Below are positions 1 through 64,000 of a DNA stretch of 64,000 bases, one piece after another. How positions within the stretch are numbered: the stretch's first letter is position 1; every line of letters starts with the position of its first letter. The stretch is from NCBI GenBank assembly GCA_039621445.1, contig CP154954.1, positions 8,434,634 to 8,498,633 of the forward strand. The letters run 5' to 3'. Origin of the DNA: Euglena gracilis. Taxonomy: Eukaryota. The notes beneath the pieces were generated by a model. That model searched no databases, was not told where the DNA came from, and saw only the letters and a list, made by a program, of their open reading frames with translations. A program made the position numbers and the translations under genes.

Positions 1-1
1 T

Positions 2-165
2 CGGGCAATTTGTATTTGCCCAGACTGGAATAGGAGGTGGGTGAAAAATCTGGTGGCTATGGCTGTCAAAAAGATTTATTTTCCCAAGGGGACAAAGTTG
101 TTTGAGGCTGATGGGAGGATTTTGAGGGGTACCCGTTGGGGGGTGTGGGCCTTGTTGGTTGATAG
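2..165 (+). other. Putative C-terminal half of a Dam-like (DIRS-MT-type) N6-adenine DNA methyltransferase domain fused upstream of the protease
   Basis: In-frame translation RAICICPDWNRRWVKNLVAMAVKKIYFPKGTKLFEADGRILRGTRWGVWALLVD resembles the hydrophobic-strand-P-x-W..W segment that follows NPP(F/W) in retroelement Dam-like domains. The catalytic motif would lie upstream of the window. Confidence 0.55.
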
Positions 166-3100
166 AAGGCAACTCTCCCAGGGGGGGGCAGCCCCAGGGA
201 AGAAAAAATTGGTGCGGCTGAAAAAAAGAATGTTGAGGGGGACGAAAACTCGGGGAGGATCGAAGAAACTTGGGGAGGACAGACAACTGCTGTTAAAAAC
301 CCAGATTAAGTTGGCAAATGGGGAGGAAAAAACGGCCAGAATTTTGATTGACACGGGGGCGGAGGCAAACCTCATTCGACAAGGGTTGATAGGGGACCAC
401 CTAATGTATCCTGCTAAGGACCCGCTAAGGTTTGAAACTGCCAATGGGCAAACTTTGGCGGGGGGGAGCAGATGTGCAAAGGTGAAAATGATCCTACAAC
501 AAAATTGGAATGAGGAAAGGGAAATTGAGAGGGTGGAGTATGAGGTTGAATTTTATCAGGCAAACATCAACGTTGATGCCATTCTTTCTTATCCATGGTT
601 GGCGGAGGCAAAACTGGGAATTTTTCCACACCACAAGGCGTTGGTGAAAGACAGCCCAGACCTGATTTTTTTGCGGGGTGTTGAAAGACGGAGGGGTCCG
701 CAAAAATTCAGTGATGACAAAAATTTTTCAGTGGACAATGTGACTGTGGCAGACGGGTCTTCGTTTGGGTTGCAAAAATTTGGTCTTTGTTTGCCATTGG
801 AGGGGTTGGACCAAGAATTGCAATTTTTGAGCGATGAGGACCTGGGGGAGGTTGCCACAAATTTGGAGGGAAGTGACCCCCCTGTGCAAGTTATCAACCG
901 AATGATAATTGCAAGGGAGGGGGAGGACAAAAAAGAGGAGGAACGGGTAGTCAAGTTGAGGGAACAAGTTTTGGAAGATTACAGGGGGACGGTATTTCGG
1001 TCATCGCCATTTCCAGACCCCCCCGAAAGAGGACAATATGGTTATGCATACATACCTTTGAAGGAGGGGGCAAAGCCAACCAGACAGAAGCCTTTTTTCA
1101 TGCACGGTGAGAGGAAAGAGGCACTTGAGAAAATCACACAAGACTGGCTCGACAAAAAATACATTGAGCCAGCCGCAGCCAAAAATTCTGAATGGCTGTC
1201 CCAGACTTTTCCGGTTCCAAAAAAATCCAACGATTTTCCTTGGAGGGGGGTGGTGGACCTCAGGGGCCCAAACAGCCAAACAAGGCGATGCAACTACCCC
1301 CTACCCAAAATTGAAGACATTTTGGTCAAACATGGTGCAAACCAAATGTTTTCGATCATCGATTTGAAGCAAGCTTTTCACCAACAACCCTTGCACCCAG
1401 AAAGTCGACCCATAACGTGTTGTTTTACCCCCAAAGGCATTTTTCAGTGGAGGGTGAACGTAATGGGTTTGACAAATGCCCCCCAACAATTTCAGCAAAT
1501 GATCGATGACCGTTTGACACCAGTAAGGGATATCGCCACAGGGTACATAGACGACATACTGGTGAGGACAACGGTCGGGGAAGGGGAGGATCTAGTGGGG
1601 GCACATGAAAAAGATTTGAGGAGGGTGTTGGAGGTGCTGAAAACAGAACTTTTGGTGGCTGATGAATTCAAAGCCAAACTTTTCGTTGAGGAGGTCGAAT
1701 TTTGTGGACAAATTTTAGGAAACGGGACTAGGAGGCCTGCACCGGGTAAGTTACGAGCGATCGAAAAGTGGGAGGTTCCAAAAACAATTACGGCTTTGAG
1801 AGCCTTTTTGGGATTCACAAATTATTACAATGCATACATTCACATGTATGCGGAAGTAGCTGCCCGGCTGCAAGACAAATTGAAAGTCCCCAGGGAGGTG
1901 GGAAAGAAAGGAAGTCGAAAACCTGTGGAATTTGATGGGGAGGATTTAAAAGCTTTTGAGGAGCTGAAAAAAAGGTTGTGTTCGGGCCTAATGTTGCAAC
2001 GGGTAGACCCAGATAAACCCTTTGTGCTAAGGGTTGATGCCAGTGGGTACGCCGTGGGGGCAACGTTAGAGCAAATGAAGGAGGGGGGAGGAAGACCCAC
2101 AGCCCAGGATGTGATTGAGAAAAAAACTGTGCCAGTGGCTTTTATGTCTCGAAAATTGACCGAGGGGCAAAGAAAATGGACCCCCCGGGAGTTGGAGACG
2201 TATGCCATAATTTTGGCACTACAAAAATGGGAAAGTTGGATTGGATTGCAACCCGTTTTGGTTTTAACCGACCACCAAAGTTTGGAGTCTTGGACAAGGG
2301 AGGTCCTAGACACCCCCAGTGGTCCGGTTGGGAGGAGGGCGAGATGGCATCAAATTTTCTCCAAGTATGACTTGACGGTGGGATATATCCCGGGTAAAGA
2401 AAATACCATAGCGGATATCCTTAGTCGGTGGGCATACCCAGCTTCACAGGCCCTAAGGGATATAAGTAAGCACGGGTCAGCCGAAGACAAGGATGAAATG
2501 GAAAATTTTATCCGGGAGGAAAAAGAAGAGGAAAAACAGTGTTTGGAGATAAGAATCAAAAACCAGCCCAATTTACGTAATGCCTGGATACGGGGGGTGA
2601 CAACCCGTAGTGGCAAAAACGTAACACCTGAGGAGGAAAAAGGAGAGTGCACAAGGAGGGGAACCGAGGGTGGGGTAGACCCAGGAGGAAAAGACACCCC
2701 TGTGGACACCCACTCACAAGGGCCCAGGAAAGAAAAGAAACGAGTTCATTTTTGGGATGAGAAAGTGGGGGGGGAGACGACCCCTGTCCCGGAGACGGCT
2801 GAAAGTTCGAGGGGGGACACTCGTATGGAAGTGGGGGACGCCCTGCCAAGTACGACCCCTAAGGATATTAAGCCCGTATGGGAGCGTGATTGGGGGGAAG
2901 CATATTCCCGATGCCCCACATGGAAAGAAAAATGGGAGGCTACCAAAGGTGGTTCAGTTTGGCCCAAAAGCTATAAAGTCTTGAACGGTCAACTGTTTTT
3001 CGAGGAAAAGTTGTGTGTGCCTGAAAGTTTCCAACCCTTGGTGATTCAAGAAAATCACGAGTTTTTGGGGCACGTTGGCCCTGAAAAAGTTTGGAAACAC

Positions 3101-4357
3101 ATGACAATCCGTTTTGTTTGGGCTGATGAAAAGGCTGCAAAGCAACTCAACCAAAATTGCAGCAAAAATTGTTCCACATGCCAAGCGAGTGTGAGGGGGG
3201 AGAGTTTGAAAGGACCGATCGAGTCCACACCCATACCCCCTGCACTAATGACAAGTGTTGCCATCGATTTGTTTCGAATGCCAAGGGTTTTACACGATGG
3301 GGGGGAGTACGACACCCTAGCCCTTTGTGTGGATAGGCATTCGGGTTGGATTGTGGGGGTTGCATGCAAGGACAAGGGATTAACCGGTGCCAAGTTGGCT
3401 AAGGAAATGGTGAAAAATCAGTGGAGGCCTTTTGGGGTTCCCTCGGTCATCTCAAGTGACCAAGGGAGCCATTTCACAAGCACTTGGTGGAAAAACATGT
3501 GTGCGCTTTTGGGGATTAGGCAAGCGTATTCCCAAGCATACCACCACCAAGCAAACGGGAGGGTTGAGAGAGCCGGACAACAGGTAATGGAGGTGTTGAG
3601 AAAATTGTATGTGGAAGAAAAAATTAATTGGGTTGAAGCTTTACCCCAAGTTTTGGACCGAATTCATGACGTAAAGGGGGAAAGCGGATTGAGCCCATAT
3701 GAAATTGTGACTGGAAGGGAAAGACCATTGGCAGGGGTACCCTACCAACCACCCAAAGAATGTGAGGATTCGGTGGAGTTTTTCCGAAGGATGCAAGACA
3801 TTGATGGGAGGGTGGCTAGGATACTCAACAAAAAGCATGAGGAGGAGGTGGCAAGGATAAATAAGGGGAGGAAAGAAATGGAACCCCTAAAGGTGGGGAC
3901 GACGGTTTGGTATAAGAGACCCGAGGGGTCGGGTGAGAAGCTTGACTCTAGGTGGGTGGGACCTGGGGTCGTGAAGTGTAGAGAAGGGGAACGGAGTTAT
4001 GTAATTGAGATGAAATCTGGGGTGGAGACAAAAGCTCATAGGAGTTTTTTGAAGGAGTATCGGGAACCCCAAGTGGAAGGTAAGGGGGTGCCTCTTTTTT
4101 ACTATAAACGGACCGAAAAAGAAGAAGAGGCATTACCTGATGAGTGGGAGGTGGAAAAAATCTTGAGGCATCGGAAAGGAAAAGATGGAAAGTGGGAATT
4201 TTTAACAAAGTGGGTCGGATATGAGGACGGGGAGGAAACCTGGGAACCAGCTGGAAATTTCATTCACAGATTCAGTGAAGAGTTTGTGAAATATTGTCGT
4301 GAGAAAAAAGTGAAAGTGGACGTAATGTCCGAACTAAAAACTGACGGTGGGCCATAA
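2..4357 (+). CDS. pol: Ty3/Gypsy chromovirus pol polyprotein (PR-RT-RNaseH-IN-chromodomain), 5' end outside window
   Basis: Frame is open from base 2. Protease LIDTGA (~343-360), RT IDLKQAFHQ and YIDD (~1543), RNase H VDASGYAVGA/ELET/TDH, integrase HHCC (HEFLGH..CSTC) with D-D-E (AIDL, SSDQG, VERA), chromodomain WEVEKILRHR..FLTKWVGY..TWEP (~4145-4260). No stops. Confidence 0.96.
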   Translation, partial: RAICICPDWNRRWVKNLVAMAVKKIYFPKGTKLFEADGRILRGTRWGVWALLVDRRQLSQGGAAPGKKKLVRLKKRMLRGTKTRGGSKKLGEDRQLLLKTQIKLANGEEKTARILIDTGAEANLIRQGLIGDHLMYPAKDPLRFETANGQTLAGGSRCAKVKMILQQNWNEEREIERVEYEVEFYQANINVDAILSYPWLAEAKLGIFPHHKALVKDSPDLIFLRGVERRRGPQKFSDDKNFSVDNVTVADGSSFGLQKFGLCLPLEGLDQELQFLSDEDLGEVATNLEGSDPPVQVINRMIIAREGEDKKEEERVVKLREQVLEDYRGTVFRSSPFPDPPERGQYGYAYIPLKEGAKPTRQKPFFMHGERKEALEKITQDWLDKKYIEPAAAKNSEWLSQTFPVPKKSNDFPWRGVVDLRGPNSQTRRCNYPLPKIEDILVKHGANQMFSIIDLKQAFHQQPLHPESRPITCCFTPKGIFQWRVNVMGLTNAPQQFQQMIDDRLTPVRDIATGYIDDILVRTTVGEGEDLVGAHEKDLRRVLEVLKTELLVADEFKAKLFVEEVEFCGQILGNGTRRPAPGKLRAIEKWEVPKTITALRAFLGFTNYYNAYIHMYAEVAARLQDKLKVPREVGKKGSRKPVEFDGEDLKAFEELKKRLCSGLMLQRVDPDKPFVLRVDASGYAVGATLEQMKEGGGRPTAQDVIEKKTVPVAFMSRKLTEGQRKWTPRELETYAIILALQKWESWIGLQPVLVLTDHQSLESWTREVLDTPSGPVGRRARWHQIFSKYDLTVGYIPGKENTIADILSRWAYPASQALRDISKHGSAEDKDEMENFIREEKEEEKQCLEIRIKNQPNLRNAWIRGVTTRSGKNVTPEEEKGECTRRGTEGGVDPGGKDTPVDTHSQGPRKEKKRVHFWDEKVGGETTPVPETAESSRGDTRMEVGDALPSTTPKDIKPVWERDWGEAYSRCPTWKEKWEATKGGSVWPKSYKVLNGQLFFEEKLCVPESFQPLVIQENHEFLGHVGPEKVWKHMTIRFVWADEKAAKQLNQNCSKNCSTCQASVRGESLKGPIESTPIPPALMTSVAIDLFRMPRVLHDGGEYDTLALCVDRHSGWIVGVACKDKGLTGAKLAKEMVKNQWRPFGVPSVISSDQGSHFTSTWWKNMCALLGIRQAYSQAYHHQANGRVERAGQQVMEVLRKLYVEEKINWVEALPQVLDRIHDVKGESGLSPYEIVTGRERPLAGVPYQPPKECEDSVEFFRRMQDIDGRVARILNKKHEEEVARINKGRKEMEPLKVGTTVWYKRPEGSGEKLDSRWVGPGVVKCREGERSYVIEMKSGVETKAHRSFLKEYREPQVEGKGVPLFYYKRTEKEEEALPDEWEVEKILRHRKGKDGKWEFLTKWVGYEDGEETWEPAGNFIHRFSEEFVKYCREKKVKVDVMSELKTDGGP

Positions 4358-4359
4358 GC

Positions 4360-4822
4360 TCTTGAGTGAGCTAGGAGGCCTTGACACAAGATTGAGGGAA
4401 GGCAAAGTGCTGTTTTTTTCCCCCATCATTAAAATTCAAAATCCGGATTTGCATGTCTGTGTGTGTGCGTGTGTGCATGTGGGCGCAAATGCGCACGAGT
4501 GTGTGAAGGAGGGAATGGCCAAGCTCAAACAATGGGATTCTGCCATGGAAAGAGAATGGAGAAAGGCAGAAAAAGGCCCCGCACGGGGGCCGGAGTGCAA
4601 AGGGGCACCACTGTATATACACCGCCCATCTATTATATTGCCGTTCGCTGTCCCTCTTCCCATCCCTTCCCTCTCCCTACCCCTCGCGTTGCTTCCCCTC
4701 GCATCACAGTTATGCGGTGGTGTTATAAGGGTTCCACAAATCATTCGAATGAGGATGGATTACACCATGGTTGGGAGTCCTTGATCAGATAACGAGCCCT
4801 CACTCGGTTGGTTAAGGGGACA
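4360..4822 (+). mobile_element. Probable 3' UTR/3' LTR of the chromovirus
   Basis: Follows the pol stop; purine run GAGGGAAGG at ~4394; ends ...GGGGACA before a tandem array. No partner LTR in the window, so the boundaries are uncertain. Confidence 0.4.
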
Positions 4823-4825
4823 GAT

Positions 4826-5260
4826 TTTTTGGCAAAAATTCCCCCGGCCCGGGGAGGGGGGGGGGCGCTCGATTTTTTGACAAAAATCCCCCGGCCCGAG
4901 GGGGGGGGGGCGCTTGAATTTTTTTTGACAAAAACCCCCCGGCCCGAGGAGGGGGGGGGGCGTTCGATTTTTTGACAAAAATTCCCCCGGCCCGAGGAGG
5001 GGGGGGGCGTTCGATTTTTTGACAAAAATTCCACCGGCGCGAGGAGGGGGGGGGGCGTTCGATTTTTTGACAAAAATTCCCCCGGCCCGAGGAGGGGGGG
5101 GGGCGTTCGATTTTTTGACAAAAATCCCCCCGGCCCGAGGAGGGGGTGGGGGGCGTTCGAATTTTTTTTGACAAAAATTCCCCCCGGCCCGAAGGGGGGG
5201 GGGGCGCCAACCGAATTTTTATCAAAAATCCCCCGACCCGTTGGAAGGGGGGGGGCAGAA
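4826..5260. repeat. Minisatellite, ~9 units of ~47-50 bp
   Basis: Unit AAAAATTCCCCCGGCCCGAGGAG(n)CGTTCGATTTTTTGAC repeated head-to-tail with no spacers. Confidence 0.92.
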
Positions 5261-6042
5261 CTTGGTGAAGACACTCACACCACCCGTGAGAAGCGGGGGG
5301 GGGGCAGTCTAATATTCATTGGTTGGTGAAACAAGTCTTTCCCAAAGGTTTGAAGGCACTTGAAAGCCATAGTCCCTGAAGTTTGTTTCCCATTTGTTGA
5401 TTCAAGGAAGAATGGGTGTGGGACATAGGCTTTGGATGAAAGAGTGCCGAATGGAGGATTTCCCCCCCATTGTTGAGGAACGGGGGGGGGGGCGAATTTT
5501 AGGTGTCCGACTAAGGTCGCAAGGAAGGGGGTGTCGGCCGCCGGCTTGCGCCGGCAGCCAAAAATTGCCAGAAGGCGCAAATTTCAAAGTCGCGGCTAAC
5601 AGCCAATCAGTTAAAAAAACCCGCGACTTAAATTGGAAGCGGGTCAAATTTCGAAGCGCCTTCGAATTTGTTTTTTTTCACAGAACTTGAGGGGTTTTCC
5701 CCAATATTTGGCAAGAAGGAATACTATTGTATTGAATTTGGCATTTGGACTTTGATTTGGAGTTGCAAGCTGAGTTCATTGTTGGTCATTGATTCATTGA
5801 AGTCAATTCAATTGAAGGAGCCTTAAACACCACCGCCCACTCCCTCTATACCGCCACCTTCGCCTCCATCACCTACCACTCCTTGCCCCAAGGTTTGCAC
5901 ATTTCATACATTCACATTTCACAGTTTCAGTTTCAATTGTCTTCTCATTCAAGTTTCAGAGTTTCAAAAATCAAGTTTCTTTCAGTTTTGGCTTCAAAGT
6001 TCCAAGTTTCAGTGGGTTGGTTTTGCAAGGTGTGCAAGAGAG

Positions 6043-6063
6043 TGTGAGAGTGAGTGAGTGAGT

Positions 6064-6119
<56 letters not shown>

Positions 6120-6122
6120 AGA
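6043..6122. repeat. (GAGT)n/(GA)n microsatellite
   Basis: Directly visible. Confidence 0.97.
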
Positions 6123-6419
6123 AGTGAGTTTTTTGCACCAAATGGCAGATTTTTCGATTTTGAGCAAAATTTCGGAAACCGCAAAAAAAAACGATCCTAC
6201 GCACCGGCTGGGGTTGGGGAAACCACCTGGGTGAGAAAACGGGGGTTGATTTGAGCCCACCAACCCCTGGAGAAAGCGCAGGCCCCACCCCGGAAACACC
6301 CACCCCCCTGCTGTCGGTGGTCCTCCCCACCGGCGAGGACCCCCCGGGGCCCTCGGCCCGAAGGGACTCGGCGGTCGCGGGGGCGACCGGCGGCCCGGGG
6401 GTGGCGGACCCGGTCAACA

Positions 6420-8900
6420 GGAGGGGGACCATCCCCTCCACCTCGCGGAGGTACGGGAGCCACCGCCGCCTCCATTGGGGCCAGTCCTCGGCGTTCCCCG
6501 AGAACCGGCCCGGATGCCTCCCCCCGAGCGCATCCAGGAGGTGCGGTGGCAGGATCTGCAGCTGGGGAGCCCCCAGCGGCAGGGTGGTTGCTTGGACTTC
6601 TCGGATGGCGGTTCCCCTCACGGGTGCGGGCACGCTCGCCCCCGAACGCATGAGGAGCATCGGTGCTGCATTCGTCGGCACCGGGCGGGATCGCACGAGC
6701 CGCAGCTCCGGTCGGAGCCGCGACGCGGGCGGATTGGCTGGGTCCGCTGGTGTGGCCGCAGTCGCAGCCGGCACCGCAGACTGCATCACCGGCGGGGGCC
6801 CGCCGGCAGGATGGGATGATGGCTGCATGGCTGGCTGGGGAGACACCCCGGTGGCGAACGCCACCGCGGGGGTCTGATGCATGGCACGCGATGGGTTGGG
6901 ATGGACGGCTTGCTGGTACACCGTGCCTTCAGCACACTGCGGATCAGTGCCTTCGGCACCCAGTGGCTGGCTTGACACGGGCACAGAGACTTGGGAGACG
7001 GGTCGGACTTGGACTCGGACAGACTGGGCAGCAGCCACCGGCACCGAAACCGGTGCTGACGGCTTGGACAGGGCTGCGGTCGCCGCTTGCGGGTGTGATA
7101 CCGGATGCTGCGCTGCTCGGTGCGCTGGTGGGGCGGCGGTGCTGGCGGGTCGCGATGCCGGGGCAGACGGATGCGACGACAGCGCGGACTGCTGCACTTG
7201 CACGCGGGACGGTTGCGGATGGGACGGTGCACGTTGGGCCGCGGAGGACGACGGTTGGCGCTGGGACACGGACAGCGGCTCTGCTCGGATAACTGCGGCG
7301 GTGCTCGATCGGCGGGGGAATGCATACGCGGATTGCGGCATGGATATCCCTTCCCTTGCCGGGCGCGCGGTGGTTGACGATGAGGACCGCTCAGCCGGGG
7401 CTCGGGCCGCCCCCGCCGACGCAGGCTGCGGGGCGGACTGGTAGGGATCGGCTGCCCCTCGGGTTGGCGGCGTGGTCTGAGCCGCCGAGGACACCGGGGG
7501 TCCCCCGGCTGGGCGGAGACCGGACATCTTGACAGACCACTGCTTGATCTCCTCCTTTGCCATCTGAATCTCCCTGAACAGCGCCGTCACCACTTGGTCC
7601 ACTTCCCGGAGGGCCTTCTCCAAGTACACCCTGCACTTGCCCTCCAACTCCACGGATATCCGGTCGGCCAGCTTGTTGAAATACTGCACCTGCAACGCCG
7701 GGATCTCGGTCTTGGAGTTGAGCTCCATCCGCTGCAGTCGCTCCTCCATCTGCCGCACCACCGTGGCGATCTCCTCCCGCGTCACCATGGCTCCCCGGAG
7801 ACGGGCCACCTCCACTGCCGTTTCCGGGTCCACCACCCGGGCCGCACCCTCGCCGGGGCCGGCACGCACCATCGCCGTCAAGCCTTGCACCTCTGCCTCG
7901 CGGCATCGGTGCTCAGCCTGCACGGCGGCGATTGCTTGGGCCGCCTCATCCGCCGCCTTTCGGGCGGCCGCCTTGGCTTGCGCCACTTGGCCCTCGAGCC
8001 GTCCGTGCTGGGCTTGGATGGTCTCCATGAACTGCGCGATGACCTTGCCTTGCCCCTCCGCCACTTGTCGATAGGCCGCCGCGGACGCCTCCTTCGTGGC
8101 CTTGATCTCCTTGTCCATCTCCTCCAGCGCCGCGGTGGGCCAGTCATCAGACATCTCCCGGGTGCGGTTGCCCAGGAGGTCGAGCTGGGCCACCACCTGC
8201 CCGAGACTCGCCTCCACGCCGCGGACTTGGGCACCCACGGCGTCGATGCGGCTCGTCAGCCACACCGCCACCTCCTCCGACACCCCGGGATACTCGTCCT
8301 GCATAGGCTGGTCTTGCACCGGGACTTCATCCCCGGCACCCATCTCCTCCTGGTACACCTCGGGGGCCATATCTTCCTCGTATCCCTCACCTACGGGCTC
8401 CGCCTCGTCGTACATCTCGAGGGTCTGCTCGTACGTCTCCTCTGCCTGGTCATACTCCACACCCGTCGCGTCCTCGTCCATCTCGTCCACGATCCTTGGC
8501 ATCTTGAGCGGCCGGTGGGACGATGAGGCTTCAGAAAAGGGGGTTCGTTCCCCCCACACCCTTTGATCCCCCTTGCGGCTCCCTCTGGGGGTGGTGGTGG
8601 GGGAGAACAGCAGTGCCGCCCCCGCCGCGGCCAGCAGCGGGAAGCGGGCCCGCAGCGGGGTGGCGTCCCGCGGGGACTCCAGCTCCGGCAGCTGGAGCGG
8701 CACCAGCGCGAACGCCGCCGCGGACGCCGCCGCGGATGCCGCCGCGGACGCCGCCGCGGACCTCCCCGGGGACGGCGTGTCTGCTGGGGTGGTGCGCAGG
8801 GAGTGGGACAGGTACGAGGGTGGGGATGGGGTGGACAGGATGGGGAATGTTAGCTGGAGTGGGAATGGGAGCTGGGGGTTTGGGCTGAATGGGAGCTGGG
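6420..8900 (-). pseudogene. gag: Truncated Gypsy gag (same family as the DNMT-element gag)
   Basis: Long ORF with acidic, coiled-coil and Pro/Ala-rich parts ending in GRHPGRFSGNAEDWPQWRRRWLPYLRE, which matches GLHPGRFSGHPEDWPQWRRRWLLFLRK at ~15.0 kb. Homology stops right after this motif and no pol follows. Confidence 0.8.
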
Positions 8901-9779
8901 GGTTTGGGCTTATCGCCTTTTCTTGAGCGGGGCTAGGCGGGGAAATGGGGGATTATTTTTCTGCTGTGCACGCTGAGGGGGACTGAGCAGCGGCATGCGT
9001 GTGCGGGGGATTGGGATTGGGTATGGGGCGGTCTGTTTCATGTTGGGGAGTCCCATGGTGGGGGACACACACCACCGGGGCGGGGTGAGCCTGGGGAGCC
9101 GGATCCATCTTGTCGGTGTGGTTTGTTCCCAGGAAATTTTGTTCTGTGAAAAACCTCTGCCACCAGTTTCCCGAACGATGTTGTTTTTGCCCAGCCTTCA
9201 CTCCCGGGGGTCCGTGAGGGGGTACCGGCGGGGTGGGGGGTAGGCGCGATGGGCTCTGGGGAGAGGGGTAGGTTCGGGATACTCCCCTTCCCACGTAGGA
9301 GTTTTTCCCGGGGACCGAAGGCCCTCCTTTTTGGGAGTGGTTGGAGGGGGGAATCCGGCTTGGCGTCCCTTCCGGCAGTGGGGGGGGTTTAGGAAAAGGC
9401 CTGGTTGCCCTCCCCTAGGCTTCAGATACCCCAGCACCAACACCTTTTTGGCTTGTACTGCTCTCCTGATCCAGCAGATAACCAATCTTTTTTGTAATCC
9501 TTTGCTTGCTCCGCCCTTGGGTTTTTGACTTTCTTGAACTTTTGCACTTCCTTGGCTCCAGTGCCTTTCTTTGAATTGCCTTGAAAATCCTTGAAAATTG
9601 ATATAATTTGACCTTGGTCTTGATTCAGCAGGCACAATCTTGAATTGAAACCATGGGTAAAAAGAGGGAGCCTGCAGTGAAAAACAGAACAGTTAGAGAG
9701 CGGTTTGCGCTATTTTGATGCTGAATTAGCGCAGTGGTTCGCTATATACAACAGCAGGCTGTTATAGTGGCAATGGAAG

Positions 9780-12330
9780 GTGCAGCGGCCGGTCCGCCAA
9801 CTGAGGCTGACGGGCGCATCTCGTGTGGGTGCTCGGATCGCGTATCGTGCGGGGCGTCTGCTGGGGCGTCTCGGGCGCTGCGCTGCGTGTCGAGGCGGCT
9901 GCGCGTGGTGACGGCGATGTGGGACGCTTACGGGACCGCGGCGAACGACTGGAGCGGGATCAGCTGGATGACGGCCAGCTCTCTCCCCTCCCTGAGGGTT
10001 GACCTCTCCACCTGTTCCGCCTTGGTCTCCTCGTCCTCGGGATGCACCGCCTTCGGGGTGGACTTCTCACGCAGCTTCTCCTGCAGGATTTGGCCTTCAC
10101 CTCCTTCGTGTCGGCCTCGGTGCCGTGCCACTCGGTGTCGCGCCAGCCTTGTGAGGCCGGGTAGCCTCAGCAGGACATGGCATCGCCCACCACGTTGGTC
10201 TCGCCGGGGACGTGCACCACGGTGATGCGGAACTCGTTGAGCTTCGCATGCCATCTGGCCCGCCTCCCTTGCGGGCCCACTCCGGCGACGTACTCCTTGT
10301 ACCACGACTCCAGGCTGCGGTGGTCGGTCAGGACGAGGATCTCGTTGTCCAGCAGGAAGCCCGCCCACTTGTCGAGGACGGCCACCACGGCATACGTCTC
10401 CTTGTCCTGGACATCCCACCGAAAGCGCTGCCCCTCGGTGAGCTTCCGGGACTTGAAGGCCACCGGGACGGAGGCCCCCAGCCGCAGGTCCTCCTACGCG
10501 GCACGCCGTCGATGTTCGGGAACTGCTCCAGAACCGCTCCGATGGCGTAGTCCGACGCGTCGGTGCGCAGGACGAACGGTCTGGCTGGATCGATGTGGTA
10601 CAGCTCCAGGTCGGCGACGAGGGCCTTCATCAGCTTGTCGAACGCCTCCTTCTCCTGCTCCGTCCACACCACTGGGTGCTTGGATCCCGCCCTGGTCAGC
10701 TCCCTCGGCAACTTCAGCTTCTCCTGCAACGGAGCCACCAGTTCCGCGTACAGTCTCACGTAGCCTGCATAGTAATTGCAGATACCGAGAAACAAAACGC
10801 GCGGAGACTGCTGACTGTCGGCGGCAGCTGCCAGTGCGGCACCGCCGACAGTTTGCCTGGGCCCGGCGCCCTCCTGCCGTGCCCCACGACATGCCCCACG
10901 AACTCGACCTGCCTCAAGAAAAGCTTGACCTTGCGGCTGTCGCTGACCCATCTGTCCTTCTCCAAGGCCAGCAACGTCTCACGGATGTCTCGGGCGTGCT
11001 TCTGGTAGAACTCCTCGTCCGTCTCCTCCGCTCCCTGCCGCGTACTGACGATGATGTCGTCGAAGTATGGGCGGGAGTGCGCCTTCACCGCCGCGCAGGT
11101 GGGGTCGATGTATCGCTGTAGGAGGGCGGGCCCGACGTTGATCTCCTGCGGGACCACACGCCACTGCCACAGCTCACCCGGCAGCTGGACGTTCGTCACC
11201 GGTCGGCTCTCCTCCGCCAAGGCCACCTAGTGGAACGCGTCCCGCAAGTCGATGGTGCTGAAGAGGGTACACTTCGCCTGCTCCGCCACGATCTCCTCCG
11301 TCAAGGGCAAGGGGTAGCTGTCCGCCATGATCTGCAGGTTCGTCACCGCGTAGTCACACACCATCCTCCACTTCCCGTTCTTCTTCCGAATCGGGAAGGC
11401 CGCCGCCCGCCACGGGCCGCGTCCCGGCTCCACCTTCCGGTCGCGGCAGCACTCCTCCTCCATCTCCCGCATCTCCTCAGGCCGCTCGCCCTTTAGGTGG
11501 ATCACCCTCCCCACCACCGGCTTGGCGTTTGGCTTGTGGCGCAGCACCGCCATCCCGTGCTGGCCTCGGGACGGCGGATCGGGGTGGACGCGGTCGCAGA
11601 AGACGCGGCCCTCGAACTCCTTGAGCATCTCGGCGCGCAGTTGGAAAGCCAGCGGATGTTGCTCCTCCGCCTCGGCAGTGACCACCCCACGGACTTCCTT
11701 CGCCTCCTTGGCCGCGTCGATCAGCACCTTGGCCACCATTGCCTCCACCTCGGCGTCCAGGGCCTCGTCCTCCTCGTCTCCGTCGGGGCCGTTGACCCCG
11801 ACGGTGAGCCTCATCTTCCTCACCTCGGCCTCCATCTCCTCCTCCACTTCGGACGGCGTGCGGGGCAACGGCGACGGGCTGCAGGCTCGGACGGTCGCGT
11901 GTGTGCGTGTGCTTAGCGCTGCGATCTCGCTTGCTTCGGTGCCGGCGATGACACATCGGGTGTCGTCGTGGAGCTGGAGTGCATCCCGCCAGGGTTTCAC
12001 ATCCAGCCCGTGCTCCGTCAGCCAGGGGTAACCCAGAATCAGGTCACACCCTATATCACCGTCATGGACGGTGATCTGGCTGTGCCACCTCTGCACTCCT
12101 CCCTCCTCTCTCCTTCACTCCTCGCGTTGAACACCAGGAGGACGTCCGCCTCGTTTTTGCCGCCTGCCAGCAGGTCGCCGTTCACGGTCCGCAGCAGCAG
12201 CGGCCGCTCGCTGCGGCGGAAACATCCGTTCGGGAACAAGTCCCGACAGATCAGCGACGTCTGCGCCCCGGTGTCGATGAGGGCCTTCGCCTTCTCCTCC
12301 CGGCCGTCGATCTCGATGACCAGTCCAACA
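9780..12330 (-). pseudogene. pol: Decayed Gypsy pol (PR-RT-RNaseH, integrase absent)
   Basis: ALIDTGAQ (~12260-12285), TIDLRDAFH*, PYFDDIIV, RTDASDYAIGAVLEQ, AFKSRKLTEGQ, TDHRSLESW, GPQGRRARWH; ends just after the VTTRS linker (~9900). Several frameshifts and stops. Confidence 0.92.
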
Positions 12331-12689
12331 TCAGCAGATAGCTGCCGCCCCGCCTCTCCATGCGGCCCACCTGGAGGGGCCGGTTAGGGAGGTACTGCCA
12401 CGGACGGACGGTGACCTTGTGGACCTTCCGCGGGGGGTGGGGCTCGTCGGCGGCGGTGGTGACGGGCTCTGCGGGTGGATCGTTGTACGACTGGGCGGGG
12501 GTGGACGATGCTTGGCGGGTGCACGATGGCTGGCGTTGGCGCGGGGCTGGGGACAGCCCCGCTGCTTGCCGGGGCAGTGCCGTCCGGCTTGGCGGTGCGG
12601 TGGCGGAAGCGGGTGCGGGTGCCGGCGACGGCGGTATCGCGCTGGGCGGCACGGCTGCTTGGCGGGTCGGTGGGGTGCGCTCGCACAGG

Positions 12690-13240
12690 TATCGGACGAC
12701 ACCTTCGGGAACGCGGTACGCCTGCTCTCGGGTACCGCGCTGTCGCCGTCCATCTTGCTCCTCCACGACGTTCTCGCTCTGGCCTTCACACACGATGTCG
12801 TGCATGGAGTCCGCGATGCAGAAGCGTGTGGGCTTGCGATAGCCCCACCCCTCGAACATGCAGTAGTCCACATCGACGTACTGCATGTCCTCCAGGACCT
12901 TGCGGTGGCGGAGTTTCCCATAGCGGAGATTCTCCAGTAACCACAGGGACGGCCGCAGGTAGGCGATGATCTCCTTCGTCTTGCGGACAAGGAAGTTGGC
13001 CTTCCGCAGCCGCCGCCTCCTGGTCGTCATCGCTCTGGAGTACTCGGTGCACGGCGGCGAGGCGGCGACCAGATCGAAATCGCCGGGCCAGTACTCCTCC
13101 CAGTACCGCCAGCTACGCACGTCCACCGTCTTGTCCGCCTTCTACTGCGGGTCGGCGTCCACCGAGACGACGGAGTAGCCGAGTTTCTCCAGCGCCCGCT
13201 TCACCGAACCCGTTCCGGAGAACAGGTCCAGTGCCCACCT
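12690..13240 (-). pseudogene. C5-cytosine DNA methyltransferase domain inside the Gypsy polyprotein, between gag and protease
   Basis: Motif I LDLFSGTG (13208-13231), VSVD, motif IV ASPPCTEYS (PPC 13049-13057), motif VI WLLEN (~12929-12943), motif VIII YRKPTRF, C-terminal AYRVP. One in-frame TAG at 13142-13144 (likely TGG). Confidence 0.9.
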
Positions 13241-13249
13241 CTTTGGCGT

Positions 13250-15418
13250 CGAGGTTGTCGGTGACGATGCGGCCGGCTTCGGTGCCGCCCGGTAGGACGG
13301 TGCGCTCTGCGGTGGGAACGGGGCGCTGGTTGCTGCGGGTGCGGAGCGTGGTGCCGCTGACGGCGCTGCTGATGGCGGAGGAAGCGTCGTCCGGCTTGGT
13401 GCGGTCTGGCGCGGTGCTCGCTTTTGTTGCTGCCGGACTGGGGGCGTCACGGTGGCACGATGCTGTGTAGACGATGGCACGGACGCTGCTGGCTTGGCGG
13501 GGGGCGAGGACTGCGCAGACAAGACCGGTCGCGCCGCAGACGGTTGCTCGGAACGACGGGACTTCTTCTGTAGCACGGACCAGTAGTTGTTTGTTGAAAC
13601 CTGATGGGCCCGCCTTGACAGTGTGCTTCAGGGCACGGTCTCTCCCCTCCTTGGCAGATTTGGGGCTGGTTGGGTCTGGGTGGCGTGCAGGGCTCTTGGG
13701 TGATTGCCCGCACGCTCACGCTGGCGTTGGGACTTGACGGCCGGCCCAGACCCCCATCACTGGGGCCTGGGCAGCCCCGTCACTCATGATAATGCTCCTG
13801 GACGGCCGAGACGTTGCTCTTGCCGTCCTTGCCTTTGCCTTTGGACTTTCCTTTTCCTTCATCTCCTTTGGCTCCACCTTTCGCCTTGCCTTTTCCTTTG
13901 CCTTCACCTTGTCTTGGGGCATTCGATGTCCACTGCTCGCCTTGGTACCCACCACCTTTCCCTTTTTCTTCATTTCCTTGCCATGCACTCGATGGGTTTG
14001 GTATCCACCCTTTCCATTTCCTTCTTCACTCGTCCATGGGATCGATGACCACTACTCCGGGTACCCACGTCCCCCTTGGCCTTTGTGCTTTGCCTTGGGG
14101 CGCGGGCACCGGCGGCGTTGGCGGGCATGGTTGCTGCGCTTGCTCCTCCTTCTTCGGCGGCACATTCGTCTTCTCCACCTCCTGGATGTACGGCTCCTCG
14201 GTGGTGTCGTCGACCTCCACGTCCCGCTGCCACCGTGGTACAGGCCGCTTCTCCGGGATCTCCTTCTCCTTCTCGGGGGCCCTCTTTGCCTCCATCCGCA
14301 GCCAATTCACCATGAGGTTGTGGATGTCGTTCGCCGGTAGGTCGCACGGTTCGGCCGTCACCGTGACGATGCTATCGCCCTCGAGCCCCTGGCGGTCGTA
14401 CACGGCCTTCACCAGGGTGCGGTACTCGTCGCCCACTGGCACCACCACGAAGCGGTGCCCCGCCTTCCGCACTGAGGCGGGGGCCACCGTGGTCTCTTGC
14501 CTGATCATCTCCTTCACCTCCTCCACCGTCGTGTCCATCGGCAGGCCCTCCAGCTCGATGGACCGGTGGTCTACCCGCTTGTCCTCCTCCTGCGCCACCT
14601 TCCGGCGCCAGGGGTGCAGGGGCATGGCTTCCACGCGGAGCTTCCCCAACTCCTCCTCCTCCATGCCCACCTGCCTCGCCATGGACGCCATCTGCGTGTA
14701 ATACTCCCCCCAGGACTTCTCGGTCAGCTTCCCGCTCGTCACCAGCTTCAGCTTCCTAATTCGGCGCCGCAGGACCTCCTTGTCCTCTCCACCGTTTGCC
14801 AGGTCCACCTCCGCGAACAGCACGGCATACTCCACCTCTCTCTTGGTCTCGATCTCCTCGTCCAGCATCAGCACCGTGGCCTCGTCCAAAGCCGCGCGGA
14901 ACATGGCGAGACGCTGGGCTGACGTGATGGATGGCCACGCCTGCTCGAGTTTCCGTAGAAACAGGAGCCACCGCCTCCGCCACTGCGGCCAGTCCTCCGG
15001 ATGCCCGGAGAACCGGCCCGGGTGGAGGCCGATGACGGAGTCCACCAGTGGCGCCGGGAGGAAGGAAGAAGAGGAAGTGCAGGGCCGCTGGCTGGGACTG
15101 CACCGGGGCGATGCAGACCTCTCGCACCGCGTACGCGACTGGGACGGGACGGCGGACGGCGTGGTCAGGCAGGCAATGGAGAGGGACGGCACCCCGCCCC
15201 CTCCCGCCGCGGCCTGCTTCCGGACCAGCCGGAGAGCTGGTCGGAGGGTGGACGACGACTTCTCCTGCACCACGGACTCCTCCTGCATAGGCTTCTCCAT
15301 CTGACCGTTCTCACCTCTGGCACTGGCTGCTTCTGGGCCACCAGCACCGGCTGCTCGGCTGGGGGTGGCGGAGCCTTGGCGGGCATGGCCAGCAACGCCT
15401 TGGCTTGGGAGGATACGA
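13250..15418 (-). pseudogene. gag: Gypsy gag, 3' half (DNMT element)
   Basis: HPGRFSG..DWPQWRRRW capsid-like motif, GK-rich tract, Pro/Ala linker leading into the DNMT; frameshifted. Confidence 0.8.
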
Positions 15419-15673
15419 TGTGTTTTACCCCTGGCATCCTTCCAGCAGTTTCCAACTTGCAACTTTTCTTGACTTCACCAGCTGCAGGCAAAATTCCCAA
15501 TCAGAGTGCACTTCCAGATATGTCCAAAGACATCCAGGTAAGCCCAGGTAAACAGTGCACGTTTGTTGCCGGCTACACAGAAACAGATGAAATGAACTGA
15601 AATTAGGATTCACTTTTTTGAATTAGGGAATGCCACTGGTAGTAATTACAATTGCCAGGACCAGTGCCTCACA
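15419..15673 (-). repeat. 3' LTR of element A
   Basis: Near-identical to 32984-33248 (one ~10-bp indel, scattered substitutions). Confidence 0.92.
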
Positions 15674-16312
15674 CTCCCCTCCTCGGAAAAATTGCCTGCA
15701 ATTTTCTCTCGACTCAATTTTTAGGAACGGGTCCTGGCAAAGCCCCTCCAAAAATTGGAGCAAGGCCCGCCGTACAGCGAAATGTCAGACGATCCGTAAT
15801 TACAATTCGAACAATTGTCGAACAACACTACCCCAATGTCCAAGGTTCTTCACCAAGGCGAACTGCAAACCCAAAAGCTCTTCACCGTTGGGCGAGTCCA
15901 GGTATTTGAATTCGTAACATTTTGCAAGCCAAGCACAGCACGAAGCAATCACGTGCCATCAGTCTCAGAGGCGCACAGTGATGTCGGAACAAATTAAAAT
16001 CCTGGTTTCAGGCGATGATCACGTCACTGGGCCATCCCACACTGGAGAGGCGCGCTGGTGGTAGTCAGATCGAGGGGGGGGCTGGGCCACCCCATGCCAG
16101 GGGGCTCACAAGTCACCAAACCCCAACGCCAATGCCAAAAAGGGAGGACTGGGCCACCAACCTTGAGGGGCACACTGGTCACATCCCATTGCTGTCGGGC
16201 CATCCCCATTGGAGGCGCACAAACAACACCCGAAAACAAGTATGGATGAGCCATCCTGGCAGAAGAGGCTCCCTGTCCAACTTACAGAATCACATGTCAG
16301 ATGGGCCATCAG

Positions 16313-16724
16313 TGTACGTCCCCTGACTCTATTCCCACTGCCTGTCGGCTTACTTACACCCACCCGTGGGGACAGAACCAGGAGAGTAACAAAAAAAATC
16401 TTTCACTTAACTATTAGTTTTTATTGCCTTTGGGCTTATGCAGAGCACAAGGCAAAGAGAGGGATTTGTTTGGAAACTCGGTCCTCCAATGTTCTCCTAT
16501 CGGAGTGTTGAACTTGAAATCTTGGTTTGCCCTTTTGGGCTAATGAAATGTGAAAAAGAATAACAATACCACCTGTGAAAAGAGAAGGCAGATCCGAGAT
16601 AGGATAGGCCATTCCTAATTCTGCAACTTGTATTGCAGAACTTGGAATAGTACTATCTAGCATGACATTGTACATTCTGCAGTCTGCTGCTATGCACAGT
16701 GCCATGTCCATGCTGCCCGGTACA
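16313..16724 (-). repeat. 3' LTR of element B
   Basis: ~410 bp highly similar to 31923-32338; adjacent purine tract GGGAGGGGGA (16727-16736, minus strand). Confidence 0.9.
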
Positions 16725-17852
16725 CATCCCCCTCCCAGGGCTTTGCCCGATTTCCTTATTGGACCAGGCCAGCAAGGATTCAAGCAGAGCTCTGAGACTG
16801 AGGAATGTACACCAGGACCGCATGTCTTGGGTCTTCTTCTCCATCACAAGGTCAAATACCAGAAATGGAAGGAAGAGAGGGGAACCCAAAAACCCAAAAC
16901 GCGCAAAAGAGTTCACCCGCTTATGCGGCTAACTACTTATTGCGGTAAAGGGGTGGAAGTGGAAGAGCCCGCTTGGAAAGTGGGGCCGGAAGGTTTTCTT
17001 TCCAGAAATCCCATCCTCCCAGGTTTGGGTGTGCCTATGGCACTTGGGGTGGTGTATTCCATGATCGGAAAACGAATTCTCGGGTGGGTGTGGAAGGAGG
17101 GGGCACCTGGTCAGTCGTACGTGACCAGGGAAGAAAGCCTATTTACAAAACCAACTGCCGGCGACAGCGATGTTTTGCCCCGGGGGGTAAAGGGGAGAGG
17201 GTGGGGGGCTGGTCTAAAGACCTTACAAAGATTTTTTGCTGTCTGGCAGTCTTATGGGGGCCTTAAGGCCGAAAAGTAACAAGTTGAGTCTATTATTGCG
17301 GTGTGCGCGCTGTACGCTGTGCGTCTTCTTACTGGCGGCATATACCGCTAGTGAGGGCTTCACAATGCTGCGCGGACACGGCGTTGGCGATGGGGTATCC
17401 CCAGAGGCTTATACCTCAGAATAGCGGGCAGTAGCCCTAAAAACTATAGATTTGGCATTTTGTGCCTTGGGTGTGCAGCCTGTAGGCTGAAGGGTTGCCC
17501 TTAGCCAAAAATAATGGGGGGGTAGGCTTCATCGCCCAAGAAAATTTGCCTTGCGGAATATGCATGGCACAAAATACTACTGGGCGTATACCCGAATCAA
17601 AAAAAAATTCGGCATATTGCTGGCATCATGGCGTCATGGCTGCTGCCAGTTCACAGAACAACTGTGGTTGGTGTGGCTTATACCACTTTGAAAAACCGCA
17701 AATGAACTGTGAATGCACATAAAATGGAGGAACATTGTTCCAGTGCGGTGAAATTCATCACAAAAAGCTGGATTTCACCATTTTTGAGCTATGGTTCTTA
17801 TAAACCTTGCAGAATGACACCATTGGTGTTGCAAATGATGACCATTGGGTCC

Positions 17853-17937
17853 TCCGAATTATATCGGTAAGGGGTCCCACTGAATAAAGTGCGGGGGTCC
17901 GAATTATATCGGTAAGGGGGTCCCACTGAATAAAGTG
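17853..17937. repeat. Two-copy ~39-bp tandem duplication
   Basis: TCCGAATTATATCGGTAAGGGG(G)TCCCACTGAATAAAGTG twice. Confidence 0.9.
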
Positions 17938-20900
17938 GGGGGGGGGGGGTGGGGCAAGAATGCCGTTAGTGTGGTAAGCAGAAAAAAATACTGCAAATAT
18001 GACAAAATCTCATCATTTGTGACTATGCCACTGAGAAATACTGACTTTTGTCAGATTTTTAGGGAAATCCCCATCACAATTTAGGGTAGAAATGCAGATA
18101 TTCTGCGTCGAGAGTTGCATTTTTGTCACCAAAAGTGCAACTTCGTTGCATTTTGAGTCATTAATACTGCAAATTTGTCAAGTGCACATAGTGCTTGTTG
18201 AGAGTGTCCAATAACACTGCATGTTTGTTGTTTTGACAGATTTTGGGATCTGGGTGTCTAATAACACCACATCACCCAAAAAACTGTAAAATTGTGCAAA
18301 AAAATATCGCAAAAGAAGCAAAAATACGCTTGAAAACACAAGTAAAACATGTCTATGAAATCTTGAGCAAAGGAAAAATTGCCATTATCAGCATATCCCT
18401 TTGCATTCCACTCTGGCATAGTGCCTCATGGTCACTCACATTAGGGATATGAGTACCAGAATAGGGAAAAAACACCAAAAATTGCAGAAAATCAAGGATT
18501 TAAATGAAAATTTGCACATAAGTGCTCCTAAAAATGGATCTAGTGAGTCGAAATGACTCCAAATTGTGGGCTATAGCCCTCTGAACTGTACCAGGCCTAA
18601 TAGCCTATACAGAGGGGTTAATGGGCAGAATGCTGCCAAAGGGACTAAAAAATGGCCATTAGCCAATCTGGTAACCAATGGTAATTAGCCATCAGAAACG
18701 ATGTGGGGAACAGTATAGAAGCCTTTCAGGCTGATTTGCCAGTCTGGTACACCATCGTACAAGATCTGGCCCAAAATTTGTCTTTTGGCCGGATTGGCTG
18801 GGCTTAATTCAATTTTTCACGATCTCCTCAAACTAGAGTAGGAACGGACTACAAGGGTATGAAAAGGTTATAGACGCACATGAATACTTGCATCTACCCT
18901 ACCTTTTTGAACACGAATCATCATTCGGCGAGAATACTGATTTTTGTTTTGAATGACTGTTGACTTTACAGCAAGCAAGCACCACCATCGCTTAACATTG
19001 CCGAAATTGCTCCTAAAAAAGCGGGCGTTGTCTGTTGCTAAAAAAAAAATATGGCGAAAAATTACGTCAGCACGAACAAAAGCAAAAACAAAAACAACCT
19101 GTTTACTAAAAGTAGAGGCAGATGGGTAGGCAGGCGCCACGTTCCACACGTGTAGGTGGAGGGGTAGGGACTAACGTGCCTCTCATCATACCTTCCTTAT
19201 GCGGGATATCCAGGTATCTGCTCTTTTACGTGCGGCTACTTCACATGCGCACAACTTGTTTTTGCTCATCTTTCTTTGGTGTACGCGTTGCGGGGAGTAC
19301 TTTCTGGGCGTGGGCTTCAGGATCCGCCGTTTTTTTGCTAAATTCCACAACATAACTTCAGGATCCCAAGTCTCCAAGCATCCTCGTGGTGATCCGCATC
19401 TTCCAACAAACGATATCAACACACGCCTGAGGCTCACAAGATGTGCCTGTAGGCTTTGGCCATTGCTTGTGGACACTTACAGTTGTGGTGAGGAGTTGTC
19501 ATAAAATTCGTTATGGTCTGCCCAACTTGCCAGCATGCTTTCGAACTTTCAACCTCCAGCCTAGAGACACATCCTTTTTGAAATCTGGACCATTTAAGAA
19601 AATCCACACGTGCGAGGAACAATTTTTCGTAGTGGTATGACTGACCATTAAGGAGGTTAACGTTTCTCCCCAAGCGTGCAACCGAAACACACCCTTTTTG
19701 GGCCAATTTTTTTCATTCTGTCTGAAAAAAAAAATCCGAGGAGAACGAAATGGTTTGGTGGGAGAAAACAAAAGAACACTTTTGCCAAGTGAGAAATGTT
19801 CCCTCAAAAAAAAAACTGCGAAAAGAAAAAAGAACAAGATTGTGCAATATTTAATCTTTGGAAAAACAAAACACACAAAAGAGCTCTGTGAGTAACATGC
19901 AACTCGTGTTAAAATCAATTCTGCAGGAATTTTCCCAAAACGACGTAAATCAGGTTCAATGAATTTCATTTTGTGCACCACACCCCAAACCGGTTAAGTG
20001 AAAGCAAGGTAACTGACACAAATCCGGGCTATGTTACAAAAAATGCAACACTTTCAAATGACGTCATCCTTCCAAAATCACCTCCTTATAACTGTATTTA
20101 TTGCATTCTTCTGTGTTTTTCAAATTCTCTGTCAAATCCCCAACGCGAGAAATCAAGCAACAATACCATCATAATCCATGCGCTATTCACTACAACTTTC
20201 AATGAAAAGTCGTTGGAGGAATATGAATGTAGTGGAGTATTTGAGAGGAAAATTTTTGCCGGATTTAACAAAACATTTATTTTGGATACACCACTGTTAT
20301 TACTTAACCGCATGACACAAACGAAAAGCTGCAAAAGTTGCATTCAAAAGCATATGACAACAAAAGTTTCTCGGGAGTTTACAAACACCGCAAAAGAGCA
20401 AAACAGGAACAACATCAGGAAATCATTCCTTCGAATGTCAACACAGAATGAGGTCAAAGTGCAAAACCATTATTTCTTCCATTCCACTATTTCAACCAGC
20501 AAAACAATCAGTCCATTCAATTGTGCCTGTATTTCAATTGCAGAAAAGTTTGGCAAAAGAGAAAATGTTCTCAAACTAATGGACCATGGCCATGCCGTCG
20601 TTCGCGGCCGCCCGTGTACCGAATGTCAGCCCAAAAAAATAGAACAACAACCAAACAAGCCGGAACAAATCCGCAATATCTGATGGGCCGATCTTCCGTA
20701 CAGAACGGGTATGAGCCTCTCCGAAGGAGAAATTTCCCATTCTAAAACAGAACATTTCAACATACCTGAAAAGTCTCACACCCTACTTTTCCCTCAAAGT
20801 TTACTTATTTGACGCCGGGACGTAACCTATAACTATAGTAAGAAAGAACGACAAGAGCCTGAAGGTTGAAGTTTTTATTGAAGAAAACAGTTTTTTCTTT

Positions 20901-23900
20901 TTTATGAATGTAAAGGTGGACTTGCTTTTTAAAGCCCGCTCAAATTAACAAACCCCAGTCATCCTTCACCCAGATTATCACTTGGACTTGCAGTTTTCCT
21001 TTCCATCAACCTTTGTAAACTATTTCTGAAGATTGGTCTAATCCGTGATGCTCAACACTTGACAGGCCTCTAAAATCCGCTACTGACAGGAAGAGACACA
21101 AAAAATGTTTCAAGAATGGGGAGGAAAATGGGGTTAAGCGTCAAGGTGGGACGGCAGAAGCATGGGCCCGTGCCGTCCCTCACCCTTGCGCCACAGGCGC
21201 AAGGGTGGGACCGGCACGGGGCCTGCGTGTCTCTCATCTTACCATCAGTGGGCAAGGTGCCTAATCTTCGTTTCCAGTGATGGCTGTTTTTTTCAATCCT
21301 TAGCGGCATGATTCATGCAGCCCAGAGGCCTCGGTAGGAGCTCCTAAGCCTCTAAAGGATGCCTTCGTGTCTCCAAGCTCTCCGCCAGTGTGCAAGGGGT
21401 CCATTTTAGTTTCTGGTGTTGGTTTTTTTTGTAAGCCTTCGCGGCATGTTTTATGCGGCCCACACGCTGATATACAAATACATCTGGGGTTTCCAAGTGC
21501 TCCTTGTTTGTTCAAGTTCTTCAAGTTTCTCAAGTCATCCCGTTGGGATGCAAAAGCGCCGTGGCAGTTTTCCAAGTGGTGTCCTATGGCTCCACGCGCT
21601 ACGGCAAGCATTTTAGAGCCTCCTTGGTGTTTTAGTACTCTGCCAGAAATTTTTGGGCCACTTTTTGGTGTTTTTCCACTTGCGCCAGGTGCTCTCTCTC
21701 TACAATGTGAAAAATAATCTCACGGGATGGTGTTAGGTATACTTTCCCTCCCTTTCTTCAAGAAGGTTGTCACCCAAAACCTCAACATCATTTTGGTGTT
21801 GCTGTTTTCTTGGAAAACCCCCTAAAAAGGAAGGATGAGGAGGGAAACCGAGGAAAAGTGTTTCAGATTTTTTGAAATACAGAAATACAAAATATTCTGA
21901 TCTAACAAAAAAATGTTTCGAAACATTTGTTTACTGTTTAAAAACGGTTAGGGTTAAGGTTAGGGCCCAACGGGCTGTGCATTTCAAATTTGTGAAACTC
22001 TCACAAGCGTCATGCAAAGGCCGCTCACGTGGACTTTCCCCCGTCTTTCCAAATTTGCAAAACGAATAAACGAACAGTGGAACCAAAACAAACAGGCTCT
22101 GGTCACACGTAAATGCAACAGTTGGAGTTGCAAGCGACTTCACCTCCATAATATTTCGCTGTTGCAAGGAATCTCAGCATGGCATTTCGCTTTCATTTCT
22201 TCAGCTTCTTACTTCAACTTCTTACTGAAACCCACTGATGAAGGAACCATGCATCACCCCGGACTCCAACAATATCAAAAAGTGAATACGCACTTCGTGT
22301 TCCAAATGTGATGTGAGACCTTGGAATGAGATGAATGATGGTACAGAGGAAGAAGTTCGCATAATTTGATGGAACAATGTTGATGAAAAAAAAACATTGT
22401 GATGACACATCTGCAGACCAAAGGCCAAAATGGTGTTGCAGCTATGATGCACACTGACATTTTGAATGTACCCGTTCCCAAACATTCAAAACAACACAGC
22501 ATATGATAAGGTGACTTTTTAGCTGAAGGTGTGATTAGTGGTGGGCCCTCCTTTCTTCAGTATAGTAGGTATAGTATGGCTTTTTGATCCGGCGTCGGTC
22601 TGGATTGAAAAAAAAATGTCCGTCCATAAACCATTGGATTGGTCTTCATTCTGCATCGCCATTCATTGCAGCCTTCCAAATGCGATCCCCATCTCGCGCT
22701 AAAAAGTGGGTTGTACCCAAATTAAAATATCACGGGGTACTCGGGGTCCCACGACAAAGGAAGGGGGAGGAAGGGACCAAGACGGCGAAGCACAACACGA
22801 TGGTGAGGACCTTACCATCTCGTAGTGCGGAGCCCATCTGGGAAGTTTATGAATGCACATCACATATTTTTCCTTTGTGTGGGGCATCTTTGAGCCCAAT
22901 TACGCCCCGTTCTGTGTGATATTTTTTGATGGTGGTGTGGAAAATTTGATGGTGGAATGGAAAATTTTGGTGCGGGTGCAATTTTTTTGATGCTGCTCGC
23001 CCATGGATTCAGGCGCCCCCCCCAAGCCCCAATGACCCTACCCGGGCGACACCTAAAACACCAACCAACCTGGGCCCACATTTTCAGCAAGGCTTCCCTC
23101 CTCCAAAAAGTTCGGAGCGTGGACCAAAGATTTGTGCGCATGTGAAAACTGCGCCGCCCAAGAAACCGTTTGTGCACAATTCTGAAGTTTTAGCTGTTTC
23201 AATGTTATCTTCAACAAAGTGCCTTGCAGGGTTGCCTTATATGGAGACCGGAAAGGAGTTTTTGCATATGGTTGAGGCGCCGTTGCTTTATCAACTGATT
23301 TTGGCAGGACCCAGAAACGGCATACGAAATCGCCGACCGAGAGGGGGAGGGCCCGCGCCTTCATTTTTGATTCAATACCGTGATATCCAATCTGCATTGT
23401 TCCCACCCTGCCGAAGTGGGCGGCCTGGTTTCTGTCTGGCTATCCACCGTACAAAAAAAGTAATCCTCAAATGGGCTGAAACAGCAGAGCCGTGAGACAG
23501 CTCCAATAGATGCGCTCCCCGTCGGAGAGGCCGCCCGCCCGCTATTTTTTGGCTGCTTTTTAAAGGGCCTTGCCGAAATCCCCCAGAGGACGGTGGTGTG
23601 GGGGGGAAGGCTGCTGTATCGGCACGTGCGATGAGCTTGGCCTGCGACCTTCCGGCGGCCTTCCACCCCCAAAAAAAATGTGCGTTCAAAAAGCCGGCTC
23701 ACGGCCTCACTTGGCGCTTTTTTGTCTCGTCTTTGATGTGCCCTGTTTCCGGCCCATTAAGGTCCCCCATGTCGGCGAGATAAAAGCCCGCAATTTCCGT
23801 TTCATTGTTTAGTTTATCTTTTTGCTTTGTAAGCCATTGAGTTTTAAAAGAGAAAGATCCAAAACGGGCGATTTTTGATTAAAATCTAGCGCTCATGTGC

Positions 23901-24571
23901 GGAGGGTGTTGGGATTCAAAGGTTTTGTTTGGCCTTTTCTTTCTGGGGTGGTTCTTGACATTGGCATTGGTGTGGGGCAGGTGGGTTTTGAGGTGGACGA
24001 ATTCATTGAAAAATATTTGTGAAAGGTGGAAATTTCAGGGAAAGGTCCTTACAAAGAATTGGAACTCTAGATGCGTTTTTGTTTCAATGGGGAACTTTTT
24101 TCGATTTCTCGAACAGCAGGACCCTTTGGTGGGGTATTTTCAGGAAGGGGTGATTAATAAAGCCTGACGTTTCCGATGCGTTATTTTTTAACAATTGATT
24201 CTGAAAAACCTCGGCGGGCTTTTCACATAAAAAAAAATGCGCATGAAAAATAAAAAATGATCAATCCCAACGAGAAAATTGTTTGATCCTATTTTTTTTT
24301 TGCTGCTGTTTATGTTGTTTTACTGCTGTTTCTCTTTTTGGCACATTGAGAATCAAAACAAAAAAAGTTAAAGCAAGTTAAAGCAAGTTAAAACAACAAT
24401 GAAACACAATAAACACTGGTGGACACAATCGCCGCATGTCCAGCATTCAAAATTGCTCAATTGAACCTGTAGAACCAAAAGAAGTGCAAACCAACCAAGC
24501 ATCAAAATGAAAGCACCAACGCCACCCTTCTTAAAAACTTTAAAACCAACTGTGATTCTGAAAACACAGTG

Positions 24572-24765
24572 CAGGGGGGGGGAAATGCGCTCGCCCGGCC
24601 TCGGAAAAAATGCGCAAAAATGCGCAAAAATGCGCAAAAATGCGCAAAAAAATGCGCAAAAAATGCGCATTTTTGGAAAAAATGCGCAAAAATGTGCAAA
24701 ATCCGAGGAAAAATGTGCAAAAATCACAAAAATGCAAAAATTACCCAAAAACATGCAAAAATTCA
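24572..24765. repeat. (AAAATGCGCA)n array starting at a CAGGG end, probable transposon subterminal repeats
   Basis: 10-bp units visible; a second degenerate TGCGC/GCGCCATAG array lies at ~27200-27600. Confidence 0.7.
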
Positions 24766-25022
24766 CATTAATTGTACAAAACCCCCCCAATGACATCCAC
24801 CCTCATCCCCCCCATAATGGCCACCCTCCAGGCACCATGGGACCCGAAATGGCTTCGAAAACCGCTTTGGGGTGGGGAAACTCTGGGAGGGGGCTAATTT
24901 TGCCAAAGGCGCCGAAACAAAGTGGCCACTTTGAGGGGGTGAACCAAAAGTTGCCACTTGGGGGTGGAACACTTTGAGGGGTCTGAGGGTACTTGCAATT
25001 TGCGTGCGGCCAATGGACATGG

Positions 25023-25316
25023 CAAGGCTGGATTGAGGTTGAGGTTTGCAAATCAACCTCAACCTCAATGTCGCCGGGTTGGCGATTTTAAACGCAGAGA
25101 TAAATGACAACTGCCCTACATTTGAAAATTCCAGTTAATTTGCCTGTACAATTTTTTGCCAAGGAGTCCTTTTCCTTTGCAATTTGATTGCCAAGGAGTC
25201 CTTTTCCTTTGCATTTTGACATAAAGGTGACATGGGAAGGATTGAGGCTGCGAAACCTCAACCTCAACCTCAATGTCAACCTGAACAGCAATCCTGAATT
25301 CCTCAATCCAACCATG
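25023..25316. mobile_element. hAT-like MITE
   Basis: TIR CAAGGCTGGATTGAGG / CCTCAATCCAACCATG; imperfect flanking duplication GACATG; internal (CAACCT)n repeats. Confidence 0.6.
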
Positions 25317-28193
25317 GACATGCGTCAAAAAAAAAAAGCTTCCTTTTGACCGGGCTGCAAAAACCTCCAAAATGGCCCGTTTAGGAGTCTTTTTTTCAAT
25401 TTTGGCGGATGGAACTCTCCAAAATGCAAAAAGTCGAAAAGCACCCAAATGTTTTCCAATGTTTCGCTAACCCCTCCATATTCCCCCCCCATTGCAGTTA
25501 GACACCCTGGCCAGAGCCCGAGGTGCCGTTTTGGGAGGGGTTGGTGCACCACAAATGACAACCTCCATTGAAGACATCACCCCCCGAAGAAGTCCTAAAA
25601 TGAGCAATTTTGATTTAAGCAAACCAAAACAAATGAATGAAACATCAGAAAGGGCACAAAATTTGAAATGAAACAGGGGCCACTTTCAAACATCCATACA
25701 AAGTTGACCAACTGTGGGGGTGACAAAAATCCATCCCACTTCCCACCTTATGATTGATTGTTACGATACAATGGCAGGATACGATACAGGGTACGATACG
25801 ATTCAAAAAACGCCTTGGTATACATCGCCGCCTCTCGCGGCCGCCCGTCTCTCGAATGCGAGCCCTATCTCCCGCTACAAAGCGAGTTGGAACCAAAATC
25901 ATACATCAGCATGTGCAGTTTAGGAATGCGCCCCACATATCTGACGGGCAGCCGATCTTCCGTACGGAGCCGATTTGAGCCTCCGGGAAGCAGGGGGACA
26001 TTCCCGTCCGGAAACTGATCGATTTGAGATACCCGAAAAATTTTTTATTCAAAGTTTTCCCAGTAGCGTTCACTGCTCGTCTGTGGATTCGGGGCCCCTC
26101 CCCCAAATCCTACTGACATTCGCGCCGCCGGGGCGGCACTTATAATAAGAGTACCGTGCAGAGTTACAGCGATATGTTTGCACCGCTGGACGGCTCATCG
26201 AACGAGCTTTCGAATGAGGGGTAACATGGCCTATCGGCCGGCTACGGGCGCTGAGATACGTCTTTGATCTTTTGCTTGTGTGAGTGAGCTTTTGCTATAA
26301 GCCTCCATAATTTATTCTAGAAAGACAACTTTTGGTTTCTATCTCATAGGCACTACTACATACAGTCAAAACCTCATGGTACGAGGTGCCAGAAAATTTG
26401 AAGCTTTTGTGGTGGTTTTGAGGCTATGCCAAAGTGACACTTATGCAAATCTGCATAAAACTAGCCTTTTTGGCTTGTTTTGGCCAATTCAGCCACTTTC
26501 AGCCACGTAATACGGCTTTTTGTGCCATTTTTTGAGGTCCTATGGACTTTTCACTTTATAATATGGATTTGTGGACCTTTGGTCCTTTTGGTCCTTGCAA
26601 TTTGTGCAAATTGCTCCTATGGACCCATGGACCACGTGGGTAATGGCCCATAGGCCTTGCACATCATAGGGTGTATTGGTCACATAGACCTAAGGCTAAC
26701 TGGTAAAGTCCACAAAAATGCATGTTTGAATGAAATTTCTTCATTTTCTTTTGGGGGGGGGCAACTATGTTGCAGACTTTCTCAAGGAATTCAACTTATT
26801 TCCCCATCGGGATTCACTTCTGCAATAAGAAAAAGGCCATTTTGTTCACAAAATGGCTGTTCTTCACAAAGCTGTGCAAGTTCATGGGAAAAATGCAGTA
26901 TTTGCAATGTATCCCAAAAACTTATCACACACCTTGTGTTTTTGCAAATATCTTTGAAGTGAGCGCAATTGTGCGCTTGAATGCTCAAAACACCTTTGGT
27001 GTTTGCCAATTTGACCAACAACTTCGTGGTCAAAGAAGGGTGGATGGCTACTTTTGTTGCTTAAGTAAACCAAATCTGCATTTTGAGCATGTGGTTTGCA
27101 AAGAAGCAACAAAAATGCCATTGTGAAATATGTACACAAACATCTTTGGGACTTATTCCCAAAAGAGTATGGTTGGGTTGGGCAGATACCCATTTGTAAG
27201 ACATACGCAATTGTGCGAGATTTGCGCTATGCACGGGTGAGGTGTGGGGGGGGAGCGCATCTTGTTTGCGGGCTGCGCAATATGCGCAGGTGGGGAGGTG
27301 TGCGCTATGCGCGGTGTGCAAAACAATATGCACGCGATGAGCGCTATGTGTGGGGAGCGCAATATGCGCGGGGGTGTGAGCGGCATATGCGTGGTGGTTG
27401 GGGGCGCCATATAGCGCGGTGGGGGGCATTGCATTATGCGCAGGATTTGCGCTATGCGCGAGGGTGGATGGCGCCATAGGCGCAACGTATGTGCTATACG
27501 CACTTTGCGCAACATGCGCAGGGAGGCGCCAAAGGCGCGGGGAGTGGTGGGTGCCATAGGCGCTTGAGTGGCGGGGGCGCCATAGGCGCGGGGGTGGTGG
27601 TTAGTTTGGTTTTACTTATTTCCTTTTGTGTTTGGTTGTTGGTTGTGTGGAATTTTCTCCTAGAGTGCCCGACCTTGGGGGGAGGTGCTGAGTAGTTGTC
27701 CTTGTCGCGCATGTTGGTCTGGGGGGGGGTGGAGTGTGTAAGAAAAATTGGATGCGAACTTGAGCTGCGGGGGGTGTACAGGATTGTCTGCAATCGACAA
27801 ACCTGGTGGAAAACGAAAAATGAAAGCAGCTGGGGGACTACTCGACACCGTTTAAACTTAAGGCCTTAGGGCTTTCGTCTTGGAACCCAGTGGAACGATC
27901 GGGGGTTAAGCTACTTGTTACCCCTACCGCATGTGGAACGTTTGTGGATATGCGGTGGGTAGGGGGGGCACTTTCTCTTTACCCATGGGTTGAAAACGGT
28001 GTTGGTGTTGTAGAAAAACGGTATTGCTGTCATCGAAAACGGTATGTAAAAGTGATGATTAGTGGGAGTTTTGGGGGGGGGGAAGAAGTTTGCGGAGCTG
28101 TGTGCATTCCTGGAGCGTAAATCCATTCAACCACAAGTGACACACATGGGGTATCCCCTAGTGCATCAACAACCGGTAACACAAACACTATCT

Positions 28194-31100
28194 CTATGTC
28201 AAAAATGTGGCAGAATTTTGAGCGGGGACACCGGAAAATCCTGGAACGATGACCAGAAAGGATACTGGGCAGGGGATGACTAGGGTCATGACTCCTGTCA
28301 CCTCCTTTCTAGTAGCCCCTGTAGTCCACATCCCTGGGTTTCGGGTGTCTTTACTCAAAATCCGAACCAGTGGCCATATCAGCCATTGAATTTCTTGACG
28401 CATATACGTCTCTGAATTTATGAGCGCTAAAGTAGGGATGATCCCTTTGATTACGTGGGGTATCATCCCCCTCCCTGCCCTGCCCGAAGCCGGGTGATAA
28501 TCCTCGATAGAGGTTGTTCTTTGACCTACCTTATGCCTTTTGGCTGAAGTATGATCTTTTGAACTGCGAGTCATATCGCGATGGCTATGGCTTGGGTGGG
28601 GAGGAGTCGCATAGCGACATTTGGGTGAGGGGTGTTTGGTGGATCGTGATCGATATTTTGAATTTTGCGAATGCGCATTTTGTGAAAAACGAGAACTGCA
28701 TGATGAGGCTGATCCTCTTGGACTTGTGTTGCGCTTTCGCTCTGCGGGATGTGGACAATGGCAAGATATATGACCCTTTTTGTTAGACAAAAAGCACAAT
28801 TTGTCCGAAAATTCTTCTGAAGAGCGCGAATTGCGTAATTTGGATTCCGCTATAGCGGTATGTGATAAGCCGACTGGATTTGTCCCAGAAGCTGTGATAG
28901 CTTCAGCTGTTTGGAAACATATTTCCATCGCTCATCGAGCGTCAAAATATGTCCTGCGAGTTCCTCTCGGTGAATTTCTTTTATGAGTTTGGGTATAAAG
29001 TGCAGTAATACTGCGTCAAATTGCTCTTTCATTTGGGTTTCGCCTAACTCGTCTACTTCGGCTGCCAATGCGAGCCATTTTGAGTACCATAGGTCTATCG
29101 ACCTCCATTTTCGGTCATGGGGGGCATATTGCCGCCATTTTTTCTCCAGAGTGATTCTGGAAACCAAACTTGAACATGAAGAAGCATATTGCTCAACCAA
29201 ATCCTGAAAAGTAATGCGCCCGCGAATGACCAATTGTCTGGCGCGTTGCTTTTCGTCTTTTGGTAGACAATCCATGAATTCCATTTTGATCACCTCCGGG
29301 TTTCCGTTGTGGGTTGATCCTTTCAGATCCCAATAATATTCCCAATCACGGAAAAACTGTTTCCATGTTGTTGGGTCACCGTCCCATTGGGGCTTTACCT
29401 TTTTCGCGATAGCGATGATTCCTTTTATATCTTTCTGAGACTCCCATGGCCCTTCGGTGGTATTCAAGGAGGTTGGGCCTGGGCGCAAAACCGCACCATG
29501 CGCGGGTACCTCGGTGGTTGCACCAAGTGTACTTTTGGGTGTATTTTGCGAATGCGCATTCAATATTCCACTTGGTGTACCATAGGTACCTTGCAAACTT
29601 GGTGAATCGGGAATGCGCGAATGGTGATGCTGATGCACCTCAGGATCAATACCATGTGCGGGAGTGCTGCTCATACCGCGACGAAGTTCATATTCCCACA
29701 TTTTTCGATTTCTTTGAGGGTTTCGCTTGGCTTTCTCTTGAAAAACAAACCCCATCATCGAAAAAATGGTCCATTGGGACTGGTAACGCTTGGCGAGGGA
29801 CCACTACATGAGCAGAATCGTAATTTTGTGGCAATGTGCCAATGGGTTCTACCACAGGTGCGTTATTAGCGCTTTTGAAGCTGGTATCTGCGGCAAGTGT
29901 GCCTACAACACCCATATCGGGTTTTTGTTGTAAAAAACGCAATTGCGCGTGTACTTGATCCAAATTTTCTTCAAAGTCACGAAAATTTATCTCCAAATCA
30001 TCGAGAATTTTCAGGTGATCGGTGATTGCACCAATATCTTCCTGCAAACGCTTAATACGCCTGCGGTGTTTGGACATATCATCCAGAAGAGGGATTTTGT
30101 CAGAAAAAGACCGGAAATCTTGCGAAATTTTTCCAAAACCACTTTCCAATTCCCGTAGTCGCACAGCTAGAGTGTGCACGGCTTCGTAAATAGACTCCAG
30201 TTGTGGAGATGGTTTGGAAGGAGGGGTATTTTGTGGATTCCGCACGTTTTCAGCCATTGGCTGTTCCAAAAACACCGAAACTTGCGCGGATAGCGCTGAG
30301 AAATCTTTTTGCAAGTTTTTGACTTGCTGATTCACTGTTTCCTCGGTCCGTATCGGACTGTCACAAAATTTTTTCCTGGCTTGGTGATTTTCATCACGCA
30401 TATCTGCAGAAAATGGCTGAAATTCTGAATTATGTGAACATGGTACCGCAATGCAGTTCTGCAACTTCGCAATTGCGGTTTGGATGTCAACAATATTATT
30501 CTGCCACCGTTGGTGGTAAGCATCCTGCCTGCTTGCGATATTCGCGATATGGGCGTAAAAACTTGTTATTTCAGCAGAATTTTCACCACACCTGCATGAG
30601 TTTCGCTCCAACCGGGAACGTCTTTCCTCCAATTGCTGCACATAAGTGCTGGAAGCGAAACCTTCACCAGGTTGGGTGTGCATATGGTGAAAATTTGCCG
30701 ATTCACGGCTCAGTTGCATAATGCGCTGTTGCGCTTCCTGGAATGCAGTGATTTGCTCCAAGGCAACAAAAGCTCCCATATCAGGATTTTTGGGCTCAAA
30801 ATGTGCCGTTATTGGCTCCACTTTTGTAAACAATTTTTGCAAACTGTGTGGGGTGTGTAAAAATGCTGCATCATTGCTGGATTGCATCTCACACAAATTT
30901 TCGCTCATTCTCTGAGAGTTCTGTGCGGGTGTGTCCGCCTTTGGAGCACATGCCAGCATGCGGTGAACCACATCAGTGGGGTGTTTGTCAATTGTGCCTG
31001 TAGGCACCGTTGCGACATCTTGATGCAGAGAATTACAACAAGATGCCTGACTTTGCAGCAAAGGCTGATAATCACACTGGGCGATGGGTTGCTCCAAAGA

Positions 31101-31715
31101 GCCACACGCCGATAGGCGTTGCACCCATTGCGCAGCAGGGTTATCGCCTAAATCAAACACCGTTAGGTGTGGAAACTCCTGGGTGGGGAAATGCTCGATG
31201 GAGCTTGATACCGTTAGGTGTTGCACCTTTTGGGTGTTGGAATGCTCGATAGAGCTGGGAACGGTGGGGGAATGCTCTATAGAGCTGGGGGTTGGAGCTA
31301 ATTGCTCGATAGATCTGGCCACTGTGGGGGGATGCTCGATAGAGCTGGACACCGTTAGGTGTGGCACCCATTGGGTGGGGGGTTGCTCAATAGAGCTGTG
31401 GGGGGAATGCTCGATAGAGCTGGAGAACGGGGTGGGGGAATGCTCGGTAGAGCTGAAAATTATGGTAAGGTGATGCTCAATGGAGCTGAAAACTTGGGTG
31501 GGGGGATGCTCAATAGAGCTCGGAACCAATGGGGTGGGGGGATGCCCAATAGAGCTGAGAGTTGCCCCATATAGGGCCACACACCTGGGTTGGAGCATAT
31601 ACTCCTGCGACCAATCTTCATCAAACTTTCTCAAAGCACTAATCAAAGCTTTTGATGTGTTGGTGCTTGAGCTCTGCATATTTTTATTTGCAGAAACAAG
31701 CACAAGAAAGCCCAA
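28194..31715 (-). pseudogene. gag: gag of element B (three frameshifted segments)
   Basis: ORFs 29688-31715 (SSIEH repeats, coiled coil), 28850-29758 (PQWDGDPTTWKQFFRDW capsid-like) and 28194-28928 (degenerate knuckle CFLSNKKGHISCHC); lies just downstream of the PBS. Confidence 0.78.
31190..31560 (-). repeat. Coding repeat: ~11 copies of AGCTCTATCGAGCA (SSIEH peptide)
   Basis: Variable spacing, reading frame preserved throughout the ORF. Confidence 0.9.
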
Positions 31716-31910
31716 AAAGTAAGCAAATGAACAAACTCAGAAGGATGTGGCAGGGTATACTGCCCAGAGCCTCCTGAAGCTCGTGCCTGTGCTTAGAAGT
31801 TGGCTCCAAACAGCTCGTGGATGCTTTGTGGCCTATAGGCTCAGCACCACTCACTGTTTGAAGTCACCTGTTAAGATGGGGGGAAGAAGGGGCGTAGGAA
31901 AGAAACCTAA

Positions 31911-31920
31911 TCTGCTACCA
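31911..31920 (-). promoter_or_regulatory. Primer-binding site (tRNA-iMet type)
   Basis: TGGTAGCAGA two bases after the 5' LTR end; complementary to the ...UCUGCUACCA 3' end of initiator tRNA-Met. Confidence 0.8.
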
Positions 31921-31922
31921 AG

Positions 31923-32338
31923 TGTACGTCCCCTGACTCTATTCCCACTGCCTGTCGGCCTACTTACACCCTCCCGTGGGAACAGAACCAGGAGAGTAAC
32001 AAAAAAGAAAATCTTTCACTTAACTATTAGTTTTTATTACCTTTGGGCTTATGGAGAGCACAAGGCAAAGAGAGGGATTTGTTTGGAAACTCGTTCCTCC
32101 AATGTTCTCCTATCGGAGTGTTGAACTTGAAATCTTGGTTTGCCCTTTTGGGCTAATGAAATGTGAAACAGAATAACAATACCCCCTGTGAAAAGAGAAG
32201 GCAGATCCGAGATAGGATAGGCTACTCCAAATTCTGCAACTTGTATTGCAGAATTTGGAATAGTACTATCTAGCATGACATTGTACATTCTGCAGTCTGC
32301 TGCTATGCACAGTGCAATGTCCATGCTGCCTGGTACCA
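31923..32338 (-). repeat. 5' LTR of element B
   Basis: Partner of 16313-16724. Confidence 0.88.
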
Positions 32339-32918
32339 CCCCCCCCCCCATAAGATCACAGAAGTACACAAGATCACCAGAAGAGGCACACTGTCTGACA
32401 TTTCCAGGCTGGCCATCCTTCGCAGAGGAGTCTCCATGCCCAGAATCACCAAAATTACGCTTCAGCTGCCTTGCTCGCCATCTCCTCCTTGAACCACTTG
32501 TGCGTCTGACCTTGTCATCCAACTCAGCAGTCGAATAACAGTGATCTGGCTTGATAAACTCCTCCTTCATCTGGACCTCCGGTCCCATCAGAACTGCCAA
32601 GAAACTTCTGCAGCCATCTTCTTCAAATGGTCGAGACTCCGGCGGATAAAAATACCATCTGTGACCTCTGGACCACACAGCTGACCAAAGACTTGATTGT
32701 GGCTTGTCTTCGACCAGCAGGATGACAACGTGATCTTCAAATCTTTGACATACTTCTGCAGGGAAAGCATGACTTCCTTCCATCTCTTCTTCCCCAAAGA
32801 CATGAATCTCAGCACTCACATCTGGTGGAAGTTTCAGTCTCAGATAGATGTCATTCAGCATCTTCAATCTCACATTGCAATCTCTGTTGGCTTGCACACA
32901 CTTGGGCACAGGGGGCAC
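32339..32918 (-). CDS. Sole ORF of element A; unknown, possibly a degenerate Dam-like methyltransferase remnant
   Basis: Open ~190 aa until interrupted by LTR B; VILLVED..W..WYFYPPESRPFEEDG..LAVLM resembles AICICPDW..W..IYFPKGTKLFEADG..WALLV at bases 2-165. No NPPF motif. Confidence 0.4.
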
Positions 32919-32983
32919 CTTCAGAGTGTCCTTCTTCTCGGGCTCAGACTGTCGATACCGGGCGCAACCTTATGCACTGTTTA

Positions 32984-33248
32984 TGTGTTTTACCCCTGGT
33001 GCCCTTTGCATGCTTCCAGCAGTTTCCAACTTGCAACTTTTCTTGACTTCACCAGCTGCAGGCAAAACTTCACAATCAGAGTGCACTTCCAGATAAGTCC
33101 AAAGACATCCAGGTAAGCCCAGGTAAACAGTGCACGTTTGTTGCCAGCTACACAGAAACAGAAGAAATGAACTGAAATTAGGATTCACCTTTTTGAAATA
33201 GGGAATGCCACTAGTAGTAATTACAATTGCCAGGACCAGTGACTCACA
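32984..33248 (-). repeat. 5' LTR of element A
   Basis: Partner of 15419-15673. Confidence 0.92.
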
Positions 33249-35000
33249 ACGATGACCTTCGAAACGATCTGGTCCAGCTGCACGGCCATCACCACGGCTT
33301 GTGTCTGGACGTTCACCTTCTGCACTTCGGTCTCCACCACCCAGATCTTATAACCAAGGCTGTCCGCGGCGAGCCGTTGCACGGCCACGGTCAGCCCTTG
33401 GGCTTGTGCTCCCACCTTCTGGATCTCCGTCTCCACCTTCTGGATCCTCCCCACGATCAACGGCGGCAGCTCAGCGACCTTTGGCTCCTTGGCCGCGGCT
33501 GCCTCCACCTTGGTGGTGAGGGAGGACTCCTGCGCCACCAGGAACTTGACCTGCTCCTTCAGCCAGGCGTTCTCGGCCTGCTGATACTGCAGCTGCTCCA
33601 CCAGGCGCGGCGCCACCTCCACCGCCTCGCGCTGCGCCACCGCCGTCGCCTCCACCCTGGCAGTTAAGGCGGCCATCTGCACCTCGACGGTGTTGAGCTT
33701 CCCCTGCAGCTGTACGTTCTCGGCCCGCTGCCGCTCCTTCTCTTGCAGCAGCTCCTGCACCGCGGCCCTGAGATGCGCCACCTCCACCAGCTCGGTGAGT
33801 CCACCCGTCGGTACGCCGCTCTTCACCGCCATCACCGCGGCCGCGGAGTTGTCTTCCGCCTCCTTCACCTTCGCCCGGATCCTTCGGAAATCTTCACCGA
33901 AGTCTCCGAGCGCGACGTGGGTGTACTTCTCCATTCTTGTCATCCGCTCCTCCGCCGTGGCCACCATGGGCAGGAGCTTGTGGAGTTGTGATATTCCTTT
34001 ATGTAGTCTGACGATGTCGTCCTTCACCTTCACCACGTTCTCCATCAGGTCCACGTGGGCCACTTCTTGGGACGCCATCCTTTTCTTCAGCTCTTGCACC
34101 GCCACTCCCTGCTCGTCCACCTTGTCCTTCATGGCAGCGGCCGCACGGCCGCCCAGCTGTCCCACATCTCCTTCGCCTTTGAGCCGATGAAGTCGACGGT
34201 GTTGCAGAGGCGGTCCATCCGCGTCTGCAACGCAGCGTATGCTGCCTCCCACTCGGGGAGGCCCTGCATGACCTCGTCCGGCTTTTCCTCGGTGTCGTAC
34301 ATCTCGCTCTGGTCCCGCCCGCCAGCCACTCCTCGTCGTCATCACGAGGACCTTCTCCCCGGCGTTGTTGTTCACTTTCACCTTCTCCTTCATCCTCTTC
34401 AGTTCCTTCGTCATCGGAGAGGCCCAGCCGCGGCACCTTGTGCGGCCGGACCGAGGATGGAGGGGTGCGGAAGTGCGGGTGCACCGCGGTGGTGCTCGGG
34501 TGTTCGCTGGGTGACCGGTAGGGAGGCGGCACTCCCACCGGTGCGGCGATGGCTTGGCTGGACGACGACGCCATCTGCGACGGCGAGGGCCCTGCCACGG
34601 GCACCGGTGGCAGAGCAGACTGCAGGGACGGATGCACAGATGGGATCAGGCCAGCCACGGGGACGGGGATCCCGTCTCGGCCCTCGGACTCGCCGGGGCC
34701 GACCTCGTGGGCAGGGTGATAAATGATGGCCCGCATGCCCTCATCAGGGCTCATCGGTGGCTCGGGGCTGGGCACGGGCACCGGCAGGCCTGCGAAGGCC
34801 CCCTCACTCTGCAGCTCCTGGACGTCCCACAGGTGGGGCACCTCGGACGGGAACGGGAACGGGAAGGGCAGGGAAGGGATCAGCTGGGGGAAGGGTGGGA
34901 TCCCGGGGAAAAGCAGAGAGGGTGGGGCCCCGGGTGGTAGTCAGGTGGTCGGGTCCCAGCTCTGGGGCTGGGCTGATTTCGGGAACAGGAGGGGGACTTG
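33249..35000 (-). pseudogene. gag: Gypsy gag, 5' half (DNMT element)
   Basis: Coiled-coil ORF 33221-34414 joins in frame to 15418 after removal of element A; N-terminal architecture parallels the gag at 6.4-8.9 kb. Confidence 0.82.
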
Positions 35001-36129
35001 GGACGAGTCTCGAGGGCTATCGACTAGGGACTCGGATTGGAGGGGGATTGAATGGGAGTTGGGGTGGGGCTGGGAGCGCGGGAAACGGGGATTGTGGGGA
35101 TGGGAGTGGGGATGGGGCAGTGGATCGGGGGTATCTTTTCGGGTAGTTTTCTTGCGCTTCCCGAGGGCTATCGGAAAGACTTCCTTTGGGGACTACCACT
35201 TCAGAGTCCGCCGCAAGGTTTGGCATCCTGTCTGTATCCCGGTGGGCCGTAGCCTCTTCGTGTGTGGAAAATTCTGCGGAGTTGTGCAGCTTGGCATTCC
35301 AAAAAGAAGGCACTCGAGAAAATGTCCTTCAATGGAAAACGTAGAACGAACAAGCCTCTGCTTCCAGTTTTCCCCTCTTGCCGGGTCGGTGACCGTGCGC
35401 GGAATGGGCTCCCCGACAGGCCGAGTGGGGGAAAACAGTTACCCGGCGCTCAGGTAAAAATAGGTACACGCGCCCCAAAAAATTCCCTTTTTTGTGTGTC
35501 TTTCGGTCCCTGAATTCAGCCAGAACCTGGGTTCCGGCAGCCAAATAATTCAAAAAGTTCGGGGGGGGAGGGGCGGTGTTTTTGGCCAACTCCTTTGGGC
35601 TGCCTCTGAAGCAGTAGGGGGGGGGGGCGGAGGAAAAGCCTGGGTTTAATTTAAAAAAGAGTAGCGGGGGGGACGGAAGAACACCTTCACCTTGATTCCC
35701 AGCGCCGTTTGCTCTTCCTTTTATGACTTTGAATTTTTGTCTTTTGATTGACCTTCCGGACTGACTTTTTGAACTCCTTGGACAATTGTTTCCTTGAACT
35801 CAGATTCATTTTTTGGACTCCCTTCCGTCATGCAAAATTCTTTGAATGAAACATTCGGAAGAGAGAACCTGGGGGGGGGGAGTACACAGGTAAAAAAGTA
35901 GCGGAATGGGGGAGAATATTCGCTAATTCTAGTGCGCAGGCGCCAGGCCGCCTCCCGCCGCCCACACACTTAGCCTTGGTCTTATCCTTGTACCTACAAA
36001 GTTGTACAGAAACTTGAAACTTGAAAACGTGTACTTGATAATCCCAGCTTGTAACTAGAACCCCACCAGGGGACATGTCAGCAATGTGACATGTCGAAAA
36101 AAACAAGCAGAAAGGCTTTTTTTCCCCCG

Positions 36130-38150
36130 TCGACCATGACCGGTGTACCGGGGTTTCTCGCCCGTGGAGCTACACTCAGCCAGGGGGCATTAGCCCTAGG
36201 GTTCGAGCCACTCGAAGACCTCCATCCCTTGCCTCAGCTCCTGATGCTTGGCGATGGCGTGCTTGATAGGGGTTGCTTGTCCTTAGTGTCACTGCTCGGC
36301 CGAAGCCGCAATGGTTTAATCGTGACACGTCAGGTAGGCAACAGCTGGTGAACCGATGGTTCACCGGCCCTCACCCATCAGGCACGCCATGGTCAAGCCT
36401 CTGGTTGCTGATTTCCACCTCGGCGCCATCGGAAATTCCCGCCGTACTGCGGCCATTCCGGACCCCGCCTGGCAGCGCAGTATGCCATGGCTGGTTCAAG
36501 TCCCGTGCACTCCCGACTCGGAGTTTAGCTTATCGGGACTCGGAGCAGAAAAGCTACAAAAATTACGAATAAGTTCACTCTTGCTATTTTGAGACCAGCC
36601 GTCCGTCCGTCCAGCCAGAATGCACCCTGTCCAGCCGTCCGTCCAGATGAAAGGACTTTCCTCTAGCCCTCCGTCTGACCGTCCATCCGTCCGCACGCCT
36701 CCAAGGTGGCCACCATTGGGGCTTTGTTCGTGGTGCCTTGGCAATATGGATCGCATGGCTTGAGAAGCTGACGCAGGCGGCATGCTTGCACCTCCCCATT
36801 ACTGGACGGAGTAAGGTTGATGAAGGCTTGTTTCACCACCGTCAGCAAGCTCCTCTGGAACTGTCCCCAAGCAAGCTGCTTCGCCAGCTCCCTGGCCAGG
36901 GCCATGCTCAGGCCCTGCCAGCAGTTTGCCTCTGTTGCTCGCCTCTCCCAAGAGTCGTGCTGCCCCATGAGTAGACGTACGCATTGGCCAACGAAGGGAA
37001 GGGCCGCATCACCCATGTCCCCGTATCAACCCAGACAAATGGAACGAACGTCCATCCCCTTCGTTGGCAGCCATCACCATACTTCTTGATTTTGTCCTCC
37101 TCTTGCGTCTCATGCCATCTACCAAGGTCCTCTGTCCCTGTTCGCGTTCGGGAGGGTGCTAAGGGGTGGCGGACCGTCACGTCGATTGCGGCTGGACATT
37201 GGAATCGTACACGAAGACATCCCCGGGTGGTCAACCATCAGGGGCAGCTTCCTTTCGTCTCGCTGGGAACCCAGCACTTTGAGCAAGCCCCAAGAGGTAG
37301 GATTGCACCGCCCCGTGTCGCCGAACAATGTTGTTTCAGTTGCAACAGACGACATGTTGGCCTCGCACATCCAGGGGATTGTGGCACCTGGCATCAGGGA
37401 CCACTGGACCAAGACTTGGAATTCCCTGGTCGGCATGAGGGTTCTTGCACTTGCTGAAGGCATCACTGACGCCCAAGCCATTGCAATGGGCTTCATTTGG
37501 CATGTCAGTTTGAGTTTGCCAGCTCAAGAGAGAGAATTGTGTAACCTTTGCGGCAGCTCCTTTGCTCACAACTGCCCCCAGAATTTCTGGGAGACGACTT
37601 CATGAGGTAACATCCCGCAACTTCGGGGGTCATCCATGAACGATTTGACCACCGGTGGCACCTCACATGACGCTTTTATGTCCTCCACCAGCTTCGAGAA
37701 GTCCGTAGGGAGTAGGTTTGTTCCAAAAAGCAGGGGGAAATCGAGAATGTGATCACCACAGGTTAAAAAATCGAAGGTTGCAGCCCAACTTGCGTGTGTG
37801 CGTTCAGTGCTGGGGTCTCTTTTTCACAGCCCACCAAGGCGGACTGGCAATGTGGCCTGGCTCCACCGGTCGTCTTCCAGGGACCGTCCGGCAATGGCAC
37901 TCACTGTGTTTTGTAGAGTCTTGCTGAGCAACCTGCACTGGGTGGACGCGAAGAGGATTAGTGTTGTCCGTAAGAGGTCGTTCACCTTGCACGCATCCAA
38001 GCACATTCGGAGCACCGTGAATTGGATGTGTGAAGACGGTGCCTTTTACAGAAGGGAGCACGCCTTCAATACTGCTTCACATCGTCCGAACCAAACTCCC
38101 CAGTCGCCCGACTCGGGCATGGTGCAGTGTGGAGACCAAGTTCACGGTGA
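36130..38150 (-). mobile_element. 5'-truncated CRE-clade (RLE) non-LTR retrotransposon
   Basis: LRMCLDACKVNDLLR, QATLPVRLGGL, AAIDVTVRHP..KIKKY..C..RGWTFVPF (RLE C-terminus); frameshifted; (GGAC)n in the 3' UTR. The 3' boundary is approximate. Confidence 0.82.
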
Positions 38151-38206
38151 TGGTTAGACAAAGCCTCGCCAACAAAATAACCAGCGTGAGAACCGAGCGA
38201 AATGCT

Positions 38207-38491
38207 GCCCAAAGGATGACTTATGGATACTTTATAGGCACATTTTAAGGAGGAAAACCGGACTGTATTTACCAAAGCATGTGTTGTGGAAACATTTTTT
38301 TGTGCATCCAATAAAAGGGAAGAAAACGAGGAAAAACATCAAAACAATGTGCAAAAATAACCTCATTGCATTCATGCATGCACTCCCTCGAGGGGGGCAT
38401 GGCATTTTGACTAATTGAACAATTTGCATAATGATAATAGAATAAGTATTTGACCCAAGATCACAAGGAAAAAGGGGAAACCATCCTGGTT
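38207..38491 (-). other. Nonconventional intron in hAT transposase
   Basis: AAC-CAGGATG...CATCCTT-TGGGC; removal joins DFPQTAPR to AFRSVLTLVILLARL in frame. Confidence 0.65.
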
Positions 38492-39225
38492 CTAGGCGCA
38501 GTTTGAGGAAAATCAACCACGTCCGCAAATGTTCTCAGTTCTACTCCCCTTTGTTTGCATATGTCATGCAACATTTGGCGCTCGAATTGAAGCGATGTGG
38601 GTTGATCAATGTCATCACCATAGAAGCGAAGCATCTTTTCTGCCGACACGGAACGTAGTATGGGGATTGCGATAGTTGTCAGCTTGTTTTTTTAAAAAAA
38701 TTGTGTTTTTGTTCGAATATTTACACTTTTTTTAAAAAAAACCCCAAAAAAGCCCACGGGGTTTTTTGGCAGACCAAAACGTGCCCGCAACGAAAAAAAC
38801 CAACTGTTGAAAGGGGCTTAGAGTCAAGGGGAGGGGTCGGGGACTTTAGTGTTTTGGGCGTTCCATGGGCAGGCTCTCTTCATTGTCGTGCAGAAGAAAA
38901 TTCTCCACATCCAAAATGTTTTTTGCGGCCACTCCATCAACAAACCGCTCCGAAATCCTTTTGGAAACTGCCTCCAAATACGTCTCATACTTTTCTTGGA
39001 AATGTTCCTTTACACTCTTGGGCGCGGGTTGACTGCCATCAAGCGTAGATTTCCTTGCTCGTGGCTGGGTAGGTTCATCAATCCCATGTTTGAGTGCCCC
39101 AATTTGGCAAGCGTCCAAAAGGTTTCAAAGCGCTCCTTTTTCTTGAGGTCCTCCAAAGAATCCCTGACGGTTTCGACGACCTCCTTGGCTTCAGTGAAGT
39201 GAAATTGCACAGTCTGCAGCACACT

Positions 39226-39306
39226 GAAGGCAGAGTTGTTTTGAAAGGGTCAAAACCACGGTGCGACCATGCCATGACAAGGGGGGGGGATGGCAAAACC
39301 CTTATT
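39226..39306 (-). other. Nonconventional intron in hAT transposase
   Basis: AAT-AAGGGTT...AACTCTG-CCTTC; removal gives TGDRAN/SVLQTVQ in frame. Confidence 0.55.
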
Positions 39307-39864
39307 GTTGGCTCGATCCCCCGTCAGGAAGATGAACCTCAGCAAATGAATAGAAAAGAAGGTGTCAAACTGCAGCAGTCGTGTGGCAAACCCATGGGCT
39401 GTAGTCCCAACTTCACTTGTATCTTGGTTGTCAACTTCATTGAAAAATTCCAGCAAGGTCCGGTAGTTGCTGCATATGCCTGCGAGGGATTTCGCTCGCA
39501 TGGTCCACCTCGTTGGGCACAGTGCTGTCAAATTCACCCCTTCATCTGTGTCGCTCGCAACTTCCTTAAACCAGTGCATCCTCTTTGTGGAGTCTCTTAT
39601 GAATGATATCAAGCTGCCAACCAACGTCATCATGTCCCTCATGGTCTTGAAATCCTTCAACGAATTTTGAATCACAAGGTTGAGGGAATGGGCAAAAAAA
39701 AAATAAACATACAACGCCCGTTTCTCTTCCGAAATAACCAATGCTTGCAGGCCATTGAACTTCCCTGCAATGTTGCTGGATCCGTCATAGCCTTGTCCGG
39801 GACAATTAGCAATTTTCAACTGGAACCTTGTCAAAATGTCTTTCAACACAGAAAAAAGGGTAAC

Positions 39865-40096
39865 TGGTCCAGGGCTCTACCAATGTTCGCATGAAAATCA
39901 GGCAAGTACCATTATCCCCCCTAAATGACCCCCTCTTGTCCCGACCAATTCGTGATGTACACACGTTCTCCCATCAAGTCAAAATATTTTCAGAAAAAAC
40001 CCAACAAAACTCCAAAAAAATAGGTGTATTATGATCATTTTAGCACAGAAAATGGGAGGTGAAAGCAGGAGGGAAAAGTGTCGTAGAACCCTAGTT
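39865..40096 (-). other. Nonconventional intron in hAT transposase with hAT-like TIRs
   Basis: AAC-TAGGGTTCTAC...GTAGAGCCCTG-GACCA; removal gives HDVSG/VTLFSVLKDILTRF in frame. Confidence 0.78.
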
Positions 40097-40717
40097 GCCA
40101 CTCACGTCGTGCACTTCATAAAATCCAGACCAAATCTCCTCGTTGTGAAGATCTTCATCAACAATGCGCAATGTGAAGGATAATTGCTCCATGACGGAAA
40201 TGTCGCTCGTCTCGTCCATGATCACGGCAAAATGCTGGGTTCCAAACAGGATTTGGGAAGGTTTAATCTGAAACCTGCCAGTAGGAGGTCTTTTTTCACT
40301 TCTGCCAAATGTTGGGCTGCTGTCTTTTTGCTTGGGGCTAACAGCAAAATGTCGTCCAGGTGGATGAAAAGCACTTTTCCCTCCTTTCTCCATTTTCTTT
40401 CCCAGACTCTCATGAGAGTCATGAATTTTTGTGGCAGGCTGCTGATGCCAAAGCATGCAGCCTGAAACTGCCAAGGAGCTGGGGTCCCCACGGCCAGCCA
40501 GATACCGGCCAGACCTCCTCCTCCTCTTTTTTTCACCAGCCACCGGACAGACCTCCTCCTCCTCTTTTCTCCCAGCCGCCAGCCACGGCCAGCCGCGGCT
40601 GGCCGTGGCTGGGGCGCCTCCTCCTCTTTTCGTGCCTGAGCTTACTTTCTCCCCCGGCTACCACCCCCCCCCGCCGCGCCGCGGCGCCGCCCGCCAGTCG
40701 CAAAGAAAAAAACAAAG

Positions 40718-41815
40718 TCACATACGTACTGGGCGGTAAGGGCAGTGTGGGACGCAAATGGAATTGTACACGTTGAGGACAGAACAGACGACCGTGAAAG
40801 CCCATTCCAGGACATGAAAATCTTTCCCTCGGAATCCGGTGCGGAAAATTTCCCACTTTTTCACTCGGCCGAAGGCCTGTTCAACCCGGCTGCGGTAAAA
40901 TTGATGCAGGCGGTTGTACTCCTCCTCGTCCTTTGTCAGCCCCACACCGGCGGTTCGTTTTTTGGCCGGTGTCAAAAAATTGGGGACCGACTCGTAGGCC
41001 AAATCGGCCAAAACACAGTCGGTAGGGGTCAGGCTTGGGCGATGCAGTCTGGCAAGGGTTGTGTCGGACATGGGGGCAGGATTTCATTGGTCATATGACC
41101 GCCAATGGAAATCCTGCTTGGAGCCTATATGGGGGCCATTGATATATGCAAAAAGACCAAGGTGAGTAACCAACCCTTGAAATTTCATCACTGGCCGCTC
41201 GTACTTTGGCTGGTACCTCCCGTCCCCCTGGAACACCACCACGGGCATGGTGTCCCAGCCCCCCACCACGAAGGGCGGGTAATGTGGAGTGTTGTTGTTG
41301 GGGTGCCGGAGATGAGCCATCGACACCTCTCGAAGGTGGATATGCAGGTACTGCAGTACTTTGATAATTCTTCGCCAAATGCTTTTTCTTGTGGGCTCCA
41401 GTGTGTGGGGGGGAACGAGCCCACCAGCCCCAGGAGTCACCAGAAAAACAGAACAATAATGGTGCCCCCTGTTTGAGAACTCTGTGCCTTGGGTAGTGTT
41501 TCAAATAACCCAATGCAAGCCAGAGGTCCAACCTTCCAAATTCAAAATCAGGGTCCAAAGTACCAGAATAGGAGGGGTTGTCACGGGAAGGAAACAAACT
41601 GACAAAAAATGCAAAATGTGGAAAAAAATTTGATGCACAGGACCCTGTCCTGAGCCCACCAAATATTTTTGATAAATAATTTCGCATACAAAACTTGGCA
41701 CACCAATTTTCCCCACGACGTCTTCCCGACCTGCCGCGGACTCCCAGAATTCCTGTGACACAATTTGAAAAGGCAAAGCGAGAAGCAAAGCACGAGAACA
41801 GTCAGTCAAAGACAT
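40718..41815 (-). CDS. IS5/PIF-Harbinger DDE transposase (DDE_Tnp_4-like), 4 exons, 297 aa
   Basis: Exons 41815-41651, 41543-41475, 41425-41120 and 41071-40718 join in frame with no stops; catalytic WDT, LADLAY, YN..RSRVEQAFGRVK. Confidence 0.9.
41072..41119 (-). other. Nonconventional intron, 48 nt
   Basis: C|AAG-CAGGATTT...AAATCCTG-CCCCC|A: CAG at +4, CTG at -8, hairpin, Y|R at both junctions; contains an in-frame stop. Confidence 0.88.
41426..41474 (-). other. Nonconventional intron, 49 nt
   Basis: C|AAA-CAGGGGGCACCA...TGGTGACTCCTG-GGGCT|G; removal restores the frame. Confidence 0.88.
41544..41650 (-). other. Nonconventional intron, 107 nt
   Basis: GGA-CAGGGTCC...GGACCCTG-ATTTT|G; removal restores the frame. 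Confidence 0.85.
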
Positions 41816-42109
41816 AATGTTCGGACTCCACACGAAAATGTATGAGGGGGGTGATCACTTTGGTTGGAGGACCGATCCTTCGAACGGGGGGGGGGGACGA
41901 AGCGCCAGGCCCACAATTTTTGACCCCCCAAAAAGACCAAAATTGACATTCTCGGCACTTTTCAGGCAAAAACTTGCCAAAAATGCAAAAATTTTCAGCG
42001 CTAAGCGCCGGAGGAAAAAATTGATCCTTTTCAAAAAATTGCCTCAACCACACCGGGTTCTGGCCAGGGGGGGGGGGAAGGTCGCTCCTCTCCGCCCCAC
42101 ACAGTGTGA

Positions 42110-44616
42110 CGTAACTCTTCTGTGAGTTTGTACGTCTTATCTGACACACATCTCAGCATCTGCACTTGAATTTTCTCTCGTCCCGTCCAAGCCGAACGCA
42201 GTACCCCAAATTCTCCTCCTTCACACTCAATCACTGTCCCCAGATATGTGCCTGCGGGCACCATTCGTCTCCTTGACCGATTACTGGCGTTGCAGTTCTC
42301 ACGATACACAGCGTCCGCCAGCTCGGCGTCCGTCAGAACACGACAACAGGGAAATCCTCAACCACCCGCAAACCAGGCAGGAGTGTAACAGAAATATGAC
42401 AAAACATGACATGACAAAACTTTCTGACCTTCCCTGGCTGGGGTCGGGTGGGTTTTCGTTTTGCGTATCGTTTTCGATCGTCATCCCCACCACCATACAC
42501 AGGGGCAATTGCATCTCTCGACGTACAGCACACCCACAGGTTCCTCACAAGGGAGCTTTCAGAACTGAATGAAAAGTCTCCCTGATCCAGACTATCCTCT
42601 TCAGGGGTAAATCCCAGCGTGGAACGGTCACGCCACGTCCGAACCATGGATTCACGGAGGGGGGGGCCAAACCCACCCAACCAATTACTCTCAAAAATGA
42701 CCCCACCCCCCCCCCTAGGGGGAGGGGTCACACAGCATCAGTAAATCAATGGTCCGAACACCTGGGTCATATGACAAGTCCTTGTGCACTTTCCACCCCT
42801 GGGTAATTTCTGCCAGGATTTCCTGTGCGATTAAAATGCCGTAATCAGAAAACCCTGCCCTGTGAACGGAGTTCTTGCTGTTTGGGATAATTTTTTTCCA
42901 ATGCATCTGACGACCACGTAACTGGTTTCAAGCCCACCAATGGATTGGGAGTGCATACAGGGTATGTTGGGGCTTGCACTGGGAGAATGTCGGGGGCGTC
43001 ATGGGCAGTTGTCGATCGCGAACTGCTGGGGGCCTGAGCTTTGGGGAGCCAAAAAGTGTGTCGATACCAGGGGTTTTTTTAAGACCGGCGGACCCACCCA
43101 CCCTACCCCCCCCCTCCCCCCCCGGGGGTCCAAACTTAAAAAAAACCCTGTTCGATACACGCGATCACACGTCAATCGAACGGCCAGCCCAGAGGGATCG
43201 CCCGCAAACTGCAGTATGCCACAGATGATCTCCTTGAGCTTGTAATCGCACAGCATCACCACGAGCCTGTTGTCCAAATTCCTTCGGCTGCGCACAACAG
43301 TACTCTGCTGCACACCTTTGCATTGACCATGGGACGCAGCACACAATTTTCGTACGTCAATTTTTTTATGCTTCAGGCTTCGTAACTCAAAAAGAGAGCT
43401 CCAGAAACCCACCCAAACCATCCCAGAAAAACTCCCCGACCTTTCAACCAGGGACTCTGAAACTAGTCTGAAACTCGGCAACGGCCTGCCAGAGCAATGG
43501 CGTGATCAGTGGCCGAAAGGTGCCCCGGGGTCCTCTGCATCTTCGTATGTGAGTGTTGACCCCACAGGAATCAAAATGCCTGCCGCATCGGGGACAGGGC
43601 ACCTTGGTTTGCGTTCAGGCTTGGGCTGAGATATTTTACAGCACCATTGGCCCGGTGCGCCGACCCCAACCAGCCAACCCAGTGACGGAGCATGTTTGTC
43701 GGGCATTTCCTTGACACGTAGCAGCATGCTTCCCCAGGGCCTGCGATGTGACCAGGCCAATGCTTCCATGGGGGAACCATTCCAGTCCATGGGGAACCAA
43801 TTACATGGGGAATTTTATGACATTTTTTTGTGTAGAAAACACCCAAGGGCAACAACCCGCTGGAAAAACAAGACTGGTGGGCAGTGTGCGAAACAGTATT
43901 GCCAGAATGGTGGAAAAAGAAAATTCTCACTTCATGTAGAATCCCTGCGTGGCCATGATGAGGTGAAGCACTGACGTGGCTGTGAGGAAGCCGGTACGAT
44001 GGCACTTCGAACATCCCAAGCTGGTGATCTCCACAACAGGTTCCGCTCCTTCTTCCTGCCCACGTTCCACCACAATCACCTCGTCCTCAGTGGTGGGGGA
44101 TGCTGCAGCCTCCATTGCCAATGCTGATGGAGACAGATAGTAGCTGGAAATTACAAGTGGGGAAAAAAACCTGAGCTCTCTGTCCTTGCATCTGCCTCAG
44201 TGTTCTGTTGACCAACTTCCATACGGACGGAGGCTGCTGCTTGAAGGGTGTCTTGTGCAACACCTATTGCGAAATAATTTCAGATTGCGTCAACTTGCAA
44301 AAACAAACCAGATTTCCTTTGCCGTAGAGCAACATGTCTGTCATATCGCTTCACCAGCGCAGCAGTGGCATCAGCCGGTAAGAGGTGGGTGCACGCAAGA
44401 GAAAAGCATCTCGTAAACCTCCCTCGGTAAAGACTTCTGGGTCAAAGAATTGGGTGCCTTTTGTCTGACAGCACGGGCAGTCTTTGTGAGCCAGCTGCCT
44501 TTGAAGCGACGCTGTCGCAGGCCTTCTTGTAGGAGGGTCATTCGTAAGTCCTGACATATTTCTGGGCATGAGGGTAACGGATTACCAGCAACCTCCGCCA
44601 ACACTTCTGTGTCCAT
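42110..44616 (-). pseudogene. Second, multi-exon gene of the Harbinger element; product unknown
   Basis: Chain of minus-strand ORF segments (44371-44616, 43927-44121, 43506-43790, 42999-43481, 42715-42906, 42333-42731, 42031-42309) upstream of the transposase. Exon structure only partly resolved. Confidence 0.55.
43068..43150. mobile_element. 83-bp hAT-like MITE that doubles as a predicted intron (43063-43153, minus)
   Basis: TIR CAGGGGTTTTTTTAAG / CTTAAAAAAAACCCTG; 8-bp TSD GTCGATAC/TTCGATAC (7/8). Confidence 0.85.
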
Positions 44617-47600
44617 GACTGGGGAAAAGTAAGATTAAAAGGTTCACGCGAAAAAAATGTTCGCTAATTTCCCATCGCGGCCAGCCAGACCTCCTCCTCC
44701 TCTTTTTTTTCCCCAACACTCAATCCAGCCAGACCTCCTCCTCCTCTAATCCCGCCAGCCAGCCGTGGCTGGCCATGGCTGGCCAGACCTCCTCCTTTTT
44801 TTTGCCAGCCAGCCAGCCGCGGCTAGCCGCGGCTAGCCAGATACCCCAGCTCCCAAGTTCCCCCCCCCCCACTTGCATGCAAACATGTTTCCAGGCTGCT
44901 GTGCAGCTTTAGGTGAAAATAAGCATCTTTCAGATCTATTTTTTCACGGAACCAACCCTTTCTCAAATATGAAATATGGGAAGATGCTTCCCATGTGTTC
45001 CAGTCTGAATTTCTGGGGGGTGAAATGGTGATTTAACTGTCCACAGTCCGAAATTAGTCTTTCCTTTGTCTTTTCCCCCTCTTTTTTGGAAATGTCGAAA
45101 TAAAGGACAAAAATGTTTTGCCTCCTCTGGGGGGATTTGCCTGGTTGCACCTGCACATTCGTATTCTCTCAGAATTTTTTGGGCAGTCATCATTTCTTGG
45201 GGGGTTTTGAAAGGAACTTTTAAGGACATCTGACGGGGGAGGGGAAGATCTGCCCTGACCCCTTCCCTTATCAGGTTTAATACCTCTCTGCTGGCACCTG
45301 CTTTGACCCAATGGGGAATGCTGGCCTGCAGTGCCTTGTAGGGGGGCACCCCTGGGTGTAATGTGTCTGGGGATTCCACAGGCCCCATCACTGGGGTCCT
45401 TCCCCCTGGTTGCCCCATCACTCGCGTCACCCCTGGCTGCCCCATCACTAAGGCTGCAGCTGGCCCTGCCATAGGGCTTCCCAAATACAGGCTTTCCCCC
45501 TGTTTCTGAATGATGGGGGAAGGTCTGTGTCTGCAGTGGGGAGGTACATATAAAGCTGGGGTGCCTGGGCTGATTATCTTCAAGGGGGGGCCTGTCTGAG
45601 CCAATCTTGGGCCTCCCCCCCAAGGGCTGATGTGGTGATTGTATTGGCCACCATTTGCCTTCAGGGCCATTTGGCCTCCATTGGCACTCAGGCCTGCATG
45701 GCCTCCATTGGCCTTCTCTCCAGGACTTCTCTCTTGTCTCTTCTCTGTCCCTCTTGATTCCCCATATAGGCCACCATGGCCTTTTTTTTTGGCATGCTTC
45801 TGGGGGGTTTGTGTCTGAAATTCCTGGGGGGAAAGTTGGACATACCTTTCCCCAATGGGACCTTTCCAGGCTGGGATACTGTCTGCCATAGCCTTGCCCC
45901 TGGGCCCACTGCCCTCTTGAATGATGGCTGCCATAGCCTTGATTCTGGACTCCAGGTCCTTTTTGATGATGGCTGCCATAGCCTTGATGATGACTTGAAT
46001 CCCTTGTATTTCTGATAATTGTTGAAAGGCTGCCATAGCCCTTGCCATGTCCCCTGGAAGGGGGGGGACTTAGTTGTTGGACCTGTGATGGTAATTCCCT
46101 TCTGTCTTCTTGTCTTCCTCACCACAGTTGTCCATGATCCATGGCCATTTTCATGTTGAGTGGGGGATTTTTGAAATCTCTGATGTGGTGGGGGCTGGGG
46201 GGTTGCGATGGCCACGGACTTACGTGTTTCTGCCGCCCCTCCAGCTTCTGCAGCTGCTGCTGTGTCTCCACCTTCCCCAGCTTCAGATGCCTTCTTGGAA
46301 GTTCTTTGAGGTTCTCCTTGGCTTTCAGATTCATTCTTCATGGAAGTCCAGTTATTGATCTTGTTTTAGTATTTGCAATGCTTCTGGAAATAATTCCAGT
46401 TGAACTCGAAGAGTTGAATTCTTCCTCCAGGAGGTTGAAGGTCCGAAAAAAAGTTCGCTCCACCTGTTGATAAAGTGATTGTAGTTCGTGAATGTAGTAC
46501 TCCTCGTAAATAATTTCAATTGAACTCGTCGAAGTAAAATTCTTTCTCCTTGAGGTCGAAGGGCAGAATTAGGAATCAGCCAACTCCGGCAACAAAAAGC
46601 AGTCAGAAGCACCCCCAGCGCACGCACAAACACACCAGAACAGAACAGCCGGCAAGGAAAGCAGGACCTCACCACCTCGCAGTGCGGAGCCCGAATGGTC
46701 TCAACTTTCCAACGTGCGACAATTTTTGAAGTAGAACATGATCAGAAAACATGGGCAAGATCTCGTTCTGGATCTCCGGATGCACCATTTTTAATGCTCT
46801 CCCTTAAGCCTCTCACCCATCTGAGGGATGTCTCTCCTTCCGACATTCAAAAGTTGTTCAAAGTTTGACTCCTTTTCGACCTGATGAACGAACACCAACA
46901 AGGTGTATTTTTTTCAACCCCCCCAAAAAACAGCCAAAATAGGACACAAATATTGTAGAGAACATAGGTGTCACAAGCTGGAATGGCATCGTCGTTTTGA
47001 CCACTGTAAATTAGTCGCCATTTTTAGGACAGCGGGATCGTCACTGACAGCCACTCGGGTCAAACGCAGGTTCTGCGTCAAACGAAAAAATTATGTCAGA
47101 CGTACCCGTACATTTGTCTGCCGGACAGCCAAAGCAGGCTGGAGTGGTGAAATCTGCCGGATGTGCTGCACGTAGGATACCAGGTTCCCCAAGAAGCAAA
47201 CCCTTTCAGTCGTCCCAAAACCCGGAAACGTTTTCCACACAGAACAGTAAGAAATGGAGTTAATTTTTGAACCTCCCCCCCCCCCCCCGCCCAAGAAAAC
47301 AAACCCTTCACTCCAAAACTGGTCCCCAACTGTGGCACCAAAACTGGTCACCACCTGTGGCACTAAGAGTGTTCCCCAAACTGCCCAAGGTTTGGACCCA
47401 AGATGTGGGAGGGGGATCTTAAACAGAACAAGAACGTCAACAACAAACAAAGACTTTTTCAAAAACCCTTTTGGCAAAGAAAAACAAAAACAAGTGAAAC
47501 AACCAAAGCCAAAGGCGTACAGCGTGCAATTTACAGCAACAGGGTCCTGTTTTTTTGCAAAACACCACAGGACCCTTGACACCTTCACTTCATTACTCTT

Positions 47601-49315
47601 CTCTCTTCTTGGTTTATCTTCTTCTTCACATTTCAACCTGTGAGTACAAGGATGACAAATGAAAGACAAGATCTGCAGCCAGTGCTCTGTTAAATGGCAG
47701 CAAAAGTTCCAAAAATGTAAAACACGACCAGAAAACCACTAGAACGCTCAGAAAACGACATAAAAACAAATCGCACAACAGAAGACATGCCACAGAGAGG
47801 GTGGGACTCAAAATTGTCACTCAGCAGACCAAATTTTGGAAAAAATGCCACATTTTTGAAAGTGGTCCAGATGCACTAGAAATGACCATTACAATCATTC
47901 TTCAAAAGACACCTTCTGATGGGCCACCTGCTTCAATCTTCAAAAAATCTTGCATCAATGCATTCCTCATCTTCCAAATAGCTTGTATCTGAAGTTAGAA
48001 GAAAGATAAAGCCCAATTCCAAAAGGGAAAAACACCTGAAGGTAAGAAGATTACGAGCGCGAGAACCAAGGCGCTTTGCGTGAAGCCTAATCAGCCCGTT
48101 CGTTGTACAACTTTACCGCTTGTCAGCCTTTTTTTCAAAATGTCAAGTAATCTGTCACACAGTTCCGTTTGTCAGGGGGTCGGGGGGCGGCCGCCCCCCC
48201 CCCGTGATTTTGGAAAGAAAAATTTTTTTGCAGCATGAATGTGATATTTTTCTTGTAATGCCATGTTCAATGGTTCAAAGGGCGTGACGTCTCGGCTGCC
48301 TTCGGCAGCCACCTTGCCAGTTAAAAGCACATTTTTGGAGAATGAAATTGCAAAATCCATTACCGTCTCGGCCGCCTTTGGCGGCCGAAATAAAAATCCT
48401 TGAAAAAACCCCACGCCACTTCTTGATGTTTAAACCGGCGTTTGAGACGCCGGGTTCAGGACAGAACCGGCGCCCCCCCCCCCCACGGGTTTTCCGGACG
48501 CCGGTTCTGTCCTAAAACCTGGCGTCAGGAACGCCGGTTCTGTCCAAAACCCGGCGTCCGGTTTGGATTTTGGCCACAAACCGACTTTTTTTTCCCTCCT
48601 TTGGTGCTAATTGTTTTTGGGGACCCCACAAACCACTTTCACCTTGGCTGTTTGAATACAAACTGATATCCCCATATGTCCCCCTCCCTCCATTTTCTTG
48701 ACCAGCCGAGTTTGGGGGAAACTCTTCGGGTCAACGAAAAAAAATGAGTTTGCGCAAAGTGAAAAAATGGCTTCTTCACGCCCCCCCACCCCCCCCAGGT
48801 TGCGAAGTCGACAGTTGGGTTGAGTTGGGAGGTTTCCAAAGGGGTTCTACCCATGATTCGCTCTCTAGCTCAAGTTTTTGGAGCACTGGACTTAAAAAGG
48901 CGTTAGCGTCTCGGCCCCTTCAGGGCCAGAGGGACAGAAAAAAGTACATTTTGGTTGTGCCATGAAAAAAATTTTCCTCGGCGCTTCGCGCTGGGGAGAA
49001 AACGGATGTGCTCCAAATTTTGTCGGTTCCCCCCCCCCCCCCCCCCCCCGGCAAAAAATTGTTCCGACATCGCTGGTAGAGAACGTTTTTTTTATAAAAG
49101 CATTTGGACTTCATTTTGACTCCATTTGACGAAATTTGTCAGACATTCGGACTCCATTTTGGACTTCGCGCGACCGCAAAAAAAAATGCACAGGTTACAT
49201 GGGTCATGTTGGGCTTGTGGAGGTTTACATACATGATGAAAATACACATTGGAAGGGATCCCTTGTGCAGCAAGGTATTGCAAAGTTTGAAAAATGGCCT
49301 TCAAAGCAACCCTGG

Positions 49316-50725
49316 CAGGGATGTGCGTCTTAAAAAACGGTCGTTTAAAACAGCGATTTAAATCAGTTTAAAACACCCGAGCCCCGGAGACGTATAAAAC
49401 AGCCGGCATACGTCGTCAAAGACCCGTATTGAAAAAACGCGAGTACAGCAGTTTCCACACACAGAAGGACAAACTGCTGGGTGTGCAAAGGCTCTGCCTT
49501 TCGGCGCAAAAGGTCATAAAAACTTTTCCGAGAACCGCAGGGAGTTGAAGGGGGAAAAAAAATGGCTGCCAGGGGCAGACATTATCCACTAGAGGGGAGG
49601 TGTCCTTTTTTCTTTTGACCCCCAATTCAGGCCACCTGTGACCTAAAGCTGCCAAAAACCACGACCTGTGCCCCAAAACTTGCCACAATCTGTGGCCCAA
49701 ACCGACCACAATCTGTGGACCAAAAACTGTTTTATGAACTGGCCACGTCCTGTGGCCCAAAACTGGCCACGACCCGACCCAAAGCCAACGACCCGCAACC
49801 CAAAACTGGCCACGAGGTGTAGCCTCAAAACTGGCCTGAGTCTGGCCCAAAACTGGCCACATGCTGTGGACCAAAAACTGTTTTGTGGCCCAAAGCTGGC
49901 CACGACCTGAACGAAAAGTCAACGACCTGTGACCCAAAACTGGCCACGACTTATGGCCTAAAACTGGCCACCGCGTCTGGCCCAAAACTGGCCGCCGCGT
50001 CTGGCCAGGTTTGGGCCAGATGTGTTGGCCAGTTTTGGGTCAGCCCAAAAAGCACCAGATAACCATTTTGTTGCAAACAAGACAAGCAAAAACCTTCCAG
50101 AATCAAAAAATATACAAATTGTCTCCGAAACGGAAACCAAATGGAGCAGTTTAACAGGGAAATGCTCAGGTCCAGATTCTCAATCCTTCCAATCATCATC
50201 ATGCCCTTCCGACAACTGCAGAAGAGAAAAATGGACAATCACTGACAGAATTGTTTGGCAAACCTTTGTCATGGGGAGCTTGACAATAAAAATCCAACAC
50301 AAAGTTCTTCACCAGGCTCAGAGCCTCGTGGTGCACCCCAGGGAGTTCAGTGGTCAAGTTGTTGATCACCAGGCTTCAAGACACCAGTCTCAACACGAGC
50401 ATCAGGCGCAGTTCCAATACCAGTGCGTACCAATGTCCCTGCACTGTTGTGCGTGGTTACACATCCGGCCATCTCAACGTCGCACCCCTTGCAAGTGGCA
50501 CGGGTACGTCCATCAAATACTTGATGTTTTATGAAGTAATGCCAAATACCATGTGCCGGTCTTCCACTAGGCATTGTGCTGTAAAAGGATAAAAACAGTT
50601 GGGAAGGCCATACGAGTTAGGAATGACGACCATTTCGCGATCTGAATCGTACTAAACTGTTTAAATCTAGTTTTAAACGTTTAAAACGTATTAAACTCTT
50701 CCGGGATGTTTAAATTCCATCCCTG
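49316..50725 (-). mobile_element. Non-autonomous hAT (Ac-like TIR) with a BED zinc-finger remnant
   Basis: TIR CAGGGATG/CATCCCTG; perfect 8-bp TSD AACCCTGG; IWHYF..ATCKGC at 50347-50574; internal AAAACTGGCCAC/TGTGGCCC array. Confidence 0.92.
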
Positions 50726-51522
50726 AACCCTGGCGTCTTTCATGGCCAAAATCTTTGCACTGGACATGACTACAAGGACAGGGACTTGGTTCCTCAAAGC
50801 AAGCTTGAACTGCGGCACGATGAAACTCATTCACTTCGTGCTCCTTGAACCTCTGAACTGCTTTCTTCCAATTTTTGAAACCATTCTCAACGAATGCTTG
50901 CCTTGCAGAACTTTGATGTGAAGATATCCTAAGCATTGGTGTTTGCCGCAAACCACTCAACCCCACTTGAATACTCACCAAATTGCCTTGCAATCAAGGA
51001 TCTCCATTTTTGCACCGGAAAGCCCAACTCTCCCCACAAGCACAAATGCAATGCCAATGCTAGTCGGTGGCAGAGGCACCTTCAATGAAACTGCTTCTCG
51101 GCAAACCTTGCAGAATGCCAAACCTTTTCAGTGTCATGAACCAACCTCTCAAACATATCTTGCCAATTTGTCAAGAACCGCCGTCCGGCGGTAGCAATAG
51201 GGGATGGCTGGCCATTAGAAGAGGGCAAGGCACCAACCTTTGGCCTCAAAAACTCGTCCATAGGGGGTTGAGCCCCCGCGTCCCCCGCGTCCCCCCCCGC
51301 GTCCCCCCCGCGTCCCCACCAAGTGGCTTGGTATCCTTTTTTGAAGAGGCTTTTCTGCAATGTCCCGGCATGCTTGACGTGATGAAACAAAGAAAAGGGG
51401 AGAAGGAAAAAGAACGTTGCAAAGTGAGAAGTCAAATTTTTATCCTTGCCACTCAAAAAAATGGCAGTTGTTTGCTGGAGCCCAGGCATGGGGGGGGGGG
51501 GTCCCGTGGGACCCCCCTGCCG

Positions 51523-51608
51523 CTTGTGATGGGTGAAGGTCGTGTCCTAACGAGTCTCTTACGGACTTGTGATGGGTGAAGGTCGTGACCTAACGAGTCT
51601 CTTACGGA
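51523..51608. repeat. Two-copy 43-bp tandem duplication
   Basis: CTTGTGATGGGTGAAGGTCGTG(T/A)CCTAACGAGTCTCTTACGGA twice. Confidence 0.9.
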
Positions 51609-54187
51609 TGCTTCCGATTTCTTTGTACTGCAGTTGATGGGATGCGGGAAGACAATTGGTGGTGGTTGCAAAAGTGTCCATTTGTTAAATTTATTTCCTG
51701 TTTGTTCGGCATGATCAATGCTAATCCTAGAATGTCCCCCTGCAATCACTGCGCACCTTTCCCATTTTGTGTCCTTTTTGTTGACACCGTTCCCATCTCC
51801 TGTTCTCTTTTCCATTTTGTCAATTTTTTTCAGCCCATGGCATTCAGCCCATCCTCTCACCTGGAATTTCTGATCATGGTGTATCCCAAAGAGCCATCTT
51901 CCCATTTTGAGTTTGCTAGAGGCTGGCTTTCAAAGATTTTTTTTGAAAGGGAATTTTGTAGGATATTCTAATCGACCAGCACATTTTTTGGGAATGTTGG
52001 GCCATTTTTGACAAAACTCCATTTTGGGTGTGGAAATGCACCAGTTTTTGGAGGCTTTTTTTAAGAGGACGTTGCGTTGCAAAACTTCTTTTAAAAAACA
52101 CACTTTCCATTTTTTTTTGCAAAAAGCACTTTTTTGTTGCCTTTTTCAATAAAAAAAAGAACAGAATTTTTTTGAAAAAGTCAGCTTTGATCATGGTCCC
52201 TAGAATGGTGGTGCCCCCGCGCCCCCCCCCCCCCGCGTCCCCCCCGCGTCCCCAACACCCCCATATTGATCTATGAAGAAGAGCAGTGCCAAAAAAAAAA
52301 GTTGAAAAAAATACTGAAAATTTTTTTCACCCCAAAATCCCGGGGGTGGCGGCCGCCCCGCCCGACCCCCCCTTGTGACACCTATGGCCAGGGATAAACT
52401 CCGTCTCCATGTCCGGGTCGTTGTCCTCGAGGGCGCTCGGGCCCCTCGAAGTTGCCCTCGCTCCGGTCAACGGGAGTGCAGCTGAGGAGGATCTGCAGCA
52501 GGTGTTCGAGTCATGCGTGTCATGCGTGGATGCCATCTCCGCGGGCCCCGCGGCGGTGGGAGGCACTGTGGGTGTTGCCAAGAGGAAGCCCACGGCTCGT
52601 GCTGGGTCAGTCGTCATGTCAATGTCCATCAAACCTTGAAGATGTTTCGGGGGGGGCCAGGCCCTGGGTTCCCCTTGATGTCTCCGCACGCTAGCAAGCA
52701 TGTTACACGTCCCTGGCTACCGTGCAGGCGCTCGTTATCACTTTCGCCCTCTCCAAGGGGGTGTCGTCCCCGTGACCCCCCCCGTGACCCCCCCGTGACC
52801 CCCCCCCCCCGTGACCCGGATTTGAACGCCCCCCGATTTTGGGGTCCGCAAACGCACGTGCTTCAATCACAACTGCTTTCAGTATTTTTTTCAAATGTCG
52901 CGGAAGCCGGAAACATTGAAGAGGAGGCCACATCCCCCCCGTGACCCCCCCGTGACCCCCCCCCCCGTGACCCCCCCGTGACCCGGCACACCCAACTCCC
53001 GGTGCGGTTTCTGGACTGGGCGCCGGCAGCAACCTACTGTGGAGCATCCTCAAGATGCACGGTAGGCTCATCCCCGCCAGGCGACGGCGTGGATGGCGGC
53101 GGCCAGTGACCTGACCGCCGGCGCTGTGTTTTTTGCCGCCTTGGTTTCCGTCACGTCACCCAGCGTGAAGAGGTCATCGACCCACCCGCGCCGGGGATGG
53201 ACACGGGCTGCGAAAGAGTCTTTGCGCTTCGAGCAGGGGCCTTGTGTTGGCTCCGATGCTGCGGTCTTTTTTGTGTAACGCTGGTTTGGGAAGATGAGCG
53301 GCGGCGGCGCTGTCTCGGGCTTTTGGCATGGAGTTCCTCGGAGCGGAGCGATGGAGCATCTGTTTTTCCGATGACCTAATCTGACTTTTTGCTGAGGGGG
53401 TGGCGGGGATTCCAACACAGGGTCGTCGGTTTCTTCTTCCGGTGAAACACGATGGGCCAGTGTCGGAATAATTCCTACAAACCCTTGGGCAAATGTCGCT
53501 GGGGGTTTCCGTTTGTCGGTGGGACTTCCCTTCATGTTGGGATTGTTCCTGTTGCAACTGCTGCTGGGATTATTCCTGCAGCAAGTGGTGCTGGCATTCT
53601 GCTGGCAGATGGTGCTGGGGCCTTCTCGGCAAAGGGTGCTGGGACTTTTCAGGCAGCAAATACTGCTGGGAATTTCCCTGCTGCAAATGCTGCTGGGATT
53701 TCCCCTTCAAATGGTGTTGGGAATTTCCTGGTTGATGTTGCTGGCATTTCCCAGTTCACAGTACAAACATGTTGCACTTCTGCTGGGATTTTTCTGGTTG
53801 CAAATGTCGCTGGGATTTCCCAACCAGATTTGAACTGTACAGGCAATTGTGAGTCACTGGGGAAGATGCAATGGGAAAGAAAATATGTGACTGGGGAGGG
53901 GGTACATCCCCCACTTTGACAGACCCAGTGTCCCATGTGCTTTCATTTCCCCTGGGGCATGCAACAACAGCAAGGCAAAGATGTGGAAGATATGGAAGTC
54001 CTTGTCTTAATAATGTCTTAACAAAGGTCGATGATCCACATGGTGCCATTGTCAGTACATCTTGGCTGATGGGGCTGCCTGTGGCTCTACTCCTGCTGCT
54101 GGGGCGGCCTGAAGCTCTGCCCTTGCTGCTGGAGTCGCCTGAGGCTTTGCTCCCATAGCTTGATGTCTGGAGCATGCTGCTGCTGGT

Positions 54188-56097
54188 CAGGGATGACCCT
54201 CGTTTTCTAACCGATCGTTTTAAAACACTTTTTTTTCGAAAAAAAACCGTTTTTTTGAAAAAAACCGGTTTTTTTTACCTTCGCCGCCCCCCCGCCGTTT
54301 TTTTCAAAAAAAATTTAGTTTCTTTTTTCCTTCGCCCCTCGCCCCTCAAGGCATGAGAAGAACACCGCTGTCTGAGTTGGACTCGCCGTCACCTGGAAAC
54401 TTGCACCTGGGGGACCCGAAAATAGACGCCAGTTTCTCACTTTTTTTTGCGCTCTTGGACGCACCGCCTGCCGAGGGCTTTGTTGTTTCCCCCGGCCCCC
54501 CAGAGAAAGGACCGTTTTCATGGACCCCTGGCTGGAAAAAAAAACCCCCGGGACAGGGCCCGCCCTGTGGTGCAAAACTTTTCCCCCAAGATGGGGCACA
54601 AAACTGCCCCAAGATGGGGGCACAAAACTGTCCCAAGATGGGGCACGAAACTCCCCAAAATGTTGGTGCCAAAGTTGTGCCAGAAAACTGGACCCAAAAG
54701 GTTTCCAAAATGTTGCCCCAACCTGTGGCTAAGGTTGTTTCGATTAATTGATTTTTTTATTAATCGTTCGCCACCCCTTGATTAATCGTTCATTCGGCCA
54801 GGGGGTGATTAATCGAAATAATCGGTCTTCCCAAGGAAACCATTGAAAAAGCAGTGCAGGAAAACACTTGGGAGTGATCATTTTGGAGGCTCTGTCTCAC
54901 AGAAATGTCACTGTGTGTTGCTTTCTTTTGGGGGAAACAAAAAACCAAAACCGAAATCTGTCCTCCAACCCCCCCCCCTCCCCCAATGTGGGCGATGCTT
55001 TGACTTGGGCACAACCAGATTGATGAAGTCCTTCAGACCCACAACAACGCGTGGTGTATATTTTTTGTTGACCATCTGAGAAGACCCAAAATTGAGCTGA
55101 ATAAATAAATAAAAATACTCTTGAAATCCTCTTAAAATGCTGCCATACCCAAGAGGTTGCCATAACAAAATCAAAGCCGTGCAAGGAAAAGATCCTGAAA
55201 GGAAAAAAATCATTTTTAAAGAAAGACATTCTTTCCCAAGGGAAAATGAAGCGTTTGTTGGTCATCATAATGCTAGGAACCCAAAGGGGGCATTAATCGT
55301 TCGGTAATCGTTCGCCACCCCCCGATTAATCGGCATTAATCGTTCGGTGCCGTCGATTAAGATTAATCGTCCAACCTTACTGTGGCACAAAACTCCCGCC
55401 ATGTGGACACAAGATGTGGCCCCTATCTGTGACGAAGATGTGGCCCACAGCTGTTCCAGAAAGCGAGACCCAAAAAGATGTGGCACCAAAATGTTGCCCA
55501 CCTGTGGCACCAAATTGCCCCCAAGATGTGCACCAAACTCTGGCCCCAAGATGTGCACTAAATTGGCCAAAATGTGGACAGCAGAATGGTCCTAAAATGC
55601 TTCCCCCGGCTGTGGCCAAGATGTGGCCCAAAATGTGGCACCAAACTGGGGGTGAATGTTGAATGTGCTTGGGTGGACAAAAAACTGTTTAAGGAGCTTT
55701 TCCCAGGGCAAGGCAAAACACAGTGAAACAGAAACAGCTGAAACATAGGACCAATTTACTTGAAGCACATCATGACGAACTTCTGCAGCAGCGCCTTGCG
55801 AAGGTCCTCAAGTTCATTCATTTTTCTTTTATCTCACTTGACCTTTAAGCAACTCACTTGGATCTTGAAAGTTGTCAAATTGACGTGTCGCACCACCATG
55901 GACCTTCACCTGTCGGCCAAGCTGTATGAAAGAATGCATACCCATTGCAACACAGGATCCTCGATACCCATCGGGATATATAAGGATTTAACCAGACACC
56001 GCGATTCCTAATCCAAAAAAACCAACGGTGGTTTTTTTGAAACAAAAAAACGCAGTTTTTGGTTTTTTTGAAAAAACCCAAAAAAACACCATCCCTG
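54188..56097. mobile_element. Non-autonomous hAT element, 1.9 kb
   Basis: TIR CAGGGATG/CATCCCTG; perfect 8-bp TSD CTGCTGGT. Confidence 0.92.
54730..55379. mobile_element. hAT MITE (TAAGGTTG family) nested in the previous element
   Basis: TIR TAAGGTTG/CAACCTTA; flanking duplication CTGTGGC; subterminal GATTAATC repeats. Confidence 0.85.
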
Positions 56098-56326
56098 CTG
56101 CTGGTGCAAGCAATGTGGACCCCAGATGTCTGGAAGCTGCAGCTGCTGAGCATGCTGCTGGTGCACTCAATGTGGACCCCACTCTCCAGGAAGGAGACTG
56201 ACTCCAAACTTAAACAGCAGAAACTGTAGCAGCCAATTGTGAAAATAATTGAAGCTCCGTCTCCTTGGGAGTCAGCAAGGAACTTTTACAGGCCACGCCC
56301 GCTTGTCAGACATATTTATGTGGAAA

Positions 56327-56351
56327 CGAAAAAAATAGACACTCAGAAAGT
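56327..56351 (-). other. Euglenid spliced-leader exon copy heading a retroposed transcript
   Basis: ACTTTCTGAGTGTCTATTTTTTTCG followed by TTTCCACATAAAT-ATG, not by a GT donor. Confidence 0.88.
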
Positions 56352-59040
56352 GCATGGACTTTCTAGTATAGCTTCCCAACATGAGCGCGGAAACGGCGGT
56401 GGGGCGAACCGAATCCACCAATCAGTGGCACAGCCTACTGGCTTTGTCTGAGTTCGTGGGAGCGGGGCTATGTACGGATGGGCAAAGCCCATGGGCAGTG
56501 TATGAGGAGGCGGTTGAATGGCAGGGAGGTTTAGGTGGCAGCCGGCAGCGGCAGTAGCGGCTTATGCCTGTACCGCTGATCCGTATTCTCCGTGTTCTGG
56601 GAGCGGTGGCTGCTTCGTAGGCTGTCCTGGCGCGGCCTCTGTACCGGGAATGCAGGTAGCGGATGAACACCTTGTGTGTCGTTTGCGGGTGGTGGCCTGC
56701 GTCGTGCGTTGGCCTGATGCTTTGGCGGAGGCAGATGAGGCGCTGGTGGAGGCGTGGGGTTAGCAGGGGGTCGGGGTCCGTGTTGCTATTATTGCTGTTA
56801 GATAGCGAATCAGCGGAGCACATGCTTCGGTCGTAGCAGCCTGAACAGGGCCAACGCCAAGCTCTGGTAGCTGTCAGCCTGCCGCGTCGAACGCACGTCG
56901 CCTTGGTTGCAGGAGGTCGATCGTTGATCAGTGTCGTCAACAGCTTGGCGCTCTCCGGGCCCAGGCCTCCCCAGGTCCCAAAGGCCAGCGTGGCAAAGGA
57001 CCAGCCCCCGTTTCGACACGGTATGTCGTACTTGGCGTGCTTTGCGGTCTCCTTCCGTTTGAGGAAGGTTCTCCATCGTTCCCTGGACGCTGTCCTCTCA
57101 GCAGACTGCCAGCCGTGTGCAACTGTGATGTGGTCAGTTTCCCGTCTTGCCACGTTGCAAGCAATAGGTCCGCAGGTCGTAGGGAGGCGTCTGGCTGGTT
57201 CAGTACTGGCACCTCGCGTTGCACACTCTGGCCGTTCGCGGACAGGAGTTTGTGTAAGGCTTTCTGAACGGCGTTGAGTCGGTTTGCAAAGTTGTTCCGA
57301 ATGCAGCACATGTCGTGATCCCCGTGGACGTCTGCCACAGACTGGCACCCCGCACACGTGGTTGGCGTGTCGGCTAGGGGCAGCCCAAGCCACCACTTCA
57401 GGCCAAGGCAGTAGTCAGCGGGCTCAATCACCGTGTGCAGAGCCTCGTTGGGGGCTGCTGCCATCCAGCCGTGGCCGATACCGCTGATCTGTTCCATAAG
57501 ACGCGCCTTGTCCCTTGCAGACCACCTGTCGATGAGGGCGTCCACATGGGCCTTGGATAGTTGGGTCTGCCACCATTTCTGCGAGGTGTCATTTGCCGAC
57601 TGATGCCGTCAGCCGGTTGCTCTCAGGGTGACGGGCGCCGAGGACTGAGCCAAGGTCACTGGCGGCTTGCTGGCAAAGCCGGTCGTCCGGGGCGGCCGCG
57701 TAGCTTGGACAGGCGACCCGCTTATGTCCATGTGTGTAGAACTGGCATAGGGCAGCGGTACGGGCTGCTGCTTGGTGGGAGGCGGGAATACGAAGGCCAC
57801 ACCCACCTTGTGACAACGGTAGCGAGTCACAAGGCGGTGGTCTGTGCTGAGGGCTTGGCCGATGATATCCTCGAAGGCACCGAAGATCGTCTCACTGCAC
57901 CGAGTCACTTCACCCTGCGCCTGGTAAAGTCAGAGGCACAGGAGGTGGTTAACTCTGCAGCCGTCCAGGCAGGACCTCAGGAGGTGGTGCGCGAGCTGGG
58001 GGTCAGTGACCGAGGTGACTAGGTCCGCAGCCTGTTCCAGCTTGGTTGTTGCCGTCCATGCTGCCACTGTGTGCCCTGCAGTGGTTGGGAAGTCGACGGG
58101 GCAACCCAGGACAGTGATCCCAGAGCCCTCGACCCAGGGTACGACCTGAACTTTCTCGAGGTCAGGGAGAGCGCCAGCAGCCGGACCCCATGCGACGCAT
58201 TTCGCCAGGTTCAATTGGACCCCGTTGCGTGCCCCTTCGGTCCGCAGGAACTCGAGGCCCTTCTGCAAAGCCCGGGGTTCACCGACGAGCACCCCATCAT
58301 CCAGGTACCATGAGGACCAGAGCAGCTCTGCTTGCTGGCTGATGGTCTCGCTGATGGTGTGGAGGCCCACTGCAAAGCCGATGGGTCCCAGCGGGCAGCC
58401 CTGGTGTGTGCCTCTCGTGGAGTGGAGGACGCGTCCCTCGCTGAACAAGGGTGCCGGCTGGCCGTAGGCGAAGCGCAAGTAGTTGAAAAGCGATGGAGTG
58501 CGCGTTTGCGCTTCCTGCAGAAGGACATTTCTGTCCAGTGTTTTGAAGGCGTTCTTCAGGTCCACCTGAAGAATGGCCCAATTCCCCTGCGGATCCAGTT
58601 TCGGGACCAGGCTTTGGGTTGCCATTGCGACGGATTCGGGAGCATTGTGGACCCCTACCTGCAGGGGGCTCGGCCGGCCCACTTGGTCCTTGGCGGCGCA
58701 GGGTGTAGGAGGGCTTTCCCAACCAATCGCCGAATAGTGTCACCCACCGCGATGGGGCGAACGCCGTCGTCCTTTTTCCAAAGAGGGGTGAGGTTGGCAG
58801 CGCACCACCAGGGGCCGTGATCAGCGGGCAGCTTTCCGTCTACCCACCTGGCGAGAGCTTCCCCAAGGCCGTGAGTTGGCGTGCTCCTTGACCAGGGCGG
58901 CGAACAGCGTCCTGTAGGTGGCAAGGGCGCAAACCAGATGGCCCCGGCGAGGAGGTCCGAGGGAAACGGAGTATTGTGTCCCTGAGGAGCTCCTCCCACC
59001 GCACCTGTTGACCATCCGGGAGCGGTGGTACTGCGCGGGT

Positions 59041-59876
59041 TAAGGTTGCCCGATTAATCGATCTTGAGGCTGTTGATCGATAATTGCCGATTAATTGGGG
59101 GGGGGCGATCGATTAATCGATTAATGCTCTCCTCAATCAAATTGCCAAAAATGTGGGATAAACTCCTAATTACATCCCAAAAGTTCTAAAAATAGTTACA
59201 CGTGACATTGTATGTTAGGTCACGCTGGTCACATGTGACCTGTCAAAACTGCCACATTCCCACCGCGACCCCCCCTCCCCGCGACCTCACCCGCGACCCG
59301 TACACCCGCACACCCGCAGCGTCAAGGCACTTTTTATAAATCGGAAAAAGAGAGAGAAAAGGGGATTTTTTGGGGGGGGGTTGGTTTCAGGTGCTCTCGT
59401 TCCTGTCAAACTCCAACGCCAAAGTGGATGCTGGGGAGGTGCAATTTTCAAGCATGTGAATCAAAAAGTTCGGTTTTTGGTATTTTGGGTGGCTTTTGGG
59501 GTCTAACTTGCTTGGTTAGTTGATGGCCCATGGGAACAGTAAGGGGGGGGGGGGCTGGTCCCCCCCGCTTACTGTTCCCATGGACCCAAAAGGGGGCCAC
59601 GACAAGAATGGTAAGGGGGGACATGGTATCCCATGTTTGTTGACCCTTTCTGCCCCTGTAAAGGAGGAGGTGGACAAGTGACTATTGAAAGAAACAGTGT
59701 TTCGCAAATGATCCATCTTCTGTGTTTGTTGCATGCCATTGTCAACGTCTTGAAGTCAAGCATGCGGACTTTTTCCATTGTGCAATGGGTGATTTGTAAC
59801 GGAGGCGATTATTTTCGATTAATTGACCCCCCTGCCGATTGATTAATCGATTAATCGATTAATCGAAGCAACCTTA
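59041..59876. mobile_element. hAT MITE (TAAGGTTG family) inserted in the CRE element
   Basis: TIR TAAGGTTG/CAACCTTA; CGATTAAT subterminal repeats; degenerate TSD. Confidence 0.82.
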
Positions 59877-60059
59877 CGCCGGGCAGCGCATCGAGGCTTA
59901 CTGGGCGTCCAGGTTGAGGTTGGGTTAGAAATACCAAATTTTTCCCCGCCCCCCCCCCCCATGTGCTCCCCTGTCCAAGGCCTATCGGACAATTTATCAC
60001 ACTGCAGCGGTTTTCCAACCTTGCAACTGATTTCCAGGAAGCGCAACAGCGCACTCTCC

Positions 60060-60250
60060 AATTGAGCGGTGTCTTTTGCCCAAGTTTCTGCCCAAGCACA
60101 TGAAAGTTTTGCCTCCCGCACTTATGTGCAACAATTGGAGGAGAGACTTTCTCGATTGGAGCAGAAATCTTGTCATTCTGGTGAAGTTCCTGCTGAAGTT
60201 GCAAGTTTTCACACCCAAATCGCAAATATTGCGAGTAGGTTTGAGGATTT
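60060..60250 (+). pseudogene. Fragment of element-B-family gag inserted antisense in the CRE ORF
   Basis: FASRTYVQQLEERLSRLEQKSCHSGE..HTQIANIASR matches FASSTYVQQLEERRSRLERNSCRCGE..YAHIANIASR at ~30.5-30.7 kb. Confidence 0.85.
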
Positions 60251-60855
60251 GCAACAACAGCGGCAAAGGGCCCCTTCCCCCACCAACGTGCGGGCACGGG
60301 GAAGCACAGCGGCCGGCATGGCGGCGGGCTCGGTGTGTGCTTTTTTGGCCGCCCGCGGCTCGATGGATGCTGGTGGCAGTCGGGTGGCGTTTCTTAGCTC
60401 TGTCATCAGCGTTCCATGGTCACCTTGCCGGAAAAGTTGGACGCACCGCCTGGTCGCGGTGGAGATGTCCTCCGCGGCCTCACGTCCCGCACTTGGGACT
60501 GTCCGAAGCACCAGTTTGGGGAAAGCGAGGGTGGCGAACAAGCTGTCCGTGGTTGGCCTATGACGTATTCCGCGATGACATCGGAGAGGGTCTCGGAGAC
60601 GTCACGTTGGTTGGCCGCAGGTACATGAAGGACTGTGATTGCGCGGCAGAGGAGGACCTCCTGGAGGTTGGCCGGCTGCGGCAGGATGGTGATTCCGAGC
60701 GGGCCGCCGTGACGGATATCAGAGTTATTTCCGCTTTGGTCAACCACCACAGCCGTGGGTGTGTCGTCTGCTGGGTGTGCTAAATCGTTGGTGCTGTCGC
60801 GAGGTGGCTCCGCCGACGCGACGACCGATGTGGCTGACCTCTTTCTCCCTCCGGG

Positions 60856-60894
60856 CGGACCTGGGTTGCTTTTAATGTCCCCGCAGGACAGGAG
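60856..60894 (-). other. 2A-like (StopGo) peptide LLSCGDIKSNPG/P near the N-terminus of the CRE ORF
   Basis: Matches LLxxGD(V/I)ExNPGP except E>K (a single G>A change). Confidence 0.75.
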
Positions 60895-61989
60895 GCTCCC
60901 TCGGCCCGTCTTGGTGGACGCTCGGCAATAGGGGAGGTGTCCACCAGGTAGATCACGACATGGTCCAGGGTGCAGGCAGCGGTTCGTTCCAAGCTGGGAG
61001 ATGCGGCAGCGACGGTCATCTGGTGTAAGGCGTATCGTGGGCTGGCGTTTCTCAGCCATGTAGACGTTCCGCGTCGGCAAGAGACAGCACTTCCCCCAAG
61101 GCCAGTGAGACCCGTCTCGACAGGTGCAGGTATCTTCCGAGGGGAACCGTGTATCCCAGAGGCCGTCAGCCCAAACGTAGAAGGTGCGTCCGCCTACTGT
61201 CGCTTGGGACGGCCACCCCAGGGGTGGGTCGGTGAGGATCCATTTTGGCCAGGGCGGTTGGTCCTTGGCGCGGAGGTACGGGGCCTCACGCCGGCGGCGC
61301 GGTCGCTCTCCGTCGGTTCCTCGTCCTTGGCTGAGGTCGGCACTGGCCGTTCGGCCGCAGCGAGCCGTGCAGATTTTTGACCTTGGTGGCCCCGGCCAGA
61401 GATTACCGTACCGCCTCCCCCTGGTCGGAGATGGGGGGGGTCGGTTCTGCCAAAAGAAACTCCAAGCAAAAAGGCCGAGATGTCGCAGTGCCGCTCTTCC
61501 CCACAGACAATGAAGGGATCAAATCAGAACTACTCAGAAAAGACAACGACGTCAAGGCGAAAACAAGACCCCTGCTCGAAGCGCCAAGACATCTCGGCAG
61601 CCAGTGTCCATGGGGGGTCGGCACGCCGTGGCGAGCCGTCCAGCTAGGGGGGGGGGGAGGGGGGGGTTTGGCGTGGCGAGGGGGTCCCGAATGGGGGGGG
61701 GGGGGGGGGTGCGCGGGGGTTTTCCAAGAAAATTTTATTTGGCGCGGCTGACATGGCGTGGCGAGGGGGTCTGAAAAGGGGGGGGAGGGGGGCGGTAAAA
61801 TGGCGTGGCGAGGGGGTCGGTGAGGGGGGGGGGAGGGGTAGGGCGTCTGTTTTTTCCCTGAATCTGCCCAGTGAGGTGGCGAAGCTAGCCCCAGGCTGCG
61901 GCAAGCGTTTCTGGCAGAGGGCGTGGCAGGATTGTACAATCTGTGGGCCATTGGGTCCACCACTTTTGCTCCCAGTGTCTTTGATGCAG

Positions 61990-62265
61990 TCTCCAGGGTC
62001 CACTGTTATGGGTTTCCCCGGAGTTTCATTGGAATTGAAATCCTCTGCAGTTTTGGGGAAAGCACAGAGCCAAACACATGGTTTCAAAGCAAAATGTCTC
62101 GCCAATCTTGTTAATGTTTTTGCTGAAATGTCCAGGGTCCACTGCTGAGCTTTTCTCCTGGGTTTGGGCTTGCGGGAAAATCTTCTGCAGCATTTTGGGA
62201 AAGCACAAAGCCAAACCCAAGATTTGGAAGCAAAATGTCTGTAAATGGGTCCACCAATCTTGTTC
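61990..62265. repeat. Two diverged ~140-bp direct repeats
   Basis: TCCAGGGTCCACTG..CTGCAG..GGGAAAGCACA.AGCCAAAC..AAGCAAAATGTCT..CCAATCTTGTT twice. Confidence 0.8.
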
Positions 62266-62346
62266 AAGATGCCTCACCGACCCGGGATATCCATCAAACC
62301 CCGGAGTTTGCAGCGACAGTCTGTGCCCTGGGCAGAGACCCCGGAC

Positions 62347-62690
62347 TTAGACGGCCGTAACTGGACACTTTTTTCCCCAAAAAATTGGTCAAAATTTTGG
62401 CCTAAAACGGGTTTTCTAGGAGCACTTTTGAAAAAATTCCAGGCGCATTTGCGCCTAAACCCAATTTTAAATATTGCCACAGAGTGCCCCAATTTCTTAA
62501 CTAATTCCGTAGAAATCATGGGGTTTTGTGACAAAAAGATATCCAAGAATTTTGCTTTCTATGGTGAAGTTGTGGCGTTATTTGGGCTTTGAAGATTGAC
62601 ATTTTGCGAAAGACCCTTTGAAGGGCTATTTTCTCAAGCCACAATTCCAGGCGCAATTTGATTTTTTAGTGTCCAGTTACGGCCGTCTAA
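62347..62690. mobile_element. MITE with ~23-bp perfect TIR
   Basis: TTAGACGGCCGTAACTGGACACT / AGTGTCCAGTTACGGCCGTCTAA; TSD only partially matching. Confidence 0.75.
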
Positions 62691-62934
62691 GCCGGAGTCT
62701 ACATCGACATGTGAGATTCAGCCACCTAGCAGCAGCACGTCGACATCGCATCAGTGGCTCAAGCCCTGGGAGATCCAGCCCTAGGAGAAGTAGCAACAGC
62801 AGCAGCACATCGACATTGTCGCTTCACATATGTCGTTGTGAACTCCGGGGGTTGTTGAAATCACCCGGGTCGGTGAGGCTGTGGCTGCAAATGAGCCAGT
62901 AGAGTGAACACGGAGTGGATAAAACAATGAACTC

Positions 62935-63362
62935 CATAGCTGGCGCTTCGTTTAAAACAAAGTGAAAAAAAACATGTTTTTTAAAAAAAAACATGTTTTT
63001 TTTATAAAAAAACAAAAAAAACGCCATTGAGGGTCCAGGGCAAAAAAAATTTTGCCTTTAATTTTAGCTTTTTTTTGCCCATCCTCAGGCAGAGAAAGAC
63101 ACCAAATTTGGGATGTTTCAAGTTGAAACATCCCAAAATGGCGGGAAAATGCCCTATTTTGACCATTCTTGTTGAAGACCTCCAAAAGTATTGGTTTTCA
63201 AGTCATTTGAGCTCAGCTTGGTTCACCCTTGCGTTCAAAGGCAAAATTTGGACCATCATTTTCCCCTTTGTTTTTTTTGCCGTTTTTTTTTGCCTGTTTT
63301 TTTAATAAAAAACAAAGAAACGTTTTTTTATTAAAAAAAAACAAAAAAAAACGCCAGCTATG
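62935..63362. mobile_element. hAT MITE (CATAG termini)
   Basis: TIR CATAGCTGGCG/CGCCAGCTATG; perfect 8-bp TSD ATGAACTC. Confidence 0.9.
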
Positions 63363-63443
63363 ATGAACTCCAAGACGTCGAAAGCCTGGAACTTCAAAAT
63401 ATACCCCACGTAAGGCTTTCATTTGTCCGACATGATATGCGAA

Positions 63444-63470
63444 CGAAAAAAAAATAGACACTCAGAAAGT
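63444..63470 (-). other. Euglenid spliced-leader exon copy heading a retroposed transcript
   Basis: ACTTTCTGAGTGTCTATTTTTTTTTCG followed by TTCGCATATC-ATG, no GT donor. Confidence 0.88.
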
Positions 63471-63893
63471 GGAAATTTCATTTAAAAACCTCGTTATGAA
63501 ACACCCAAACCATACTTCGAATCCTACTAAGTTCAAAAAGTGCCCAAAAATGGTCAAAAAAATGCAATTTTATGACTTTTTCATTTTTGTGGAATTTTGT
63601 TTTGGCAGAAAGGACCCAGAAGTTGCAAAAATGGTTGAAAACATGCATTCAATTTTTTTTGTACAAAACCTTGTTGGGTTTTTTGTTTAAAAAAATGTTA
63701 ATATTTAAAAAAAAACAGCGTCCAAAAAAATCAAGCTGCCAACTATGGTTTGGCGAACTCCAAACAGTTGGCAACAGCAGCAAGGTCTGCACCTACGGAG
63801 CCAGACTTTTTCTTCGTGTTTGCCCTGTGCCAGCAAGGTGGGTCAACCTTTGGCTTCTTGGCATCTTGATGGTACACCACGAGAGCAGACAAG

Positions 63894-64000
63894 CAAGGTT
63901 GGATGGTTAATCAAAAAACGGTTAATCGCTTGTGACCACCCCAGTTAATCGTTCGTTTGTGGGGGGGGACAATTAACCATGATTAATCGCAAAACGGTTA
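63894..64000. mobile_element. Left end of another (C/T)AAGGTTG-family MITE, runs off the window
   Basis: CAAGGTTGG followed by GGTTAATC/GATTAATC repeats. Confidence 0.65.

Follow-up and report, generated by a model that had tools for sequence, protein, structure and literature searches.

The window, which is the whole stretch of 64,000 nucleotides of Euglena gracilis DNA that was analysed, contains on its minus strand, between positions 41815 and 40718, four exons that join into a stop-free frame of 894 nt, encoding 297 amino acids followed by TGA (Table 1). The unspliced frame meets stops in introns 1 and 3, and the start ATG (41815-41813) is the first ATG past an in-frame stop upstream. These introns, the exon sizes and the 297-aa stop-free product had been claimed in a preliminary description of the sequence, and the coordinates and lengths were all found as claimed. 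The three pairs of junction hexamers quoted there were located exactly at 41651/41543, 41475/41425 and 41120/41071; the intron lengths of 48, 49 and 107 nt were correct but listed in reverse, the 5' to 3' order on the minus strand being 107, 49 and 48 nt. All three residues of the D-D-E triad, D136, D203 and E244, are present in the expected motifs. Exon 3 contains D136 (in GGWDT, codon 41254-41252), the first Asp of the triad, along with the block RYQPKY…KFQ…GPHIGS; in alignment A1 no variation is seen at D136 or at the residues of this block. The other two catalytic residues, Asp D203 (in LADLAY, 41005-41003) and Glu E244 (in RVEQAF, 40882-40880), lie in exon 4.

Table 1. Features of the transposase gene and its flanks, in positions of the window; X1 is a run described in the text
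Feature	Position	Strand	Description
Flank outside gene	40204..40708	.	Extremely high-depth repeat block, depth up to 8.8e5 in X1
Reverse-transcriptase fragment	40222-40641	-	RVT_1, E 3.8e-6, under gathering score
Perfect palindrome, 34 nt	40579-40612	.	Within the 40204..40708 flank block
Exon 4	40718..41071	-	354 nt, 117 codons + TGA at 40720-40718; contains MSDTTLARLHRP
Intron 3	41072..41119	-	48 nt, nonconventional type: AAG-CAG…CTG-CCCCC|A; in-frame TGA
Exon 3	41120..41425	-	306 nt, 102 codons
Intron 2	41426..41474	-	49 nt, nonconventional type: AAA-CAG…CTG-GGGCT|G
Exon 2	41475..41543	-	69 nt, 23 codons, encodes …GRLDLWLALGYLKHYPRHRVL; colinear with the LKHYP/LKQYP block of homologs
Intron 1	41544..41650	-	107 nt, nonconventional type: GGA-CAG…CTG-ATTTT|G
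Exon 1	41651..41815	-	165 nt, 55 codons; N-terminus aligns with N-termini of P0002-P0006
Flank upstream of ATG	41820..42122	.	Non-coding, X1 depth 9.3e3 to 3.3e5; ORFs without Pfam match

The assignment to DDE_Tnp_4 was borne out: exon 4 alone matched this Pfam family (PF13359) with E 2.5e-11 over profile positions 72-158 of 158, and exons 1-3 alone gave no Pfam match at E <= 1. The full-length homologs are themselves DDE_Tnp_4 proteins (E 6e-13 to 2e-16). Six homologs, P0001-P0006, share 45-53% identity with exon 4 and, except for P0001 (213 aa), have lengths of 293-311 aa. Across all three junctions the spliced protein is colinear with the DDE_Tnp_4 relatives of 293-311 aa; with P0002 it gave a single HSP in which residues 22-295 aligned with 17-291 at 46% identity (E 1.6e-87). 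Junction 3 joins GPHIGS to MSDTTLARLHRP, the corresponding sequence being GPHxG[AQ]MSDTTLAR in six of six homologs, and P0032 shows an identical GSMSDTTLARLHRP. Within the family made up of P0001-P0006 and P0031-P0036, identity to the spliced model was 41-57%, and no protein above 57% was found. One member, P0035, is 48% identical and bears in its source the name eukprot:EG_transcript_39061; as judged from this transcript name, the style of which is met in papers on E. gracilis, the family of about 300 aa is probably transcribed in a euglenid. The nearest language-model clusters consist of eukaryotic DDE_Tnp_4 proteins of 307-332 aa. A search of solved structures with the A1 profile gave a chance-level match only (E 0.28), and the papers searched gave no published description of this transposase family or of such a Harbinger-type element in Euglena, those that mention nonconventional introns and transposases not dealing with transposases of Euglena.

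The three introns agree with the code of euglenid nonconventional introns, 5'-N3CDG-/-CH'GN5-6|Rexon-3', which was defined by Euglena knock-ins in 2025 (Nomura et al., PMC12501133); the +4/-8 positions of the motifs are also given in PMC11282704, with reference to earlier work by Milanowski and Guminska. As the preliminary description had claimed, CAG is found at +4 and CTG at -8 and none of the introns is of the GT-AG type. In all three, CAG occupies +4..+6 (GGA-CAG, AAA-CAG, AAG-CAG) and CTG occupies -8..-6, followed by a 5-nt spacer (CTG-ATTTT, CTG-GGGCT, CTG-CCCCC), the first base of the downstream exon is a purine (G, G, A), and the intron ends are GG..TT, AA..CT and AA..CC. A pyrimidine is followed by a purine at five of the six junctions. 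By both MFE and centroid folding, the CAG:CTG helix forms the closing stem of every intron (8 bp, 6+5 bp and about 16 bp). The closing stem of intron 1 is the 8-bp pairing CAGGGTCC:GGACCCTG (MFE -23 kcal/mol, z -1.49 against shuffles); intron 2 has a 6-bp closing stem with one G·U pair and a 5-bp inner stem (MFE -15.1, z -1.43); and intron 3 folds into an almost perfect hairpin, about 16 bp long and with a single bulge (MFE -21.9, z -5.09), none of 200 shuffles being as stable. Stability is significantly above that of shuffled sequences only for the 48-nt intron 3, not for introns 1 and 2. The boundary can slide by +1 in intron 1 and by -2..+1 in intron 3, and that of intron 2 cannot slide; the direct repeat at the intron edges measures 3 nt (CCA) in intron 3 and 1 nt in intron 1, and is absent (0 nt) in intron 2. 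No family of Rfam was detected at the gathering threshold in the whole 64-kb window, and no further copies of any of the three introns were found within it.

A loose form of this signature is common by chance: the gene contains 25 candidates with a stem of at least 6, as compared with 13.7 on average over 300 shuffles, and therefore the weight rests on the coincidence of the signature with homology and not on the motif alone. Within +-30 nt of the proposed sites, the boundary pairs that agree with the code numbered 6 of 3721, 4 of 3225 and 2 of 3193 for introns 1, 2 and 3, respectively. The boundaries were scored with an HMM built from the six homologs P0001-P0006, against which the spliced model reaches 355.3 bits. 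The model was outscored by none of the 850 stop-free boundary variants of intron 3, by 10 of the 1215 of intron 1 and by 27 of the 1050 of intron 2. The best eight variants listed for each of introns 1 and 2 lie within 3.7 bits of the model and none of them satisfies the code; the intron length of the model is kept in all eight for intron 1 and in five of eight for intron 2, where the other three give 52 nt. Toward the N-terminus, where conservation is poor, the homolog profile does not resolve the boundaries to single bases. Conventional GT/GC-AG introns were also tried as candidates and discarded because of their scores: one, two and two stop-free variants exist within +-30 nt for introns 1, 2 and 3, and the best of them reach 348.7, 345.4 and 328.0 bits, so that these alternatives score 6.6-27 bits below the model. 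The proposed boundaries appear to be those picked by both homology and the published code.

No RNA reads were found on 40709-41920 in samples that comprised about 5-6% of each of the runs X21, X22 and X24, and splicing of this gene is therefore deduced and not seen. In run X1, which is probably DNA although its kind is only guessed, none of the three introns was bridged by a joint in the contigs; the joints were confined to the flanking repeats (40328>40448, 40551>40599 and 41991>42062), and the contig piece 41370-41532 contains intron 2 unspliced. A variant X1 contig has small indels within intron 1 (41589, 41621), indicating that at least two sequence variants contain intron 1, and a variant at 41108 changes a C-G pair of the intron 3 stem to U·G. 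Between X1 contigs and the window 10 exon differences were counted, seven of which are synonymous in the spliced frame (expected fraction 0.234, P = 0.0023).

The lack of reads on the gene in the three sampled RNA runs is what would be expected of a dead copy, in which the hairpin segments are MITE-like or foldback insertions that inactivated the transposase and left a silent pseudogene from which nothing is spliced. Such an origin could also account for the CCA direct repeat on the two sides of intron 3, which resembles a target duplication, and would fit both the published view that nonconventional introns are derived from MITEs (PMC11282704) and the position of the gene in transposon debris without a detected TIR or TSD (see below). 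Introns 1 and 2, however, are without consistent flanking duplications, and all three segments satisfy the full code, which is enough for artificial inserts of 50 bp to be spliced out of a foreign exon (PMC12501133). No other lesion is found in the 894 nt, the D-D-E triad and every family-invariant residue are kept, and 7 of the 10 variant sites are synonymous. A dead copy is accordingly considered quite unlikely.

The neighbourhood of the gene is rich in debris of transposable elements, as represented by the RVT_1 fragment and a DUF4371/hAT remnant. The ends of an element were sought by an inverted-repeat scan of 38500-44500 flanking the coding sequence, with 12-nt arms and up to two mismatches, and with the reverse sequence without complement as the control. 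A total of 349 inverted pairs were obtained against 335 in the control, which is not above chance, although a 12-nt scan leaves room for shorter TIRs; when a 3-bp flanking repeat was included, the numbers were 9 against 5, again not above chance. The sole pair flanked by TAA is an A-run at 38736/43079, the match of which stops within 11 nt, and the best flanking pair (40657-40672 and 41888-41903, 81%) owes most of its match to a C/G homopolymer run, with no adjacent duplication. Comparison of the left with the right flank by blastn-short gave inverted matches no better than direct ones, a palindromic simple repeat matching both ways. As to a Myb-like partner, no Pfam match to such a protein was obtained among 29 flanking ORFs (70-368 aa, 36975-46365), a search by which an intron-split ORF would be missed, and no second copy of the gene lies within the 64-kb window. 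Of the related sequences, the 90%-identity cluster of P0004 includes 14 members, many of them truncated, each located on one contig; the contigs range from 22 kb to 2.4 Mb, all but one exceed 370 kb, and no two are equal in listed length. Among related loci screened for intron positions and covariation, 159 pattern matches in metagenome_contigs and 17 in viral_contigs were obtained, and none was confirmed.

The preliminary description had placed the gene inside intact TIRs and a TSD, and neither was recovered: the numbers of inverted pairs, with or without the 3-bp repeat, stayed close to those of the control, and the flanks gave no inverted match better than the direct ones. Its designation of a hidden intact Harbinger transposase can be kept for an apparently intact gene of the DDE_Tnp_4 (PIF/Harbinger/IS5-type) kind and is to be given up for an intact mobile element. 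A complete autonomous PIF/Harbinger element that is mobile at present, with short TIRs and a 3-bp TSD that escaped recognition, is rather improbable. The intact DDE_Tnp_4 frame would suit such an element, as would the 14 members of the P0004 cluster on separate contigs, many truncated as in an active family, the two or more sequence variants of the gene in X1, and the blocks of much higher depth on both sides, as if the gene had been inserted into an abundant repeat. These are to be set against the 349 observed and 335 control pairs, flanks that share in inverted orientation nothing beyond a palindromic simple repeat matching equally in direct orientation, the 29 flanking ORFs without a Myb-like partner, and a window with no second copy by which the ends could be delimited.

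The same lack of a detectable TIR, TSD and partner ORF could instead mean that the gene is a domesticated host gene, in which a protein of transposase origin has been retained for a role in the cell, outside any transposon. Introns are present as in host genes, synonymous differences are in excess, relatives are found on transcript-like contigs of roughly 1 kb, and the family keeps its length of 293-311 aa and many invariant residues at 45-67% identity. The retained catalytic triad and the near-identical multicopy cluster elsewhere fit a transposable element equally well, however, and domestication is weakened further by the TE-rich neighbourhood, by the lack of expression in the three sampled RNA runs (0 reads), and by relatives that form several diverged lines at 45-55% identity instead of one orthologue. 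This explanation is regarded as unlikely.

Taken together, the locus is most aptly called an intact-looking transposase gene that belongs to a transposon-derived family and is situated amid retroelement and hAT debris; the term intact-looking is used and mobility is left as unproven because no TIR, target duplication or Myb-like partner was found. We assign a probability of roughly 80% to the reading that it is a nuclear euglenid gene with three nonconventional introns, encoding a DDE_Tnp_4 transposase (297 aa) of the PIF/Harbinger-IS5 kind, its mobility and expression being unproven. Were the gene transcribed, its pre-mRNA would be expected to fold so that CAG (+4) pairs with CTG (-8) and the exon ends are brought together. 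The nonconventional splicing activity would then cut out every intron exactly, with the frame restored as a result; this folding and excision step is proposed on the basis of the published knock-in rules.

What is new is one more DDE_Tnp_4 gene with a known type of intron, the cis code itself being already published. Nonconventional introns make up 71.8% of the introns in the genus (PMC12501133), so that a transposase gene with them is expected and not surprising, and the gene is a tidy but ordinary example for a genome that uses such introns widely. The splicing pathway had been called mechanistically unresolved, which holds for the trans machinery, still to be identified according to PMC11282704, and no longer for the cis code, which was defined genetically in 2025 (PMC12501133). 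The 48-nt intron had also been offered as a minimal substrate, and this point adds little and is not new, because fully artificial 50-bp introns are spliced in a foreign exon under that code (PMC12501133) and natural nonconventional introns of E. gracilis below 60 bp have been catalogued (40 of 4495 and 146 of 11,656; PMC11170887). With the cis rules and 50-nt synthetic substrates in print, the splicing mechanism itself is not opened by this gene. Its significance lies elsewhere: in this lineage the nonconventional introns seen in host genes occur in genes of transposons as well, and pipelines based on ORFs or GT-AG introns fragment such genes, leading to an under-count of intact transposases in euglenid genomes. 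Such genes could be recovered by combining the published N3CAG…CTGN5|R code with protein homology.

PIF/Harbinger elements carry a 3-bp TWA duplication and a Myb/SANT-like second ORF, and typical Harbinger transposases are longer than 297 aa. The present gene shares with PIF/Harbinger elements, and with their IS5-family relatives in bacteria, the DDE_Tnp_4 domain and D136, D203 and E244 in the expected motifs, but differs in that TIRs, the 3-bp duplication and a Myb/SANT-like ORF were not found and in that the protein is shorter at 297 aa. Merlin cut-and-paste DNA transposons have been reported in the E. gracilis genome (PMC8101967). They resemble the present case as cut-and-paste DNA transposons of a Euglena genome and differ in belonging to another superfamily (IS1595-like), for which the TIRs are defined and the TSDs measure 8 bp, the passages concerned being silent on nonconventional introns (PMC8101967).

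With P0001-P0006 and P0031-P0036 the gene product has in common its length, its N- and C-termini and the blocks RYQPKY, KFQ, GPHxGxMSDTTLAR, LADLAY and HQFYRxR.E. These relatives, in contrast, were called as uninterrupted ORFs (for instance 296 aa on a 464-kb contig), indicating that at least some of them are without these introns. The P0004 cluster is among the uninterrupted ones, and the sequences of P0034 and P0066 begin exactly at MSDTT. Since the relatives are uninterrupted at all three sites and a transposon family is younger than housekeeping genes, the three introns may be recent gains, that is, hairpin elements inserted into a resident transposase gene and tolerated through the nonconventional splicing of the host; this is put forward as a speculative proposal with the odds against it. 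If true, the locus and its paralogues would represent dated filled and empty sites and provide direct material for the MITE-origin hypothesis, transposon activity would be gated by the nonconventional splicing pathway, and the family could be used as an intron-gain clock.

In comparison with the nonconventional introns of euglenids in general, two of the three introns stand at the short end of the E. gracilis size range, in which those below 60 bp account for about 1% (PMC11170887), and the host gene is a transposase and not a housekeeping gene, with removal from RNA predicted from the sequence. In other respects they are alike: the positions of CAG and CTG, the 3-nt and 5-nt spacers and the exon purine are shared by all three, together with extended pairing and borders other than GT-AG, and two of the three are slidable via short direct repeats, as are 84.4% of the introns of E. 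agilis (PMC12501133).

The candidate transposase gene on the minus strand was seen in the ORF track only in fragments, as the preliminary description had it: three minus-strand pieces in different frames (41501-41854, 41084-41500 and 40718-41083 in the stop-to-stop list) were found within 40300-42300, and the unspliced reading in the frame of exon 1 met two stops. Joining the four exons by their coordinates gave 894 nt, an uninterrupted frame of 297 codons closed by TGA, and the junction hexamers proposed earlier were located on the minus strand at exactly the positions assigned to them.

Exons and introns of the candidate DDE_Tnp_4 transposase gene. Higher-scoring variants are those exceeding the spliced model in the HMM test; code-satisfying pairs are pairs of boundaries within ±30 nt that obey the nonconventional-intron signature.
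Feature	Position	Strand	Length (nt)	Intron ends	Higher-scoring variants	Code-satisfying pairs
Exon 1	41815-41651	-	165			
Intron 1	41650-41544	-	107	GGA-CAG…CTG-ATTTT|G	10/1215	6/3721
Exon 2	41543-41475	-	69			
Intron 2	41474-41426	-	49	AAA-CAG…CTG-GGGCT|G	27/1050	4/3225
Exon 3	41425-41120	-	306			
Intron 3	41119-41072	-	48	AAG-CAG…CTG-CCCCC|A	0/850	2/3193
Exon 4	41071-40718	-	354			

The genetically defined signature of nonconventional introns is 5'-N3CDG-/-CH'GN5-6|Rexon-3', and pairing downstream of CAG and upstream of CTG is likewise needed for splicing (PMC12501133); a review places the motifs identically, at +4..+6 and -8..-6 (PMC11282704). All three introns satisfied this code in every item and none carried GT-AG ends, confirming the CAG at +4 and CTG at -8 noticed at first reading. 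Pyrimidine|purine was found at five of the six junctions, and the CAG:CTG helix formed the closing stem of each intron in both minimum-energy and centroid folds. Intron 3 was more stable than its shuffles (z = -5.09; 0/200 as stable) and introns 1 and 2 gave z = -1.49 and -1.43, a clear excess being observed for intron 3 only. A scan with the degenerate code (length 30-400 nt, stem of at least 6) identified 25 candidates on the gene strand and 28 on the opposite strand, against a mean of 13.7 in 300 dinucleotide shuffles of the gene, and about 24 candidates per kb in the entire window. The motif by itself does not exceed chance, and its weight lies in the agreement of the code with homology.

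A search with exon 4 yielded six longer relatives (P0001-P0006; 45-53% identity to exon 4), P0001 being 213 aa and P0002-P0006 293-311 aa in length. The spliced model was colinear with all six from end to end with no gaps at the junctions, and its alignment with P0002 consisted of one HSP that joins residues 22-295 of the model to 17-291 of P0002 (46% identity, E 1.6e-87). At junction 3 the model reads GPHIGS|MSDTTLARLHRP, all six relatives read GPHxG[AQ]MSDTTLAR, and P0032, another homologous protein, shares the identical GSMSDTTLARLHRP with the model. The boundaries were then scored with an HMM constructed from the six relatives, leaving out the window's own protein, for every in-frame and stop-free variant with either boundary shifted by 30 nt or less. 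The model itself scored 355.3 bits, and for intron 3 the only ties were three slid versions with unchanged protein. For introns 1 and 2, the best eight variants each differed by 3.7 bits or less and none satisfied the code; the length of intron 1 was unchanged in all eight and that of intron 2 in five, the remaining three being 52 nt. These scores indicate that homology determines how long each deletion is and roughly where it lies, and that the code picks the proposed boundary in all three cases. Conventional introns, the rival solution, were rejected: the sole nearby GT/GC-AG solutions scored 348.7, 345.4 and 328.0 bits against 355.3. A better-aligning alternative, which by the preliminary description would refute the proposed gene, was found neither among conventional introns nor for intron 3; for introns 1 and 2 the proposed boundary is singled out by the code, but some variants score higher. 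With a stop-free frame on whose boundaries homology and code agree, the gene model proved right.

Exon 4 alone matched Pfam DDE_Tnp_4 (E 2.5e-11, profile 72-158 of 158), exons 1-3 alone gave no Pfam match at E <= 1, and full-length relatives matched DDE_Tnp_4 at E 6e-13 to 2e-16. The spliced protein retains D136 (GGWDT), D203 (LADLAY) and E244 (RVEQAF), and so are the residues kept that do not vary across alignment A1 of the family. When 1.84 billion representatives were searched with a profile, 1465 proteins passed E <= 1e-3, 375 passed 1e-10 and 41 passed 1e-30. The language-model neighbours were eukaryotic DDE_Tnp_4 clusters (307-332 aa), with bacterial IS-type transposases coming next. One relative (48% identity) is named eukprot:EG_transcript_39061 in its source; since EG_transcript-style identifiers appear in Euglena gracilis papers, the family is considered to be transcribed in a euglenid. 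The 90%-identity cluster of P0004 includes 14 members, one long contig each (22 kb to 2.4 Mb, 13 exceeding 370 kb), many of them truncated, a pattern that is transposon-family behaviour.

Contigs of sequencing run X1, the kind of which was guessed as DNA, cover the gene throughout; piece 41370-41532 holds intron 2 unspliced, and no joints at any of the three introns were found in these contigs. Their 10 exon differences from the window, which may be alleles, paralogues or strain differences, include seven synonymous in the spliced frame (expected fraction 23.4%; binomial P = 0.0023), and this excess is further support for a predicted working frame. A difference at 41108, in the stem of intron 3, replaces C-G pairing by U·G, and small indels in a minor X1 variant indicate that at least two sequence variants hold intron 1. 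A search across sequencing runs listed no RNA run containing the sequence. Three raw RNA runs labelled as the same species (X21, X22 and X24), sampled at about 5-6% each, gave no reads on 40709-41920 and a few, at 90-99% identity, on the flanking repeats. E. gracilis splices out code-obeying sequences, fully artificial 50-bp ones included, when these are placed in a foreign exon (PMC12501133), from which we infer that this gene would be spliced.

None of the three intron sites is interrupted in the relatives, so that all three introns may represent lineage-specific gains by a young gene family. P0034 and P0066, fragments from other records, both start precisely with the MSDTT that opens exon 4, hinting that the intron-3 site is perhaps shared by some relatives.

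The intact TIRs and TSD claimed for the element were not borne out. Within 38500-44500, inverted 12-mers with up to two mismatches numbered 349 against 335 in the reverse-without-complement control, and inverted pairs with a 3-bp flanking repeat nine against five. Comparison of the two flanks by blastn-short detected only a palindromic simple repeat, matching equally well in direct orientation, and the best flanking pair was a C-run against a G-run. Among 29 flanking ORFs, none carried a Myb/SANT-like or other partner domain, and no second copy of the gene or of any intron was found within the 64-kb window.

The gene lies in repeat-rich DNA between two abundant repeats, with summed X1 contig depth up to 8.8e5 on the left (40204-40708) and 3.3e5 on the right (41820-42122), against about 290-2000 on the gene itself. 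This pattern would fit a lower-copy unit within abundant repeats, the ends of which are not defined by depth. Within the window these blocks recur only as 40505-40630 with 44681-44801 (75% identity). The left block includes a reverse-transcriptase fragment (40222-40641, minus strand; RVT_1 E 3.8e-6, 27.2 bits, below the gathering score of 29.6; motif …HLDDILLL…), which appears to split a hAT-like transposase remnant (39250-39876 and 40091-40200, minus strand; DUF4371 E 0.003, below gathering; …AVIMDETSDIS… in the ORF neighbouring this match). A perfect 34-nt palindrome (40579-40612; 17+17 nt, no spacer) lies inside CCAGCC/GGCTGG-type repeats, and related repeats in both orientations are located 4.2 kb away (44681-44834). 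Elsewhere, a second weak RVT_1 match (11227-12114, minus strand; E 4.1e-5, below gathering) is at the end of a 295-aa frame. Long minus-strand frames at 5971-8952 (993 aa), 29688-31736 (682 aa), 14026-15474 (482 aa) and 33221-34645 (474 aa) matched no Pfam family at E <= 0.001, and no Rfam family reached its gathering score in 1-64000.

Nonconventional introns account for 71.8% of introns in E. agilis and a similar share in E. gracilis, and their cis code has been published with functional 50-bp synthetic versions (PMC12501133). As introns shorter than 60 bp have also been catalogued in E. gracilis (40/4495 and 146/11,656; PMC11170887), the 48-nt intron, put forward as a minimal substrate, is not new in this respect. 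Neither a PIF/Harbinger-type Euglena transposase nor a transposase gene with nonconventional introns was found described in the literature searched, the supplementary TE and intron tables of which may hold cases; Merlin DNA transposons were previously reported from E. gracilis (PMC8101967). Since the cis code, the introns and the transposon kinds are already known, this locus adds a member to known kinds.

Follow-up and report, generated by a model that had tools for sequence, protein, structure and literature searches.

An abundant, most likely hAT-type 83-bp transposon in Euglena gracilis whose ends and 8-bp duplication match the published signal of nonconventional introns

Introduction

Since the 1990s it has been asked how euglenid nonconventional introns arose and by what mechanism they are removed. 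In one species they account for about 72% of the introns, and the Euglena splicing code, as set out in the available text of PMC12501133, reads 3 nt, CAG, a paired stem, CTG, 5 nt and a purine. Knock-ins tested the 3-bp and 5-bp spacers, the CAG/CTG, the pairing and the acceptor-side purine singly; wholly artificial 50-bp introns carrying the code features alone were spliced, an acceptor spacer of 5-6 nt was tolerated and CGG-CCG variants were spliced too (PMC12501133). The position rule for CAG and CTG is also found in PMC4770533.

A MITE origin of these introns was proposed by Milanowski 2014 (PMC3935182) and in the review PMC11282704; the sequence-only reading of this locus had likewise noted that such an origin had been suggested before. 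In the legend of Fig. 3D the review marks CAG/CTG as the inverted ends of a transposon and likens the junction repeats to a duplication, but the available text of the two papers names no superfamily, duplication length or repeat family, and leaves unremarked that 3 + 5 equals a duplication length. A comparable single case is gapC intron 4 of Euglena agilis ACOI 323, a newly gained, strain-specific nonconventional intron with published eight-nucleotide direct repeats at its junctions, although its authors, in the text available, read it as a possible double-strand-break repair scar (PMC4770533). The introners of Micromonas, stramenopiles and dinoflagellates are likewise short DNA transposons with inverted ends, whose target-site duplication gives part of the splice signal, and the element is removed with one copy of the duplication; in contrast to the present locus, with its C|G junctions and stem-based euglenid code, they are removed as spliceosomal GT/GC-AG introns and have 3-5-nt duplications (available text of PMC11282704). 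MITEs of the hAT superfamily are defined by an 8-bp duplication and inverted ends of 10-25 bp (PMC8961557), and the Ac/hobo/Hermes group prefers the target nTnnnnAn (available text of PMC10368747). A link of hAT elements or of an 8-bp duplication to euglenid introns was unstated in the openly accessible main texts searched.

Here we describe an 83-bp element in a window of 64 kb (the whole stretch of DNA analysed). The locus is, at a probability of about three in four, a copy of a very abundant nonautonomous transposon, most likely of the hAT type, with an 8-bp duplication, the minus-strand transcript of which would carry the splicing code. It supplies an actual, high-copy element with ends and a duplication that reproduce an experimentally defined code. 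The transposon origin of Euglena introns thereby becomes testable, and the relation 3 + 5 = 8 becomes a simple genome-wide count.

Results and Discussion

Structure of the 83-bp element

The features of the locus and its surroundings are collected in Table 1. An inverted-repeat search of the window revealed the two arms of the element, complementary at 15 of 16 nucleotides and 51 nt apart. On the minus strand the order is GTATCGAA (43158-43151), the element (43150-43068), which starts with CAGGGTTTTTTTTAAG and ends with CTTAAAAAAACCCCTG, and GTATCGAC (43067-43060). The flanks were identical at 7/8 positions in the 8-nt register, while flank lengths of 4-7 and 9-12 gave 0 to 4 matches. We scanned the 64-kb window for CAG...CTG ends with at least 10/12 inverted-repeat matches and at least 7/8 flank matches, and obtained a single match, which was the element itself; the same scan on second-order Markov simulations of the window gave any match in 1 of 100. 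The 83-bp element with CAGGG..CCCTG ends and an 8-bp duplication, as originally described from the sequence, was borne out.

Table 1. Coordinates of the features discussed, in positions of the window.
Feature	Position	Strand	Remarks
MITE (nonautonomous DNA transposon), 83 bp	43068-43150	.	G-rich centre, ends CAGGG...CCCTG
Terminal inverted repeat, low-coordinate arm	43068-43083	.	16 nt, 94% complementary to 43135-43150
Terminal inverted repeat, high-coordinate arm	43135-43150	.	pairs with 43068-43083
Target-site duplication copy, minus strand GTATCGAC	43060-43067	.	7/8 identical to 43151-43158
Target-site duplication copy, minus strand GTATCGAA	43151-43158	.	7/8 identical to 43060-43067
Predicted 91-nt nonconventional intron (element + one duplication copy)	43063-43153	minus	sequence geometry
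Decayed hAT-superfamily transposase gene	39250-40300	minus	23 proteins at E <= 0.001, best 1.6e-74
Nonconventional-type intron, 48 nt, homology-supported	41072-41119	minus	splits Harbinger-type transposase frame

A search of the whole window with the 16-nt end pattern (up to 2 mismatches) returned nothing beyond the element's own two arms, and other copies of the element were absent elsewhere in the window. Exact-pattern scans of metagenome contigs for the element gave 0 stretches and an Rfam search of the window gave 0 matches. The folding energy of the whole-element hairpin was unexceptional (z -1.43), with 19/200 shuffles folding equally well or better; the terminal stem was formed in both the minimum-energy and the centroid structures.

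Mobility and copy number

The two bins containing the element had depths of 90,234 and 101,904 in the DNA run X1, where ordinary bins ranged from 219 to 1,405. The depth of the element was more than 200-fold that of its flanks, a figure of summed contig depth which does not equal copy number, and to which the G-rich centre may have drawn unrelated contigs. Among the loose ends listed, 43 X1 contigs departed from the window right behind the terminal base 43150, with a flank agreement of 0.37, and this was the only boundary of the element among them.

An X1 contig of 220 nt (depth 38.6) kept to the order of the window, with the 91 nt 43068-43158 as the sole gap. It differs in 19 of 169 letters and represents a diverged paralog. 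In this contig 43067 and 43182 are linked by 23 letters, and since 16 of these 23 agree with 43159-43181 on manual comparison, the contig is without exactly 43068-43158. The 91 missing nucleotides correspond to the element plus one copy of the repeat, i.e. to an empty site. An element of 84 bp with a 7-bp duplication suits this empty site equally well, the duplication being identical at 7/8 positions, and 83 + 8 was preferred because of the symmetry of the inverted ends, which is the only basis for the choice. Variants of the family without 35 central bases were found among the contigs of run X16.

The element is a true mobile element of very high copy, whose end is fixed and whose flanks vary. 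High depth, the sharp end at 43150 and the empty-site paralog agree with the MITE nature proposed earlier, and the search for empty-site paralogs suggested with it yielded this one diverged X1 contig, devoid of exactly 91 nt. The host of the MITE is low-copy transposon-derived sequence within a transposon-rich stretch and, since it has diverged paralogs, is itself repeated DNA.

Fit to the noncanonical splicing code

When the cut is placed after base 5 of each duplication copy on the minus strand, the 91-nt piece consists of the spacer GAA, CAG, a 16-nt stem, CTG and the spacer GTATC, and the next base is G. CAG lies at +4 to +6, CTG at -8 to -6, and both junctions read C|G. The sequence-only reading had held that cutting at this register gives 91 nt with CAG at +4, CTG at -8 and Y|R at both junctions and removes the element with one copy of the duplication, and our analysis agrees on each of these points. 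The 16-nt arms pair after CAG and before CTG, and the stem is present in both computed folds. The downstream purine is present on the minus strand (G), while the equivalent base on the plus strand is T; therefore, the minus orientation alone fits the code. All cut registers from 0 to 7 give an identical joined product, and none of them has GT...AG as would a spliceosomal introner. On the minus strand the element conforms to every sequence rule of the code in the available text of PMC12501133, and we infer that it would be competent for splicing.

The likeness to published euglenid nonconventional introns covers CAG and CTG positions, spacers, stem and Y|R junctions, and extends to the downstream exon bases G-A-C, which follow the published preference for R, A and C (available text of PMC12501133, PMC3935182 and PMC4770533). 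As compared to these introns, the present element is a predicted one with no expressed gene found around it; in contrast to them, it is demonstrably of high copy and has an empty-site paralog.

The mechanism that we propose would run as follows. The element would have inserted into low-copy transposon-derived sequence with duplication of an 8-bp target, so that its CAG...CTG ends, at the base of the 16-bp inverted repeat, together with the duplication would give the minus-strand transcript the published signal. Under the code, each copy of the duplication would be cut after its fifth base, and ligation would rebuild one intact 8-mer, whereby the RNA would regain the sequence present before insertion.

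Offsets of 3 and 5 nucleotides and the 8-bp duplication

We tentatively suggest, at somewhat less than even odds, that most euglenid nonconventional introns derive from CAG...CTG transposons of the hAT type, with the 3-nt and 5-nt offsets matched to the 8-bp duplication such that an insertion into an exon is erased scarlessly in RNA. If true, this would account for three published features, namely a Y|R shared by the two junctions, an A as second base of the exon and plentiful junction repeats, as well as for the tolerance of the genome to mass insertion into exons. It would also connect the chemistry of a particular transposase with the geometry by which a non-spliceosomal system splices, and this MITE family would be an active source from which new introns still arise. 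The second exon base is A in 43/55 introns (available text of PMC4770533), and it corresponds to position 7 of nTnnnnAn when the cut falls after base 5. The published 8-nt repeat of the newly gained Euglena agilis intron supports the relation 3 + 5 = 8, as far as the available text of that report goes.

The offsets could instead come solely from the geometry of the enzyme that makes the cuts. Offsets of this kind would arise from a 2-nt 3' overhang across a stem, such as RNase III-type enzymes leave, and their sum of 8 would be unrelated to the duplication. This is speculation, and we consider it unlikely, though it is the most probable of the alternatives. The tolerance for acceptor spacers of 5-6 nt and the splicing of CGG-CCG variants speak for it, as does the splicing of artificial introns without a flanking repeat, from which it follows that the machinery needs no duplication (available text of PMC12501133). 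Enzyme geometry, however, foresees neither the 8-nt repeat at the newly gained intron nor matching Y|R junctions nor the A at the second base in 43/55 introns (PMC4770533, text as available), all of which an origin from transposons with an 8-bp duplication would account for.

Search for splicing and expression at the locus

The sequence-only reading had further regarded the element as caught in the act of serving as an intron, which would place it in the exon of an expressed gene and have it removed here as a 91-nt nonconventional intron. The minus strand does obey all rules of the code in the available text of PMC12501133, and once the 91 nt are removed the reading frame stays open for 117 codons upstream of the junction and 72 downstream. 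However, a joint skipping the 91 nt was absent from RNA or DNA reads and contigs of 4 runs, and among the raw reads of RNA runs X21 and X24 (about 5-6% of each) there were none on the unique flanks; the spliced reads that had been called for at this junction did not appear in this material. Reads lying just partly on the stretch made up 9/9 in X21 and 20/27 in X24. A search of sequencing runs listed no RNA run as carrying the sequence.

In five reads of RNA run X24 the end of the element continued into other flanks, and hence some copies of the element are retained in RNA. Retention of this MITE in transcripts had been named beforehand as an outcome that would refute the sequence-only reading; it holds for some copies, while none of these reads lay on the flanks of the present locus. 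Run X16, the RNA label of which is a guess, is unlike plain DNA in that the retroelement-like repeat 44928-45078 had a depth of 3.66 there as compared to 587,259 in X1. Its contigs of depth 3-6 flank the element, at 42892-43034, 43171-43410 and 43466-43657, and would speak for expression if the run is RNA; the 55-nt gap between the latter two (43411-43465) had no convincing intron signals by eye. The flanking frames matched no Pfam family, and a search of 1.84 billion representatives gave no credible homolog; there the 117-aa upstream frame had a single weak match (E 3.6e-5), with a repetitive protein that is unrelated. With the host being repeated DNA as well, removal of the element as an intron of an expressed gene at this very locus appears improbable, and the designation as a caught intron was not supported.

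Probable assignment to the hAT superfamily

Elements of the hAT superfamily carry a terminal YARNG motif. The present element shows the hAT-type 8-bp duplication, from 7/8 flank identity and the 91 (83 + 8) nt absent from the paralog, in one copy; short inverted ends of 16 nt; and a fixed terminus with varied flanks at 43150. The target nTnnnnAn is seen on both strands, in GTATCGAC (minus) and GTCGATAC (plus), both carrying T as second and A as seventh base, in this single instance. These features and the high copy are those of hAT MITEs (PMC8961557; available text of PMC10368747), and to this extent the hAT claim made from the sequence was upheld. The locus differs from them in that the window yielded no cognate transposase sharing its ends, and in that the nearby hAT-type gene is decayed. 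Relatives of the latter carried PF14291 in 19/23 and PF05699, the hAT dimerisation domain, in 13/23, whereas Pfam gave only a weak DUF4371 match for the frame itself. The remnant lies 3 kb from the MITE and has no ends in common with it. A tblastn search of this hAT-like frame against plasmids, a collection ill-suited to the purpose, gave no match.

An autonomous element with the ends of the MITE was not found within the window, and the superfamily call is therefore based on a single duplication together with the end motif. Between 30 and 50 kb of the window, a separate long-range search required YARNG ends and a duplication of 6/8 or better; its one candidate for an autonomous element was a weak pair at 49271-50915, which was judged to be due to chance.

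Another superfamily with 8-bp duplications (Merlin, P or Mutator-like) might have supplied the element, or the 8-nt repeat might be a double-strand-break repair scar, as Milanowski et al. 2016 thought possible for the repeat at the new intron (available text of PMC4770533). Two Merlin families with 8-bp duplications are in fact reported from Euglena gracilis (PMC8101967), and the lack of a hAT element bearing the MITE's ends in the window points the same way. Against this, Merlin ends begin with GG and measure at least 24 bp in all families (PMC8101967), whereas the element begins with CA and has arms of 16 nt; a repair scar does not account for a unit present in very many copies, with its end fixed and its flanks varied. 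We regard these origins as very improbable. The element most likely belongs to the hAT superfamily, since the 8-bp duplication, nTnnnnAn, the short ends and the CA start, as read from the sequence, favour hAT over Merlin, and we infer that it was mobilised by a hAT transposase.

Least probable of all is that the element lies within a conventional GT-AG intron or upstream of a trans-splice acceptor and is removed passively with 136 nt (43170-43035, minus strand): the adjoining X16 contigs end at 43171 and 43034, the latter with 9 extra unaligned letters, the minus strand continues with GT (43170-43169) and has CAG (43037-43035) before the second end, and on manual reading the downstream frame is the same after removal of 136 as of 91 nt, but no joint skipping the 136 nt was reported in the runs, contig ends at an X16 depth of just 3-6 may be coverage gaps, and the X16 gap 43411-43465 shows no GT/AG-like signals.

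Other hairpins in the window and a neighbouring 48-nt insertion

The window contained 424 CAG...CTG pairs with at least 9/12 inverted-repeat matches, whose flanks matched at 0 (30 pairs), 1 (111), 2 (125), 3 (102), 4 (41), 5 (8), 6 (5) or 7 (2) positions. This distribution is near chance because most of the pairs are themselves chance, and it says nothing on the general relation 3 + 5 = 8. Hairpins of the code type whose removal joins long open frames numbered 25, and were mostly GC-rich noise.

Older introns of the same geometry had been proposed to lie nearby; one 48-nt case (41119-41072) is supported by homology, while the other hairpins of this geometry in the window are unvalidated. The 48-nt insertion is absent from the 25 hairpins because that scan permits no bulges. 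Its geometry is AAG CAG ... CTG CCCCC with A as the next base. The frames 41084-41500 and 40718-41083 on its two sides align to one uninterrupted protein, P0025, the first up to ...GPHQGA and the second from MSD... on; Pfam identified DDE_Tnp_4 in the second frame (E 1.7e-11) and nothing in the first half, for which the alignment to P0025 was used instead. By this alignment, the insertion breaks the frame precisely where the homolog runs on. The hairpin of the insertion had a z of -3.38, and its flanks matched at 5/8 positions in the duplication register.

The 83-bp element and its insertion site

The sequence-only reading had described an 83-bp element (hereafter the MITE) with CAGGG..CCCTG ends and an 8-bp flanking direct repeat (TSD), and both coordinates and description proved correct. 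A repeat search found inverted arms of 16 nt with 94% complementarity, and the flanks were identical at 7/8 as 8-mers, with 0-4 matches at flank lengths 4-7 and 9-12. The whole window was scanned for CAG...CTG ends with an inverted repeat of at least 10/12 and a flank match of at least 7/8. The MITE site was the sole match in the 64 kb, and when the window was simulated 100 times with a second-order Markov model, just one simulation contained any match, so the MITE/TSD structure is not a product of chance.

Coordinates of the MITE, its duplicated target and neighbouring features
Feature	Position	Strand	Remarks
TSD copy 1	43158-43151	minus-strand reading	GTATCGAA
83-bp element	43150-43068	minus-strand reading	starts CAGGGTTTTTTTTAAG, G-rich centre, ends CTTAAAAAAACCCCTG
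TSD copy 2	43067-43060	minus-strand reading	GTATCGAC
Decayed hAT-superfamily transposase gene	38460-40300	minus	relatives carry DUF4371 and hAT dimerisation domain
48-nt hairpin	41119-41072	minus	AAG-CAG...CTG-CCCCC, next base A; splits Harbinger-type (DDE_Tnp_4) frame

Public sequencing runs were aligned to window positions 40700-45200. In X1, a DNA-type run, summed contig depth was 219-1,405 in ordinary bins; the two bins of 151 nt containing the MITE, which occupies at most a third of each, had depths of 90,234 and 101,904. Forty-three X1 contigs agreed with the window through 43150, the terminal inverted-repeat base, and were unrelated thereafter (agreement beyond, 0.37); such a shared end with varied flanks marks a single repeated unit present in many places. 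Among the rows listed (there were 323 further rows) no corresponding pile of contigs was present at 43068. The sequence hosting the MITE has a diverged paralog in X1, a 220-nt contig (record 4) of depth 38.6 that differs at 19 of 169 letters, and is therefore itself repeated DNA. The alignment of this contig ends at 43067 and resumes at 43182 with 23 letters between; by our own comparison 16 of the 23 equal window 43159-43181 without gaps, so the contig lacks exactly 43068-43158, that is, 91 nt, or the MITE plus one 8-mer copy. The empty-site paralog that the earlier reading had named as a check was thus found, and the MITE is confirmed as a real, abundant mobile element. Contigs of X16, a run discussed below, included variants of the family without 35 central bases.

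Other repeats lie in the same stretch. That at 41908-42058, again extremely abundant (bin depth 397,162 in X1, 1,978 in X16), is bounded by G-runs and is without CAG...CTG ends. Another, a high-copy element at 44626-45200 and beyond, adjoins long frames at 44963-46118. Its depth in X1 reaches 772,824, the most DNA cover of any part of the stretch, and drops to 3.66-21.4 in the RNA-like X16, where it is almost missing. A G/C-rich palindrome at 42698-42735 (arms 42698-42710 and 42718-42730), on both sides of which X16 contigs diverge from the window, resembles the centre of the MITE in sequence and may be a related mini-element.

Superfamily assignment

The end motif of hAT elements is YARNG, which the CAGGG start of the MITE fits. 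By definition, hAT elements have inverted ends of 10-25 bp and duplicate 8 bp of target (PMC8961557), and nTnnnnAn is given there and in PMC10368747 as the target preference of the Ac/hobo/Hermes group. The MITE is alike in its 8-bp duplication, its short inverted ends and its target, an 8-mer whose second base is T and whose seventh is A on either strand. Merlin elements, of which Euglena gracilis is reported to have some, likewise duplicate 8 bp, but Merlin families all begin with GG and carry ends of 24 bp or more (PMC8101967), and the MITE has neither. Judged on this single insertion, hAT is the best-fitting superfamily.

The decayed hAT-type transposase gene lies, at 39250-40300, about 3 kb from the MITE. 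Used as query in a protein search, it matched 23 proteins at E <= 0.001 (best 1.6e-74), with DUF4371 in 19/23 and the hAT dimerisation domain in 13/23. End-pattern and long-range pair searches revealed no ends common to this gene and the MITE. Frame changes interrupt the gene, in which an apparent conventional intron start (GAC/GTGAGT, slash marking the junction) was noted by eye near 40108.

Fit to the nonconventional splicing code

The code of nonconventional splicing was defined by knock-in experiments in Euglena. In this code (PMC12501133), CAG stands three nucleotides into the intron, a spacer of five (or five to six) nucleotides separates CTG from the acceptor junction, the stretch after CAG pairs with that before CTG, and the downstream exon begins with a purine; splicing also occurred with artificial 50-bp sequences that had these features alone. 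Read on the minus strand, the MITE and its flanks are GTATC/GAA-CAG...CTG-GTATC/GAC, in agreement with all of these rules, and with the older descriptive preferences (PMC4770533) for pyrimidine/purine at both junctions and for A and C as second and third exon bases. The code fits the minus orientation only, as a plus-strand exon would begin with T. The arithmetic of the sequence-only reading, 3 + 5 = TSD length, is sound: both cuts fall at equal phase of the two TSD copies, and cut registers 0-7 all give one identical joined product, the pre-insertion sequence.

A MITE origin of nonconventional introns was proposed in 2014 (PMC3935182). A 2024 review already takes CAG and CTG for the inverted ends of a transposon and likens the junction repeats to duplications (PMC11282704), and the MITE idea recurs in the 2025 code paper (PMC12501133). 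Most relevant here, Milanowski et al. 2016 (PMC4770533) describe a nonconventional intron that is confined to a single strain of Euglena agilis and has direct repeats of eight nucleotides at its junctions, read by the authors as a possible repair scar. The same study gives A as the second exon base in 43/55 introns; with a cut after TSD base 5, that base is position 7 of nTnnnnAn. In the main-text passages and full-text searches covered, there was no mention of hAT, of an 8-bp duplication as explanation or of an actual repeat family of this kind. The general hypothesis, that an 8-bp hAT TSD lies behind nonconventional intron geometry, is apparently unstated in print; it is coherent, consistent with published data and directly testable. 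It remains a hypothesis, whose probability we put at roughly 0.4, mainly because the 3-nt and 5-nt offsets could come from the cutting enzyme alone, with their sum of 8 unrelated to the TSD, and because intron sequence families are lacking from reports.

Transcripts at the MITE locus

That this copy had been caught as an intron was not supported. No joint skipping 91 nt was present in any run aligned to 40700-45200. Samples of about 5-6% of each of two raw RNA runs (X21 and X24; 12.9 and 8.3 million records) yielded 9 and 27 reads from the 4.5-kb stretch, 9/9 and 20/27 of them aligned only partly, and none on the unique flanks of the MITE. In five X24 reads the MITE end runs on into other flanks, which means that some MITE copies are unspliced in RNA.

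X16 looks unlike plain DNA, because a retroelement-like repeat at 44928-45078 had a depth of 3.66 in it versus 587,259 in X1; its RNA label is a guess, and its low-depth contigs (42892-43034, 43171-43410 and 43466-43657) hint at weak transcription around the MITE. The contig ends 43171 and 43034 coincide with minus-strand GT (43170) and CAG (43037-43035), so that the MITE may lie within a 136-nt conventional intron or upstream of a trans-splice acceptor, a possibility that no joint in the aligned runs backs. One X16 contig at these ends has 9 unaligned letters there. Open frames flanking the MITE had no Pfam match, and the sole match of the 117-residue upstream frame among 1.84 billion representatives was a weak, unrelated repetitive protein.

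Neighbouring hairpins and transposon genes

The surroundings of the MITE are a mosaic of transposon genes, with a Harbinger-type transposase (DDE_Tnp_4, E 1.7e-11) directly downstream on the minus strand. Its homolog P0025 (213 aa) is uninterrupted exactly across the point of the 48-nt hairpin (...GPHQGA then MSDTTLARLHRP...), and the two flanking window frames show 49% and 53% identity to it. The hairpin folds with z -3.38 (3/200 shuffles at least as good), and this homology makes it a likely nonconventional-type intron inside a transposon gene. Its flanks match at 5/8 in the 8-nt register, suggestive of a decayed duplication and alone not significant; pooled candidate hairpins of code geometry in the window had no excess flank identity. 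The older nearby introns proposed from sequence are partly borne out, by this one case, and the other window hairpins of code geometry are unvalidated.

A second candidate of code geometry (49 nt, 41474-41426) lies just upstream of the P0025-aligned part. A perfect 32-nt hairpin at 40580-40611 (12/12 matches, arms CAGCCACGGCCA) adjoins a 38-nt tandem repeat at 40504-40577 and has intron-like geometry, with flank matches of only 1/8. At 2-4357 on the plus strand, an uninterrupted 1,451-codon frame has, by eye, the protease, reverse transcriptase, integrase and chromodomain motifs of a Ty3/gypsy-type polyprotein, and may be a young retrotransposon copy.
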